In this document: one piece after another, positions 1 through 40,927 of the stretch | Layout: every line of letters begins with the position of its first letter | How positions within the stretch are numbered: position 1 is the first letter of the stretch | Source of the DNA: Gammaproteobacteria bacterium | GTDB taxonomy: Bacteria > Pseudomonadota > Gammaproteobacteria > Pseudomonadales > JAHFSE01 | Direction: 5' to 3' | DNA length: 40,927 nucleotides | NCBI GenBank assembly: GCA_023265895.1 | Contig: JAHFSE010000011.1 | Span: forward strand, 1 to 40,927 | Notes under the pieces: model-generated | What the model saw: only the letters and a program-made list of their open reading frames with translations | Told to the model about the DNA's origin: nothing | Databases searched by the model: none | Position numbers and translations under genes: made by a program

Positions 1-1
1 A

Positions 2-460
2 CTAAAAGATCGCCCTATTCAAAGTCGCGTGCTCATTTTACTGACAGATGGCAGCAATACAGCTGGCGCCATTGCACCCTTGCAAGCAGCTCAACTCGCT
101 GCGAAACAAAAATTGAAAATTTATACCATTGGTGTGGGCGCACGTACAGCGACCATTCCCGGACTTTTTGGTTTCGGTGCGCAAACCGTGTCAACCTCTG
201 ACTTAGATGAAGAAACGCTCACACGCATTGCACAGCAAACAGGTGGACGTTATTTCCGCGCCGATAATACGGAAACTTTAAAACAAATCTATCAACAATT
301 AGATCAGTTAGAACCCTCTCAAGCAGCCAAAATTCTGTATCGTCCAAGAACCACCTTATTTTATTGGCCGCTGGCGTTAGCTTTTATTTTAAGTCTAGCC
401 ATGAGCGTCTATTGGCTCAAACCCGTTAGCTTTTTTTCTATAAATTTTTGGCGCAGGTGA
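2..460 (+). CDS. batA: VWA-domain protein, BatA-like (5'-partial, runs off window start)
   Basis: Frame is open from the window edge (no upstream stop; the track start GTG 29 is an artefact). The translation LILLTDGSNTAG...IYTIGVGA...GGRYFRADN is the C-terminal half of a von Willebrand A domain and is followed by a hydrophobic C-terminal helix. Stop TGA 458-460 overlaps the next start. Confidence 0.75.
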   Translation, partial: LKDRPIQSRVLILLTDGSNTAGAIAPLQAAQLAAKQKLKIYTIGVGARTATIPGLFGFGAQTVSTSDLDEETLTRIAQQTGGRYFRADNTETLKQIYQQLDQLEPSQAAKILYRPRTTLFYWPLALAFILSLAMSVYWLKPVSFFSINFWRR

Positions 461-2247
461 TGATGCTTACTCTATTCAACCAATTTCATTTTCTACGTCC
501 ACTGTGGTTTTTAGCCTTATTACCGACGGCTTGGCTACTTTATCAAATATATTGTTTCCGTCATTCTAAAAATTCCTGGCAAAAAATTATTGCGCCTCAC
601 TTACTGAAGGTGTTAGTCACTCAAGCTCAAACAAAATCCTCTAGCCGCACACTCTATTGGGCATTAATGACTGGCTGGATCTTAGCAATCATCGCCTTAG
701 CGAGCCCAACCTATCAACAATGGCCGGTGCCCATTGAAAAAAAATCCGATGCACTCATTATTTTGTTAGATTTATCACCCTCAATGAATACACAAGATTT
801 AAAGCCCTCACGATTAATCCGCGCAAAATATAAATTACAGGACATTTTACAGCAACGCCAAGAAGGTTTAACCGCGCTCATTGCTTATGCCGGTGATGCT
901 CACATAGTCACACCTCTCACCGAAGATACTCAAACTATTTTAGCCCTATTACCTGCATTAGCACCAGAAACCATGCCTATTCCTGGCAACGATTTGAACT
1001 CAGCATTAACCTTAGCCACACAATTACTCGTACAAACTGGCTATAAAAAAGGACATATTTTACTGATCAGTGATGGAATTGCGCCCCAACAACAGGCCAT
1101 GTTAGACCGCACCATCACGCAACTTAAATCAACACCTAAAGTTACTTTATCGACGTTAGGCATTGGTACACAAGAAGGTGCGCCCATTCCTCTAGTCGAT
1201 GGCAGTTTCTTAAAAGATGCCGCTGGCAGCATTGTGATTCCACGTTTTAATTCACAACCACTGCAACATCTAACACAACAACTCAATGGACGCTATGCAG
1301 ATATGCAAACAAGCGATCAAGACATTCAAGCTTTGCTCCCCACACCCTCAAGATTTTCAACCACTACAGAAAAAACTCAAAAATCCTTCGATCAATGGCA
1401 AGAATTAGGTCATCTCTTGGTTTGGTTTTTACTCCCTATTGCCGCTTTGGCTTTTCGCCGAGGTTGGTTACCACCCATGATTGTTATTTTTTTCATCAGT
1501 ATAATACCCCATCCCGCCCATGCAGCATTTTGGCAAAATGCTTGGCAAACGCCAGACCAAAAAGGACAAACAGAACTCAATAAAAATAATCCAGCACAGG
1601 CAGAAAAATTATTTCAACAATCTCAATGGCGCGGCGTTGCCCAGTATCGTCAAGGTCACTACCCACAAGCCTTAGCAAATTTTTCTGAAAAAACAGATAG
1701 CCACAGTTGGTATAATCGCGGCAATACGCTCGCACATCTGGGTCGCTACCAAGAAGCTATTCAAGCTTATCAACAAGCCCTAAAACAAAATCCACAGATG
1801 TCGGACGCGCGATGGAATCAATCGCTGGTCAAAAAATTATTAGCGCAGCAAAAATTACAACCACAAACCAAGTCGCAGTCGCAGTCGCAGTCGCAGTCGC
1901 AGTCGCAGTCGCAGTCGCAGTCGCAGTCGCAGTCGCAGTCAAAGAAAACAACGTCATCGACATCGACTCAATCCGCATCTAAAGGCGCTACCGAAAAAAC
2001 AAACAAACCCATGGATAAGACGCAGTTATCTAAAACAGTATCCAGCCAAAGCAAACCATCCACTGACTTAAAATCTAACAACACAGCTGAGTTTAATGCA
2101 CAACAAAACTCCTCTCTTAAAGAGGATGCATTAGAACAATGGTTAAAACAAATCCCAGATGATCCCAGTGGTTTATTGCGTAAAAAGTTTTTGCTGCAGT
2201 CCAATCAATCACCCCATAAACCTGCTTCATCTACCACCGATTGGTAA
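460..2247 (+). CDS. batB: VWA + TPR fusion protein (BatB/BatC-like) with (SQ)11 and a Ser/Thr/Lys-rich tail
   Basis: Track ORF is 448-2247 (TTG). ATG 460 overlaps the upstream stop as TGATG and is preferred. N-terminal TM helices; MIDAS-type DxSxS motif in ILLDLSPSMN; second TM pair; TPR-like YNRGNTLAHLGRYQEAIQAYQQALKQNP. Confidence 0.75.
   Translation: MMLTLFNQFHFLRPLWFLALLPTAWLLYQIYCFRHSKNSWQKIIAPHLLKVLVTQAQTKSSSRTLYWALMTGWILAIIALASPTYQQWPVPIEKKSDALIILLDLSPSMNTQDLKPSRLIRAKYKLQDILQQRQEGLTALIAYAGDAHIVTPLTEDTQTILALLPALAPETMPIPGNDLNSALTLATQLLVQTGYKKGHILLISDGIAPQQQAMLDRTITQLKSTPKVTLSTLGIGTQEGAPIPLVDGSFLKDAAGSIVIPRFNSQPLQHLTQQLNGRYADMQTSDQDIQALLPTPSRFSTTTEKTQKSFDQWQELGHLLVWFLLPIAALAFRRGWLPPMIVIFFISIIPHPAHAAFWQNAWQTPDQKGQTELNKNNPAQAEKLFQQSQWRGVAQYRQGHYPQALANFSEKTDSHSWYNRGNTLAHLGRYQEAIQAYQQALKQNPQMSDARWNQSLVKKLLAQQKLQPQTKSQSQSQSQSQSQSQSQSQSQSQSKKTTSSTSTQSASKGATEKTNKPMDKTQLSKTVSSQSKPSTDLKSNNTAEFNAQQNSSLKEDALEQWLKQIPDDPSGLLRKKFLLQSNQSPHKPASSTTDW
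1873..1938 (+). repeat. perfect hexanucleotide microsatellite (TCGCAG)x11, in frame = (SQ)11
   Basis: Counted directly: 11 uninterrupted TCGCAG units from 1873 to 1938, inside the batB-like CDS. Confidence 0.98.
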
Positions 2248-2261
2248 TTGAGGATGTGACG

Positions 2262-4001
2262 ATGAAAAAACTAACAAACGCCTTCATGAGATATAGTTTC
2301 ATATTGACTCTGTGGATTGGGTGCACTATGGCCCATGGCGCCCTCACGGCTCAAGTCAACCGTACTCAACTAAATACACAGGAAACATTGACCTATACCT
2401 TGACTTTGGATCAACAAGGCGTCTCACGTGAACCTAATTTTTCTCTACTCACACAAAATTTTTCCATTATGGCAAAGGAACAATCCAGTAATATTAATGT
2501 CCTGAATGGACAAATGAATGCACAAACAAGCTGGACTTTAGAATTAGCGCCCAAACATGCAGGAAAATTTATTTTACCTGCTATTTTATTGGGTGGGCAA
2601 AGCAGTCAACCGATAGAAGTCAATGTCACCGATGGAAATGCTCGTCAAACGACAACAGCATCACAACAAGCGCCGATATCCATTGTATTAACAGCGAATA
2701 AAACTTCAGCCTATTTACAAGAACAAATTATTTTGACGTTACGCGTTTATCATCAAGTGAATATTATCGATGGCACATTGAGTGATCTGACTGCAAACAA
2801 TGCCACAATTAAATCCTTGGGTAATAAAAAAACTTACACCACTGAAATTCATCACGTTATGTATAAAGTGATTGAACAACAATATAGTGTTTTTGCACAA
2901 CAAGCAGGTAAACAAACAATCTCACCGGTTTTGCTTGACGCAATTATTGAACAACCCACACAACAAACTTTTTTTCTGTCTTCTTTTAATCAAAATACTC
3001 AACAAAGAATTCAATTACGCTCGAATGCCATTCAATTAACCATTAAACCTAAACCAGCACAGTATCCTGCCAACGCACTTTGGTTGCCTACCACACAATT
3101 ACAAACTCATGTGAGTTGGAATCCATCGCAAAATTCAATGAAATTAGGCGATCCCATCACGCAAGTCATTACCCTCACAGCTCAAGGATTACCCGCTAAT
3201 CGTTTACCAGATCTACAACCGATCACACCTATCGGAATGAAAAATTATCCAGACCAACCACAACTGCAAGATACAACTACTGATCAAGGGATTACCGGAC
3301 AAAAAACTCAGTCTATTGCCTGGCTATCGACGCAAAGTGGTCATTTTCAATTACCCAGCCAACGCATTTATTGGTGGAATACGAATAAAGATGAGTTGGC
3401 GATGAACGACATTCCAGGACGACAAATGGATGTGATACAAACACCCGGCACATCGACGCCAATAGCATCATCAAATACGAGAGCATCGTTCAGTAATAAA
3501 ATTCCCAGAAATACTCAATTACCACCCAGGGTATTTAAGCAGAATAATATCGTCACTCATCTTGTCTGGTGGGAAATTCTGGCAGCGAGTTTAAGTGGTA
3601 TTATTTTCTTATTATTGATAGGCCTCTGGTATTTAAGACGCCAAATAAAAAAATTAAAGCGTATCACTCAGACTTCAATAAATGAACATGAAAAAATATT
3701 GCGACCAGATTTAAATAGGCTGTTTAAATCTGCCTTACAGGCGTGTGAACAGTCGGATCCTAAAATAGCAAAAAAAGCAGTGGATGCCTGGTATCTAATT
3801 TTTGCGCAAACTCATTCACCTTCACAAGCAGCTTTATCTCATTTTGAGCAAGCGATGCATCAGCTTAATGCGCATTTGTATGGATATGAATCTACTGTAT
3901 GGTCTGGCGCAGAATTAAAACAATCGATTTTAATACTGGAAAAATCATCGATGAACTCAGACAATAAAACCACTGATGCATTAGCACCGCTTTATCCCTA
4001 A
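2262..4001 (+). CDS. batD: BatD-like oxygen-tolerance protein
   Basis: Track ORF is 2241-4001. SD GAGGA 2250-2254 followed by ATG 2262 gives the signal peptide MKKLTNAFMRYSFILTLWIGCTMAHG. Large extracytoplasmic part, then a single TM (WWEILAASLSGIIFLLLIGLWYL). The call rests on size, architecture and position after batA/batB. Confidence 0.6.
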   Translation: MKKLTNAFMRYSFILTLWIGCTMAHGALTAQVNRTQLNTQETLTYTLTLDQQGVSREPNFSLLTQNFSIMAKEQSSNINVLNGQMNAQTSWTLELAPKHAGKFILPAILLGGQSSQPIEVNVTDGNARQTTTASQQAPISIVLTANKTSAYLQEQIILTLRVYHQVNIIDGTLSDLTANNATIKSLGNKKTYTTEIHHVMYKVIEQQYSVFAQQAGKQTISPVLLDAIIEQPTQQTFFLSSFNQNTQQRIQLRSNAIQLTIKPKPAQYPANALWLPTTQLQTHVSWNPSQNSMKLGDPITQVITLTAQGLPANRLPDLQPITPIGMKNYPDQPQLQDTTTDQGITGQKTQSIAWLSTQSGHFQLPSQRIYWWNTNKDELAMNDIPGRQMDVIQTPGTSTPIASSNTRASFSNKIPRNTQLPPRVFKQNNIVTHLVWWEILAASLSGIIFLLLIGLWYLRRQIKKLKRITQTSINEHEKILRPDLNRLFKSALQACEQSDPKIAKKAVDAWYLIFAQTHSPSQAALSHFEQAMHQLNAHLYGYESTVWSGAELKQSILILEKSSMNSDNKTTDALAPLYP

Positions 4002-4010
4002 AGGACTTTT

Positions 4011-4502
4011 ATGATCACTCAAACTGAATTATGCCCTTGCTGTAGTCAAAAAAACTTTGCGCACTGTTGTCAACCATTATTACAAGGCCAACCCGCAACC
4101 AGCGCTGAACAATTGATGCGCTCTCGCTACACGGCCTATTGTGTAGGTGATCAAGCTTATTTAACCCGTTCGGAATGCCAAGCATCAGCAAATGAAACAA
4201 ACATACCCAATCATGAATGGATAAGTTTACAAATATTAGCAACCCATAAAGGTTCTGCGAAAGATAAACAAGGCATGGTGGAGTTTGTCGCTTTTTATCA
4301 AGGAGATCACCACCATCATCACCATGATGGTGAATGTTGCGATACAGATCCGCAGCAATTACATGAGCGGGCCTATTTTATTCAAAAAGACGGACATTGG
4401 TATTATCAATCCGGCGAATTATTACCTGCCATTAAAATAGGCCGTAATCAATTTTGTTGGTGTGGCAGTCAAAAGAAATTTAAACAGTGCCATGGTCGTT
4501 AA
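4011..4502 (+). CDS. ychJ: YchJ-family (UPF0225) protein with N- and C-terminal SEC-C zinc-binding motifs
   Basis: CPCCSQKNFAHCC at the N-terminus, CWCGSQKKFKQCHG at the C-terminus, central RSRYTAY signature. Confidence 0.8.
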   Translation: MITQTELCPCCSQKNFAHCCQPLLQGQPATSAEQLMRSRYTAYCVGDQAYLTRSECQASANETNIPNHEWISLQILATHKGSAKDKQGMVEFVAFYQGDHHHHHHDGECCDTDPQQLHERAYFIQKDGHWYYQSGELLPAIKIGRNQFCWCGSQKKFKQCHGR

Positions 4503-4540
4503 AATTGACTAGACTGCCTTCGAAAGCGGTTTATGACTGC

Positions 4541-4882
4541 TCAATTCTGAATTGGATTAACAAGATAAAAAGGTTCGGAATCTCCAGCATCCATACGAGT
4601 GATGGGAACTGTAACACGCACCCTGAAAGGCATTCGACGACAAAAGTCGCTGCGGGTTCTGACAAGGGTCAAACGATGGTCACGGATTTCTGCACGAAAA
4701 TGTTTCGCTTGGGTACAACCATGACTTTCAACACCAAACTGCACGCCCGCTGAGGTAATTTCCACCTGACCTAACAAACGCAATGACTTGGACGCATCAA
4801 GCCCAGCCATTGCGACCACACTGAATAAAAGCAGAAAGCTACTGAACAATAACACTGAAATTCGACCCAGCCTACCCATCAT
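4541..4882 (-). CDS. small secreted hypothetical protein, translationally coupled to the upstream protease gene
   Basis: ATGA start/stop overlap at 4879-4882. N-terminal hydrophobic signal-like segment ISVLLFSSFLLLFSVVAMA. Two Cys residues. No family recognised. Confidence 0.5.
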   Translation of the reverse strand: MMGRLGRISVLLFSSFLLLFSVVAMAGLDASKSLRLLGQVEITSAGVQFGVESHGCTQAKHFRAEIRDHRLTLVRTRSDFCRRMPFRVRVTVPITRMDAGDSEPFYLVNPIQN

Positions 4883-6531
4883 TCTGTTTTAGCCATGATA
4901 ACAATCCGACGTCTAACCACCCAAAAAGCTAACAAGCCCATGAGATAGACGCCCGTTAAAGCACCTACACCTGATGAGTCCGCGGAACCATCGGTGAGTT
5001 TGTAGCTTAACCCATCTAACCAAACAGTACTCTTTGTACTCGCAGAAGCATCTGCATTAATCAATCGCCATACTAAAGTGTATCTTTGCACCTCAGGCAA
5101 TAGCACTGATTTTTTTTCCCAGAGTTGATTAGGTGTTAAATATTCAATGGAAACTTGCTGCCCACTTTCATCAAATATCTGCAAGCTAAGCCGATCATCG
5201 TTTTTAAGTTCGCCCATCAAACGATAAGAAAATCGACCAATGCCCGTCTGATAAGTCATCAAAGTTGATTCGTTGGTTGCAGCGCCATTTTGCACTGAAC
5301 CGTCATAATCTGAGGAAATTTCATTATCTAAATGCCAAATGGCATCACCACCGGAAAACCAAGGAAGACCCAAATCATCTATGCTACCGCTCAAATTGAT
5401 GCTCGGTACAACATGAGCATTAACTGTATAAATCACACTCGTGTCAGGATCTGTCGTTGCTAGGGTAATTTGCCCTGTTAAATCACTGCCACCTAGCGCA
5501 GAAACAGAACACACGGTATTAGGACAATTAGAAAAAGCTAAAGAGATACCAAAAGAACAACTGGCACCCGAAGCCAATGATTGACCAGAACAAGTATTGC
5601 CGAAAGTTGTTGCGGCGCCACTTAAATCATCCGTCAAGGTGGTAAAAGTAATCGTACTGTTTGATGGATTGGTAAAAGTGATTGTGCGAGTGAAGATATG
5701 ATTATTACTAAGTTCGCCAAAATCCAGCGTTCGTTGCCACCCTTCCGTGGTCAAACGAATAAATTCTGCATAAGCATCTGGACGGGTATAAACGCTCGCA
5801 TCACCATCGGCACAAGTACTTGAAGCACCAAAACTGACAATCCCTAATTGCTGCACGCGACCATTGATTGTTTGAAATAAAGGCCCGCCACTATCACCAA
5901 AACAAGAATCCGTTGATCCACCCCCAGCACACACCACATTGGAAGGTAATGTCAAATCCTTACTCGCATAGACAGCTGTACAAGTTTGTTGATCCACCAA
6001 GGGTACTGATGCTTCTTGCAGTTGAGTGGCAGGAGATAAGGCGCTATTGGAAGTAAGCCCCCAGCCGATCACTTTCAGGCTTGCACCTGACGTTAAAGCA
6101 TCGACGTTAGTTGAAGACATCAAGGTCACAGGTGTGAGACTGACGGCATCAGCGAAATGCAGCAATGCAATATCAGCAGTTAAGGTATCCGCATTGTAAC
6201 TGGGATGAATGACGACCTGATCCGGTATTCGAGTCACAGCATCTGTCGCATTAGCACGATCAGCAACGCCCATTTGTACTTGATATCGACCCGGATGGGG
6301 ATCACTCTCCACGCAATGCGCCGCAGTTAATACCCAGTGTGAATCGATTAATGAACCGCCACAAATAAACGATTGATCATGAGAAATGGCAACCATCCAA
6401 GGATAAGCATTGGCATTAGCCGCTGTCCCTCCAATAATTCGCGCAGCTGGTGTCGCTGCTTGGACAAAGGAACAACATAAACTCATTACCAACCAAAGCA
6501 AAATACAGCTCTTTTTCGCTTTTGTTTTCAT
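4879..6531 (-). CDS. secreted trypsin-like S1 serine protease (VesB-like) with C-terminal beta-sandwich domains and a hydrophobic/basic sorting tail
   Basis: Signal peptide, then an R|IIGG activation site. Catalytic motifs LTAAHC, DIALL and GDSGGP. Asp at the S1 pocket (TDSCFGDSGGP) indicates Arg/Lys specificity. About 270 aa of extra domains follow. The tail is SGVGALTGVYLMGLLAFWVVRRR. Confidence 0.9.
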   Translation of the reverse strand: MKTKAKKSCILLWLVMSLCCSFVQAATPAARIIGGTAANANAYPWMVAISHDQSFICGGSLIDSHWVLTAAHCVESDPHPGRYQVQMGVADRANATDAVTRIPDQVVIHPSYNADTLTADIALLHFADAVSLTPVTLMSSTNVDALTSGASLKVIGWGLTSNSALSPATQLQEASVPLVDQQTCTAVYASKDLTLPSNVVCAGGGSTDSCFGDSGGPLFQTINGRVQQLGIVSFGASSTCADGDASVYTRPDAYAEFIRLTTEGWQRTLDFGELSNNHIFTRTITFTNPSNSTITFTTLTDDLSGAATTFGNTCSGQSLASGASCSFGISLAFSNCPNTVCSVSALGGSDLTGQITLATTDPDTSVIYTVNAHVVPSINLSGSIDDLGLPWFSGGDAIWHLDNEISSDYDGSVQNGAATNESTLMTYQTGIGRFSYRLMGELKNDDRLSLQIFDESGQQVSIEYLTPNQLWEKKSVLLPEVQRYTLVWRLINADASASTKSTVWLDGLSYKLTDGSADSSGVGALTGVYLMGLLAFWVVRRRIVIMAKTE

Positions 6532-7133
6532 GATAAATCCTCAGCCTCGGTTACCAGTAAGTCCTTTGTAAGAATAGTATTTTCAGTAACCAGACGCTCC
6601 TCTACAAAAACACTGTGATACGGCACTCGCCAATAGGCGCCCTTGCAAGTCACCGTTGCCGTACGCTCATTCAAGCGAACAACTTTTCCATGTTGTTTCT
6701 GTTGATGATCAGAAAACCACACAGCATCGCCGACAGAAACGCTGGGGACGCTAGGTTTTGGCGTGGACGAAGAGGCACGTGACAAGCTCGAGGTCGCGAC
6801 TGAGTTTGCCGTCGCAGACGTATGAATTTGATAAGGGGTGCGTCTTTGGTAATCGGTATCTATGGCGCAGTAGGGAATGCTCCATTTTTTTCCCGACTCC
6901 CTATCTTCAACTACAGCACGGCTACGTAGAAACTTAACCAGCGTTGCTTTTAATGCGCGATCTTGCTCTGGAACATAGTAAGTCACCTGTTGACCGATGC
7001 GCAGATGCCGCTTAACCCCTAACACGCGTTCTGGCGATTCCAATTGACGCCCTAATGAAGACACCAAACGGAACACGTCATAACTAGACCAGTGGGCAAT
7101 TTCCTTGAGCACATCGATGGTGTGAGCAACCAT
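6528..7133 (-). CDS. hypothetical cytoplasmic protein with two SH3/KOW-like repeats
   Basis: SD GGAGG lies 8 nt upstream of ATG 7133. The stop overlaps the protease ATG (ATGA 6528-6531). No signal peptide. The internal duplication is described in findings. Confidence 0.6.
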   Translation of the reverse strand: MVAHTIDVLKEIAHWSSYDVFRLVSSLGRQLESPERVLGVKRHLRIGQQVTYYVPEQDRALKATLVKFLRSRAVVEDRESGKKWSIPYCAIDTDYQRRTPYQIHTSATANSVATSSLSRASSSTPKPSVPSVSVGDAVWFSDHQQKQHGKVVRLNERTATVTCKGAYWRVPYHSVFVEERLVTENTILTKDLLVTEAEDLS

Positions 7134-7208
7134 GATTTATCCCTCCTCACCGCTAACCTGCAATAACGCAACATCGCGCTATTTTCCACTCTTTGTATAC
7201 AGGTTAGA

Positions 7209-7547
7209 TTATTTTAAGCCGCTGTCACCTGACGGCCCGGGAGGGAATCCAGGAAAGTGTGCTATTTTACCGCTGGTTTCTCTCACCTTAGCGACACCTT
7301 CTTTTTCCACTTCATCAATACGTACAATGGAATGAATCGGAATATAGCTACGAGGCACACCAGAAAATTCACTTTTTAATTTTTCTTCTCCAGGATCCAC
7401 GACCAATTGCGAACGCTCACCAAACAACAAGCCCTCAATTTCGATAAAACCGTATAAATCACTTTGATAAATTTCTTGCGCATATAACTCATAAATTTGT
7501 GTTTGATTCACAAAAACGACGCGGTAAACCTGTTGTTTTTTAGCCAT
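7209..7547 (-). CDS. DUF1820-family protein
   Basis: YRVVFVNQTQIYELYAQEIYQSDLYGFIEIEGLLFGERSQLVVDPGEEKLKSEF...IPIHSIVRIDEV matches my memory of the conserved DUF1820 core of gammaproteobacteria. Not verified by search. Confidence 0.6.
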   Translation of the reverse strand: MAKKQQVYRVVFVNQTQIYELYAQEIYQSDLYGFIEIEGLLFGERSQLVVDPGEEKLKSEFSGVPRSYIPIHSIVRIDEVEKEGVAKVRETSGKIAHFPGFPPGPSGDSGLK

Positions 7548-7734
7548 GTTCTCAACCTATTTTGAATATCTACTCGAACCCTGATAAAAAGACTCGAGGA
7601 CTGTGCCAGCGCAGAGATGGAAACTCAAGACTTTTCCGTGCGATAGAGCTAGACAATCTCCCAATGACTCAATAAAGTAGCGCCTCTTAAAATCCCCAGT
7701 ACTCTCTGTTTTATAACCCCAGGAGAATGCGCGC

Positions 7735-8937
7735 ATGCGATTAGGGTCGAAATGCCTTCAACTACTCTCTTTACTTGCGATCAGCAGCTTTGCGTTTGCT
7801 CAAACTCAATTTGATATGACACCCGGTGTGACGAATATCAGCCATGAAATTTATGGGCTACATCGATTGATGTTCAACTGGTGTATTGGTATTGGTGTGG
7901 TGGTGTTTGGCGTGATGTTTTACTCCATCCTCAGACATCGCAAGTCTGTGGGTCATCAAGCAGCACACTTTCATGAAAGTACGCTGGTCGAAATTATTTG
8001 GACCATTATTCCCTTCGTGATTTTAATTGGCATGGCCATTCCCGCGACCAAAACCCTAATCGCAATGAACGATACCTCTAAATCAGCATTAACCATTAAA
8101 ATTACCGGGTCTCAATGGAAATGGCACTACGACTATCTCGAATACAATGACAACAATAAAGTGAATGTAGGTTTCCTCAGTCAACTATCCACTCCTCGCA
8201 ATCAAATTGAAGTTCCTATTAGAAAAGCCGGTCTATTCCCTAGCGGCATTGGCGCCCATACGGAAAATACCGCCGCACCGCAAAAAGACGCTCATTATCT
8301 GCTTGAAGTCGATCGTCCACTGGTACTGCCCACCGGCAAAAAAATTCGTTTTTTAATTACATCGGACGATGTTATCCACTCTTGGTGGGTACCTGCACTG
8401 GCTATCAAGCGCGATGCAGTGCCTGGCTTTGTCAATGAAGTATGGGCGCTTATTCCAGCCGGGAAAGAAGGCACCTATCGCGGCCAATGTGCTGAGTTAT
8501 GCGGTAAAGATCACGGATTTATGCCGATTGTCATAGAAGCAAAAAGTGAAACAGATTTTGCGCAGTGGTTAAAAGATCAAGAAGCGATAGCACAGCATGA
8601 GGCAGCAGAAGCAGCCAATTCCGTCACCGCCAAATTTAGCAAAGAAGAATTGATGGAAGAAGGTCAGGAAAACTATCTGGCTAATTGCGCCATGTGTCAT
8701 CAACCTGGCGGTACCGGATTACCCCCAGCGATTCCAGCGCTGTCAGGCAGTAAAATTGCTAATGGCCCTGTCGCCCTCCATATTGAAACGGTACTCAATG
8801 GTCGTAACCAAATGCCTAAATTTAAGGGCGTCCTATCACCGAAGGTGTTAGCTTCCATCATTACCTATGAACGTAATGCTTGGGCGAATCACACCGGTGA
8901 TCTAGTACAACCCAGCGACATAGTGAACAACAAGTAA
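7735..8937 (+). CDS. coxB: cytochrome c oxidase subunit II with fused C-terminal cytochrome c domain (caa3-type)
   Basis: Signal peptide plus 2 TM. CuA site HSWWVPALAIKRDAVPG...CAELCGKDHGFM. C-terminal CAMCH haem c motif. SD AGGAGA upstream. Confidence 0.95.
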   Translation: MRLGSKCLQLLSLLAISSFAFAQTQFDMTPGVTNISHEIYGLHRLMFNWCIGIGVVVFGVMFYSILRHRKSVGHQAAHFHESTLVEIIWTIIPFVILIGMAIPATKTLIAMNDTSKSALTIKITGSQWKWHYDYLEYNDNNKVNVGFLSQLSTPRNQIEVPIRKAGLFPSGIGAHTENTAAPQKDAHYLLEVDRPLVLPTGKKIRFLITSDDVIHSWWVPALAIKRDAVPGFVNEVWALIPAGKEGTYRGQCAELCGKDHGFMPIVIEAKSETDFAQWLKDQEAIAQHEAAEAANSVTAKFSKEELMEEGQENYLANCAMCHQPGGTGLPPAIPALSGSKIANGPVALHIETVLNGRNQMPKFKGVLSPKVLASIITYERNAWANHTGDLVQPSDIVNNK

Positions 8938-9097
8938 TGAGCGAAAAATGGGAGCGTGCTTTCGAAGCGATTTAGACATCATGGATGTGTCTTGATGGGC
9001 CAAGGATGGCCAGCCATCGAGGAGAAAGCACACTCCCGTTTCGCTTCGAAGGACCAATTGGAATATTGATATTTATTGACAGAGCAGAGGACTTTCT

Positions 9098-10684
9098 ATG
9101 AGCGATCATCACGGGCACGATCATCATCACGCTACTGGCATTAAGCGCTGGTTGTTTACTACTAACCATAAAGACATCGGCACTATGTACTTAGTGTTTA
9201 GCTTAGTGATGTTTTTAACCGGTGGTTTAATGGCCATGGCCATTCGCGCTGAATTAATGTATCCCGGATTACAATTACTGGATCCTAATTTCTTCAATCA
9301 GATGACCACCATACACGGTCTCATTATGGTGTTCGGTGCAGTCATGCCCGCCTTCGTGGGCTTAGCCAACTGGATGATCCCGCTGATGATTGGTGCACCT
9401 GACATGGCATTACCGCGATTAAATAACTGGAGCTTCTGGATATTGCCTTTTGCTTTTTCACTGCTCATTTATGCTCTAATCCAGTCTATGTTAGGTCACG
9501 GTAGTGCACCCAATTTCGGTTGGACTTTTTACGCACCCCTGTCAACGAAATATGGCCCACCCAGCACAGATTTTTTTATTTTCTCCGTTCACATGATGGG
9601 TATTTCTTCCATCATGGGTGCAATTAATATCATCGTGACGATTTTTAATTTACGCGCGCCCGGCATGACCATGATGAAATTGCCTTTATTTGTTTGGACT
9701 TGGTTAATTACGCCCTATTTATTAATTGCCGGGATGCCAGTATTAGCGGGAACTGTGACCATGATGTTGATGGATCGTCATTTCGGTACCAGCTTCTTTG
9801 ACGCAGCAGGCGGCGGTGACCCCGTATTATTCCAACATGTATTCTGGTTCTTTGGTCATCCCGAAGTATATATTATGATTTTACCTTCCTTCGGTATTGT
9901 CTCCGCAATCATTCCTACCTTTGCTCGCAAACCGCTGTTTGGTTACGCCTCGATGGTTTATGCAACCGCATCCATTGCATTCCTGTCCTTTGTGGTTTGG
10001 GCGCATCATATGTTCACTACCGGCCTGCCTTTAGCCGGCAGTTTATTCTTCATGTATATGACCATGTTGATTGCGGTGCCAACGGGCGTCAAAGTATTTA
10101 ACTGGGTTGCAACACTGTGGCGCGGCTCCATCACCTTCGAAGTGCCTATGTTGTTTTCCTTAGCTTTCGTTGTACTGTTCACCATTGGCGGCCTATCAGG
10201 TTTGATGTTAGCGATCGCACCAGCCGATCAACAATATCAGGATACCTATTTTGTGGTTGCCCACTTCCATTATGTGTTAGTGACCGGCGCTATTTTTGGT
10301 ATTTTCGCTGGCGTTTATTATTGGATTCCTAAATGGACTGGCGTGATGTTTAACGAAGCCATTGCCAAGGCCCATTTCTGGTGTTCTTTAGTAACGGTTA
10401 ATTTACTGTTTTTCCCTATGCACTTTGTCGGTTTAGCTGGCATGCCCCGTCGTATTCCTGACTACTCTACTCAATTTGCAGATTTTAATTTCTGGATTAG
10501 CATTGGCGGTTTTGGTTTTGGTTTAAGCCAATTATTATTTGTTTGGATGCTGTGGAAAGCTTGCCAACAACGTCAAGGTATCAAAGCGTCTAATCAAGTG
10601 TGGGAAGGTGCGGAAGGACTCGAGTGGACACTCCCCTCACCCACGCCTTATCACACCTTTGAAACACCGCCGCTGATTAAATAA
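9098..10684 (+). CDS. ctaD: cytochrome c oxidase subunit I
   Basis: WLFTTNHKDIGTMY, WFFGHPEVYI, WAHHMFTTG and VAHFHYVL motifs. SD GAGG lies 7 nt upstream of ATG 9098. Confidence 0.97.
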   Translation: MSDHHGHDHHHATGIKRWLFTTNHKDIGTMYLVFSLVMFLTGGLMAMAIRAELMYPGLQLLDPNFFNQMTTIHGLIMVFGAVMPAFVGLANWMIPLMIGAPDMALPRLNNWSFWILPFAFSLLIYALIQSMLGHGSAPNFGWTFYAPLSTKYGPPSTDFFIFSVHMMGISSIMGAINIIVTIFNLRAPGMTMMKLPLFVWTWLITPYLLIAGMPVLAGTVTMMLMDRHFGTSFFDAAGGGDPVLFQHVFWFFGHPEVYIMILPSFGIVSAIIPTFARKPLFGYASMVYATASIAFLSFVVWAHHMFTTGLPLAGSLFFMYMTMLIAVPTGVKVFNWVATLWRGSITFEVPMLFSLAFVVLFTIGGLSGLMLAIAPADQQYQDTYFVVAHFHYVLVTGAIFGIFAGVYYWIPKWTGVMFNEAIAKAHFWCSLVTVNLLFFPMHFVGLAGMPRRIPDYSTQFADFNFWISIGGFGFGLSQLLFVWMLWKACQQRQGIKASNQVWEGAEGLEWTLPSPTPYHTFETPPLIK

Positions 10685-10702
10685 CGGCTCCATAAATTCA
10701 TT

Positions 10703-11272
10703 ATGAACGCAAATACGCCCTCCTCAACCACTCAAAAAACCCACCGTATGGTGCTGAGGTTAGTGGTTATTGTGGTGGGCATGTTTGCTTTTGCTTTATT
10801 TATTATGCCGCCCATGTACGATACTTTTTGCAAAATTACAGGGCTCAATGGCAAGCTGCAACAAACCAAAGGGGTTGCTATACCCAAACCACTGACAACA
10901 AAAGAATCGCAAGCAGCAAAGGTAACCGTGCAATTTCTTACCAACACTGGCAGTGATATGCCTTGGATTTTTAAGCCTGATGTTTTTGAAATGAACATTG
11001 TACCAGGTCAAATCTACCAAACGCATTTTTACGTTAAAAATCCCAGTGACCAACCGATGGTCGGTCGTGCAGTACCCTCCATTAGCCCAGAAATCATGAC
11101 CCACTATTTAAAGAAAATTGAGTGTTTTTGTTTTCAAGAACAGCCCTTAGCACCGGGTGAAGAAAAAGAAATGGGGCTGCGTTTTTATATCGAAAAAAAT
11201 ACACCGAAAGAAATTAAAGAGTTCACTGTGTCCTACATGTTATACAAAGTGAATTCCCCGATTCATCCTTAA
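10703..11272 (+). CDS. ctaG: cytochrome c oxidase copper-insertion/assembly protein CtaG (Cox11)
   Basis: N-terminal TM anchor plus the CFCFQEQPL copper-binding motif. Located between the subunit I and III genes. Confidence 0.9.
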   Translation: MNANTPSSTTQKTHRMVLRLVVIVVGMFAFALFIMPPMYDTFCKITGLNGKLQQTKGVAIPKPLTTKESQAAKVTVQFLTNTGSDMPWIFKPDVFEMNIVPGQIYQTHFYVKNPSDQPMVGRAVPSISPEIMTHYLKKIECFCFQEQPLAPGEEKEMGLRFYIEKNTPKEIKEFTVSYMLYKVNSPIHP

Positions 11273-11297
11273 CCTTCCACACGGGAGACTACTCGAT

Positions 11298-12188
11298 ATG
11301 TCCACAAAAACCACTCACTACTATGTCCCGGCTCAGAGTATTTGGCCAGCAGTGGCGTCCATATCACTGTTTACGTTAGCCATTGGCGCGACGAATTTCA
11401 TCCAACAATCCGATGCCGCCGTATCCGGCAATACCGGCACACACGGTTGGTTGGTTTTTCTTGCGGGTTTGTTGGGTATTTTAGCCGTGATGTTTTTTTG
11501 GTTTGGCCAAACCATAAAAGAAAGCATGGCTGGCATGAACAGTCGCCAAATGGATATTTCTTATCGCATGGGCATGATGTGGTTTATTTTCTCTGAAGTG
11601 ATGTTTTTCGCCGCATTTTTTGGCACTTTATTTTATGCCCGTTGGTTATCCGTGCCTTGGTTAGCCGGTGAAGGGAAAGGCGTCATGACACATGAGTTGT
11701 TATGGCCGGACTTCCAAGCTATGTGGCCACTGACGGCAACACCCGATGGCCGCACTGTTGAAGCCATGAGTCCGTTTCCTTTACCCTTACTCAATACTAT
11801 TTTATTAATTACTTCAGGCCTATTTCTCACCGTTGCTCATCACGCATTAAAAGCTAACAATCGCCCTAAACTGATTATGAATTTATTCATTACGGTTGTG
11901 TTAGGTTTTACCTTCTTAGGTGTACAAGCCTATGAGTATCACCATGCTTACACCGAGATGGGTTTAACGCTGCATGCGGGCATGTACGGTACCACTTTCT
12001 TCATGCTGACGGGTTTTCATGGTTTGCATGTCACCATCGGTGCAATCATGCTCACGGTCATGTTAATTCGTTCGATGAAAGGTCACTTTCAACCCGATGA
12101 ACATTTTGCCTTTGAAGCAGCGGCGTGGTATTGGCATTTTGTCGATGTAGTGTGGATCTTTTTATTCTTTGTGGTCTATTGGTTATAA
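11298..12188 (+). CDS. ctaE: cytochrome c oxidase subunit III
   Basis: FFMLTGFHGLHVTIG and AAWYWHFVDVVW motifs; 7-TM hydrophobic profile. Confidence 0.95.
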   Translation: MSTKTTHYYVPAQSIWPAVASISLFTLAIGATNFIQQSDAAVSGNTGTHGWLVFLAGLLGILAVMFFWFGQTIKESMAGMNSRQMDISYRMGMMWFIFSEVMFFAAFFGTLFYARWLSVPWLAGEGKGVMTHELLWPDFQAMWPLTATPDGRTVEAMSPFPLPLLNTILLITSGLFLTVAHHALKANNRPKLIMNLFITVVLGFTFLGVQAYEYHHAYTEMGLTLHAGMYGTTFFMLTGFHGLHVTIGAIMLTVMLIRSMKGHFQPDEHFAFEAAAWYWHFVDVVWIFLFFVVYWL

Positions 12189-12236
12189 CCCTGATGAACA
12201 GCGCAATAGCAAAAAACTATTGCGCTGACTGTTTGT

Positions 12237-13580
12237 CTAAAATATCGGTAAATGATAGAGCTCTAACTCACCCGCAGCCTCCTCTTCTGCTTCTAGCTGA
12301 ACCCATCTCTCGTAATCCGCCTGTTGATCTTTGTCTGTGTCCAACATTGTTGCAATGACGCGCACGGAATGATTCAGCTTCTCCCGTGCCTCTGGCAACC
12401 AACCCGCAAATACGTCCATTGCATGAAAGCCTTCGGCTTGATGATGACCGTTAGGAATGCTGGCTGCTTCTAGTTTCTTTAATAATATTTCCGTACCCAC
12501 TCCCAAGATTTCATTCTTGCAATCAGAAACAAAGACCGGTGGAAAATATTTTCTTTGTTGAAAGGGAATATAAATGGGCGAAATCGCAGGGTGCTCAAGG
12601 GCTGCTTGAATTCGATCGTTTACCGAGGATTCCCTTTTCAAATGAGGCAATACTGAACTGGACGAAACATGACGGCTTAAGTTCTTACCCACTTTCTCCA
12701 TCACTTCAGGTTTCGGCAACATGGGATCGGATGGTGCAGTAGCATATTTGGCATCACTAAAATCAAAATCCACTGCTGGCGAAATAAGTACCACTGAATT
12801 GCAGGCTAATGCACTCTTCTGTTGAATCCAATCCGCCAGAGTCAGCGCCAAATGCCCACCGGCAGAATCACCTGACACGATAATATTTTCCGGCAGGAAA
12901 CCCTCTGCCAACAGATTTTTATATACCGTAATTGCGTCATTAATGGTTGCAGGATAGGGATGCTCCGGTAATTTACGATAATCCACTACACAGACTGGAC
13001 AGTGGGCACCTTCGGCAACACCCCCCGTGACTGCACCGTGGGTTTTAGGGCCGCCAATATGATAACCGCCACCGGGGAAATACAGCACAATTTTGCGATC
13101 TTTGTTTGCTCTCTCGTGATTATAATACTTAGGATAAACCCATTCTCCCTTCACCGGCGGCAGAATTGTGAGGTCCTGCTCTTCTGGCAACACGTATGGA
13201 ATTGCACCGCCCGCTAGCGGTTTATACTCGAAGGGCTGAGAAATTACCCCACTGGGTTTGGGCACAGTGTAAGGTGCGCAAACATTCATGATTGCGCGGA
13301 CACTACGCATATAAAGATTAGGCTGTGTTGAATCAGGCTTCATGCTGTGGGCAAAAAGTTTTACAACAGGATAAAACACTGAAGCGATTTTCCCCAACCA
13401 ACTGGCGGGTGTAAAAGCACCTCGCATGTCTCGTTTTAGTTGCGTTGCTCTCGCAACTAATTTTATTTTAACCACTTCAATATCAGCTAGGGGCGATGAA
13501 GACTGAGCAGCCTCTGCTACTTCTGCCTGCGAGTGTGCGACTGCACCCTTGATAGGGCTGATGATTTCTTTCGCTGCCAT
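12237..13580 (-). CDS. alpha/beta hydrolase, hormone-sensitive-lipase (family IV) type esterase with ~160-aa N-terminal extension
   Basis: Oxyanion-hole variant YFPGGGY, nucleophile elbow GDSAGGHLA, and a C-terminal His in GFHAMDVF. Confidence 0.8.
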   Translation of the reverse strand: MAAKEIISPIKGAVAHSQAEVAEAAQSSSPLADIEVVKIKLVARATQLKRDMRGAFTPASWLGKIASVFYPVVKLFAHSMKPDSTQPNLYMRSVRAIMNVCAPYTVPKPSGVISQPFEYKPLAGGAIPYVLPEEQDLTILPPVKGEWVYPKYYNHERANKDRKIVLYFPGGGYHIGGPKTHGAVTGGVAEGAHCPVCVVDYRKLPEHPYPATINDAITVYKNLLAEGFLPENIIVSGDSAGGHLALTLADWIQQKSALACNSVVLISPAVDFDFSDAKYATAPSDPMLPKPEVMEKVGKNLSRHVSSSSVLPHLKRESSVNDRIQAALEHPAISPIYIPFQQRKYFPPVFVSDCKNEILGVGTEILLKKLEAASIPNGHHQAEGFHAMDVFAGWLPEAREKLNHSVRVIATMLDTDKDQQADYERWVQLEAEEEAAGELELYHLPIF

Positions 13581-13701
13581 AGAGATGCATACCTCACCGC
13601 ATAGAATAAATTGGACCCACAGATCAACAAATTTAGCCCGGCAAATTATCTAAAGGCTGCCATACTAAAGAGGCCGCCATTTTCAATGAAGAGCCATAAA
13701 T

Positions 13702-14760
13702 ATGCAATTAGGTCACGCCATGAAACCTTCTACAATCACGCTGGATAAATCCTTACTGAAACGCTTTCAACCCTTAGATACGCTATCGGATAATCACCTT
13801 AAAGAAATCTGTTCACATGCCTATTTAGAAACAGCAGCCACAGGAAAAATGCTGTTCAAAAGAAATCAAACCTTAGATACCTATCATTATCTGGTCAGTG
13901 GTGCGGTAGATTTATTAAATGCCAAATATCAAGCCACCCATATTAATGCTACTAGCCTAGAAGCAAGGCAACCTTTGGTAAATAGCAACCCTTCACCGGT
14001 CTCGGCAGTCGCTGCCAGCCCATCTCAATTTTTAGCCATTAATAAAGAATTTTTGGATCTCGTCCTCACCTGGGATCAAGCAGGTAATTATTTAGTCAAA
14101 GAGCTAGGTCAAGAAACCGAAGAAACTCAACAAGATTGGATGTCAGGATTACTCGGATCCACTTTATTTCAAAAAATTCCGCCCACCAATTTGCAGCAAC
14201 TGTTTATCAAATTCAAAGAAATCCCTGCTCATGCTGGACAAACGATTATTCAACAAGGTGATACAGGAGCAAGTTTTTTTGTATTGAAACGCGGCGCAGC
14301 GGAAGTGCGACGAGCAGATGAGCATCAAAAAGTTCAAGTGCTCGCACAACTCTCACCAGGACAATATTTCGGTGAAGAGGCGCTGATTGGTAGCACCGTG
14401 AGAAATGCCAGCGTAGTGATGACGCAACCCGGCACACTCATGGAATTAGGCAAAGAAGATTTTAAAAAATTACTCGAAGAACCGGTAGTTCAGTATATCA
14501 GCTATCAAGATTTAGAAAGCTTACGTCATCAATCGCAAGCAGTGACACTGGTAGATGTGCGACTTCCAGTAGAAATTCCGCCGGAAGAACAAGTCGATCG
14601 TTTAGTGATTCCTTTAGCAGAACTACGCGCCCGCTTAGCCACATTGGATCCACAAGGTTATTATGTCCTGTGTCCAGATGGCGGTCATAGAGCAATCATT
14701 GGCAGTTACTTATTAAATGAAGCCGGCTTCAAAGCCGTTAATTTACAAGCACCTCAGTAA
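13702..14760 (+). CDS. two cyclic-nucleotide-binding domains fused to a C-terminal rhodanese domain
   Basis: cNMP-binding signature FGEEALIGSTVRNASVVM in the second domain, with a weaker first copy. Rhodanese part VTLVDVRLPVE...VLCPDGGHRA has the active-site Cys at 14671-14673. Alternative start at ATG 13720. Confidence 0.7.
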   Translation: MQLGHAMKPSTITLDKSLLKRFQPLDTLSDNHLKEICSHAYLETAATGKMLFKRNQTLDTYHYLVSGAVDLLNAKYQATHINATSLEARQPLVNSNPSPVSAVAASPSQFLAINKEFLDLVLTWDQAGNYLVKELGQETEETQQDWMSGLLGSTLFQKIPPTNLQQLFIKFKEIPAHAGQTIIQQGDTGASFFVLKRGAAEVRRADEHQKVQVLAQLSPGQYFGEEALIGSTVRNASVVMTQPGTLMELGKEDFKKLLEEPVVQYISYQDLESLRHQSQAVTLVDVRLPVEIPPEEQVDRLVIPLAELRARLATLDPQGYYVLCPDGGHRAIIGSYLLNEAGFKAVNLQAPQ

Positions 14761-14835
14761 TGTGCCTTGCGAGACTCAGATCAATGAGTGTTAGAATGCT
14801 TAAACTCCATTCCTAACACTGAGCTCATTCATGCC

Positions 14836-17637
14836 ATGACCCCCTCTCATTGTCTCAAATGGATTCATCAAGCAGTCATTTTATGCTTGTTATCGCTCAG
14901 CTGTAGTAGTTTTAGTTGGGCTATTGCACCTTGGATTATCAATGGCAATGCAATACAACAAAGCTTAGGCAGTCATACAGAATATTTAGAAGATGCTCAA
15001 CGCACCCTGTCCATCCAGGATGTGATATCTCCAACTTACACCTACCAGTTCACCCCCTCTCGTCGCGATCGATTTTTATTAGGCTTTACTCAATCTAATT
15101 TTTGGTTGCGTTTTTCACTGAGCAATTCACAACCCACCACCCAACGTTTATTTCTCACGCTCGATCAGGCCAATCTTAAGGAGGTAGCGCTCTATGAAAT
15201 TAACCAACAAGATGCCATTCCTATTACTGCTTTAGATAAGACAAAATCCAATCATGTTGGACAACCTCAATTAGCCTTGCTCACAGACAGTTTTGAACTC
15301 ACTTTAGCGCCGCAACAAACAAAAACTTTTTATTTAAAATTACACTCTGATCACTACATTACTCAGACTTTAACCCTGACCTCACTGGATCGTTTTATTT
15401 ATCACACCAATCTTACCTATTTGTTGATGGGGTTATGTTTTGGATTATTGCTTGCGCTCACACTGTACCATCTCTATTTATTTATTATTGAACACACCCT
15501 GATTTTTTTATACTACGTATTGTTTACTAGCTGTGCTCTGGGGTTTTTTATTGTTCATTACGGATTTCTAAAATTTTTTCTATCCACATCCACCCTCGCT
15601 TTACACTCAATAGAATCCTTATTCAGCTATTTTAGTTTGCTAACCAATCTATTACTGGTCCGCAGCTTCTTAAATATCCCAGCACGCCACCCACGCTTAA
15701 ACTTCTGGTTTAACTGTTTGATTTTCTGTCTTCTAAGTCTGACTGTTGCAATAACTTGGATGACGCCCAGTGCCATCTTAAAAACCATTACACTCTTGTT
15801 ATTGACCAGTACGCTCACTTGGTCAATAGCCGGTATGACTGCACCTGCTAAAAGCACGCCCGGTATTTATTATTACCTCATTGCAAAAACAGGTTATCTC
15901 ATTTTAGCAGTACTCACTTTGCTAGCGCTGACAGGTCAATTGCCGCTGACCCTTTCCATCAGTCATCTCTATCTTGGCATTACTTTATTAGAAGCGATAT
16001 TACTTGCCTTTGGTCTTCACCAAATTACCCTTCATCGCAAACAATATCATGATCACCTTCAGCAACAACGTATTATTGCTGAAGTTGAAACGCGCGCCAA
16101 AACTGATTTTGCCACTCAAATGAATCACGAAATCCGTGCGCCTATGAGTGGCATTTTAGGCATGGCAGAAATCCTAACCAACTCCTCACTTTCATTTCAA
16201 CAAAAAGACTTTGTTAAAACTATTCAAGCCTCTGGCCAACATTTATTAAAAATTCTCGATGACATTTTAGATTTTGCTAAAATAGAATCGGGCACCATGG
16301 AATTAGAATTTAAACCCTTTGATTTAAGCGAACTCATCGCGGAATCTTTAGAATCTTTTCAAGCGCAGGCCAGAGAAAAAAAATTAGAATTAATCAGCCA
16401 CATCAGCGACGAAGTACCAAGCTATGTCTTAGGGGATGCCCTTCGATTAAAACAAATTTTAACCAGCTTAATGGATCATGCCGTACGCTTTACCAATCGC
16501 GGTGAAGTCATGCTCGCTGTAGATAGAATTTCAGAACCTAACCATATTCGATTTATTATTACCGATACCAGTACAGGCATTCCCAAGCATTACGCAGAAC
16601 GACTACTCGCTGATTTTAATTCAGAACCATTGCGTCTACATGCCCGATATGGTTATACCGGATTAAGCCTCACCGTCACTAAACATCTCATTCGCATGAT
16701 GCAAGGTGAAATTCACGCACAAACTCGAGCCGGTAAAGGCAGTCGATTTTGGTTTACTATTCCACTTCCTAAACAAGATTCCATTGAAGAAACACCCACG
16801 CCACTTTTACGCGGACTAGAAGGTTTAAAAATTCTGATTGCTGATGATAATGCATCCTGCCGTAGCGTATTTGAACAACAAGTGGCGCACTGGGGCATGA
16901 AACCCACCACCGCAATCAACGGCACCCAAGCCTTAGCGATACTACGCACACAAGCTAATTTAAATGAACCCTTTGATGTAGTGCTGTTAGATCAAGATAT
17001 GCCAGGACTTTCTGGTTTAGAGTTAGCGCGAAAAATTAAACAGGATGGATTACTCACCCATACCATGTTTATTTTTGTGCTCACTGGTACCGGACTATTG
17101 GCAAATCTACAAGAAACAAAAGATGCGGGCATCCAAGGTATTTTAGCAAAACCACTTTCGGGAAAACGATTAAAATTAGCCCTTGCTGAAGCACTTGGAT
17201 TACTGCAAACAATCCCTCACCAAAATCTCGCCATAGCAGAAGTGCCCATCAAAAAATCACCCCATATATTAGTTGCAGAACATCATCCTCTCACCGCAAA
17301 AGTAATAGCAGGGATGCTCTCACATTTAGACACTATTGCGCATATCGTTGATACGGGAGAAAAAGCATTTACAGCGCTAGGTTCACAAACCTATGACCTT
17401 ATTTTATTAGACAGTGACATGCCCATTATGAATGGCATTCAAACAGCACAACTCATTAGACAGCGTGAATTAGAAATGCAAAAACCACCCATTCCTATCA
17501 TACTGTTAGCTACACGTATTGAAGCGCAATTATCTAAAGCAGAACTGCAGCAGATGAATATTCATGAGGTATTAATTAAACCGATAGAGCTACATAAATT
17601 AAGTTTCATCATCAATCAATATCGTGGAACTAACTGA
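14836..17637 (+). CDS. 7TMR-DISM hybrid sensor histidine kinase with two receiver domains
   Basis: Track ORF starts at GTG 14788; the first in-frame ATG is 14836. 7TMR-DISMED2-like periplasmic part (LSIQDV...FWLRFSL...VALYE) and 7 TM helices. H-box HEIRAPMSGILGMAE (His codon 16126-16128), then a HATPase region. REC1 is ILIADDN...LLDQDMPG...AKP; REC2 is ILVAEHH...LLDSDMP...IKP. Confidence 0.85.
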   Translation: MTPSHCLKWIHQAVILCLLSLSCSSFSWAIAPWIINGNAIQQSLGSHTEYLEDAQRTLSIQDVISPTYTYQFTPSRRDRFLLGFTQSNFWLRFSLSNSQPTTQRLFLTLDQANLKEVALYEINQQDAIPITALDKTKSNHVGQPQLALLTDSFELTLAPQQTKTFYLKLHSDHYITQTLTLTSLDRFIYHTNLTYLLMGLCFGLLLALTLYHLYLFIIEHTLIFLYYVLFTSCALGFFIVHYGFLKFFLSTSTLALHSIESLFSYFSLLTNLLLVRSFLNIPARHPRLNFWFNCLIFCLLSLTVAITWMTPSAILKTITLLLLTSTLTWSIAGMTAPAKSTPGIYYYLIAKTGYLILAVLTLLALTGQLPLTLSISHLYLGITLLEAILLAFGLHQITLHRKQYHDHLQQQRIIAEVETRAKTDFATQMNHEIRAPMSGILGMAEILTNSSLSFQQKDFVKTIQASGQHLLKILDDILDFAKIESGTMELEFKPFDLSELIAESLESFQAQAREKKLELISHISDEVPSYVLGDALRLKQILTSLMDHAVRFTNRGEVMLAVDRISEPNHIRFIITDTSTGIPKHYAERLLADFNSEPLRLHARYGYTGLSLTVTKHLIRMMQGEIHAQTRAGKGSRFWFTIPLPKQDSIEETPTPLLRGLEGLKILIADDNASCRSVFEQQVAHWGMKPTTAINGTQALAILRTQANLNEPFDVVLLDQDMPGLSGLELARKIKQDGLLTHTMFIFVLTGTGLLANLQETKDAGIQGILAKPLSGKRLKLALAEALGLLQTIPHQNLAIAEVPIKKSPHILVAEHHPLTAKVIAGMLSHLDTIAHIVDTGEKAFTALGSQTYDLILLDSDMPIMNGIQTAQLIRQRELEMQKPPIPIILLATRIEAQLSKAELQQMNIHEVLIKPIELHKLSFIINQYRGTN

Positions 17638-17786
17638 TCATTTATTGATACCTTTTGACATGAATTCAAAATTGAATAACCATTTATTTCATTGAAGGGT
17701 GCATAAAAATAAACTACCCTACTTCGGCTGTATCCAGTACAGCGTAGATATCCAACTATAAATTTTTTTATTTAAGGGAGAGAAGA

Positions 17787-18086
17787 ATGCGAAATAAAAC
17801 TATAGCTGTTGGATTAGCAGCACTACTCAGCATAAGTGGCTGCTCAACCGTGACCATCCATCCTACAACCAGTAATAATAAATTAGTTACATCACCTTCA
17901 TTTGAAAAATCTGAGGATTTTTTCTTTTGGGGGTTAAAGGGCGAGCATAGAATAGATGTGCAAGAAGTATGTAAAAATAAAATCGTAAAACAAATGCAAT
18001 CACAGCAAACTTTTACGGATGGCCTTGAAACAGTCATTACTTTAGGCATTTATGCACCACACTCAGTAAAAATCTGGTGTGAATAA
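17787..18086 (+). CDS. Bor/Iss-family lipoprotein
   Basis: Lipobox LLSISGC. The C-terminal QQTFTDGLETVITLGIYAPHSVKIWCE closely parallels the phage lambda Bor ending (QQTFVNGLLGFITLGIYTPLEARVYC). Confidence 0.8.
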   Translation: MRNKTIAVGLAALLSISGCSTVTIHPTTSNNKLVTSPSFEKSEDFFFWGLKGEHRIDVQEVCKNKIVKQMQSQQTFTDGLETVITLGIYAPHSVKIWCE

Positions 18087-18114
18087 CAACCCTTTTCACT
18101 TAAGGAATATGACG

Positions 18115-18432
18115 ATGAAAAAAAGCTTTTTACTATTAAGCATGCTTTCAATCTCTGGATGTACAACCATTCACTTTGATAACGGTCCTCAGAATCCAAC
18201 TGACAAAACAATGAGTATTGAGCAATGGCATCACAATTTTGCCGGCGGCATATACGAAGGAAGCAAACCTGTAAATCTTGAAAAGTCGTGTGAAGGAAAA
18301 ACCTGGAATTCAGTGCAAACACAACTATCAGTGATGAATAATATTGCAAGCGGTTTGGTCAATGTGGTTGGGCCAATTTGGTACCCCAAAACAGTTACGA
18401 TTGCTTGTAAAAACATAACTGAAAAAAAATAA
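18115..18432 (+). CDS. second, diverged Bor-like lipoprotein
   Basis: Track ORF starts at 18079. SD AAGGA 18102-18106 favours ATG 18115 (alternative 18109). Lipobox LSISGC. Same layout as the first copy (HHNF..G...V....C.G..W..V.TQ...N....G.....PK.V.I.C), including the conserved Cys pair. Confidence 0.6.
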   Translation: MKKSFLLLSMLSISGCTTIHFDNGPQNPTDKTMSIEQWHHNFAGGIYEGSKPVNLEKSCEGKTWNSVQTQLSVMNNIASGLVNVVGPIWYPKTVTIACKNITEKK

Positions 18433-18450
18433 TCCAAAATACCAGCCGTC

Positions 18451-18478
18451 TGGGGCGGACTACTTACAGTCTACCCCA
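18451..18478. terminator. possible bidirectional hairpin between the convergent Bor-like and recJ genes
   Basis: TGGGGCGGACT (18451-18461) and AGTCTACCCCA (18468-18478) are complementary at 9 of 11 positions plus one G-U. No clear U tract, so this is weak. Confidence 0.25.
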
Positions 18479-18520
18479 AGGTTCAATCGTGATTATCGGC
18501 TAACCGAATAAATGCCGAAA

Positions 18521-20254
18521 TTATAATACTACCTCCATCGCTTCTACGATCAACTGCAATGACTTCACACCACGATATTCATTCACACCTAACTTATAAA
18601 TTAAACGGACGTTATCTGCTGCATTAGGCCAAATTTTAGTATCAATATTAAAAGCAATGCCATCTAACACACGATTGCTTTCAGGCAACGACAACACCAT
18701 TTTCAAATGCCGCTGGCCTACAATTTTTTGTTCTAATAATTCAAAACACCCTTCGAATAATGGCTCAGGAAAATTCTGACCCCAAGGTAATAAATTCACT
18801 AACGTTTCAGCTAACGATAAATTCAGCTCTGCTTCCGTTAAACAACCATCGGTTAACCAAATGGCTTGTAATTGATCTTCACTTAAATACTGACGCACGA
18901 CTTGATTAAATGCAGTCGAAAAATCATGAAACTTCTCTTGAAACAAACTTAATCCGGCTGCCATCGCGTGACCACCAAATTTAAGGATTAATCCTGGATT
19001 TTTCGCCGCAATTTCATCTAACACATCACGAATATGCAAACCTGGAATAGAACGCGCTGAACCTTTCAATTGCTGATTTTTATCCTCAGCAAAGGCAATG
19101 ATTGGGCGATGAAATTTGTCCTTAATACGGGAAGCTAAAATACCAATAACACCTTGATGCCAACGACGGTCAAATAAACATAAACCATAAGGTAAATCCT
19201 TTGGATTCATTTTTAAATGATCTAAATAATGCAGTGCTTCTTGCTGCATACTGAATTCAATGGTTTTACGTTCTTGATTTAAACGATCCAATTGTGCTGC
19301 CAATTGACGTGCTTTTTGCGGATCATCACATAACAAACATTCAATGCCAATAGACATATCTTCTAAACGGCCCGCAGCATTTAAACGTGGCCCTACAGCA
19401 AAACCTAAATCACCAGCAACCAATCGTTCTAATGGTCGGTTGGCAATTTCTAACAACGCAATGATACCGACGCGGCATTGACCTACACGAATCCGCTGTA
19501 AACCTTGCTGCACCAACACACGATTATTATGATCCAACGGCACCACATCAGCTACCGTACCCAAAGCAACTAAATCAAGGAATTGCGCCATATTCGGTTC
19601 AGCAAGATGATTAGATTCAAACCAATGTATTTCACGTAAACGACTACGCAAGGCTGACATCACATAAAAAATCACCCCAACACCGGCTAAATTTTTACTG
19701 AGAAAATTACAGCCCGGCTGATTCGGATTAACGATTGCATCGGCCTCAGGTAATTGTGCGCCCGCCAAATGATGATCGGTAATCAACACCCGAATTCCTA
19801 GCGCTTTTGCTGCTTGCACACCTTCCACACTGGAAATACCATTATCCACTGTAATCATTAATTCTGGTTTTCTCTGAGCAGCCACTGCAACAATTTCTGG
19901 CGTTAAACCGTAACCATATTCAAAGCGATTCGGCACTAAATAATCTACGTGCTGAGCACCCATTGCACGCAAAGCTAACACCGCCACACTGGTGCTGGTT
20001 GCACCATCGGCATCAAAATCACCGATAATTAAAATCCGTTGTTGTTGGGTCAATGCAACAACTAACAAATCCATGGCTTGGGTTAAACCTTTTAATTGCT
20101 GCGGTGAAATCAGATATTTTAGATCGCACTGTAAATGCTGCTGCAAAACCGCACCACGACTGATTAATATTTTTTGAATTAAGGGATGAAGGGTTTCAAA
20201 TTGACCTAAGGATAAATCAGCTGTGCGGCGCTGAATGCGAAGCGGTGTATGCAT
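18521..20254 (-). CDS. recJ: single-stranded-DNA-specific exonuclease RecJ
   Basis: DHH-family motifs IIGDFDADGATS, ITVDNG and ITDHH; DHHA1 motif FGGHAMAAG. Confidence 0.95.
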   Translation of the reverse strand: MHTPLRIQRRTADLSLGQFETLHPLIQKILISRGAVLQQHLQCDLKYLISPQQLKGLTQAMDLLVVALTQQQRILIIGDFDADGATSTSVAVLALRAMGAQHVDYLVPNRFEYGYGLTPEIVAVAAQRKPELMITVDNGISSVEGVQAAKALGIRVLITDHHLAGAQLPEADAIVNPNQPGCNFLSKNLAGVGVIFYVMSALRSRLREIHWFESNHLAEPNMAQFLDLVALGTVADVVPLDHNNRVLVQQGLQRIRVGQCRVGIIALLEIANRPLERLVAGDLGFAVGPRLNAAGRLEDMSIGIECLLCDDPQKARQLAAQLDRLNQERKTIEFSMQQEALHYLDHLKMNPKDLPYGLCLFDRRWHQGVIGILASRIKDKFHRPIIAFAEDKNQQLKGSARSIPGLHIRDVLDEIAAKNPGLILKFGGHAMAAGLSLFQEKFHDFSTAFNQVVRQYLSEDQLQAIWLTDGCLTEAELNLSLAETLVNLLPWGQNFPEPLFEGCFELLEQKIVGQRHLKMVLSLPESNRVLDGIAFNIDTKIWPNAADNVRLIYKLGVNEYRGVKSLQLIVEAMEVVL

Positions 20255-20258
20255 GAAG

Positions 20259-20660
20259 TTATGAATGCTCCCAATCTTCCAGCCGTAACCCGATTACACG
20301 GCTGAACTCATGCGTATTATGTGTGACTAAAGTTATATCGTGAGCCCGTGCAATCGCAGCAATCATTAAATCATTGGGACCTATCAATTGACCTGCCATA
20401 GCAAGATCTGCCCGAATTAAACCATAATGCTCCGCACAACGATCATCGAATGGCAAACTCACTAAAGGCGCAAAGAAAAATTTTAATCGTTGAAGATTCA
20501 GGTCTACTTGCTGACTATGACGAGCACCAAATAACAATTCAGCTTTCACAATACTGCATATAGCAATCTCTGTAGGAGATCGAGATTGAAATTGCTGCAA
20601 AATCATTTTGTCTCGTTGATTTAATAATCGAATACAAACATTAGTATCGAGCAAAATCAT
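20259..20660 (-). CDS. vapC: type II toxin VapC (PIN-domain ribonuclease)
   Basis: MILLDTNV (N-terminal Asp), PNDLMIAA and VTHNTHEF are typical PIN acidic-residue positions. The start overlaps the antitoxin stop by 1 nt. Confidence 0.85.
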   Translation of the reverse strand: MILLDTNVCIRLLNQRDKMILQQFQSRSPTEIAICSIVKAELLFGARHSQQVDLNLQRLKFFFAPLVSLPFDDRCAEHYGLIRADLAMAGQLIGPNDLMIAAIARAHDITLVTHNTHEFSRVIGLRLEDWEHS

Positions 20661-20893
20661 TATTTAAACTCCAGACGATTCTCCATATCTCCCTGAGGTG
20701 GACGCACAAGTGCCTCACCTTGCCATTGACCAAACACTTGATCAAAATAGCCCTCTGGCCACTGATTTTTTGGAGCTGTTTCACGCTTCACCAGATCAGC
20801 TAAATAACGCGACAGTGAAAGATGGGCTTGCTGTGCTTTACGACGCAGCTGCACCTCTACCTCATCTGGCACATAAAAGTGTAATTGAGCCAT
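20660..20893 (-). CDS. vapB: type II antitoxin, ribbon-helix-helix VapB-like
   Basis: 77 aa. The N-terminal HFYVPDEVEVQLRRKAQQAHLSLSRYLADLV has a beta-strand/helix/helix pattern. SD GGAGAG lies just upstream of ATG 20893. Positioned directly upstream of vapC. Confidence 0.7.
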   Translation of the reverse strand: MAQLHFYVPDEVEVQLRRKAQQAHLSLSRYLADLVKRETAPKNQWPEGYFDQVFGQWQGEALVRPPQGDMENRLEFK

Positions 20894-20927
20894 AATCTCT
20901 CCAACGGTATATGTGGACTATGTGCCT

Positions 20928-20956
20928 AGAGTAGATTTTCACCCACGACCTGTCAA
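20928..20956 (-). promoter_or_regulatory. putative sigma70 promoter of vapBC
   Basis: On the minus strand: perfect -35 TTGACA (20956-20951), a 17-nt spacer, and -10 TACTCT (20933-20928). Two CACATA direct repeats lie between the -10 and the SD and could be an operator. Prediction by eye only. Confidence 0.35.
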
Positions 20957-20976
20957 TTTTTTATCGACACGCTCCA

Positions 20977-22050
20977 TCATAAAACGCTTAAAATAGCGTT
21001 TTTGACTGGATTTAACGCCGCATCAATTGTCATCATATTATCTGGATTAGATTGTTTAATGGCGGTGTCAGGATCCTTCAACCCATGACCGGTCAGAGTA
21101 CAGACAACAGTGCTACCTTCAGAAATTTTTCCCAACTGAATATCTTGCAAAGCACCTGCCACAGAAATGGCAGAAGCTGGCTCACAAAAAATGCCTTCTT
21201 GTTCAGCCAATAATTTTTGTGCAGCCAGAATTTCTGCATCAGAAAATTCCTTAAACCAGCCCTCAGATTCTTGTTGTGCAGCAATCGCCTGAATCCAAGA
21301 TTGTGGATGACCAATACGAATCGCCGTTGCAATGGTTTCTGGATTGTCGACGGGATGCCCCCGCAAGAAAGGCGCGGCACCAGAGGCTTGATAACCTAAC
21401 ATCTTCGGTTTAGCGGACGCTTTTCCATGATTAAAATATTCGTTATAACCTAACCAATAGGCAGTAATATTGCCCGCATTGCCCACCGGCAAACAATGAT
21501 AATCTGGTGCTCGACCCAGCGCGTCGATAATTTCAAAGCTTGCGGTTTTTTGACCTTGAATGCGAAAAGGATTAACCGAATTTACCAAAGTCACTGGGGC
21601 TTCTTGCGCAATCTGTTTAACCAATTCCATACCCTGATCAAAATTACCTTTAATTTGCAAAATAATTGCGCCGTACATCATGGTTTGCGCTAATTTTCCT
21701 AATGCAATTTTACCCTCAGGAATTAAGACAAAAGCTTTGATGCCGGCGCGTGCCGCATAAGCTGCCGCCGCTGCAGAAGTATTGCCGGTAGACGCACAAA
21801 TAATTGCTTTACTGCCCGCTTCTACCGCTTTTGTCACCGCCATAGTCATGCCGCGATCTTTAAAAGAACCGGTAGGATTGAGACCTTCATATTTCACATA
21901 AATATCAACGGATTTTTTTAATTGACGGGGAATATTTTTTAATTGAATCAGCGGTGTATTACCTTCACCCAAACTGATGATGGGCGTTTTATCGGCAACG
22001 GGTAAATAATTTCGGTAGTGTTCGATGAGGCCGGAATAATGGGTAGACAT
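20977..22050 (-). CDS. thrC: threonine synthase
   Basis: PLP-lysine motif [12 protein letters not shown], and [19 protein letters not shown]. Sits downstream of hom. Confidence 0.95.
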
Positions 22051-22079
22051 ATAACTATCTCTCTAATAAAAAAATAATT

Positions 22080-22174
22080 CCCCCCCCCTTTAACAAAGGG
22101 GGGTTAGGGGGGATTTTAATTATTCACGATATGCCGAGAAAAAATCCCCCTCAATCCCCCTTTTTCAAAGGGGG
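22080..22174. repeat. three consecutive G/C-clamped hairpins filling the hom-thrC spacer
   Basis: H1: CCCCCCTTT-AAC-AAAGGGGGG (22083-22103). H2: GGGGGATTTT (22108-22117) pairs with AAAATCCCCC (22141-22150). H3: CCCCCTTT-TTC-AAAGGGGG (22156-22174). Confidence 0.85.
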
Positions 22175-22177
22175 AAG

Positions 22178-23476
22178 CTAAAAACTCTCCAACCGAATCC
22201 GCGCTACCGGCGCACCGGTTTCAGGTAAAGCTTGAATTTTTGCAATCGCTGCATTCATTTCATACTCTAAAACTTTTTGCGTCAAAATAATAATAGGCAC
22301 TAAACCGCTTTGTCGGTGCACAGCTTGTTGACGAATCGCTTCAATGCTGATGCTATGCTCACTGAGAATTTTAGTAATATGCGCTAAGACGCCGGTTTTT
22401 TCGTGCACTTCAATACGCAAATAATAAGCGGTCTCCACCTCATCCATAGTAACCAAGGCTTGCTCTTCCGTTTCGCTAAAAGCTAAGGGCGGTACATGTT
22501 GCTGAGGATTTTCTAAAATACGAACAATATCGATAATATCGGCCACCACTGAAGAAGCCGTCGGTAAACTACCCGCGCCGGCACCATAATACAGTGAAGA
22601 TCCCACCGCATCGCCTTGCACCATCACCGCATTCATGACACCGTTGACTTGCGCAAGCATCTCTTCTTTGGCAATTAAGGTAGGATGCACTCGCATCTCA
22701 ATCCCTTTCGCGGAACGACGAATAATACCCAAATGTTTAATTCGATAGCCCAACTCCGCTGCATTACGAATATCCACCGAGGTAATTTTGCTAATCCCTT
22801 CGGTAAATACGCGCTTAAATTGAATCGGCATACCGAAAGCAATGGCGGCTAATAAAGTTAATTTATGTGCAGCATCGATGCCTTCCACATCGAAAGTAGG
22901 ATCCGCTTCGGCGTAACCCAACTGCTGAGCTTGTTTTAATGCTTCTGCAAAAGACCGTTGGCCCTGCTCCATTTCGGTGAGGATAAAATTACCAGTACCA
23001 TTAATAATGCCAGCTAAAGCCTGAATACGATTCGCTGCTAAACCTTCACGTAAGGCTTTAATGATGGGAATACCGCCAGCCACAGCAGCTTCGAAGGCCA
23101 AAATAACACCTGCTTGATGAGCCGCTTTAAATAATTCTTCACCCTGCTCTGCCAGTAGCGCTTTATTTGCGGTGACCACATGCTTGCCATGGGCAATGGC
23201 GGTGAGAATAAATTCTTTCGCTGTCGTCACGCCGCCTATCAGCTCCAGTACCAAATCTAATTCAGGATTACGCGCTACAGCTAAAACATCCTGTGTTATC
23301 GCATAAGCCGATGTGTCACACAGTGGATTAGCACGACGGGCAGCAATTTGCTGAATCTGTACGGGTCGACCTAATCGGCGCTCAATATCCGCACAGTTTT
23401 TTTGCAAAATATTGACCACACCGCTACCCACAGTGCCTAAGCCAGCAATACCTAATTTGACCGGTTTCACGCGCAT
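22178..23476 (-). CDS. hom: homoserine dehydrogenase with C-terminal ACT domain
   Basis: NAD-binding LGIAGLGTVGSGV; central catalytic region NGTGNFILTEM...GYAEADPTFDVEG; C-terminal ACT-like YYLRIEVHEKTGVLAHI. Confidence 0.93.
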   Translation of the reverse strand: MRVKPVKLGIAGLGTVGSGVVNILQKNCADIERRLGRPVQIQQIAARRANPLCDTSAYAITQDVLAVARNPELDLVLELIGGVTTAKEFILTAIAHGKHVVTANKALLAEQGEELFKAAHQAGVILAFEAAVAGGIPIIKALREGLAANRIQALAGIINGTGNFILTEMEQGQRSFAEALKQAQQLGYAEADPTFDVEGIDAAHKLTLLAAIAFGMPIQFKRVFTEGISKITSVDIRNAAELGYRIKHLGIIRRSAKGIEMRVHPTLIAKEEMLAQVNGVMNAVMVQGDAVGSSLYYGAGAGSLPTASSVVADIIDIVRILENPQQHVPPLAFSETEEQALVTMDEVETAYYLRIEVHEKTGVLAHITKILSEHSISIEAIRQQAVHRQSGLVPIIILTQKVLEYEMNAAIAKIQALPETGAPVARIRLESF

Positions 23477-23653
23477 ACCCTTTTAATGAGAAAAAATGGG
23501 AAGGCACATTATCCGGAGAGCAGAAGCGGTGTCAATCAAAGCTGTTGTTTTAAATTTCTACAAGCTGCGTGTCATTTGTATGTTGACCTTATCCCAAGTG
23601 TAGAAGCTCAAAACACTTCACCAACATTTTTGAAGCGCTACCTTAATTTTTTC

Positions 23654-26600
23654 TTATCGAATCACGCTAGAAATCGCCACTTGAGTCACCTTAGGCGCAT
23701 CATGGGTGCTTGATTCTTTCAACGAATGACCGGCTGGAATTAAGGCAAGAATAAAACCTAAACTCAGCAGTAAACTTTTAAACGGACGCTGACCATCACC
23801 TCCCACCATTCGAGTCAGCTCACCTAACTGTGCAGCACTATTTTCACCCGTATGTTGATTCAATAATTGCATATGCTGCTCTAGCTGTTTAATACGATCA
23901 TGCACTTTATTCGATTCCATTAACGGCTTCAGTACAACTGGCTCTCTTGCTGGTGTCATCGGCGATAGTGACTGTTTCTTCAGCTCAGCCACCTCATGGG
24001 TTAATGCTGTAAAAATATTTTGATACTCTCGATTCATCGCCTGCATCGCATCTTGCAGTTGTTTAACTAAGGGCGCCGACGCATCTTGATGAGTATCCTT
24101 TACTTGAACCAACTGACGGTGTAATTCAGTCACCTGCAAAACCAACTCACGATGCTGTAACTCACTTTGATCTAAGCGCTTTACCCAAGCTTGTTCACGT
24201 TGAGCTAATGCTTGCATAAATTGTTGCGATTCCATCGCTGTTACACCCACTTGTTGCAATTTGCTCTCAAACTGTTGCATCCAAGTTTCCACCTGTTGAT
24301 GCATCGATTGATTACTTTCCAACTCCTGCCGTACCAAAGTGGCATATTCTCTTAATTCAGAAAATTGTCGATTGGCCTGACCATTCCAATACACCTGCTC
24401 CTGCTGAAATTGTGCAGATCCATCTTGCACCTGTTGCGCCTGCTGCAACTGTTGTTGAACTTGCTGCTCAGCCTGTTGTGTTTTCGACAAACACTCATTG
24501 ACGTGCACCGCCATAGCATTCAGCAATTCTTTCGCCTGCTCCCATTTTTTTGAATTTTGTTCTGCAGAATCGCTATAGGCCTGCGCACTATTTAACAAAG
24601 ATTCTGTTTGCTGATATTTTTGTTCAATTTTCTGAATCCATGCAGATACTTTTTGTACTTGCTGATCCATATCATGATACATAGATTGACAACTACTTCT
24701 GACTTCAATCGCTTGCTGCACATGCTCTTGTGTTGCACCGGAATAATGTAAAAATTGCTGCTCCACTGTCTGCAATTTTTTCCATAATTCATGAGACTCA
24801 TTTAACAAATCACGAGTTTTTTGCATCTGACTGGCGGTGACTTGCTGAGTGGAAACACTATTCGCAATAATATGTTCCAACTCAAGATGTTTCGCCGTTA
24901 AAGTTTCCTGTAGGGCCGTAATACTACGCTGCTGTTGGGTCAACAGAGCCTGTTGATCGTGAATATTAGCTTGAAACAATTGCACCTGATCGATGTTTTC
25001 CAACACAACCTGCTGAGTATGCTGATTAATCGCTGTAAGGTTTTTTGCCTCTGCCAAAATCGTCTGTGATGTTTGTTGTTGTTGATTAAATACTAATTGA
25101 TCCGCTTGCTGCTGAGCAAACATTGCCTCAGAACTTGTTTTCATCGATTCATACAAATCGATTATTTTCTGTAATTCTTTACGCTGGACTTCATCTGATA
25201 CTGACTTTCTATCCATGACTTCTTGTTGCGCGGAAACTGTTTTAAGAATTTCCTTAGCAGAACATAATAATTTTTGATTATCTGATTTTAGCTCTACCAA
25301 TTCCTCCTGAATAGAATGTACCTGCTGTACACTATTATTCATCGAGAAAGATAATACCTCCACGGTAGCCTGTTGCTCCAACATCAGAGCATGGGTATTT
25401 TCAACTTGTTTTTGCAACGTCTGACAAGCTTCATGCGTCGCAGTAGAAGCAGAAGTTACTTCCTCTGCACGGGTACAAATAACCTGCATTTCTTCTCGGC
25501 AAGATTGCATCCAAACCATGGAATCATCGGTTTTTTTGTGCATTTCTGTTGCAGAAATCAAAGCTTGCTCAGAAGCAAAATGCAAAGTATCTAACGCATT
25601 ACGATACACCTCCATCTTCTGCTGATGTTGCTGCAACAAAGCATCCACTTCAGTTTTTTGATGCGCACCTTGATCTACCAAACCACGACATTCGGTTAAT
25701 ACCAAGCCAGCCAAATGACGCAATTCACTCCCTTCTTTAATCCCTTGATGAATATTTTGTTGTTGATCAAATAAAGAAGCATTGATTTCAGAAATTTTTT
25801 CTTGTTGTTTTTGATGTTCCAATAGATTTAGATTTATTTTTTCATCTAAATCCCTAATAGATTTTAAACCTTCCAAAACAACACGCTGAGTTTTTCTATT
25901 CATTTCTGACAATGCATTTAATTCAATTAACTTATTATCCACTGAATGAATAAACTCAGCCTGTTGAACAGAGCAGGACTGCTTAAACGATTCCACATTC
26001 GTCTCAACAGATTGGCACTGAGCATTTTGACGTTCAACAATGAGTTTATATTGCTCTTGTTGATTCTTAAGATGATGAGCAATATCACGCAATTGAGATA
26101 ATTTTTTGGTGTATTCTGCATGGAGATTTTGACTTTTCTGATATAAAGTCTGACTTCCAATCAATGCTTCTTGAGTTTGAATTTGTGATAATTCATTGGC
26201 TTTAACCAATGTTTCAAATTGATTTTTTTGCGTATCCGAAAGCATCAATAAATCTTTTGATTCCTTCAATAAATCAGCAATATTCTTCTGCATATTTTTC
26301 ATCTGCTCAGCAGATTGTGCTTGAGATTCAGAATCTTCAGAACATTTGGTTTGCAATTGTTGATAATTGCTGTAAGTTTTTTCTATTAATGCTGCAAAAT
26401 GTGCATTATCTTGTGTTAATTGATTTAACTGAATGGATTGTGCTTCTGTTTTTTCCGTTAAATCATGTGCTTTAGCATGGGTTAACTCTACTGCAGCTAA
26501 CATAGCCTCTACTTGTTGCTGCGTATGCTCTGCCTTCCCATAATAGGTATTGACTTGATCTAATAACTCATGAAAAGTTTCTTTCATTTCTAACTGTTGC

Positions 26601-29600
26601 TGAATACCCACTTGTATTTGTTCATCAGAACACTGGACCAACTGATTGACTTTTTCAAACAGATTCAACAATTCTTTTTGAGAGGCATTGACCTCCGTTT
26701 TTTGCTGGTTTAATGCCTCTAGAAAATAAGACCTCATGGACTCTAACTGAACAGCACGCTGCTCATCACGCTGCCCAGACAATGCATAATTTTCCTGCAT
26801 TGCCAAACATTCTTGATAAACATGATGAATATCATGAGAAAGTGCTTGGGTAGATGAATTTTGTTCACCAATTTTATTTAATAAATCAGCTAATTCTACT
26901 CTAAAGGCTTGATGCTCAGATCGCCCCGTATCCACATAATCTTTCACACTGATATTTAAAGATTCACATTTTGAAAACAGTTCATCAGCGCGGCCATGCA
27001 AAGCATTGCATTGAGATTCTTGTAATTGAGCCTGATTCAATAACACTGAAAATTTTTCTTCGAACAGAAAATTCATTGCTTCTTTTTGCTGCTGACCTTG
27101 ATTGAGTTGTTCGCTGGCACAACTCATTAATTCATTCACTTTATAAAATAATTCTGCCAAATCTTGGCGCGTGACTTCAAGTTGAGTTTTATATTGACTC
27201 ATTTCATCCAAAAAGTTTTGCTGCATGGCATCGATCTGCTGAGAATGCATTTCACCCCGCTCAGATTCTGCGAGTGTCGCCTGTTGTAGGCTTTGACATT
27301 CATGATAAATCCTAGCCATTTCATCAGCAATTGATTGAGTCACGGCATTTTGTCCAGCAACACGCTCTAACAAATTTTGCATCTCTGATTTCAAGACTTC
27401 ATTTGCTTGACGTTCTTCACCAAAACGATCAACCACTTGATTTTTTAACGCAGTATTCTCCATCACCATGCCATGAACCATATCATGCAACAGATTTGCT
27501 TGTTTTCTTTGTTCTTCTGCTTGTACCGTTAAATCAGAAAATCTATTTTGAAACTCTATAATTTTTTGATTATTAGACTCAGAAACAGTCAAAACTAATT
27601 TTGCATGATCTTTAATATCATTCACTTCATCTTTTATTTGATGCAAGCATTCTTGCTGAGCAACTGTTTTTTCATGAAGATCACGGGTATCCAAATGAAT
27701 TTTCTGAACATGATCAAACATTTCATAAATGTTTATTTTAAGCGCTTCAGATTCATAATATTGCTGTTGAATTTTTTCTTCTAATTGTTTGAAATCATTT
27801 TTCAGCTCTAATTTTTGCTCAGAGCTTGACTGCAATTGTTGATCAGCGCGCAAGACTAAATGATTTACCTGATCAAATAACTTCATTAAATCTTGATTGG
27901 CAGCATCCAAAACAGATTGATGACTTAACAAATCCGACAAAAATGTCTTTTGAATAAACTCCAAACGTTCAGAGTGTCCCTCATTAACGCGACTTTCTTG
28001 AGCAATTTGATCTTGCAACTGCAAACAAAATTGATGCGCCCGCACCAACTCAGACGATAGTTGATTGGTCATATCATTTTGCTGATTTACCTGATTCAAC
28101 AATTGAACAACTTCGTCTTTAAATTCCTGATAATCCGATTGAGATAATAATTTCTCTTCAGCTATATTTTTATTAATGGATTCACACTGAATCAAAACTG
28201 AATGCATCTGTTCATATAATTCATTAAAATGTTGCTGATGCGATTCGGACTGAATCATCATATCAGAAAATTTCTGTTGAAAGCCTAATACGGTAGAAGC
28301 ATGTGATTCAGCAATAACCAAAGCAATTTTTGCCTTATCACTGACTTCGCTCACTTCTTCAGATATCGCAATAAATTCCTGTTGTTGTACCGCCAGTTGA
28401 TTTTCTACTGCCCTAGTCAATTGATAGGCTGTATCTTGAGACTTTTCAGCAGAACGCACCATGAAATTAATTTTTTCCTGCATCTGCTCAGATTCATGTC
28501 GATAGCTTTCCATTTGACTCATTAAAATATCAAAGGATAAACGCATGTCTTCTTGCTGATCAAAACCAGACTTTAATTGTTCATCTGAGCGATGAATCAA
28601 TTGATTCAATTTTTCAAATAATTGTGATAAATCTTGATTTGCTAAATTCAACTGATTTTGATGATTAGAAATTTCTGAAAGAAAAGCCCGCTTAGTTTCT
28701 TCAAGTTGAACATCACGTACTTCGACTTTCTGTAGCCCATCAACAACTTCTACCTGTAAACGTACACACTCGTGATAAACCTGATTAAGTGCATCGGAAT
28801 CATTTTTTGAACGCTCATTTTGCGCATGCATTTGCTCAAGAAGGTGTTGCATTTCCGCCTTCAAAACTCGAGTAGTTTCTAAATCAACAGCACGATCTTC
28901 ACTCGATGCAGCATTCAATTGCTCACATCTCTGTAATACGTCGTTTACTTGATGATGTAACGCTACAGAAATATTTCGTTGCTCGCTAGCCTGCAATAAT
29001 AATTCAGAAAATTGAGCCTGAAATGCCTTAGATTTTTCTAGTTGTTCCGACAGTAATTGCTCTTGTTCTGACGCCAAATAAGATAATTTGGTATTAGTCA
29101 ATTCATGAGATTCAATAACTTGATGGGTTTTCTGTACATCTTGTCTTAATATTTGAATATCAGATAATAAACCTTGCAAAGATTGCTGGCTTTCCACTTG
29201 AAAAAATTCGGCCTTATTATGTAATGATTGCGCTTTTTCACATAACTCATTTAATATGATTTCTTTTTGTTGATGGCCCTCTATTAATGCTTCTACTCGA
29301 CTCCATTGCATTTCTTGCGTTTTAAATTTTTGTTGAAATTGATTGATTAATTCATTTGCTTCACATTTCAGTGCTGTCCAATACTGTTGATCTTTCAACA
29401 TACTTTGCAGCGAATGCTCCACTTGTATTTTAGTTTGGCAAGCTTGCTCTGTACTTTCTTCTAAATTTTTTAAATGTTGACGCGCATCAGAAAAGAATTG
29501 ATCTAATGCTTGCTTATCTTGTTTTATGCTCGATAATTGATCTTCTAAACGCCGATCAAATCCTTGCGCGCTATCTAAATAATGTTGTAGTAACAGTTTT

Positions 29601-30919
29601 TTTTGATCCGCATCTTCACAGAGTTTAAAAACACGACGATTTAATTGAGTGGATTCAGAAAAAATGGTGTGAATACTGGATTCCATCTCACCCATAGCCG
29701 ATTTTAATGTTTGCATTTCATATCGTTGTTCTTCTTGAAGATCTGTTTTTTGTAATACTTTCTCCATCACCTCTTGCGCTACGATTTGTAAGTGCTGATT
29801 TTCAGCATTCATGACTTGCATATCAGAAGTTTGCTTTTCTATATTCTCACGCACAGACTGAACGAGAGTTAATGAATCGCTAGCATCTTTTGCTGCCTTT
29901 AAAGCAGCAGATTTTGCTAATTCTATTTGCGCTAATGTAGATTCAACCAAAATAGATGCAGATTGATTTTGCTTTCTTTGATCTTGAAATTCACCTTTTA
30001 AAATCTCAACATGTTGCTTCATTAATTGCATATCACGATGCAATCGACGACTTTCATCTACATAGTTTTGACTTTCTTGTAATGAGGCTTGTAAATATTT
30101 TTTAGCTGCTAATATTTCTTGTTCTGATTGCACCTTTAACTCTGCACATTGGCGATTCACCGCTTCTATTGAAAATAAACTGCGCTGACTTTTTTCAGCC
30201 GTAGCTATCCAATCACCTACTTCTTTTTCTAAACTCATTTTTTCTTGTAATACTAGGTCTTTTGCTTCAGCGCACTCTATCATGGCTTGATTAGCTAATT
30301 GCAACGATTGCTGGGCCAAATTTTTAGAATGATCGACTGTCTGCGTTAATTGAATAATTTGTTGTTCCAGCTCAGCAGTATTTTGATGTTTTGCTTCAGC
30401 ACGCGTCATTAATTCTAGAACTCTTGCTCTTTCTTGCTCAATATCCTGTTTAAGAGCACGTAATTCGTAATTGTCACTTTTAGCGACATGTTGAATGCTA
30501 TCAACATCATGAAGTTGTCGCTGCAATTGACTTGTTATTTGGTAATGTTGCTGATTTAAACGTTCAACCAACTCATTCACATTACCTAATTCAGCATGTA
30601 ACCGCGTGGATTCTTTGAATAAATATTTTGCCTCAGCTAATTCTTTTTGTGCCTGCTCAACAAATAATGCCACTTCACTTTGAATATTTTTTTTACCTTG
30701 ACTGAGTAAATCTTGAATTTCTTCTTCATCTATTTTCGATTTTTCTTGAATCATTGCAGCATTTGGACGTACAGACTGGGTAAAGAAAATGCGCCCATTC
30801 ATATCTGAAGTTGATGTTGCAGCACTGGTTTCAGTAGGTGAATTTTTATCTAATCTAATAGAACGAGAAAACAGTGATCTAATTCGATGTTGCTGTTCTG
30901 AAGTATGATCATTTGACAT
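23654..30919 (-). CDS. giant (2421 aa) Gln/Glu/Leu-rich coiled-coil protein with a single C-terminal transmembrane anchor
   Basis: Uninterrupted 7266-nt ORF. SD AAGGA is 9 nt upstream of ATG 30919. No signal peptide. Only one hydrophobic helix, SLLLSLGFILALIPAG (nt 23720-23782 including flanks), 21 aa from the C-terminus. No enzymatic motif recognised. Confidence 0.85.
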   Translation of the reverse strand: MSNDHTSEQQHRIRSLFSRSIRLDKNSPTETSAATSTSDMNGRIFFTQSVRPNAAMIQEKSKIDEEEIQDLLSQGKKNIQSEVALFVEQAQKELAEAKYLFKESTRLHAELGNVNELVERLNQQHYQITSQLQRQLHDVDSIQHVAKSDNYELRALKQDIEQERARVLELMTRAEAKHQNTAELEQQIIQLTQTVDHSKNLAQQSLQLANQAMIECAEAKDLVLQEKMSLEKEVGDWIATAEKSQRSLFSIEAVNRQCAELKVQSEQEILAAKKYLQASLQESQNYVDESRRLHRDMQLMKQHVEILKGEFQDQRKQNQSASILVESTLAQIELAKSAALKAAKDASDSLTLVQSVRENIEKQTSDMQVMNAENQHLQIVAQEVMEKVLQKTDLQEEQRYEMQTLKSAMGEMESSIHTIFSESTQLNRRVFKLCEDADQKKLLLQHYLDSAQGFDRRLEDQLSSIKQDKQALDQFFSDARQHLKNLEESTEQACQTKIQVEHSLQSMLKDQQYWTALKCEANELINQFQQKFKTQEMQWSRVEALIEGHQQKEIILNELCEKAQSLHNKAEFFQVESQQSLQGLLSDIQILRQDVQKTHQVIESHELTNTKLSYLASEQEQLLSEQLEKSKAFQAQFSELLLQASEQRNISVALHHQVNDVLQRCEQLNAASSEDRAVDLETTRVLKAEMQHLLEQMHAQNERSKNDSDALNQVYHECVRLQVEVVDGLQKVEVRDVQLEETKRAFLSEISNHQNQLNLANQDLSQLFEKLNQLIHRSDEQLKSGFDQQEDMRLSFDILMSQMESYRHESEQMQEKINFMVRSAEKSQDTAYQLTRAVENQLAVQQQEFIAISEEVSEVSDKAKIALVIAESHASTVLGFQQKFSDMMIQSESHQQHFNELYEQMHSVLIQCESINKNIAEEKLLSQSDYQEFKDEVVQLLNQVNQQNDMTNQLSSELVRAHQFCLQLQDQIAQESRVNEGHSERLEFIQKTFLSDLLSHQSVLDAANQDLMKLFDQVNHLVLRADQQLQSSSEQKLELKNDFKQLEEKIQQQYYESEALKINIYEMFDHVQKIHLDTRDLHEKTVAQQECLHQIKDEVNDIKDHAKLVLTVSESNNQKIIEFQNRFSDLTVQAEEQRKQANLLHDMVHGMVMENTALKNQVVDRFGEERQANEVLKSEMQNLLERVAGQNAVTQSIADEMARIYHECQSLQQATLAESERGEMHSQQIDAMQQNFLDEMSQYKTQLEVTRQDLAELFYKVNELMSCASEQLNQGQQQKEAMNFLFEEKFSVLLNQAQLQESQCNALHGRADELFSKCESLNISVKDYVDTGRSEHQAFRVELADLLNKIGEQNSSTQALSHDIHHVYQECLAMQENYALSGQRDEQRAVQLESMRSYFLEALNQQKTEVNASQKELLNLFEKVNQLVQCSDEQIQVGIQQQLEMKETFHELLDQVNTYYGKAEHTQQQVEAMLAAVELTHAKAHDLTEKTEAQSIQLNQLTQDNAHFAALIEKTYSNYQQLQTKCSEDSESQAQSAEQMKNMQKNIADLLKESKDLLMLSDTQKNQFETLVKANELSQIQTQEALIGSQTLYQKSQNLHAEYTKKLSQLRDIAHHLKNQQEQYKLIVERQNAQCQSVETNVESFKQSCSVQQAEFIHSVDNKLIELNALSEMNRKTQRVVLEGLKSIRDLDEKINLNLLEHQKQQEKISEINASLFDQQQNIHQGIKEGSELRHLAGLVLTECRGLVDQGAHQKTEVDALLQQHQQKMEVYRNALDTLHFASEQALISATEMHKKTDDSMVWMQSCREEMQVICTRAEEVTSASTATHEACQTLQKQVENTHALMLEQQATVEVLSFSMNNSVQQVHSIQEELVELKSDNQKLLCSAKEILKTVSAQQEVMDRKSVSDEVQRKELQKIIDLYESMKTSSEAMFAQQQADQLVFNQQQQTSQTILAEAKNLTAINQHTQQVVLENIDQVQLFQANIHDQQALLTQQQRSITALQETLTAKHLELEHIIANSVSTQQVTASQMQKTRDLLNESHELWKKLQTVEQQFLHYSGATQEHVQQAIEVRSSCQSMYHDMDQQVQKVSAWIQKIEQKYQQTESLLNSAQAYSDSAEQNSKKWEQAKELLNAMAVHVNECLSKTQQAEQQVQQQLQQAQQVQDGSAQFQQEQVYWNGQANRQFSELREYATLVRQELESNQSMHQQVETWMQQFESKLQQVGVTAMESQQFMQALAQREQAWVKRLDQSELQHRELVLQVTELHRQLVQVKDTHQDASAPLVKQLQDAMQAMNREYQNIFTALTHEVAELKKQSLSPMTPAREPVVLKPLMESNKVHDRIKQLEQHMQLLNQHTGENSAAQLGELTRMVGGDGQRPFKSLLLSLGFILALIPAGHSLKESSTHDAPKVTQVAISSVIR

Positions 30920-31010
30920 GGTTGCAAATCCTTACGGCCTATTTCTCTGTCTGTGCTATATGCAGGTAGAAGCCCTTCACTTGAGGGGCAACGCTTAGGA
31001 TTTGCAACCA
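30919..31010 (-). promoter_or_regulatory. 5' leader long-range stem occluding the SD/AUG of the giant ORF
   Basis: GGTTGCAAATCCT (30920-30932) is the perfect reverse complement of AGGATTTGCAACC (30997-31009), and 30919/31010 also pair. An inner hairpin lies at 30972-30989. Confidence 0.5.
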
Positions 31011-31131
31011 CCATACCAGCATTCATTTTGATGTTTTAATAGCAATACTTCGCCTTTTTAATGCATTTATTGCGGTAAAAAAGCGGATAATTTGACACTC
31101 AAAGGAATATTAAAATAATCAGTAGCCAGAA

Positions 31132-32463
31132 TTATGACGCTTTAAAAATCAGCAAGGCATTATGCCCACCAAAAGCAAAGGATTGACTGATTGCATGCCT
31201 ACAGGTCAAAGAATAATTTTGAGTAGGCAAAATAAAAGGCGCTATGGGTTGTTGTAAATGTGCGTTCCCATGTACTTGCTGATCTAACAAAGACTGTATT
31301 GTGACAATCGCTTCAATGGCACCAGATGCACCGATCGCATGACCCATCCAACCTTTGGTTGAATTGACCACGACCTTATCACCAAATAATTGTGTGATGA
31401 CTTGGCTCTCTACTGCATCATTTTTTTCAGTGCCAGTACCGTGGGCATTAATATATTGAATAGCCTGCGCAGTTAACCCTGCTTCTGTTAATCCTTGCTG
31501 AATTAAGTGAATTAATTCACGACCCGAGGGATCAGGAATCACTAAATGATAGGCATCAAAAGATTCTGCATAAGCAACAATTTCAGCTAACGGCTTGACG
31601 CTATCACCCCATTGCTGGCGTTGTTGAAGACAATCGGCAGTTTCTAACAATAGAATACCAGCCCCACCTTCGGAAAATAAAAAACCATCCCGCTGTTGAT
31701 CGAAGGGTTTACAACTTTGATCTATGGGATTTGCTGCTGAAGTTAAAGCACCCATGCGATCAAAGGCTCGAAAACAAGCCCCCACATCATCACCTAACAT
31801 TTCTGCGCCTCCCACAATAGCCATATCTAACTGACCATTTCTAAGGGCGCGATAGGCTTCGCCTAAAGCAACAGTGCCGCTGGCACAGGCTTGACAATAG
31901 GTTTTCACTGGGCCGTGAATACCATAACGAATGGCTATGGCTGCTGCAATTGCGTTAGGCATTTGTCGAGGCACTGTGAGTCGATTGGCTTCCGTAACGT
32001 GAGGAAATAACAGAGGTATATTAGTCGACGATGATTGCGAGGATTTCTCTTTAAAATGATGATAAGCATTGGCTAAGGTTGTGGTCACACCACCAATGCC
32101 TGTCCCCATAAAAACACCGATACGATGAGGATGAATAGAACCATCCTTTGCAGATAAGCGCTCTGATAATCCTGCTTGTTGCAGCGCTTCCGCCACACCT
32201 ATCATCGCCATTAATGTCACTGGATCATACTGCAACAAATCCATTTTTTTATAACCCCACTGAGTGGGATTCAATGGCGGCAAAGGCACATAGACCTGAC
32301 TCACATAACGATGTCTATCAGTCCAGTGTGTGGGAATGGGTTGAATGACAGAAGTTTGCGCTAGAAGATTTTGCCACAGACAGTCAACGCCAGCGCCATA
32401 AACTGTATAAGCGCCTAGACCCGTAGCAAAAACTTGAACATGTGATGATGTCATAACAGTCAA
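31132..32463 (-). CDS. beta-ketoacyl-ACP synthase, FabF/KAS II-like
   Basis: Cys-His-His triad motifs CQACASGTVALGEA, INAHGTGTEKND and GHAIGASGAIEA. C-terminal FAFGGHNALLIF. Confidence 0.9.
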   Translation of the reverse strand: MTVMTSSHVQVFATGLGAYTVYGAGVDCLWQNLLAQTSVIQPIPTHWTDRHRYVSQVYVPLPPLNPTQWGYKKMDLLQYDPVTLMAMIGVAEALQQAGLSERLSAKDGSIHPHRIGVFMGTGIGGVTTTLANAYHHFKEKSSQSSSTNIPLLFPHVTEANRLTVPRQMPNAIAAAIAIRYGIHGPVKTYCQACASGTVALGEAYRALRNGQLDMAIVGGAEMLGDDVGACFRAFDRMGALTSAANPIDQSCKPFDQQRDGFLFSEGGAGILLLETADCLQQRQQWGDSVKPLAEIVAYAESFDAYHLVIPDPSGRELIHLIQQGLTEAGLTAQAIQYINAHGTGTEKNDAVESQVITQLFGDKVVVNSTKGWMGHAIGASGAIEAIVTIQSLLDQQVHGNAHLQQPIAPFILPTQNYSLTCRHAISQSFAFGGHNALLIFKAS

Positions 32464-32479
32464 TGTAATTTCATGAAAA

Positions 32480-32749
32480 TCAGACAGAGGAATCCAATGA
32501 CTGTGCTTTCAATTGCTGCATCACTAATTGCACCACATCTTGAAAAGTAACTAATTGAGTTAATTTTTCTTCATCCAGATCTTGGCCCAACTCAGCCTCC
32601 AGTAACGTCACTAAACTGACCACATCAAAGGAATCCAACCCTAAATCCTGCACCAATCGAGTATCTGGAGTAATTTTTTCCCGCTCAATATTCATTTCTT
32701 CGGCAATCAAATTTTTTACCATTTGTGCCACTTCATCCATGGTTTGCAT
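32480..32749 (-). CDS. stand-alone acyl carrier protein
   Basis: The track ORF extends to 32905, but SD AAGGAG lies 7 nt upstream of the internal ATG 32749. Phosphopantetheine site DLGLDSFDVVSLV. 89 aa, acidic. Confidence 0.85.
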   Translation of the reverse strand: MQTMDEVAQMVKNLIAEEMNIEREKITPDTRLVQDLGLDSFDVVSLVTLLEAELGQDLDEEKLTQLVTFQDVVQLVMQQLKAQSLDSSV

Positions 32750-32802
32750 ACAACATCTCCTTGCTGTTAATACACTTCGCTGACATCTCCCAATCAAACA
32801 TT

Positions 32803-34869
32803 TTATTCGGTATATAAAAACCACAGGGGCGCATAAGTCACGATCAATAAAGTGATACCCATGACGGCCAAAGGTAATAACCAATATTCTCGGCGATACC
32901 ACCAATGCTGCTCAACCTGTGTAAAAGCAAGTGACGATTCCTGATCACCCACGACTTGTCGAGTTAACAAACGGTTTAAAGCTACCGGTGGACTTAAATA
33001 ACCTAATTCAAAGGCCACTAAGGTCATCATCCAAAAATGTACAGGAATAACACCCTGCTTATACGCCAACGGTGCCAAGGAACCTGTGACTAAAACAACT
33101 GCGCCGAAAGGGTCCATAATCATACCAATCACCACTAACGCCGCTAAGAAATAGGTCATACTCAACCACAATTCATTCGCCATCGGAAATACTGAAAATA
33201 TATCAGAGCGCCCAATCGCGCCACCGGTCACAAAGGATAAACCCATTAATAAAATTAAAGCGCCGATATGCACCGTAGTATCGGTCGTTGCTTCTCGAAT
33301 GGTTTGTTCAAACGAGCTTGCTTGAATCCTCTCTGACGTCGTTGCTTGTAATTTTTTCGCAAAAAATTTCTCATACACCAACCAACTTAATACCACGACG
33401 GGCAAAATCAATGGTGCAGAAAATTCATTAAGGTGAGTACCCAGCAATAAACCATATCCCAAAGCAATCACAGCAAAAATAACAACATAAGGCATCAGAC
33501 GCCCGATTGCTTGTAATGAAGGCAACAACGCTGTTTTAGGTGAAGCCAATACCCAGGGCGTTTTTTTAGTTAAAAACGCCATGATAAAAAAGATCACAGC
33601 ACTCAACAAAAATACATTCACCCCCCAAGCATATAATTGATCCGTCACCACTTCTTTATTTAGAGCAGCGATTAATACCACGAGTAAACAAGGATACAAC
33701 ACCACACCAGAACTACCTGTCATAGCTGTTACTGCTAAAGCTAACTGACGACGGGCACCGACTCGGCGTAATTCTTGATATACCACAGCACCCATAGCAA
33801 TAATAATAATTCCAGAGGCACCGGTATAAGCAGTGGGCACTGCCATCACAATAATTGCAACCAAGGCCAATAATTCAGGCGGTAATTGCCAAGGCTTAAA
33901 AACACTAAAAACCAGCTGGCCCAGTTGCGTTCGCTTTAACAACATGCCGACCCAAATATACAGCCCAACATTTAAAAACATTTTTGCCTGTTCTAAAATT
34001 TGGCTGAAAAAAATCGCAATGCCTGCAAAGTGATGTTCGACATAAAAAAAGTAAGTTCCAGCGATAAAAGACATATAAACGTAAAGCGGCACTGTTAATA
34101 AAGCATGTCCCCAAGACGCATTTTCCTTAGGTAAATCGGCTGCACCTTTCATTAATTGGTAGAGATTGGTTAATAATAAACTAGCAAATCCAGCGATTAA
34201 TAAGATGTAAACCGCTGGATCTGTGACGGCAACACCGGAAGCATAAATTGATTTTCGATAACTCCAGGCAGCAATTAACAAAATACTGTGACTTAAAATA
34301 CTAGCGCTATTACAGACATAATAATCCAGTCGTGAGCTCACTACTCTAAACGAAATATGATGTTGAGTTCGAGATGCAGTTAATGCACAAACCCATAACA
34401 ACAAAAGTAAAATGACTTCCTGTTGGTCGGTGACAAATAAATTAAAGCCAGCAATATAATATTCGACCGAACGAAACACTTTAACGGCAGGCGTTAAATC
34501 ACGCAGCGTTTGTTGATAAACCTGATGCTGTTGCTGACACACCACTTGCTGACGTTGTAGAGAAATCCGTGCAGCATCACGATTAAAGGGTTCATCTGCT
34601 GACAACAAATCAATTTCATCACTACTGCTGACGCCGGATTGTGTCGCTAATTGATCTAATGCAGCATTAATATTTGCATGGGCATCGCAGCTAGGTTTGA
34701 CGGGGTCAATTCGTAGAACAAAATAATCATCCCATAACCAATGGCCTATTTTGAGAAATTCTGCATGCAAATAACTGCTGGTACCCGCAATCAAAACACA
34801 GACCAATAAAATCACCGCGGGAAAAGAAGAAAACCATTCTCGAGCGGAGCGATTCTTAATCATTTTCAT
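32803..34869 (-). CDS. TRAP transporter fused permease (DctQ-like N-terminal part + DctM large subunit)
   Basis: 688 aa and polytopic. AVPTAYTGASGIIIIAMGAVVYQELRRVG...AVTAMTGSSGVVLYP and DPFGAVVLVTGSLAPLAYKQGVIPVHFWMMTLVAFELGYLSPPVALN resemble the conserved DctM regions. The N-terminal ~300 aa has 4 TM with a ~110-aa loop. Confidence 0.75.
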   Translation of the reverse strand: MKMIKNRSAREWFSSFPAVILLVCVLIAGTSSYLHAEFLKIGHWLWDDYFVLRIDPVKPSCDAHANINAALDQLATQSGVSSSDEIDLLSADEPFNRDAARISLQRQQVVCQQQHQVYQQTLRDLTPAVKVFRSVEYYIAGFNLFVTDQQEVILLLLLWVCALTASRTQHHISFRVVSSRLDYYVCNSASILSHSILLIAAWSYRKSIYASGVAVTDPAVYILLIAGFASLLLTNLYQLMKGAADLPKENASWGHALLTVPLYVYMSFIAGTYFFYVEHHFAGIAIFFSQILEQAKMFLNVGLYIWVGMLLKRTQLGQLVFSVFKPWQLPPELLALVAIIVMAVPTAYTGASGIIIIAMGAVVYQELRRVGARRQLALAVTAMTGSSGVVLYPCLLVVLIAALNKEVVTDQLYAWGVNVFLLSAVIFFIMAFLTKKTPWVLASPKTALLPSLQAIGRLMPYVVIFAVIALGYGLLLGTHLNEFSAPLILPVVVLSWLVYEKFFAKKLQATTSERIQASSFEQTIREATTDTTVHIGALILLMGLSFVTGGAIGRSDIFSVFPMANELWLSMTYFLAALVVIGMIMDPFGAVVLVTGSLAPLAYKQGVIPVHFWMMTLVAFELGYLSPPVALNRLLTRQVVGDQESSLAFTQVEQHWWYRREYWLLPLAVMGITLLIVTYAPLWFLYTE

Positions 34870-34895
34870 ATAATTTTTTGATCCAAAGCAACGCC

Positions 34896-34917
34896 CCCTC
34901 TTTTTTGAAAGAGAGGG
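34896..34917 (-). other. intercistronic hairpin between the SBP and permease genes
   Basis: CCCTCTTTT / AAAGAGAGGG gives 9 bp with one bulged base and a 3-nt loop. The C-run/T-run/A-run/G-run design matches the hom-thrC hairpins. Confidence 0.5.
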
Positions 34918-34951
34918 CAGGGGAAGTTAAACTGATCACCGACAACTTTAA

Positions 34952-35968
34952 TTATTCTCGATCAGGCGCGGTACATTCCGAACCCGTGGGCTCCAAATTA
35001 CAGCGCACTTTTCTGAGCAGGGTTAACATTTTAGCGTCATAAATTCCTTTATTACGCAATTCAATGCGCGCTTTTCTAAACATCTCTCGATAGCCTCGTT
35101 GGTGTTCATCGGAGACAGCAATCCACCAACGATCGGCAATGGTTTTATCGGCTTTAGTCACCACCTGCATAATAGTGTCATAACGACTAAAACCATAGGC
35201 GCGAGATTTTTCACCAAATCCTGCAGGAAAATCTTTTTGTCGAATTAATACTTGAAGCGACAACTGCCCTACTGCAAACTTAACGACACCACCCTTGGGT
35301 TCCAGACCTTTATACAATTCCATGGCTTGATAGACCACCGCAGGCCCAACACAAACATCCACTGAACCATTATTAAATTGACTGTACATTCCCGCAATGG
35401 ATGCACTCACAGGAGAAGCGCCTAATTTTAAAACCAATTCTCGCTGAGAAGAATCGGCTTCAAATACTGCGAAACGCTTACCGGACAAATCATTCACTGT
35501 TTTTAAATTACGATCTTTTAAATATAAATACACAGCGCCACCAGGCGCTAACATGGCTACTTCATATTCACCACGCTTCATCAATGCAGCCGCTTTAGGC
35601 TCAGATAAAATTTTCATGACGGTTTTTACATGGGCATACGTAGGCATCGCACCGACGGAATCTAACGTACCTGTGAATGGATTAAATTGACGACCTCGCG
35701 CACCGGTCAATCCCACTGCATCACAGGCACCGGATTTAAAATCTTCTGCAGCCACACGTTCATCGGTATAAGGTTTTACCGTAAATTTAACACCCCATTC
35801 TAACGCTGCCGCTTGATAGTCTTTCATTTGTTGAAAAACTGGGCCATTGCCACCAATCGGATCATAGACACAGAAAGTCTTATTGACTAACGCTTGTACT
35901 TGACTGACGCCTCCCAATAAACACACAGCAACGCACAAGATCCAACTACTTTTTATTCTCACAGTCAT
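34952..35968 (-). CDS. periplasmic solute-binding protein, TRAP DctP-like (probable)
   Basis: Signal peptide ...WILCVAVCLLGGVSQVQA. About 340 aa. ERVAAEDFKSGACDAVGLTGARGRQFNPFTGTLDSVG resembles the DctP E..AL..G.lD...... f.p pattern. Sits between the lipoprotein and the permease. Start is ambiguous (TTG 35977, ATG 35968, GTG 35962; the SD GAGGAG best fits GTG 35962). Confidence 0.55.
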   Translation of the reverse strand: MTVRIKSSWILCVAVCLLGGVSQVQALVNKTFCVYDPIGGNGPVFQQMKDYQAAALEWGVKFTVKPYTDERVAAEDFKSGACDAVGLTGARGRQFNPFTGTLDSVGAMPTYAHVKTVMKILSEPKAAALMKRGEYEVAMLAPGGAVYLYLKDRNLKTVNDLSGKRFAVFEADSSQRELVLKLGASPVSASIAGMYSQFNNGSVDVCVGPAVVYQAMELYKGLEPKGGVVKFAVGQLSLQVLIRQKDFPAGFGEKSRAYGFSRYDTIMQVVTKADKTIADRWWIAVSDEHQRGYREMFRKARIELRNKGIYDAKMLTLLRKVRCNLEPTGSECTAPDRE

Positions 35969-36005
35969 GCTCCTCAATCAGTCAATAATACAAGCTGCTC
36001 ACTTT

Positions 36006-37064
36006 TTATAAGTCATTCAGCTCAATACCTTTTATATCATCATTGGATTGAGCATCATCCCAAAATGTGCCCAACCCTTTTAGTGGGGTCCGAGTTCCCT
36101 TTGCTTCTGTCCATAACCGATCAGAAACAGCCTGTATTTGCTGCGTGGCTATTTCATCAAATAATTTAACAGCTGGATCTACGGGTACTTGCTGTTTTGC
36201 TTGTGCATGTTGACGAATCACTCGTTTCACTTCAGCCATGTTGCCCTGAGAAAGATAAGTTTGTAATTCTAACACCTGCGCTAAGCGGACGTGTTGATTT
36301 AAGCCTAAGGCAGATGCTTCAGCCAATCGTTGCAGCGGATGCTCGCCTTCTGGCGCAGCACCAGGAACCGCTGCCCATACCGCCGCTTGAATCGCCATCG
36401 GCATACCCCACCAACGTTGATTATCCAAACATTGTGCACCACGAGCCACTTTTTGCGGCGTATCCAGTGGTACACCAACAATTGTATCAGCACCTAAATC
36501 TGAGAAAGCGGCTTCTAATCCACTGAGTAATCCTGCAAACCAGAACAATTCATCCTGAGCATGATGAAAGCGAGGACAAACACTACCCGGCTCTCCCATG
36601 GCCTGAATCAAACTTAAATAACCTGCGTATTGGCGTTGAGCAGCTTGACCCAGTAAGCGTTTTTGCTGAATACGCGCGTCTTGTGCTTCGATGGCATTCC
36701 CTTGTTTTAACGCACGCAAATAACGCAGCTCCGCTTCCCAAGCCTGAGTCTCCGCACAACTACCAGACATCATATTCATCAGAATTTTTAATTTTTCCGG
36801 TGATGCCGTCACAGTACCAAAAGAAGCTAGGAAAGGTCCAAAAGCCTGACTCAAAGCACACGCTGCTTCGGGGTCATCAGTGGTTAATAAATAAGGAATT
36901 GCGTGCGATTGAGAATATCCCGTCAATAAATCGCCCGTGCTGCGATAGACCAAACTACAACCACTCATCAGGAATAAGCATGCAAGCAAAAGAAAAACAC
37001 CGCAGCACCGTTTTAGCAAAGTAGGGATCCATCCTGCATTAGCCTGTGCGATGTTCTGTTTCAT
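36006..37064 (-). CDS. all-helical lipoprotein, TRAP T-component (TatT)-like (tentative)
   Basis: Track start is TTG 37076; GGAG lies 6 nt before ATG 37064. Lipobox LFLMSGC. Helix-rich, Ala/Leu/Gln-rich, about 350 aa. First gene of the TRAP cluster, as in TPR-protein-associated TRAP systems. The family assignment comes from architecture and context, not from verified homology. Confidence 0.45.
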   Translation of the reverse strand: MKQNIAQANAGWIPTLLKRCCGVFLLLACLFLMSGCSLVYRSTGDLLTGYSQSHAIPYLLTTDDPEAACALSQAFGPFLASFGTVTASPEKLKILMNMMSGSCAETQAWEAELRYLRALKQGNAIEAQDARIQQKRLLGQAAQRQYAGYLSLIQAMGEPGSVCPRFHHAQDELFWFAGLLSGLEAAFSDLGADTIVGVPLDTPQKVARGAQCLDNQRWWGMPMAIQAAVWAAVPGAAPEGEHPLQRLAEASALGLNQHVRLAQVLELQTYLSQGNMAEVKRVIRQHAQAKQQVPVDPAVKLFDEIATQQIQAVSDRLWTEAKGTRTPLKGLGTFWDDAQSNDDIKGIELNDL

Positions 37065-37267
37065 GCGAAGCTCCAACCAAATCCATTATTCAATATTTTT
37101 GTTACGTGCACATTCTAGCGGTCATTTAAACCAAGCTCAGCATTGTACCCAGCCTATCCATGAACTCAAGAGATAATCCGCGGCAAGTGATTTGAAAGCC
37201 TCACAAAACCAGGTATCCTCGCCGCTCTAGAGCTATTAAATTTAATTTTTTACGCGCGGCACAAGGA

Positions 37268-39628
37268 ATGATTGTGAGTGATCAGGCTGCTTCTATTATT
37301 CAGACCCACTACCGCAATTGCCACTTATGTGCAGCGAGTTGTGGTTTAAAAATTCAACTGCAACAAGGCCGCATTGTTTCTATCACGGGGAACGAACAAG
37401 ATCCTATCAGCCAAGGTGCTCATTGCGTTCACGCCACATTAATTGGCGATCAACAACAAGATCCCGATCGTATTGATCAGCCATTGCTCAAAACAGAACA
37501 AGGTTGGCAACCCCTAAGTTGGTCCGCAGCCTTTCACTGGATTCGCGCACACATTAAGCCCATCCAAAAAAAATACGGCCCCCATGCCATCGCCAGCGTT
37601 ACCGGTCATGCGCTGCAACAACATCCCGCTCATCAATTAGCGGGGCATATTTTTCAGAAAGCACTTAACAGCCGCAATCAATTTAATGCGCAAACCGAAA
37701 CACAGCGCGCTACCCGGCTGGCCCAATTAAAAATGTTTGGGCATCCAGAAATTCACTGGCGCCCCGATCTGAGTCATACACAGTTAGTGCTATGCCTAGG
37801 TCATAACTGGCTGAAGCGCAACTCGGAATCCACTGCACCATCACCCGCACAAAAAGATTTTGCGCAGCTGAAAGCACGCGGTGGACGCCTGATTGTGCTC
37901 GATCCACATCAGCATGAAACCGCAGCTTTAGCGGATCAACATTTCTTTATCAAACCCGGTACCGACGCGTTATTTTTATTGGCTATTCTCCACATTATGA
38001 TTCGTGAAAGCTGGGTCCCCTGGGAAAAAATTGAGCCCTATTGTTCAGGGTTAGACACGCTCAACAATATTGTGAGCCAATTTACACCAACCAAGGTCGC
38101 TGCTATCACCCAAATCGCTGAAGCTGATTTAATGGATATTGCTCGAGCACTGGCTCAAGCACCTAGCAGTGTTGTGTTAGCAGGATCTAGCCTCTACCAG
38201 CAGCAACAAGGCTGCTTGAACGCTTGGTTAATTCATACTCTGAACTTGTTAACGGGGCACAGCAATCAACCGGGCGGCATGTTACTCAATGATCTCAGCG
38301 CCCATGAATTGAATATTGCCCATTGGCTACAACCCAAGGCACATTTCGATGCCTGCCGTAGTCAAGTTCGACAGTTACCCGAATTGATGAATGACTTGCC
38401 ACTGAGCGTATTGGCAGAAGAAATAACCGCACCAAACCCCGATTCAATTCGGGCATTATTTTGTATTCAAAGCAATCCATTACTGACAGGCCCCGCTCGA
38501 ACGACATTGGAAGCTGCGCTACAACAACTGGATTGTTTTATTGCCATCGACACCCATTTTAATGAAACCAATCGCCACGCCCATTTAATTTTGCCTACTC
38601 ATACACCGCTAGAACACAGCCAATTCAGTGAGCCACAACAACGACCCGGATTACGACAACAACTGCAATCTGCACCTGCGCTGTTTACTGCACCCAAAAC
38701 CGTGCAACCTTTATGGCAAATTTTGTTGAAACTGAGCCATGAACTCAAACCGCGCCACTGGCCTCTATGGGCACAGCCCCAGCGCTTACTTAAATTTCTC
38801 CAGCAAAAAGGCCCAGATCAAATTGTCGATTTACTGCTCAACACCAGTTTCTACGGCAAACCTTGGCACTGGCTCATGCAAACACACCAAACCTTAGAAA
38901 AACTGCGCTGGTTTGGCTCCACTTATCAAAGGAGCTGCCAAAGTGCCCACAAATTACTGACGCACCTCCCGACAAAACCAACGTCACTATGGTCTCGCCT
39001 CCAACAACGCATGACTCATCAACCGCGATCCATCGCATTAGACAGTCAAAAGTTACGACAATATCCTCACGGATTATCTCTCACACCCTTAGCACCTAAC
39101 GCACTGCTACGTTTCCCAACGTCCGATCGAAAAATACAACTGGCACCTAGCACTTTAACTCGACAAGTACAAACGCTGATTGAACAATTGCAATTGCCTA
39201 TTATGATGGATTATCCCTACACCCTCATCAGTCGAGGTCACAGCGATAATCAGTGGGGATTAGCCTATCGTCATTTAATTGAAAATCCAGAGATCCATGC
39301 CTATGCTTGGATGAATCGAATCGATGGCCGTAAACATAAAGTGCAGTCTGGACAATTGATCTGTATTGCCACGCCCCACAAAAGCGTCCTAATCAAGGTG
39401 ATGTTAGTCGATACGCTGATGCCCGGCGTTGTTAGTTTACCCCAGGGTTGGGGTTATTCCATTTCATCCACAACATTAGAAACGAGAGATCTAGTATCGA
39501 TTGGCGTTTCACTCAACACATTCATGGATGCCTCACAAATAGATCCCCTCACTGGTTCCATTGCAATTACGGCACTACCTGCACAAATTAAAAAAGCATC
39601 TATCCGCCAACAACAAATTGTTTTTTAG
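37268..39628 (+). CDS. molybdopterin (bis-MGD) oxidoreductase family protein
   Basis: N-terminal 4Fe-4S motif C18-x2-C21-x3-C25-x27-C53 (NCHLCAASCG...GAHC). LIVLDPHQHETA...FIKPGTDALF MGD-binding region. C-terminal beta-barrel domain (YPYTLISRGH...LMPGVVSLPQGWG). SD AAGGA abuts ATG 37268, so GTG 37274 may be the true start. Confidence 0.8.
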   Translation: MIVSDQAASIIQTHYRNCHLCAASCGLKIQLQQGRIVSITGNEQDPISQGAHCVHATLIGDQQQDPDRIDQPLLKTEQGWQPLSWSAAFHWIRAHIKPIQKKYGPHAIASVTGHALQQHPAHQLAGHIFQKALNSRNQFNAQTETQRATRLAQLKMFGHPEIHWRPDLSHTQLVLCLGHNWLKRNSESTAPSPAQKDFAQLKARGGRLIVLDPHQHETAALADQHFFIKPGTDALFLLAILHIMIRESWVPWEKIEPYCSGLDTLNNIVSQFTPTKVAAITQIAEADLMDIARALAQAPSSVVLAGSSLYQQQQGCLNAWLIHTLNLLTGHSNQPGGMLLNDLSAHELNIAHWLQPKAHFDACRSQVRQLPELMNDLPLSVLAEEITAPNPDSIRALFCIQSNPLLTGPARTTLEAALQQLDCFIAIDTHFNETNRHAHLILPTHTPLEHSQFSEPQQRPGLRQQLQSAPALFTAPKTVQPLWQILLKLSHELKPRHWPLWAQPQRLLKFLQQKGPDQIVDLLLNTSFYGKPWHWLMQTHQTLEKLRWFGSTYQRSCQSAHKLLTHLPTKPTSLWSRLQQRMTHQPRSIALDSQKLRQYPHGLSLTPLAPNALLRFPTSDRKIQLAPSTLTRQVQTLIEQLQLPIMMDYPYTLISRGHSDNQWGLAYRHLIENPEIHAYAWMNRIDGRKHKVQSGQLICIATPHKSVLIKVMLVDTLMPGVVSLPQGWGYSISSTTLETRDLVSIGVSLNTFMDASQIDPLTGSIAITALPAQIKKASIRQQQIVF

Positions 39629-39793
39629 AACATAAAAAATTACTTGAACAATAAGTCGAATTTTTAAACAAATTTGTCAATTTTTATTCGGTCAGGTAGG
39701 ATCTCTGCGATTTTCTACGAAATCTCTTATCTATAAAATTTTCCACCTGCAATCACATCATAGATCTGCTGTTTTTGATCTATTGAGGTATTT

Positions 39794-40927
39794 ATGTTTT
39801 ATATGCCGTGCCGAGATGGCTGGGGTAGATCACACCAAGATCCATACCAAATCTATAACCCCGTGAATCATTATTTATATCCAGCTTGGGCTGCAGACTA
39901 TTGGCATCCAGGAAATGCACCACATCCCGCAGAGCTAACAGCGCAATTGATGAGGACGCCTTATAGTGACTACTCATACCATCTACCGAATATTCAACCC
40001 ATCCCAATCATGCAAGCAACTGTTTATCCTCCGCCACCCGTTAAACCAACAACACATATGGCTAGCGTCAGCACCGCTGAAACGCCAATCCCCAAAGCAC
40101 CGATCAAAAATGACATCGATGATTTTTTTGCCCAACCTCAAATACTACCCATGAATTTATCGATACCAGAATCCTCTTTAAATTTAGAGGAATCCTTATT
40201 AGTACGCTGCGGCATTATCAAACTCCCAATTCCTGCTGAAGCAGCAGAGCCTATTGAAGAAATAAAAATAGAGACACCCGCAGTTCAAATATTACCTTTA
40301 GCAGAAACTCAATCAACCCTTGCTACAGATATCCTAGCTAACACAACCAGTGAACAGACGCTTTCATTACTCGAAGCCAAATCTGAACCTGAAACCGTCA
40401 AACCACCCCTCTTTGGTCAAACAGGCGAAATCGTTCAAATACAACTACCGGATACAACAGAAATTGCAGCAGCAGAATTATTGCAGAGAACACCACTGCC
40501 ACTGAATGGAGAACATACCTTACGTTTACCCGGCTTTGAACAACCAACGCTCACGGGTACTTTTGTCAATGGCATTTTAAATTCCGAAGACGTGCGGATT
40601 AAAACTTCAAAAACCCATCGTTATATTGGTGAAATTAGCATTCAGAATGGTGCAGTCACTCGTCATGGTCGAGGCAAACAAACATTGGGCCGAGATCATT
40701 TTGTTGAAGGTAATTTTATTCAAGATGCGATAGATACGACTCAAATAGCAACGCTCAGCTGTGATGGCCGATCTCACCAGTGCCTGCTCAATCCGAATTA
40801 TTCACCTCAAACTGAAATATCGATTGAAATAGAAGATCAAATTCATACAGGCATTTTCAATCATCACTTACAGTTAGATGGCAAAGGAAAAATTGAATAT
40901 CGCCATGGCGACAAAAAAACGATTGGT
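39794..40927 (+). CDS. hypothetical Pro/Tyr-rich protein with weak MORN-like repeats (3'-partial; absent from the supplied ORF track)
   Basis: I translated codon by codon. An in-frame TGA lies at 39776. SD GAGG 39785-39788 is 5 nt before ATG 39794. From there, 378 sense codons run to the last base of the window with no stop. Confidence 0.65.
   Translation, partial: MFYMPCRDGWGRSHQDPYQIYNPVNHYLYPAWAADYWHPGNAPHPAELTAQLMRTPYSDYSYHLPNIQPIPIMQATVYPPPPVKPTTHMASVSTAETPIPKAPIKNDIDDFFAQPQILPMNLSIPESSLNLEESLLVRCGIIKLPIPAEAAEPIEEIKIETPAVQILPLAETQSTLATDILANTTSEQTLSLLEAKSEPETVKPPLFGQTGEIVQIQLPDTTEIAAAELLQRTPLPLNGEHTLRLPGFEQPTLTGTFVNGILNSEDVRIKTSKTHRYIGEISIQNGAVTRHGRGKQTLGRDHFVEGNFIQDAIDTTQIATLSCDGRSHQCLLNPNYSPQTEISIEIEDQIHTGIFNHHLQLDGKGKIEYRHGDKKTIG

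Follow-up and report, generated by a model that had tools for sequence, protein, structure and literature searches.

What might a gammaproteobacterium do with a protein of 2421 residues that is dominated by coiled coil? The question is raised by a single gene within a 40,927-nucleotide stretch of DNA, called the window here, from an uncultured marine-type gammaproteobacterium. An initial annotation saw in the product either a translocated tether or effector with a golgin-like layout or, alternatively, a cytoplasmic scaffold anchored in the inner membrane.

The gene itself is real, intact and lineage-restricted. As the initial annotation had stated, it forms one uninterrupted open reading frame of about 7.3 kb, from an ATG start through 2421 codons. 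A second, independent assembly (Logan, from SRR14366796) is 100% identical over the 15,432 nt of window positions 22152-37583; this match takes in both gene junctions, and gene calling gives 2421 aa there too. Repeats as the source of an assembly artefact were considered and rejected, because the sequence has no DNA-level tandem or long repeats that could cause misassembly. The GC content of the three codon positions (0.54/0.27/0.29) is strongly asymmetric and coding-like. The gene appears to be transcribed on its own, since it has its own ribosome-binding site and a 212-nt gap upstream, and hom, downstream, has a separate promoter. The features of the gene and its product are collected in Table 1.

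Table 1. Positions in the window of the giant-protein gene and of the segments of its product.
Feature	Position	Strand	Description
Giant-protein CDS, complete	23654..30919	(-)	2421 aa + stop; 279 kDa; pI 5.2; net charge -124
Shine-Dalgarno-like AAGGA	30929..30933	(-)	9 nt upstream of ATG; read directly from sequence
N-terminus, residues 1-71	30707..30919	(-)	no heptad pattern; Ser/Thr-rich; prolines 28 and 52
Heptad-repeat (coiled-coil type) rod, residues 72-2315	23975..30706	(-)	2244 residues; no proline 53 to 2282
Internal repeat 1, residues 626-872	28304..29044	(-)	about 35 heptads
Internal repeat 2, residues 873-1116	27572..28303	(-)	diverged repeat
Internal repeat 3, residues 1117-1279	27083..27571	(-)	truncated; lacks about the last third of the unit
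Internal repeat 4, residues 1280-1500	26420..27082	(-)	diverged repeat
Linker, residues 2316-2381	23777..23974	(-)	Pro-rich break SLSPMTPAREPVVLKP, short helix, Gly-rich hinge MVGGDGQRPFK; net charge 0
Hydrophobic helix SLLLSLGFILALIPAG, residues 2382-2397	23729..23776	(-)	16 residues; candidate tail anchor
C-terminal tail, residues 2398-2421	23657..23728	(-)	24 residues; polar; net +1

The acidic protein, almost wholly alpha-helical by prediction, is rich in glutamine (14.6%), leucine (11.2%), glutamate (10.3%) and lysine (6.2%), and the heptad-like Q/E/L/K character noted in the initial annotation is borne out statistically. The local Fourier power of L/I/V/M/F residues peaks at period 3.5 with a value of 0.716, compared with 0.194 +/- 0.023 in shuffled sequences (z = 22.9). 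A crude register-tracking model, which scores 293 versus 46-75 for shuffled sequences, follows the heptad frame from residue 72 to residue 2315 and shifts register 16 times on the way. There are 10 prolines in total and none between residues 52 and 2283 (~2230 residues). The rod has 27 cysteines scattered over its length, a feature that is unusual in exported fibres. AF2 predicts residues 626-878 and 2121-2316 to be all-helical; the pTM values are 0.31 and 0.39, and the low-confidence model of the C-terminal 301 residues (pLDDT 50.7) was used for secondary structure only. At the textbook rise of 0.1485 nm per residue, the rod would measure about 330 nm if fully extended, and it could be much shorter if it folds back on itself. 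Leu is enriched at position d and beta-branched residues at position a, which weakly favours a dimer.

Within the rod are four diverged repeats that span residues 626-1500, with a unit of about 245 residues (~35 heptads) and about 30% identity. All four have 23 invariant columns in common, located at a/d and e/g positions. Such divergence within an unbroken frame, with these columns retained, speaks for a coding sequence that is old and has been under selection.

At the N-terminus, 14 of the first 45 residues are Ser or Thr. Neither an N-terminal hydrophobic stretch nor a twin-arginine motif is found in the protein, and since a hydrophobic stretch is missing there is no Sec signal; the short Ser/Thr-rich N-terminus without signal peptide was thus correctly described at the outset. 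This end is presumed to be the free distal end of the rod. At the other end, residues 2316-2381 appear to be a flexible linker from the rod to the hydrophobic helix. Kyte-Doolittle windows of 19 residues exceed 1.6 at one place only, residues 2379-2400, where the maximum is 1.79. The hydrophobic helix is therefore single, as first reported, but 24 residues follow it rather than 21. Its position agrees with the definition of a tail anchor, in which a single transmembrane segment (TMS) lies in the last 65-70 residues and no N-terminal signal is present (PMC12981334).

The C-terminal helix is short, is only marginally hydrophobic and includes Pro, Gly and Ser residues. On a Hessa-type scale, its 19-residue sum is +3.1. 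Corresponding sums in the window are -1.7 to -2.0 for the single-pass anchors of CtaG, BatD and hyp356 and at least +4.9 for soluble proteins, and the genuine signal-peptide core of AdeT lies near the helix at +2.65. By the Kyte-Doolittle measure, the soluble protein Hom reaches 1.89 versus 1.79 for the helix. AF2 confidence for the helix is very low (pLDDT <40), and its flanking charges of +2 and +1 make the positive-inside rule uninformative. Should the helix cross the membrane, the C-terminal 24-residue tail would lie in the periplasm.

Database searches place the protein in no known family. Pfam contains no domain that matches it, and the sole match in family libraries is to NCBIfam TIGR02168 (SMC coiled-coil arm), at 23 bits versus a cut-off of 567. 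LPXTG, RTX, Walker A, GlyGly-CTERM and PEP-CTERM motifs are absent from the protein; as the motif scan was empty, sorting or export by GlyGly-CTERM, PEP-CTERM, LPXTG, RTX or Tat signals was rejected. PHROGs gave 0 matches and PADLOC none. Sequence searches of the PDB with the whole protein and with a repeat profile returned generic coiled coils only, with E-values of at least 0.035, and Foldseek comparison of the repeat model with the PDB gave a best E-value of 5.5. With the whole protein as query, a word-index search of 5.8 billion clusters recovered only the protein itself, and an exhaustive phmmer (HMMER) search of 1.84 billion representatives with the C-terminal half (residues 1222-2421) likewise found nothing besides self. 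A further search with the repeat profile also gave no match, but it missed the protein itself and hence is not a reliable negative. No relative was present in JGI metagenomes or IMG/VR, and tblastn revealed no match in PLSDB plasmids, in GenBank phages or in 87 loci from relatives; these loci contain no ORF longer than 1500 aa.

Clear homology to a known bacterial structural family, which the initial annotation had named as evidence that would count against its reading, did not emerge from the Pfam, NCBIfam, PDB or cluster searches. The same annotation set the protein apart from the usual giant adhesins by the lack of autotransporter, LPXTG, RTX and Ig-repeat features, and Pfam, the motif scan and the all-helical models agree with that distinction. 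Its comparison with giantin-type golgins stands for the layout (a rod, a C-terminal helix and no signal peptide) but not for descent, as Pfam, cluster and representative searches revealed no sequence relationship with giantin, the golgin families (GRIP, GRAB and golgin-84 regions) or any eukaryotic protein.

The giant gene has a GC content of 0.369 versus 0.39-0.47 in its neighbours, so the early impression that it is more AT-rich than its flanks was right. The drop occurs mainly at codon position 2 (0.274 versus about 0.35-0.50), which reflects amino-acid composition, and the low GC of the gene is largely an effect of that composition. GC3 is 0.291, compared with 0.347 expected from the synonymous usage of the neighbours, and this deviation of -0.056 lies within the range of -0.061 to +0.088 for the other window genes. 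Recent horizontal transfer as read from AT-richness was rejected on this ground, and the hint of foreign DNA attached to the early impression is not supported.

The gene neighbourhood consists of gammaproteobacterial housekeeping genes. In four relatives with 65-67% hom identity, dsbC lies upstream of hom (as does an aminotransferase gene in one), and xerD lies beyond dsbC in 3 of the 4. Since the upstream neighbours of hom in these relatives are xerD-dsbC instead, the location of the giant gene is a lineage-specific break in synteny. The nearest relative as judged by hom, in Logan ERR12084916, has a Hom with 92% amino-acid identity and is represented by a 1.9-kb contig with only 56 nt upstream of hom. 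Scanning metagenomes for a positional orthologue by way of the neighbouring KAS yielded only a match at 33%. A vapBC module is also found near the giant gene. The initial annotation had reported a MORN-like protein at 39794. This ORF runs past the window end, and its 378 visible residues have no Pfam match at E <= 0.1; lacking such support, it was rejected as context for the giant protein.

What the protein does can be proposed from its architecture. The reading that we prefer, tentatively and with somewhat less than even confidence, is a cytoplasmic coiled-coil scaffold or tether attached to the inner membrane and up to about 330 nm long. The initial annotation had offered an inner-membrane-anchored cytoplasmic scaffold as its second choice; it is a better fit than the effector reading, although the anchor is only marginally hydrophobic. 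We infer in this model that the chains oligomerise and insert into the membrane, that the protein is cytoplasmic and that it serves as a scaffold or tether. The protein would be made in the cytoplasm and retained there, a location proposed because of the missing Sec/Tat signal and the 27 scattered cysteines. Its rod (~72-2315) would form a parallel coiled coil with at least one further copy of the same chain. The C-terminal helix, by way of the Pro/Gly hinge, may then insert post-translationally into the inner membrane or bind there, and chain pairing would add avidity to this attachment. The expected topology is N-in, with the 24-residue tail outside. The outcome would be a fibre, flexible and at most about 330 nm in length, that is fixed to the membrane at one end. 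In the manner of the coiled-coil-rich proteins (CCRPs) of bacteria, it might have a structural role as scaffold or tether. Docking surfaces could recur along it in the four diverged repeats of 35 heptads, and the Ser/Thr-rich N-terminus could form its free distal tip.

Most of the known bacterial coiled-coil-rich proteins are not integral to a membrane, and a soluble cytoplasmic filament former similar to crescentin, FilP or Scy is a possibility, though to our minds an unlikely one. Its C-terminal stretch would serve oligomerisation, partner binding or peripheral membrane binding. This would suit a hydrophobic segment that is marginal, short and interrupted by Pro and Gly, as well as the poor AF2 confidence there (pLDDT <40), and both soluble Hom and the molybdoenzyme in the window reach similar Kyte-Doolittle values. 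However, the Hessa-type sum of +3.1 is below that of every soluble window protein (at least +4.9) and near that of AdeT (+2.65), and the segment is the sole apolar stretch in 2421 residues and is set off by a flexible hinge, as for an anchor. Export presents a different choice, in which the protein is an extracellular or periplasmic fibre or adhesin that leaves by a non-classical route, such as a type I system reading the C-terminus. Giant bacterial proteins are usually surface proteins (PMC12863079), and this one is acidic with unusual sequence features at its C-terminus. We nevertheless consider export very improbable: the protein has no signal peptide, RTX, Ig-like or beta-rich domain or LPXTG motif, is entirely alpha-helical in AF2 models and contains 27 cysteines, and no ABC transporter, membrane-fusion protein or TolC-type gene adjoins it. 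A cargo or remnant of a mobile element or prophage, horizontally acquired and akin to a tape-measure-like helical protein or plasmid filament protein, strikes us as just as far-fetched. Tape-measure proteins are long, helical and poorly conserved; moreover, the gene occupies a breakpoint at which four relatives have xerD-dsbC, a vapBC module is nearby, and GC is below that of the flanks. Against this, searches of PHROGs, IMG/VR, GenBank phages and PLSDB plasmids gave no match, the gene is not flanked by an integrase, a phage structural gene or a tRNA, and its GC3, being within the range of its neighbours, provides no compositional sign of recent transfer.

Translocation into a eukaryotic host, by type III/IV-like export followed by tail anchoring in an organelle membrane and mimicry of golgin or EEA1 type, is a reading that we regard as improbable, although several observations are compatible with it. 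The layout is like that of tail-anchored golgins (PMC4707255). The C-terminal helix is intermediate in hydrophobicity among the window's proteins, and moderate hydrophobicity is reported to be typical of effectors that evade SRP targeting, so that the helix agrees with the description of a moderately hydrophobic effector TMS (PMC12981334). Coiled-coil membrane effectors such as LegC2/3/7 and IncA are known (PMC12981334), and the gene is lineage-specific, lies at a synteny break and encodes a Ser/Thr-rich N-terminus. However, membrane effectors of T4SSs mostly have two segments in an N-in/C-in topology rather than one tail anchor (PMC12981334). The protein has no Dot/Icm-type E-block (EExxE) in its last 30 residues, of which the last 24 carry a net charge of +1, and the searches revealed no similarity to eukaryotic or effector proteins. 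At 279 kDa, it is to our knowledge far larger than known effectors. The contextual case made in the initial annotation also fails: the 'MORN' neighbour is unsupported, and the genome is about 42% GC with an ordinary, free-living-type metabolism. The nearest relatives are Alcanivorax-like organisms and Pseudomonadales MAGs with ordinary housekeeping synteny, and no secretion-system, chaperone or eukaryote-like genes occur within the 41-kb window. There is scarcely any chance that the gene is an artefact, whether a chance frame, an assembly chimera or a decaying pseudogene. Such an origin would fit a singleton without homologues that is known only from metagenomic assemblies, apparently of one sample, but an open frame of 2421 codons at 37% GC is beyond chance. 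The coding-like codon-position GC (0.54/0.27/0.29), the heptad signal (z = 22.9) with its diverged in-frame repeats, the proper ribosome-binding site and the identity of two assemblies across both junctions likewise argue against it.

When ten bacterial proteomes were surveyed, coiled-coil domains of more than 250 residues proved largely absent, and there were none of more than 400 (PMC1322226). If the membrane-attached scaffold or tether is correct, a continuous heptad rod of ~2240 residues with its membrane anchor would rank with the longest such structures proposed for a bacterium. When extended, it would cover a large fraction of the cell length, which raises the question of what is held or measured that far from the membrane. 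The gene is also a clean case of a very large orphan, as its repeats at 30% identity point to a long history and no relative is found among the proteins searched. This status bears on the speed with which coiled coils drift past recognition and on the under-sampling of this Pseudomonadales lineage. The gene is known from one metagenomic organism, and its function is read from the architecture alone.

Comparison with known systems delimits the proposal further. The giant adhesins (RTX/Bap/LapA proteins, autotransporters and LPXTG proteins) differ in having export signals, beta-rich repeats, and a beta-barrel or sorting motif, none of which is found here. SMC, MukB, Rad50 and SbcC account for the only long coiled coils that are widely conserved among bacteria (PMC1322226). 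The giant protein resembles these ATPases only through its weak match to the TIGR02168 arm, and it lacks a Walker A motif, head and hinge domains and fold-back symmetry, with 23 bits versus the 567 of the cut-off. LegC2, LegC3 and LegC7 of Legionella and IncA of Chlamydia likewise combine a coiled coil with moderately hydrophobic segments (PMC12981334). In contrast to the giant protein, they are much smaller, usually have two adjacent TMSs and come from bacteria with Dot/Icm or T3SS; the giant protein has just one segment, at its C-terminus, lacks an E-block and shows no homology to them, and its window is without secretion genes.

The bacterial tail-anchored inner-membrane proteins ElaB/YqjD/YgaM, DjlC, Flk and TssL share with it the lack of a signal peptide, an N-terminal bulk and one TMS, in the giant protein a candidate, in the last 65-70 residues (PMC12981334). 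However, these proteins have roughly 100-500 residues and defined domains (DUF883, J-domain and others), whereas the giant protein has no such domain, a weaker anchor and a longer tail of 24 residues. Like the golgins giantin/GOLGB1, golgin-84 and CASP, the giant protein has no signal peptide, a long acidic coiled-coil rod and a single C-terminal anchor (here a moderately hydrophobic candidate) with a short tail, and its extended projection might catch distant partners (PMC4707255). Unlike them, it is encoded in a bacterium among gammaproteobacterial housekeeping genes, has no sequence similarity to golgins and has an anchor that is shorter and less hydrophobic than a typical tail anchor, and no evidence of Rab- or vesicle-binding motifs is seen. 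The golgin resemblance is an analogy of layout only. That the protein represents a new family, an independently evolved bacterial counterpart of tail-anchored tethers with a reach of ~300 nm, is doubtful; such a tether might organise its own cell or, once delivered to a host, capture or re-route vesicles.

The CCRPs, among them crescentin, FilP/Scy, Helicobacter Ccrp and cyanobacterial CCRPs, are cytoplasmic, non-catalytic, poorly conserved scaffolds dominated by coiled coil. The giant protein has no homology to them detectable by Pfam, NCBIfam or cluster searches, is about 2-10 times longer, and differs in its C-terminal hydrophobic candidate anchor and four 245-residue repeats. It is like them in being dominated by coiled coil and in having no catalytic domain, a dominant coiled-coil rod without enzymatic domains being a feature of bacterial intermediate filament (IF)-like CCRPs.

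The giant gene is a single 7.3-kb open reading frame of 2421 codons, uninterrupted as the initial annotation had described it, that starts with ATG and carries an AAGGA motif 9 nt 5' of the start codon. It lies 212 nt from the upstream ketoacyl-ACP synthase (KAS) gene and 177 nt from the downstream hom gene, for which a separate near-consensus promoter (TTGACA-16-GATAAT) is present. In a Logan assembly of run SRR14366796, made independently, window positions 22152-37583 recur with 100% identity over 15,432 nt; the contig covers both giant-gene junctions, and the gene call there is likewise 2421 aa. No tandem or long DNA repeats were found within the gene, and its GC contents at codon positions 1, 2 and 3 (0.54/0.27/0.29) follow the pattern of coding DNA. 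Therefore, the ORF is genuine rather than the result of chance or of assembly.

Genes and gene clusters of the window
Feature	Position	Strand	Details
BatA-D-like VWA/TPR cluster			
aa3-type cytochrome oxidase with CtaG			
7TMR-DISM hybrid kinase			
RecJ, VapBC, ThrC, Hom			
TRAP transporter			
Molybdoenzyme			
Trypsin-domain protein	4879-6531	-	550 aa; full eukaryote-type domain, PF00089, 7.5e-49
Bor-family lipoproteins	17787-18432	+	two tandem paralogues, slightly overlapping; PF06291, 1.2e-24 and 4.6e-10
vapB/vapC toxin-antitoxin pair	20259-20893	-	77 aa/133 aa; VapC NCBIfam 1.5e-43
Giant gene	23654-30919	-	2421 aa
Stand-alone ACP and FabF-like KAS	31132-32905	-	directly upstream of giant gene
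ORF called 'MORN-like' initially	39794-40927	+	runs off window end

The encoded protein (P0001; 279 kDa, pI 5.2, net charge -124) consists of Q, L and E for 36% of its residues, and contains 27 scattered cysteines and 10 prolines, none of which occurs between residues 52 and 2283. Its hydrophobic periodicity is sharp at exactly 3.5 residues (power 0.716, versus 0.194 +/- 0.023 for shuffles; z = 22.9) and drops at a period of 3.67. In a crude register-tracking model, the heptad frame is kept over residues 72-2315 with 16 register shifts (score 293, versus 46-75 for shuffles), with mostly Leu at d positions and mostly Leu, Val or Ile at a positions. Residues 1-71 lack the heptad pattern and are Ser/Thr-rich, and the N-terminus has neither a signal-peptide-like hydrophobic stretch nor a Tat motif. 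The earlier description of a heptad-rich Q/E/L/K giant with a Ser/Thr-rich, signal-less N-terminus is thus borne out. A motif scan found no Walker A, LPXTG, RTX or GlyGly-CTERM.

A unit of ~245 residues (35 heptads) recurs four times over residues 626-1500, in diverged form and with the third copy truncated. Pairwise identities are ~28-34%, with BLAST E-values as low as 1e-26, and the 23 invariant columns are located at a/d and e/g positions. An AlphaFold2 model of repeat 1, using the other repeats as its alignment, consists of two long helices that are interrupted at a conserved site that includes Gly (pLDDT 77.9); with a low pTM of 0.31, the model does not fix how the helices lie relative to each other.

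Beyond residue 2315, the rod gives way to a Pro-rich break, after which a short helix and a Gly-rich hinge lead to SLLLSLGFILALIPAG (residues 2382-2397). This is indeed the only hydrophobic segment, as had been noted, and the polar tail that ends the chain is 24 rather than 21 residues long. For the segment, the best Kyte-Doolittle mean over 19 residues is 1.79 and the Hessa-type simple sum is +3.1. When calibrated against other proteins encoded in the window, the true single-pass anchors of CtaG, BatD and hyp356 give 2.2-2.75 and -1.7 to -2.0, respectively, the signal-peptide core of AdeT sums to +2.65, and soluble enzymes never sum to less than +4.9, with a Kyte-Doolittle value of 1.89 for the soluble Hom. 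By these scores, the segment could plausibly be a membrane helix, though a marginal one. If chains pair in a coiled coil, at least two such helices would perhaps be gathered, which would add avidity. On topology, the charges at the flanks (+2 and +1) say nothing; it would be set by the signal-less N-terminal part of 2381 residues, which must remain cytoplasmic.

The window genes have ordinary gammaproteobacterial functions. Hom shares 92% identity with a fragment from run ERR12084916, in which the contig ends 56 nt upstream of hom, short of the giant-gene position. The next best Hom matches are to 'Pseudomonadales bacterium' MAGs (65-67%), followed by Alcanivorax, Halopseudomonas and Marinomonas (~61%); the short-form ThrC shares 76% identity with its Alcanivorax counterpart, whereas Hom reaches only ~61% in the same genomes. 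These distant identities suggest a poorly sampled Pseudomonadales lineage (GTDB sense). In the three longer of four relatives' contigs (loci L082, L084, L085 and L087), the gene order is ffh-rpsP-rimM-trmD-rplS-xerD-dsbC-hom-thrC-recJ-prfB-lysS; neither end of this order is covered by the shorter fourth contig. Window positions 18521-23476 keep hom-thrC-(vapBC)-recJ, and both flanks are rearranged relative to the four relatives, with the giant gene and the KAS/ACP/TRAP block where relatives have xerD-dsbC. Together with the lack of a giant-gene homologue, or of any ORF above 1500 aa, in 87 relatives' loci, the altered flanks point to a lineage-specific rearrangement at the giant gene.

Several neighbouring features are also of note. 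The Bor paralogues occupy the place that prfB-lysS has after recJ in relatives, and vapBC sits between thrC and recJ, which directly adjoin each other in those three relatives whose recJ call is intact. The ACP/KAS pair adjoins the TRAP transporter and is probably specialised, of a lipid or polyketide type; the KAS falls under the fabF equivalog cut-off (298 versus 494 bits). The trypsin-domain protein carries a signal-like stretch at its N-terminus and a hydrophobic one towards its C-terminus, around residue 521.

The guess that the giant gene is more AT-rich than its neighbours proved correct (GC 0.369, versus 0.39-0.47). Codon position 2 (0.274) accounts for most of the deficit, because the protein is rich in Q, E, K, L and N. 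GC3 is 0.291, versus 0.347 expected from the neighbours' synonymous codon preferences; this deviation (-0.056) falls between the extremes seen for the other 20 genes (-0.061 and +0.088), so composition makes no case for recent foreign origin.

Searches of Pfam, PHROGs and PADLOC gave no match to the giant protein, NCBIfam gave only an SMC-arm match (23 bits, versus a cut-off of 567), and the PDB contained no relative by sequence or by fold. Among 5.8 billion protein clusters, a word-index search returned only the protein itself, as did exhaustive HMMER with residues 1222-2421, the C-terminal half, against 1.84 billion representatives (~15 billion proteins). Its 90% cluster has one member, and JGI metagenomes and IMG/VR held no relative. 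A word-index search with a four-repeat profile did not recover the parent P0001, and is therefore not a valid negative.

The lack of an export signal, the scattered cysteines, the strong acidity, ~2240 uninterrupted heptad residues, the hinge and the terminal apolar helix lead us to read the protein, tentatively, as a cytoplasmic scaffold or tether of the coiled-coil-rich-protein kind that is attached to the inner membrane at its C-terminus. Its chains would oligomerise into a long coiled coil, up to ~330 nm when fully extended, that attaches through the C-terminus and leaves the N-terminus as the free end, and the four repeats would serve as reiterated docking sites. The same fibre might exist without true membrane integration, which the marginal helix scores would also fit; this main rival is on the unlikely side.

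The initial annotation also proposed a translocated effector, for which nothing positive emerged and which we consider improbable. The 41-kb window, the part of the genome covered, has no secretion genes, the protein has no E-block, and its 'MORN' neighbour, with a Pro-rich N-terminal part and a few Y-x-G...G-x-G strings that look vaguely MORN-like by eye, has no Pfam match at E <= 0.1 in 378 visible residues. Moreover, T4SS membrane effectors usually have a two-segment topology (PMC12981334), in contrast to the single candidate tail anchor here. An exported fibre is very unlikely for a protein with such an N-terminus, as is an artefact in light of the second assembly. Equally unlikely is a mobile-element protein; tblastn of GenBank phages and PLSDB plasmids gave no match.

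Real and odd as it is, the protein comes from a single uncultured organism and does not on its own open a long-standing question. Its size is unusual, since a survey of ten bacterial proteomes met with no coiled-coil domain longer than 400 residues (PMC1322226). The suggested golgin-like architecture holds for layout, in that a coiled-coil rod lacking a signal peptide ends in a candidate C-terminal anchor, but not for family membership, because homology is lacking and the gene sits in a bacterial context. What defines SMC-like ATPases, giant adhesins or phage tape measures is absent. The protein matches what defines bacterial tail-anchored proteins, one putative membrane segment within the last 65-70 residues and no signal sequence, and shares a domain-free coiled-coil nature with crescentin-, FilP- and Ccrp-type proteins, although it is homologous to neither group and several-fold larger. 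We class it as an exceptionally long bacterial coiled-coil protein, putatively structural and tail-anchored, that is so far a singleton.

Follow-up and report, generated by a model that had tools for sequence, protein, structure and literature searches.

An AdeT-family TRAP importer triad and an ACP-ketosynthase cassette lie end to end in a gammaproteobacterial contig

We lean towards reading five minus-strand genes of a gammaproteobacterial contig as two independent modules placed end to end and probably carried on one transcript: a TPAT-like importer and a NodFE-like acyl-elongation cassette. The genes lie in a stretch of 40,927 nucleotides (here the window, meaning the whole of the DNA analysed). 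The first module would be a self-contained TRAP importer made up of a lipoprotein, an AdeT-type binding protein and a fused Q/M permease; by analogy with the TPATs, a hydrophobic ligand would pass from the lipoprotein to the binding protein and from there to the cation-driven permease. In the second module an ACP and an active beta-ketoacyl-ACP synthase (KAS) would build a special acyl chain, presumably borrowing the housekeeping FabD, FabG, FabZ and FabI. In this lineage the ACP-KAS cassette follows the permease gene at a distance of 53 nt, a placement that would lead to co-expression of the two modules.

All five open reading frames were present when the sequence was re-read, and the gaps from the lipoprotein gene to the KAS gene were 37, 82, 53 and 16 nt (Table 1), in agreement with a preliminary description of five co-directional genes with short gaps. 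The last gap is 16 nt when the KAS is read from a TTG at 32463, which gives the 443 aa of that description, and 25 nt when the ATG is taken as its start. The divergent Mo-oxidoreductase gene likewise lies where it had been placed, 203 nt upstream of the lipoprotein gene, and the intergenic region between them holds a candidate promoter 5′ of the lipoprotein gene; sigma-70-like sites of this kind were found 20 times, not clearly above the 14.9 ± 4.2 of shuffled sequences. The 53-nt gap between the permease and ACP genes is unstructured (fold z = 0.09), and the scan found no terminator-like site within it. Because these genes also share a strand, co-expression of the TRAP genes with ACP and KAS is likely, and the five genes are probably read as one transcript.

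Table 1. Features of the five-gene locus, with coordinates in the window
Feature	Coordinates	Strand	Length	Basis
FabF-like beta-ketoacyl-ACP synthase (KAS)	31132..32454	-	440 aa	ketoacyl-synt N and C domains
Stand-alone ACP	32480..32749	-	89 aa	PF00550 PP-binding, 2.5e-12
Fused TRAP membrane component	32803..34869	-	688 aa	PF06808 DctM, 4e-16; TIGR00786
GC-rich hairpin, terminator-like site in the binding-protein/permease gap	34892..34919	-		11-12 bp stem
Periplasmic substrate-binding protein, AdeT1_2 family	34952..35968	-		PF19582, 5e-75
Periplasmic lipoprotein	36006..37064	-	352 aa	ORF; lipobox L-M-S-G-C
Weak sigma-70-like promoter match	37142..37169	-		TTGAGT-16-TACAAT; consensus scan, 9/12 matches

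The substrate-binding protein had been assigned to the TRAP families, and this assignment was borne out by a strong match to AdeT1_2 (253.1 bits against a cutoff of 27, over profile positions 113-393 of 394), by a marginal match to Pfam DctP (4.6e-5; 23.3 bits against a cutoff of 23.4) and by its predicted structure. When the AF2 model (pLDDT 81.8) was searched with Foldseek, the top 50 matches were all TRAP binding proteins (E 2e-14 to 4e-12; target-normalised TM 0.60-0.74), and the protein is accordingly modelled with a DctP-type TRAP fold. Its signal peptide is cleavable, and a lipobox is absent. In DctP structures the carboxylate-clamping Arg sits within a G-x-K-[IVF]-R-V motif on beta-strand 6; a check on whether this residue is missing had been proposed, and Ala167, nearly invariant in the binding-protein family, aligns with it in 4n8y, 4n91, 4p1e and 4x8r. 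Ala likewise replaces the conserved TRAP Arg in TatPT homologues (PMC5812351). The claimed length of the permease and its DctM identity (both models of Table 1; the domain spans residues 258-649) were also confirmed. Its N-terminal ~257 aa did not match the DctQ profile and comprise, by hydropathy profile, TM1, a hydrophilic loop of ~110 aa and additional hydrophobic segments; this region is presumed to be the Q-like part. The permease matched the isethionate DctMQ structure 9pym weakly and is 44-59% identical to its counterparts in related loci.

Clear membership of PF19582 makes the binding protein like AdeT1 and AdeT2 of Acinetobacter baumannii, which the drug-resistance literature has discussed as efflux or membrane-fusion components (PMC7687900); a published family analysis has already judged the AdeT1_2 family to be TRAP DctP-like (PMC11467057). 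Unlike AdeT1 and AdeT2, the window protein is encoded within an importer-type TRAP operon, and no Acinetobacter loci were found among its 79 best TRAP relatives.

The lipoprotein had been called TatT-like, a label of which the lipobox and the all-helical prediction stood while membership of the TatT family did not. The lipobox places the modified residue at Cys36, followed by Ser at +2, and this Cys is nearly invariant across a family whose members are 45-59% identical and share four invariant Cys; relatives fell into 365 clusters (50% identity) at E<=1e-3. The AF2 model (pLDDT 85.8) is all-helical, with 11 helices. No Pfam family matched the window lipoprotein and NCBIfam returned noise only, while the profile-HMM comparison with TatT that had been proposed gave no PF16811 match for 31 family members at E<=10, nor for 10 divergent members at E<=1. 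A profile search of PDB sequences with the lipoprotein found no TatT. The TatT fold was taken to be a helical ring, with TPR-like hairpins round a hydrophobic pore (PDB 3U64, 8G52 and BstC); the best PDB match of the model in Foldseek had an E of 0.013, none reached E<=0.001, and the top 50 held C3d, LGN and other generic helical proteins with neither TatT nor BstC. By these family, PDB-profile and fold searches the lipoprotein is not detectably a TatT-family member, although a very distant kinship may exist. Its gene nevertheless takes the TatT-type position, directly upstream of the P and QM genes and in their orientation, and this complete order was recovered in 61 of 79 related loci. Given the conserved lipobox, the helical model and the T-P-QM gene order, the protein still resembles TatT in role, as a putative accessory ‘T-like’ TRAP component.

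The importer is like the Treponema TPATs in its order of accessory lipoprotein, P component and presumed fused QM, in having a helical periplasmic lipoprotein as accessory protein (helical by model here) and in a P component with Ala for the conserved Arg. It differs from them in that the lipoprotein lacks both the PF16811 match and Foldseek similarity to solved TatT or BstC, and in that the P component is a soluble AdeT1_2 protein, not a lipoprotein, and shows no particular closeness to Tp0957. Long-chain fatty acids are ligands of TatT proteins, and sterols of BstC (PMC11713862 and PMC10942540, cited jointly for both), and for Tp0956 and Es_TatT the P-component complex and the hydrophobic ligand have been tackled by cross-linking or co-crystallisation and by lipid-binding assays (PMC11713862). 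We infer a hydrophobic substrate and the direction of transport from the TatT family, of which the lipoprotein is not detectably a member.

This analogy bears on an alternative that we hold to be unlikely, namely that the solute taken up by the triad is small and hydrophilic or amphipathic, not a lipid, with the lipoprotein serving a structural or regulatory role and with ACP and KAS unrelated to it, possibly under a weak promoter of their own. Failure of the lipoprotein in every TatT family and fold test leaves the hydrophobic-ligand argument as analogy only, the binding-protein fold is an ordinary DctP type, matched best by proteins that take isethionate, dicarboxylates and sialic acid as ligands, and the triad in relatives is flanked mostly by unrelated housekeeping genes. 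However, a classical carboxylate ligand is made less likely by the absence of the Arg clamp throughout the family, and an MlaE-ABC-MlaD lipid-transporter set adjoins the TRAP genes in 13 methanotroph loci (co-directional in 12). The distribution of the triad also weighs against a hydrophilic solute. It is widespread in Gammaproteobacteria, including methanotrophs, Oleispira, Thalassolituus and Hahella; methanotrophs, Oleispira and Thalassolituus are taken to be hydrocarbon degraders. Carrier genera thus include presumed hydrocarbon degraders, as do the free-living proteobacteria in which TPATs have been found (PMC5812351).

The ACP has its phosphopantetheine site at Ser40 in DSFD, aligned with the DSLD of solved ACPs, a pI of 4.05 and an AAGGAG Shine-Dalgarno sequence 7 nt before its ATG, so that PP-binding match, alignment and sequence reading all agree with the description of an ACP that has a DSFD site and its own AAGGAG. 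In the KAS, the intact Cys-His-His triad that had been reported was found as Cys190, His338 and His372, together with Lys367, all four invariant in 30 family members, and the motifs ACASG, HGTGT and STKGWMGH align with the active site of Thermus thermophilus FabF (1J3N). Judged from these residues, the enzyme is predicted to be catalytically intact, with an elongating KAS I/II-type active site. Compared with FabF it also has ~30 extra aa, an insertion specific to its family, and its closest non-self homologue is 44% identical.

That the pair represents extra housekeeping copies of AcpP and FabF for bulk fatty-acid synthesis is highly improbable. Generic ACP and FabF models do score best and the catalytic residues are in place, but both scores fall well under the equivalog cutoffs: the KAS reaches 298.2 bits on TIGR03150 fabF, against a cutoff of 493.75, and the ACP about 61 bits (60.9) against 70.45 for AcpP. 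From its score the ACP would not be the housekeeping AcpP. Moreover, the KAS falls in a separate clade of insertion-bearing enzymes of ~440-460 aa, each with its own ACP, in specialised clusters, and no fabD, fabG, fabH or fabZ lies near the pair among the window's ORFs of at least 100 aa. The same set of ORFs contains no other fab gene and no PKS or ACP-loading gene, as had been claimed for the surroundings of the locus.

NodF and NodE exemplify the pairing of a dedicated ACP with a KAS. The window pair is likened to them by arrangement alone, with a private ACP gene immediately 5′ of the gene for a FabF-like enzyme with Cys-His-His and with no other fab genes; unlike NodF/NodE, it is accompanied in the window by no nod, tailoring or acceptor genes. 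The lack of other fab genes implies that housekeeping FAS II would be used for a special acyl chain. The nearest homologues of the KAS (37-44% identity) are found in rpf/DSF-like clusters (ECH, REC/HD-GYP and hybrid kinase) and beside type III PKS neighbours. These cassettes share the insertion-bearing KAS clade and the ACP-then-KAS order, with gaps of 0-25 nt, but their ECH, HD-GYP regulator, radical SAM, type III PKS and MMPL genes are absent from the window, and none of them carries TRAP genes. Among 85 loci with KAS homologues, an ACP gene adjoins the KAS gene in 75, nearly always directly upstream, and the remaining neighbours differ from locus to locus (radical SAM, ECH, REC/HD-GYP or hybrid kinase, MMPL, type III PKS). 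ACP-KAS is a widespread two-gene cassette that occurs in varied settings.

A conserved linkage of TRAP, ACP and KAS genes, as the preliminary description had envisaged, was not found. Both this result and the failure of HMMs to place the lipoprotein with TatT are outcomes that the description itself had named as speaking against its interpretation. Neither ACP nor KAS was present in the 79 best related TRAP loci, 45 of which are informative, their sequence running on for at least 1.8 kb past the permease gene (31 for at least 5 kb), and TRAP genes were found in none of the 85 KAS loci. The sole other copy of the combination is on a contig from a second sample that is 99.96% identical and is therefore from the same strain. 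Besides the triad, no gene is common to more than 23 of the 79 TRAP loci. One relative (L028) keeps the divergent Mo-oxidoreductase upstream, yet lacks ACP-KAS; in the closest relative (L009, 59-68% identity) the contig stops within the permease gene. The TRAP/ACP-KAS adjacency is lineage-specific and does not amount to a conserved import-and-elongate pathway.

These counts weigh on a further, unlikely explanation, the one put forward in the preliminary description, in which the five genes form an operon dedicated to salvage: a fatty acid or other acyl or alkyl compound would enter through the TRAP system, a synthetase encoded elsewhere would load it onto the ACP, and the KAS would elongate or condense it. 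FabF-type enzymes are primed by acyl-ACP, which makes loading the key step, and it has no candidate, since neither an acyl-ACP synthetase nor an acyltransferase, nor a phosphopantetheinyl transferase, was found among the ORFs of at least 100 aa in the 41-kb window. The tight same-strand spacing of the five genes, uninterrupted by a terminator ahead of the ACP gene, fits such an operon, as do the missing Arg clamp of the binding protein, shared with TatPT-type proteins (PMC5812351), and the proposal that TatT-type TRAP systems are fatty-acid importers (PMC11713862), although TatT membership of the lipoprotein was not detected. The Mla-like systems beside the same TRAP family elsewhere suggest that lipid-related partners recur. 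Recovery of the identical arrangement from a second sample would also speak for a salvage operon, but that sample represents the same strain, and the combination occurs in 0 of 79 TRAP and 0 of 85 KAS loci.

Functional coupling of the TRAP importer with ACP-KAS is possible but unsupported. Chance adjacency is not proven, because the modules share a lipid theme and short-gap neighbours on the same strand are often functionally related; an uptake-then-elongate route is an idea only, as it rests on the gene order of one organism. It is improbable that the juxtaposition is functional in the sense that a lipoprotein-aided TRAP system imports a hydrophobic acyl or alkyl compound, which would pass to the private ACP and be extended by the private KAS. 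If true, this would constitute a compact import-and-elongate lipid salvage operon with a lipoprotein of a previously unclassified family, of a kind not found described in the literature searched.

Two further features of the locus may be noted. The first counts against the preferred reading of two independent modules: the GC3 of ACP and KAS (0.33-0.40) reflects the same base composition as host genes and so gives no sign of recent foreign origin. The second is the hairpin that separates the binding-protein gene from the permease gene within their 82-nt gap, with a centroid fold of -18.1 kcal/mol (z = -1.96); it could be a partial terminator or stabilise the mRNA, and in this way set how much binding protein is made relative to permease.

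Five co-directional genes on the minus strand encode, in order, a lipoprotein, a binding protein, a fused permease, an acyl carrier protein (ACP) and a ketosynthase (KAS), separated by gaps of 37, 82, 53 and 16-25 nt. The ATG of the ACP gene is preceded by AAGGAG at a spacing of 7 nt, and a molybdopterin oxidoreductase gene starts divergently 203 nt upstream of the set; on all these points the ORFs and the sequence agree with the preliminary description. Elsewhere the window is ordinary chromosomal DNA, with bat and cytochrome c oxidase operons and the genes recJ, thrC and hom. The contig belongs to a metagenome-assembled genome of an uncultured organism and is present in Logan and ENA assemblies too; the best matches of the TRAP proteins are from uncultured Gammaproteobacteria. 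The window contained no fab, PKS or phosphopantetheinyl transferase genes, no Rfam matches (riboswitches included) and no tRNAs, and the reported absence of an ACP-loading enzyme held, with no acyl-ACP synthetase gene found there. The gap between the binding-protein and permease genes holds a GC-rich hairpin, which could raise binding-protein mRNA relative to that of the permease. The permease-ACP gap is unstructured (fold z = 0.09), and no terminator-like site was detected within it.

Positions of the genes, the hairpin and the related loci (L-numbers denote loci of relatives)
Feature	Location	Strand	Remarks
Lipoprotein ORF	36006-37064	minus	352 aa
Binding-protein ORF	34952-35968	minus	338 aa
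Permease ORF	32803-34869	minus	688 aa
ACP ORF	32480-32749	minus	89 aa
KAS ORF	31132-32454	minus	440 aa; 443 aa if the start is TTG at 32463
GC-rich hairpin	34892-34919	minus	11-12 bp; binding-protein/permease gap; centroid -18 kcal/mol, z about -2
Divergent molybdopterin oxidoreductase	37268-39628; relatives L014 5-205, L028 6-1691	plus (window)	
2421-aa protein	23654-30919	minus	directly downstream of the KAS gene
Other five-gene instance	L094 1-4689 (ENA ERZ27279977)		corresponds to window 32177-36865
KAS-homologue loci	L096-L174, L003-L008 (e.g. L113 1199-6795; L123 2660-7105; L136 3656-6530)		37-44% identity
Mla-like sets	L013 1159-3719; L016 10985-13548; L045 8340-9781; L035 5799-8365; L077 4467-7024		five of 13
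Tandem-pair loci	L015, L023, L030, L032, L042, L047, L049, L058, L072		
Loci without an intervening binding-protein gene	L070, L079, L081, L084, L086		Hahella and relatives

Conservation of the arrangement was assessed from both ends. Scanning a lipoprotein alignment over 185,579 species genomes gave 79 loci from Methylococcales, Oleispira, Thalassolituus, Hahella, Oleiphilaceae, Marinobacteraceae and unnamed Gammaproteobacteria. When these were searched by tblastn with the five window proteins, a complete lipoprotein-binding protein-permease triad was found in 61 of the 79, and neither an ACP nor a KAS in any; sequence extends past the permease gene for at least 1.8 kb in 45 loci and at least 5 kb in 31. 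ORF clustering found wide sharing of the three TRAP genes alone, in 81, 68 and 61 loci, against 23 loci for the cluster ranked next, and in annotated relatives the flanks of the triad are variable. Reciprocally, TRAP genes were absent from all 85 loci carrying KAS homologues. Each module is conserved on its own, with no conserved linkage between them. The sole other instance of the five genes is a 4.7-kb contig from a different sample, which is 99.96% identical to the window (2 differences in 4,689 bases) and has the same gene order. This contig is the same strain and not independent evidence for linkage, its near-identity indicating that the organism recurs across samples. When metagenomes were scanned with just the permease, no closer relatives on longer contigs came up; P0242, its only close relative, is again the same strain. 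The two modules were thus not found together outside this strain, the second outcome that the preliminary description had named as refuting its proposal.

The Cys, the two His and the Lys of the FabF active site are retained in the KAS, in line with the catalytic residues first reported, and the enzyme carries an insertion common to its clade. With the fabF equivalog it reached 298 bits (cutoff 494), and the ACP reached 61 bits with the AcpP equivalog (cutoff 70); judged by these profile scores, neither is the housekeeping copy. The sub-cutoff scores and the lack of fab neighbours together rule out a housekeeping fab cluster, as had been argued from the outset. Among 5.8 billion proteins the nearest non-self KAS homologue shares 44% identity; five such homologues and 80 metagenomic loci make up the 85 contexts. 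An ACP gene adjoins the KAS gene in 75 of these, nearly always directly upstream and usually at a distance of 0-25 nt. Two types of cluster were apparent. In the first, ACP and KAS genes, in some cases preceded by a radical SAM gene, are followed by a gene for a REC-domain signalling protein (REC+HD-GYP in the representative, this cluster having been joined partly via the REC domain). An enoyl-CoA hydratase-family gene, a hybrid kinase or an MMPL gene may also be present. These clusters resemble an rpf/DSF signalling cluster equipped with its own ACP and KAS, and no description of such a variant was found in the literature searched. In the second type, ACP-KAS lies beside a divergent type III polyketide synthase gene, with methyltransferases. 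Partners from either type were absent from the window.

The best-supported reading is that ACP-KAS is a portable cassette whose dedicated carrier and condensing enzyme would draw on the FabD, FabG, FabZ and FabI of the cell to make a special acyl chain. NodF/NodE is the classical precedent for such a dedicated pair. The orphan ACP-KAS of the window belongs to a mobile cassette found elsewhere in signalling-like and alkylresorcinol-like clusters. The base composition of ACP-KAS is that of the host and gives no signal of foreign origin, so that its arrival, if it was an insertion, was not recent.

On the TRAP side, Pfam assigns the binding protein strongly to PF19582 (AdeT1_2; 5e-75), its match to DctP being only marginal. 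The top 50 Foldseek matches of its AlphaFold model (pLDDT 81.8) are all solved TRAP binding proteins (E 2e-14 to 4e-12, target-normalised TM 0.60-0.74), indicating that by its modelled fold it is a TRAP P component. In pairwise and profile alignments with four DctP structures, Ala167, which is nearly invariant across the family, falls at the position of the conserved Arg in the strand G-x-K-[IVF]-R-V, showing that the carboxylate-clamping Arg is missing. The corresponding alanine of TatPT and the species range of TPR-protein-associated TRAP transporters (TPATs) have been reviewed (PMC5812351). With alanine in place of the Arg the AdeT family agrees with TatPT, which argues for 'AdeT' proteins as components of TRAP importers whose ligands are non-classical and probably hydrophobic. 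In the permease, the DctM domain spans residues 258-649 and is preceded by an N-terminal TM segment, a hydrophilic loop of ~110 aa and further hydrophobic segments; the DctQ profile did not match.

The lipoprotein has a signal peptide and the lipobox LMSGC. Across its family the lipobox Cys is nearly invariant (consensus LSGCS), and about 40 positions are invariant; there are four further invariant Cys, which fits a periplasmic protein. Identities are 45-59% among the matches listed, and relatives form 365 clusters at 50% identity (E ≤ 1e-3 in a search of 1.84 billion representatives by profile) and number 298 among GTDB species genomes. The preliminary description had called this protein TatT-like, a placement that found no support from Pfam, NCBIfam, PDB profiles or Foldseek. 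Neither the lipoprotein nor 31 family members matched any Pfam family at E ≤ 10, and a PDB profile search returned no TatT chain. Ten divergent relatives, drawn from the matches listed in an exhaustive profile search, also lacked the Pfam TatT model PF16811 and so provided no bridge to TatT. The AlphaFold model is confident (pLDDT 85.8, 11 helices), and it gave nothing at E ≤ 0.001 against a Foldseek library expected to include the Tp0956, Es_TatT and BstC entries, the top 50 being C3d, LGN and other generic helical proteins. Because it is not detectable as TatT, the lipoprotein is taken to be a positional, and probably functional, analogue of the T component outside that family. Large and well conserved, its family regularly accompanies AdeT-type TRAP systems in methanotrophs and in marine Gammaproteobacteria (Oleispira and Thalassolituus, for example), and has no Pfam or NCBIfam model despite its 365 clusters; some JGI records tag members 'YceK', apparently from the N-terminus alone.

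Among the neighbours of the triad, the molybdopterin oxidoreductase gene recurs in divergent orientation upstream of the lipoprotein gene in two relatives (L014 and L028; 32-43% identity), the only synteny with the wider window. This hints weakly that it shares regulation or function with the TRAP module and not with ACP-KAS. In L028 the gene is retained and ACP-KAS is absent downstream. The protein has Fe4S4, molybdopterin and dinucleotide-binding domains and missed all NCBIfam equivalog cutoffs. In 13 Methylococcales-type loci, the TRAP genes are directly adjoined by genes for a permease (MlaE), an ABC ATPase and an MlaD/MCE protein of 339 aa, which share their strand in 12 of the loci. The Mla-like genes lie immediately after the TRAP permease gene in some loci (L045, 6-nt gap); in others they separate the lipoprotein gene from those for the binding protein and permease. 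These neighbours are an independent hint that this TRAP family handles lipids or other hydrophobic compounds.

The five genes are best explained as two separate modules lying end to end. In the first, the lipoprotein and the Arg-less binding protein would pass a ligand that is hydrophobic and non-classical on to the fused permease, which would import it in a cation-driven manner, as suggested by the TatT/TatPT analogy, the taxon range and the adjacent Mla-like genes. The survey of species genomes places the lipoprotein family in methanotrophs and in genera that are presumably hydrocarbon degraders. TatT proteins have been reported to bind fatty acids (PMC5812351, PMC11713862, PMC10942540). In the second, ACP-KAS would be co-transcribed by read-through and make a specialised acyl chain. 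A mechanistic link between import and elongation, the pathway originally proposed, is speculative and we consider it unlikely: a candidate loading enzyme is absent, and nothing past gene order in one strain supports it. Were it true, a binding-protein-dependent secondary importer would feed carrier-protein-bound acyl elongation directly, a coupling of which we know of no earlier case, and it would offer a handle on the cargo of TPAT-like systems. Both TRAP systems with an accessory lipoprotein (TPATs) and dedicated pairs of ACP and KAS were already known; unusual here are a T-like lipoprotein family missed by all current models and a juxtaposition with ACP-KAS that is so far unique. The lipoprotein family, the Arg-to-Ala change of AdeT proteins and the mobile ACP-KAS cassette are smaller gains than the coupling, and more solid ones.

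Variation within the TRAP module was also observed. Many methanotroph loci have two tandem lipoprotein/binding-protein pairs before one permease gene, suggesting two ligand-capture pairs serving one membrane unit. In Hahella and relatives the permease gene comes directly after the lipoprotein gene, and an intervening gene for an AdeT-type binding protein is missing; this implies either a binding protein encoded at another locus or a lipoprotein able to work with the permease alone. Finally, the gene downstream of the KAS gene encodes a Gln/Glu/Leu-rich, coiled-coil-looking protein with a single C-terminal hydrophobic segment (residues 2379-2397) and no Pfam match on record; none of the related loci encodes a homologue. 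At 0.37 (GC3 0.29) the GC content of the gene is clearly below the ~0.43 of its neighbours, and it may have been horizontally acquired.
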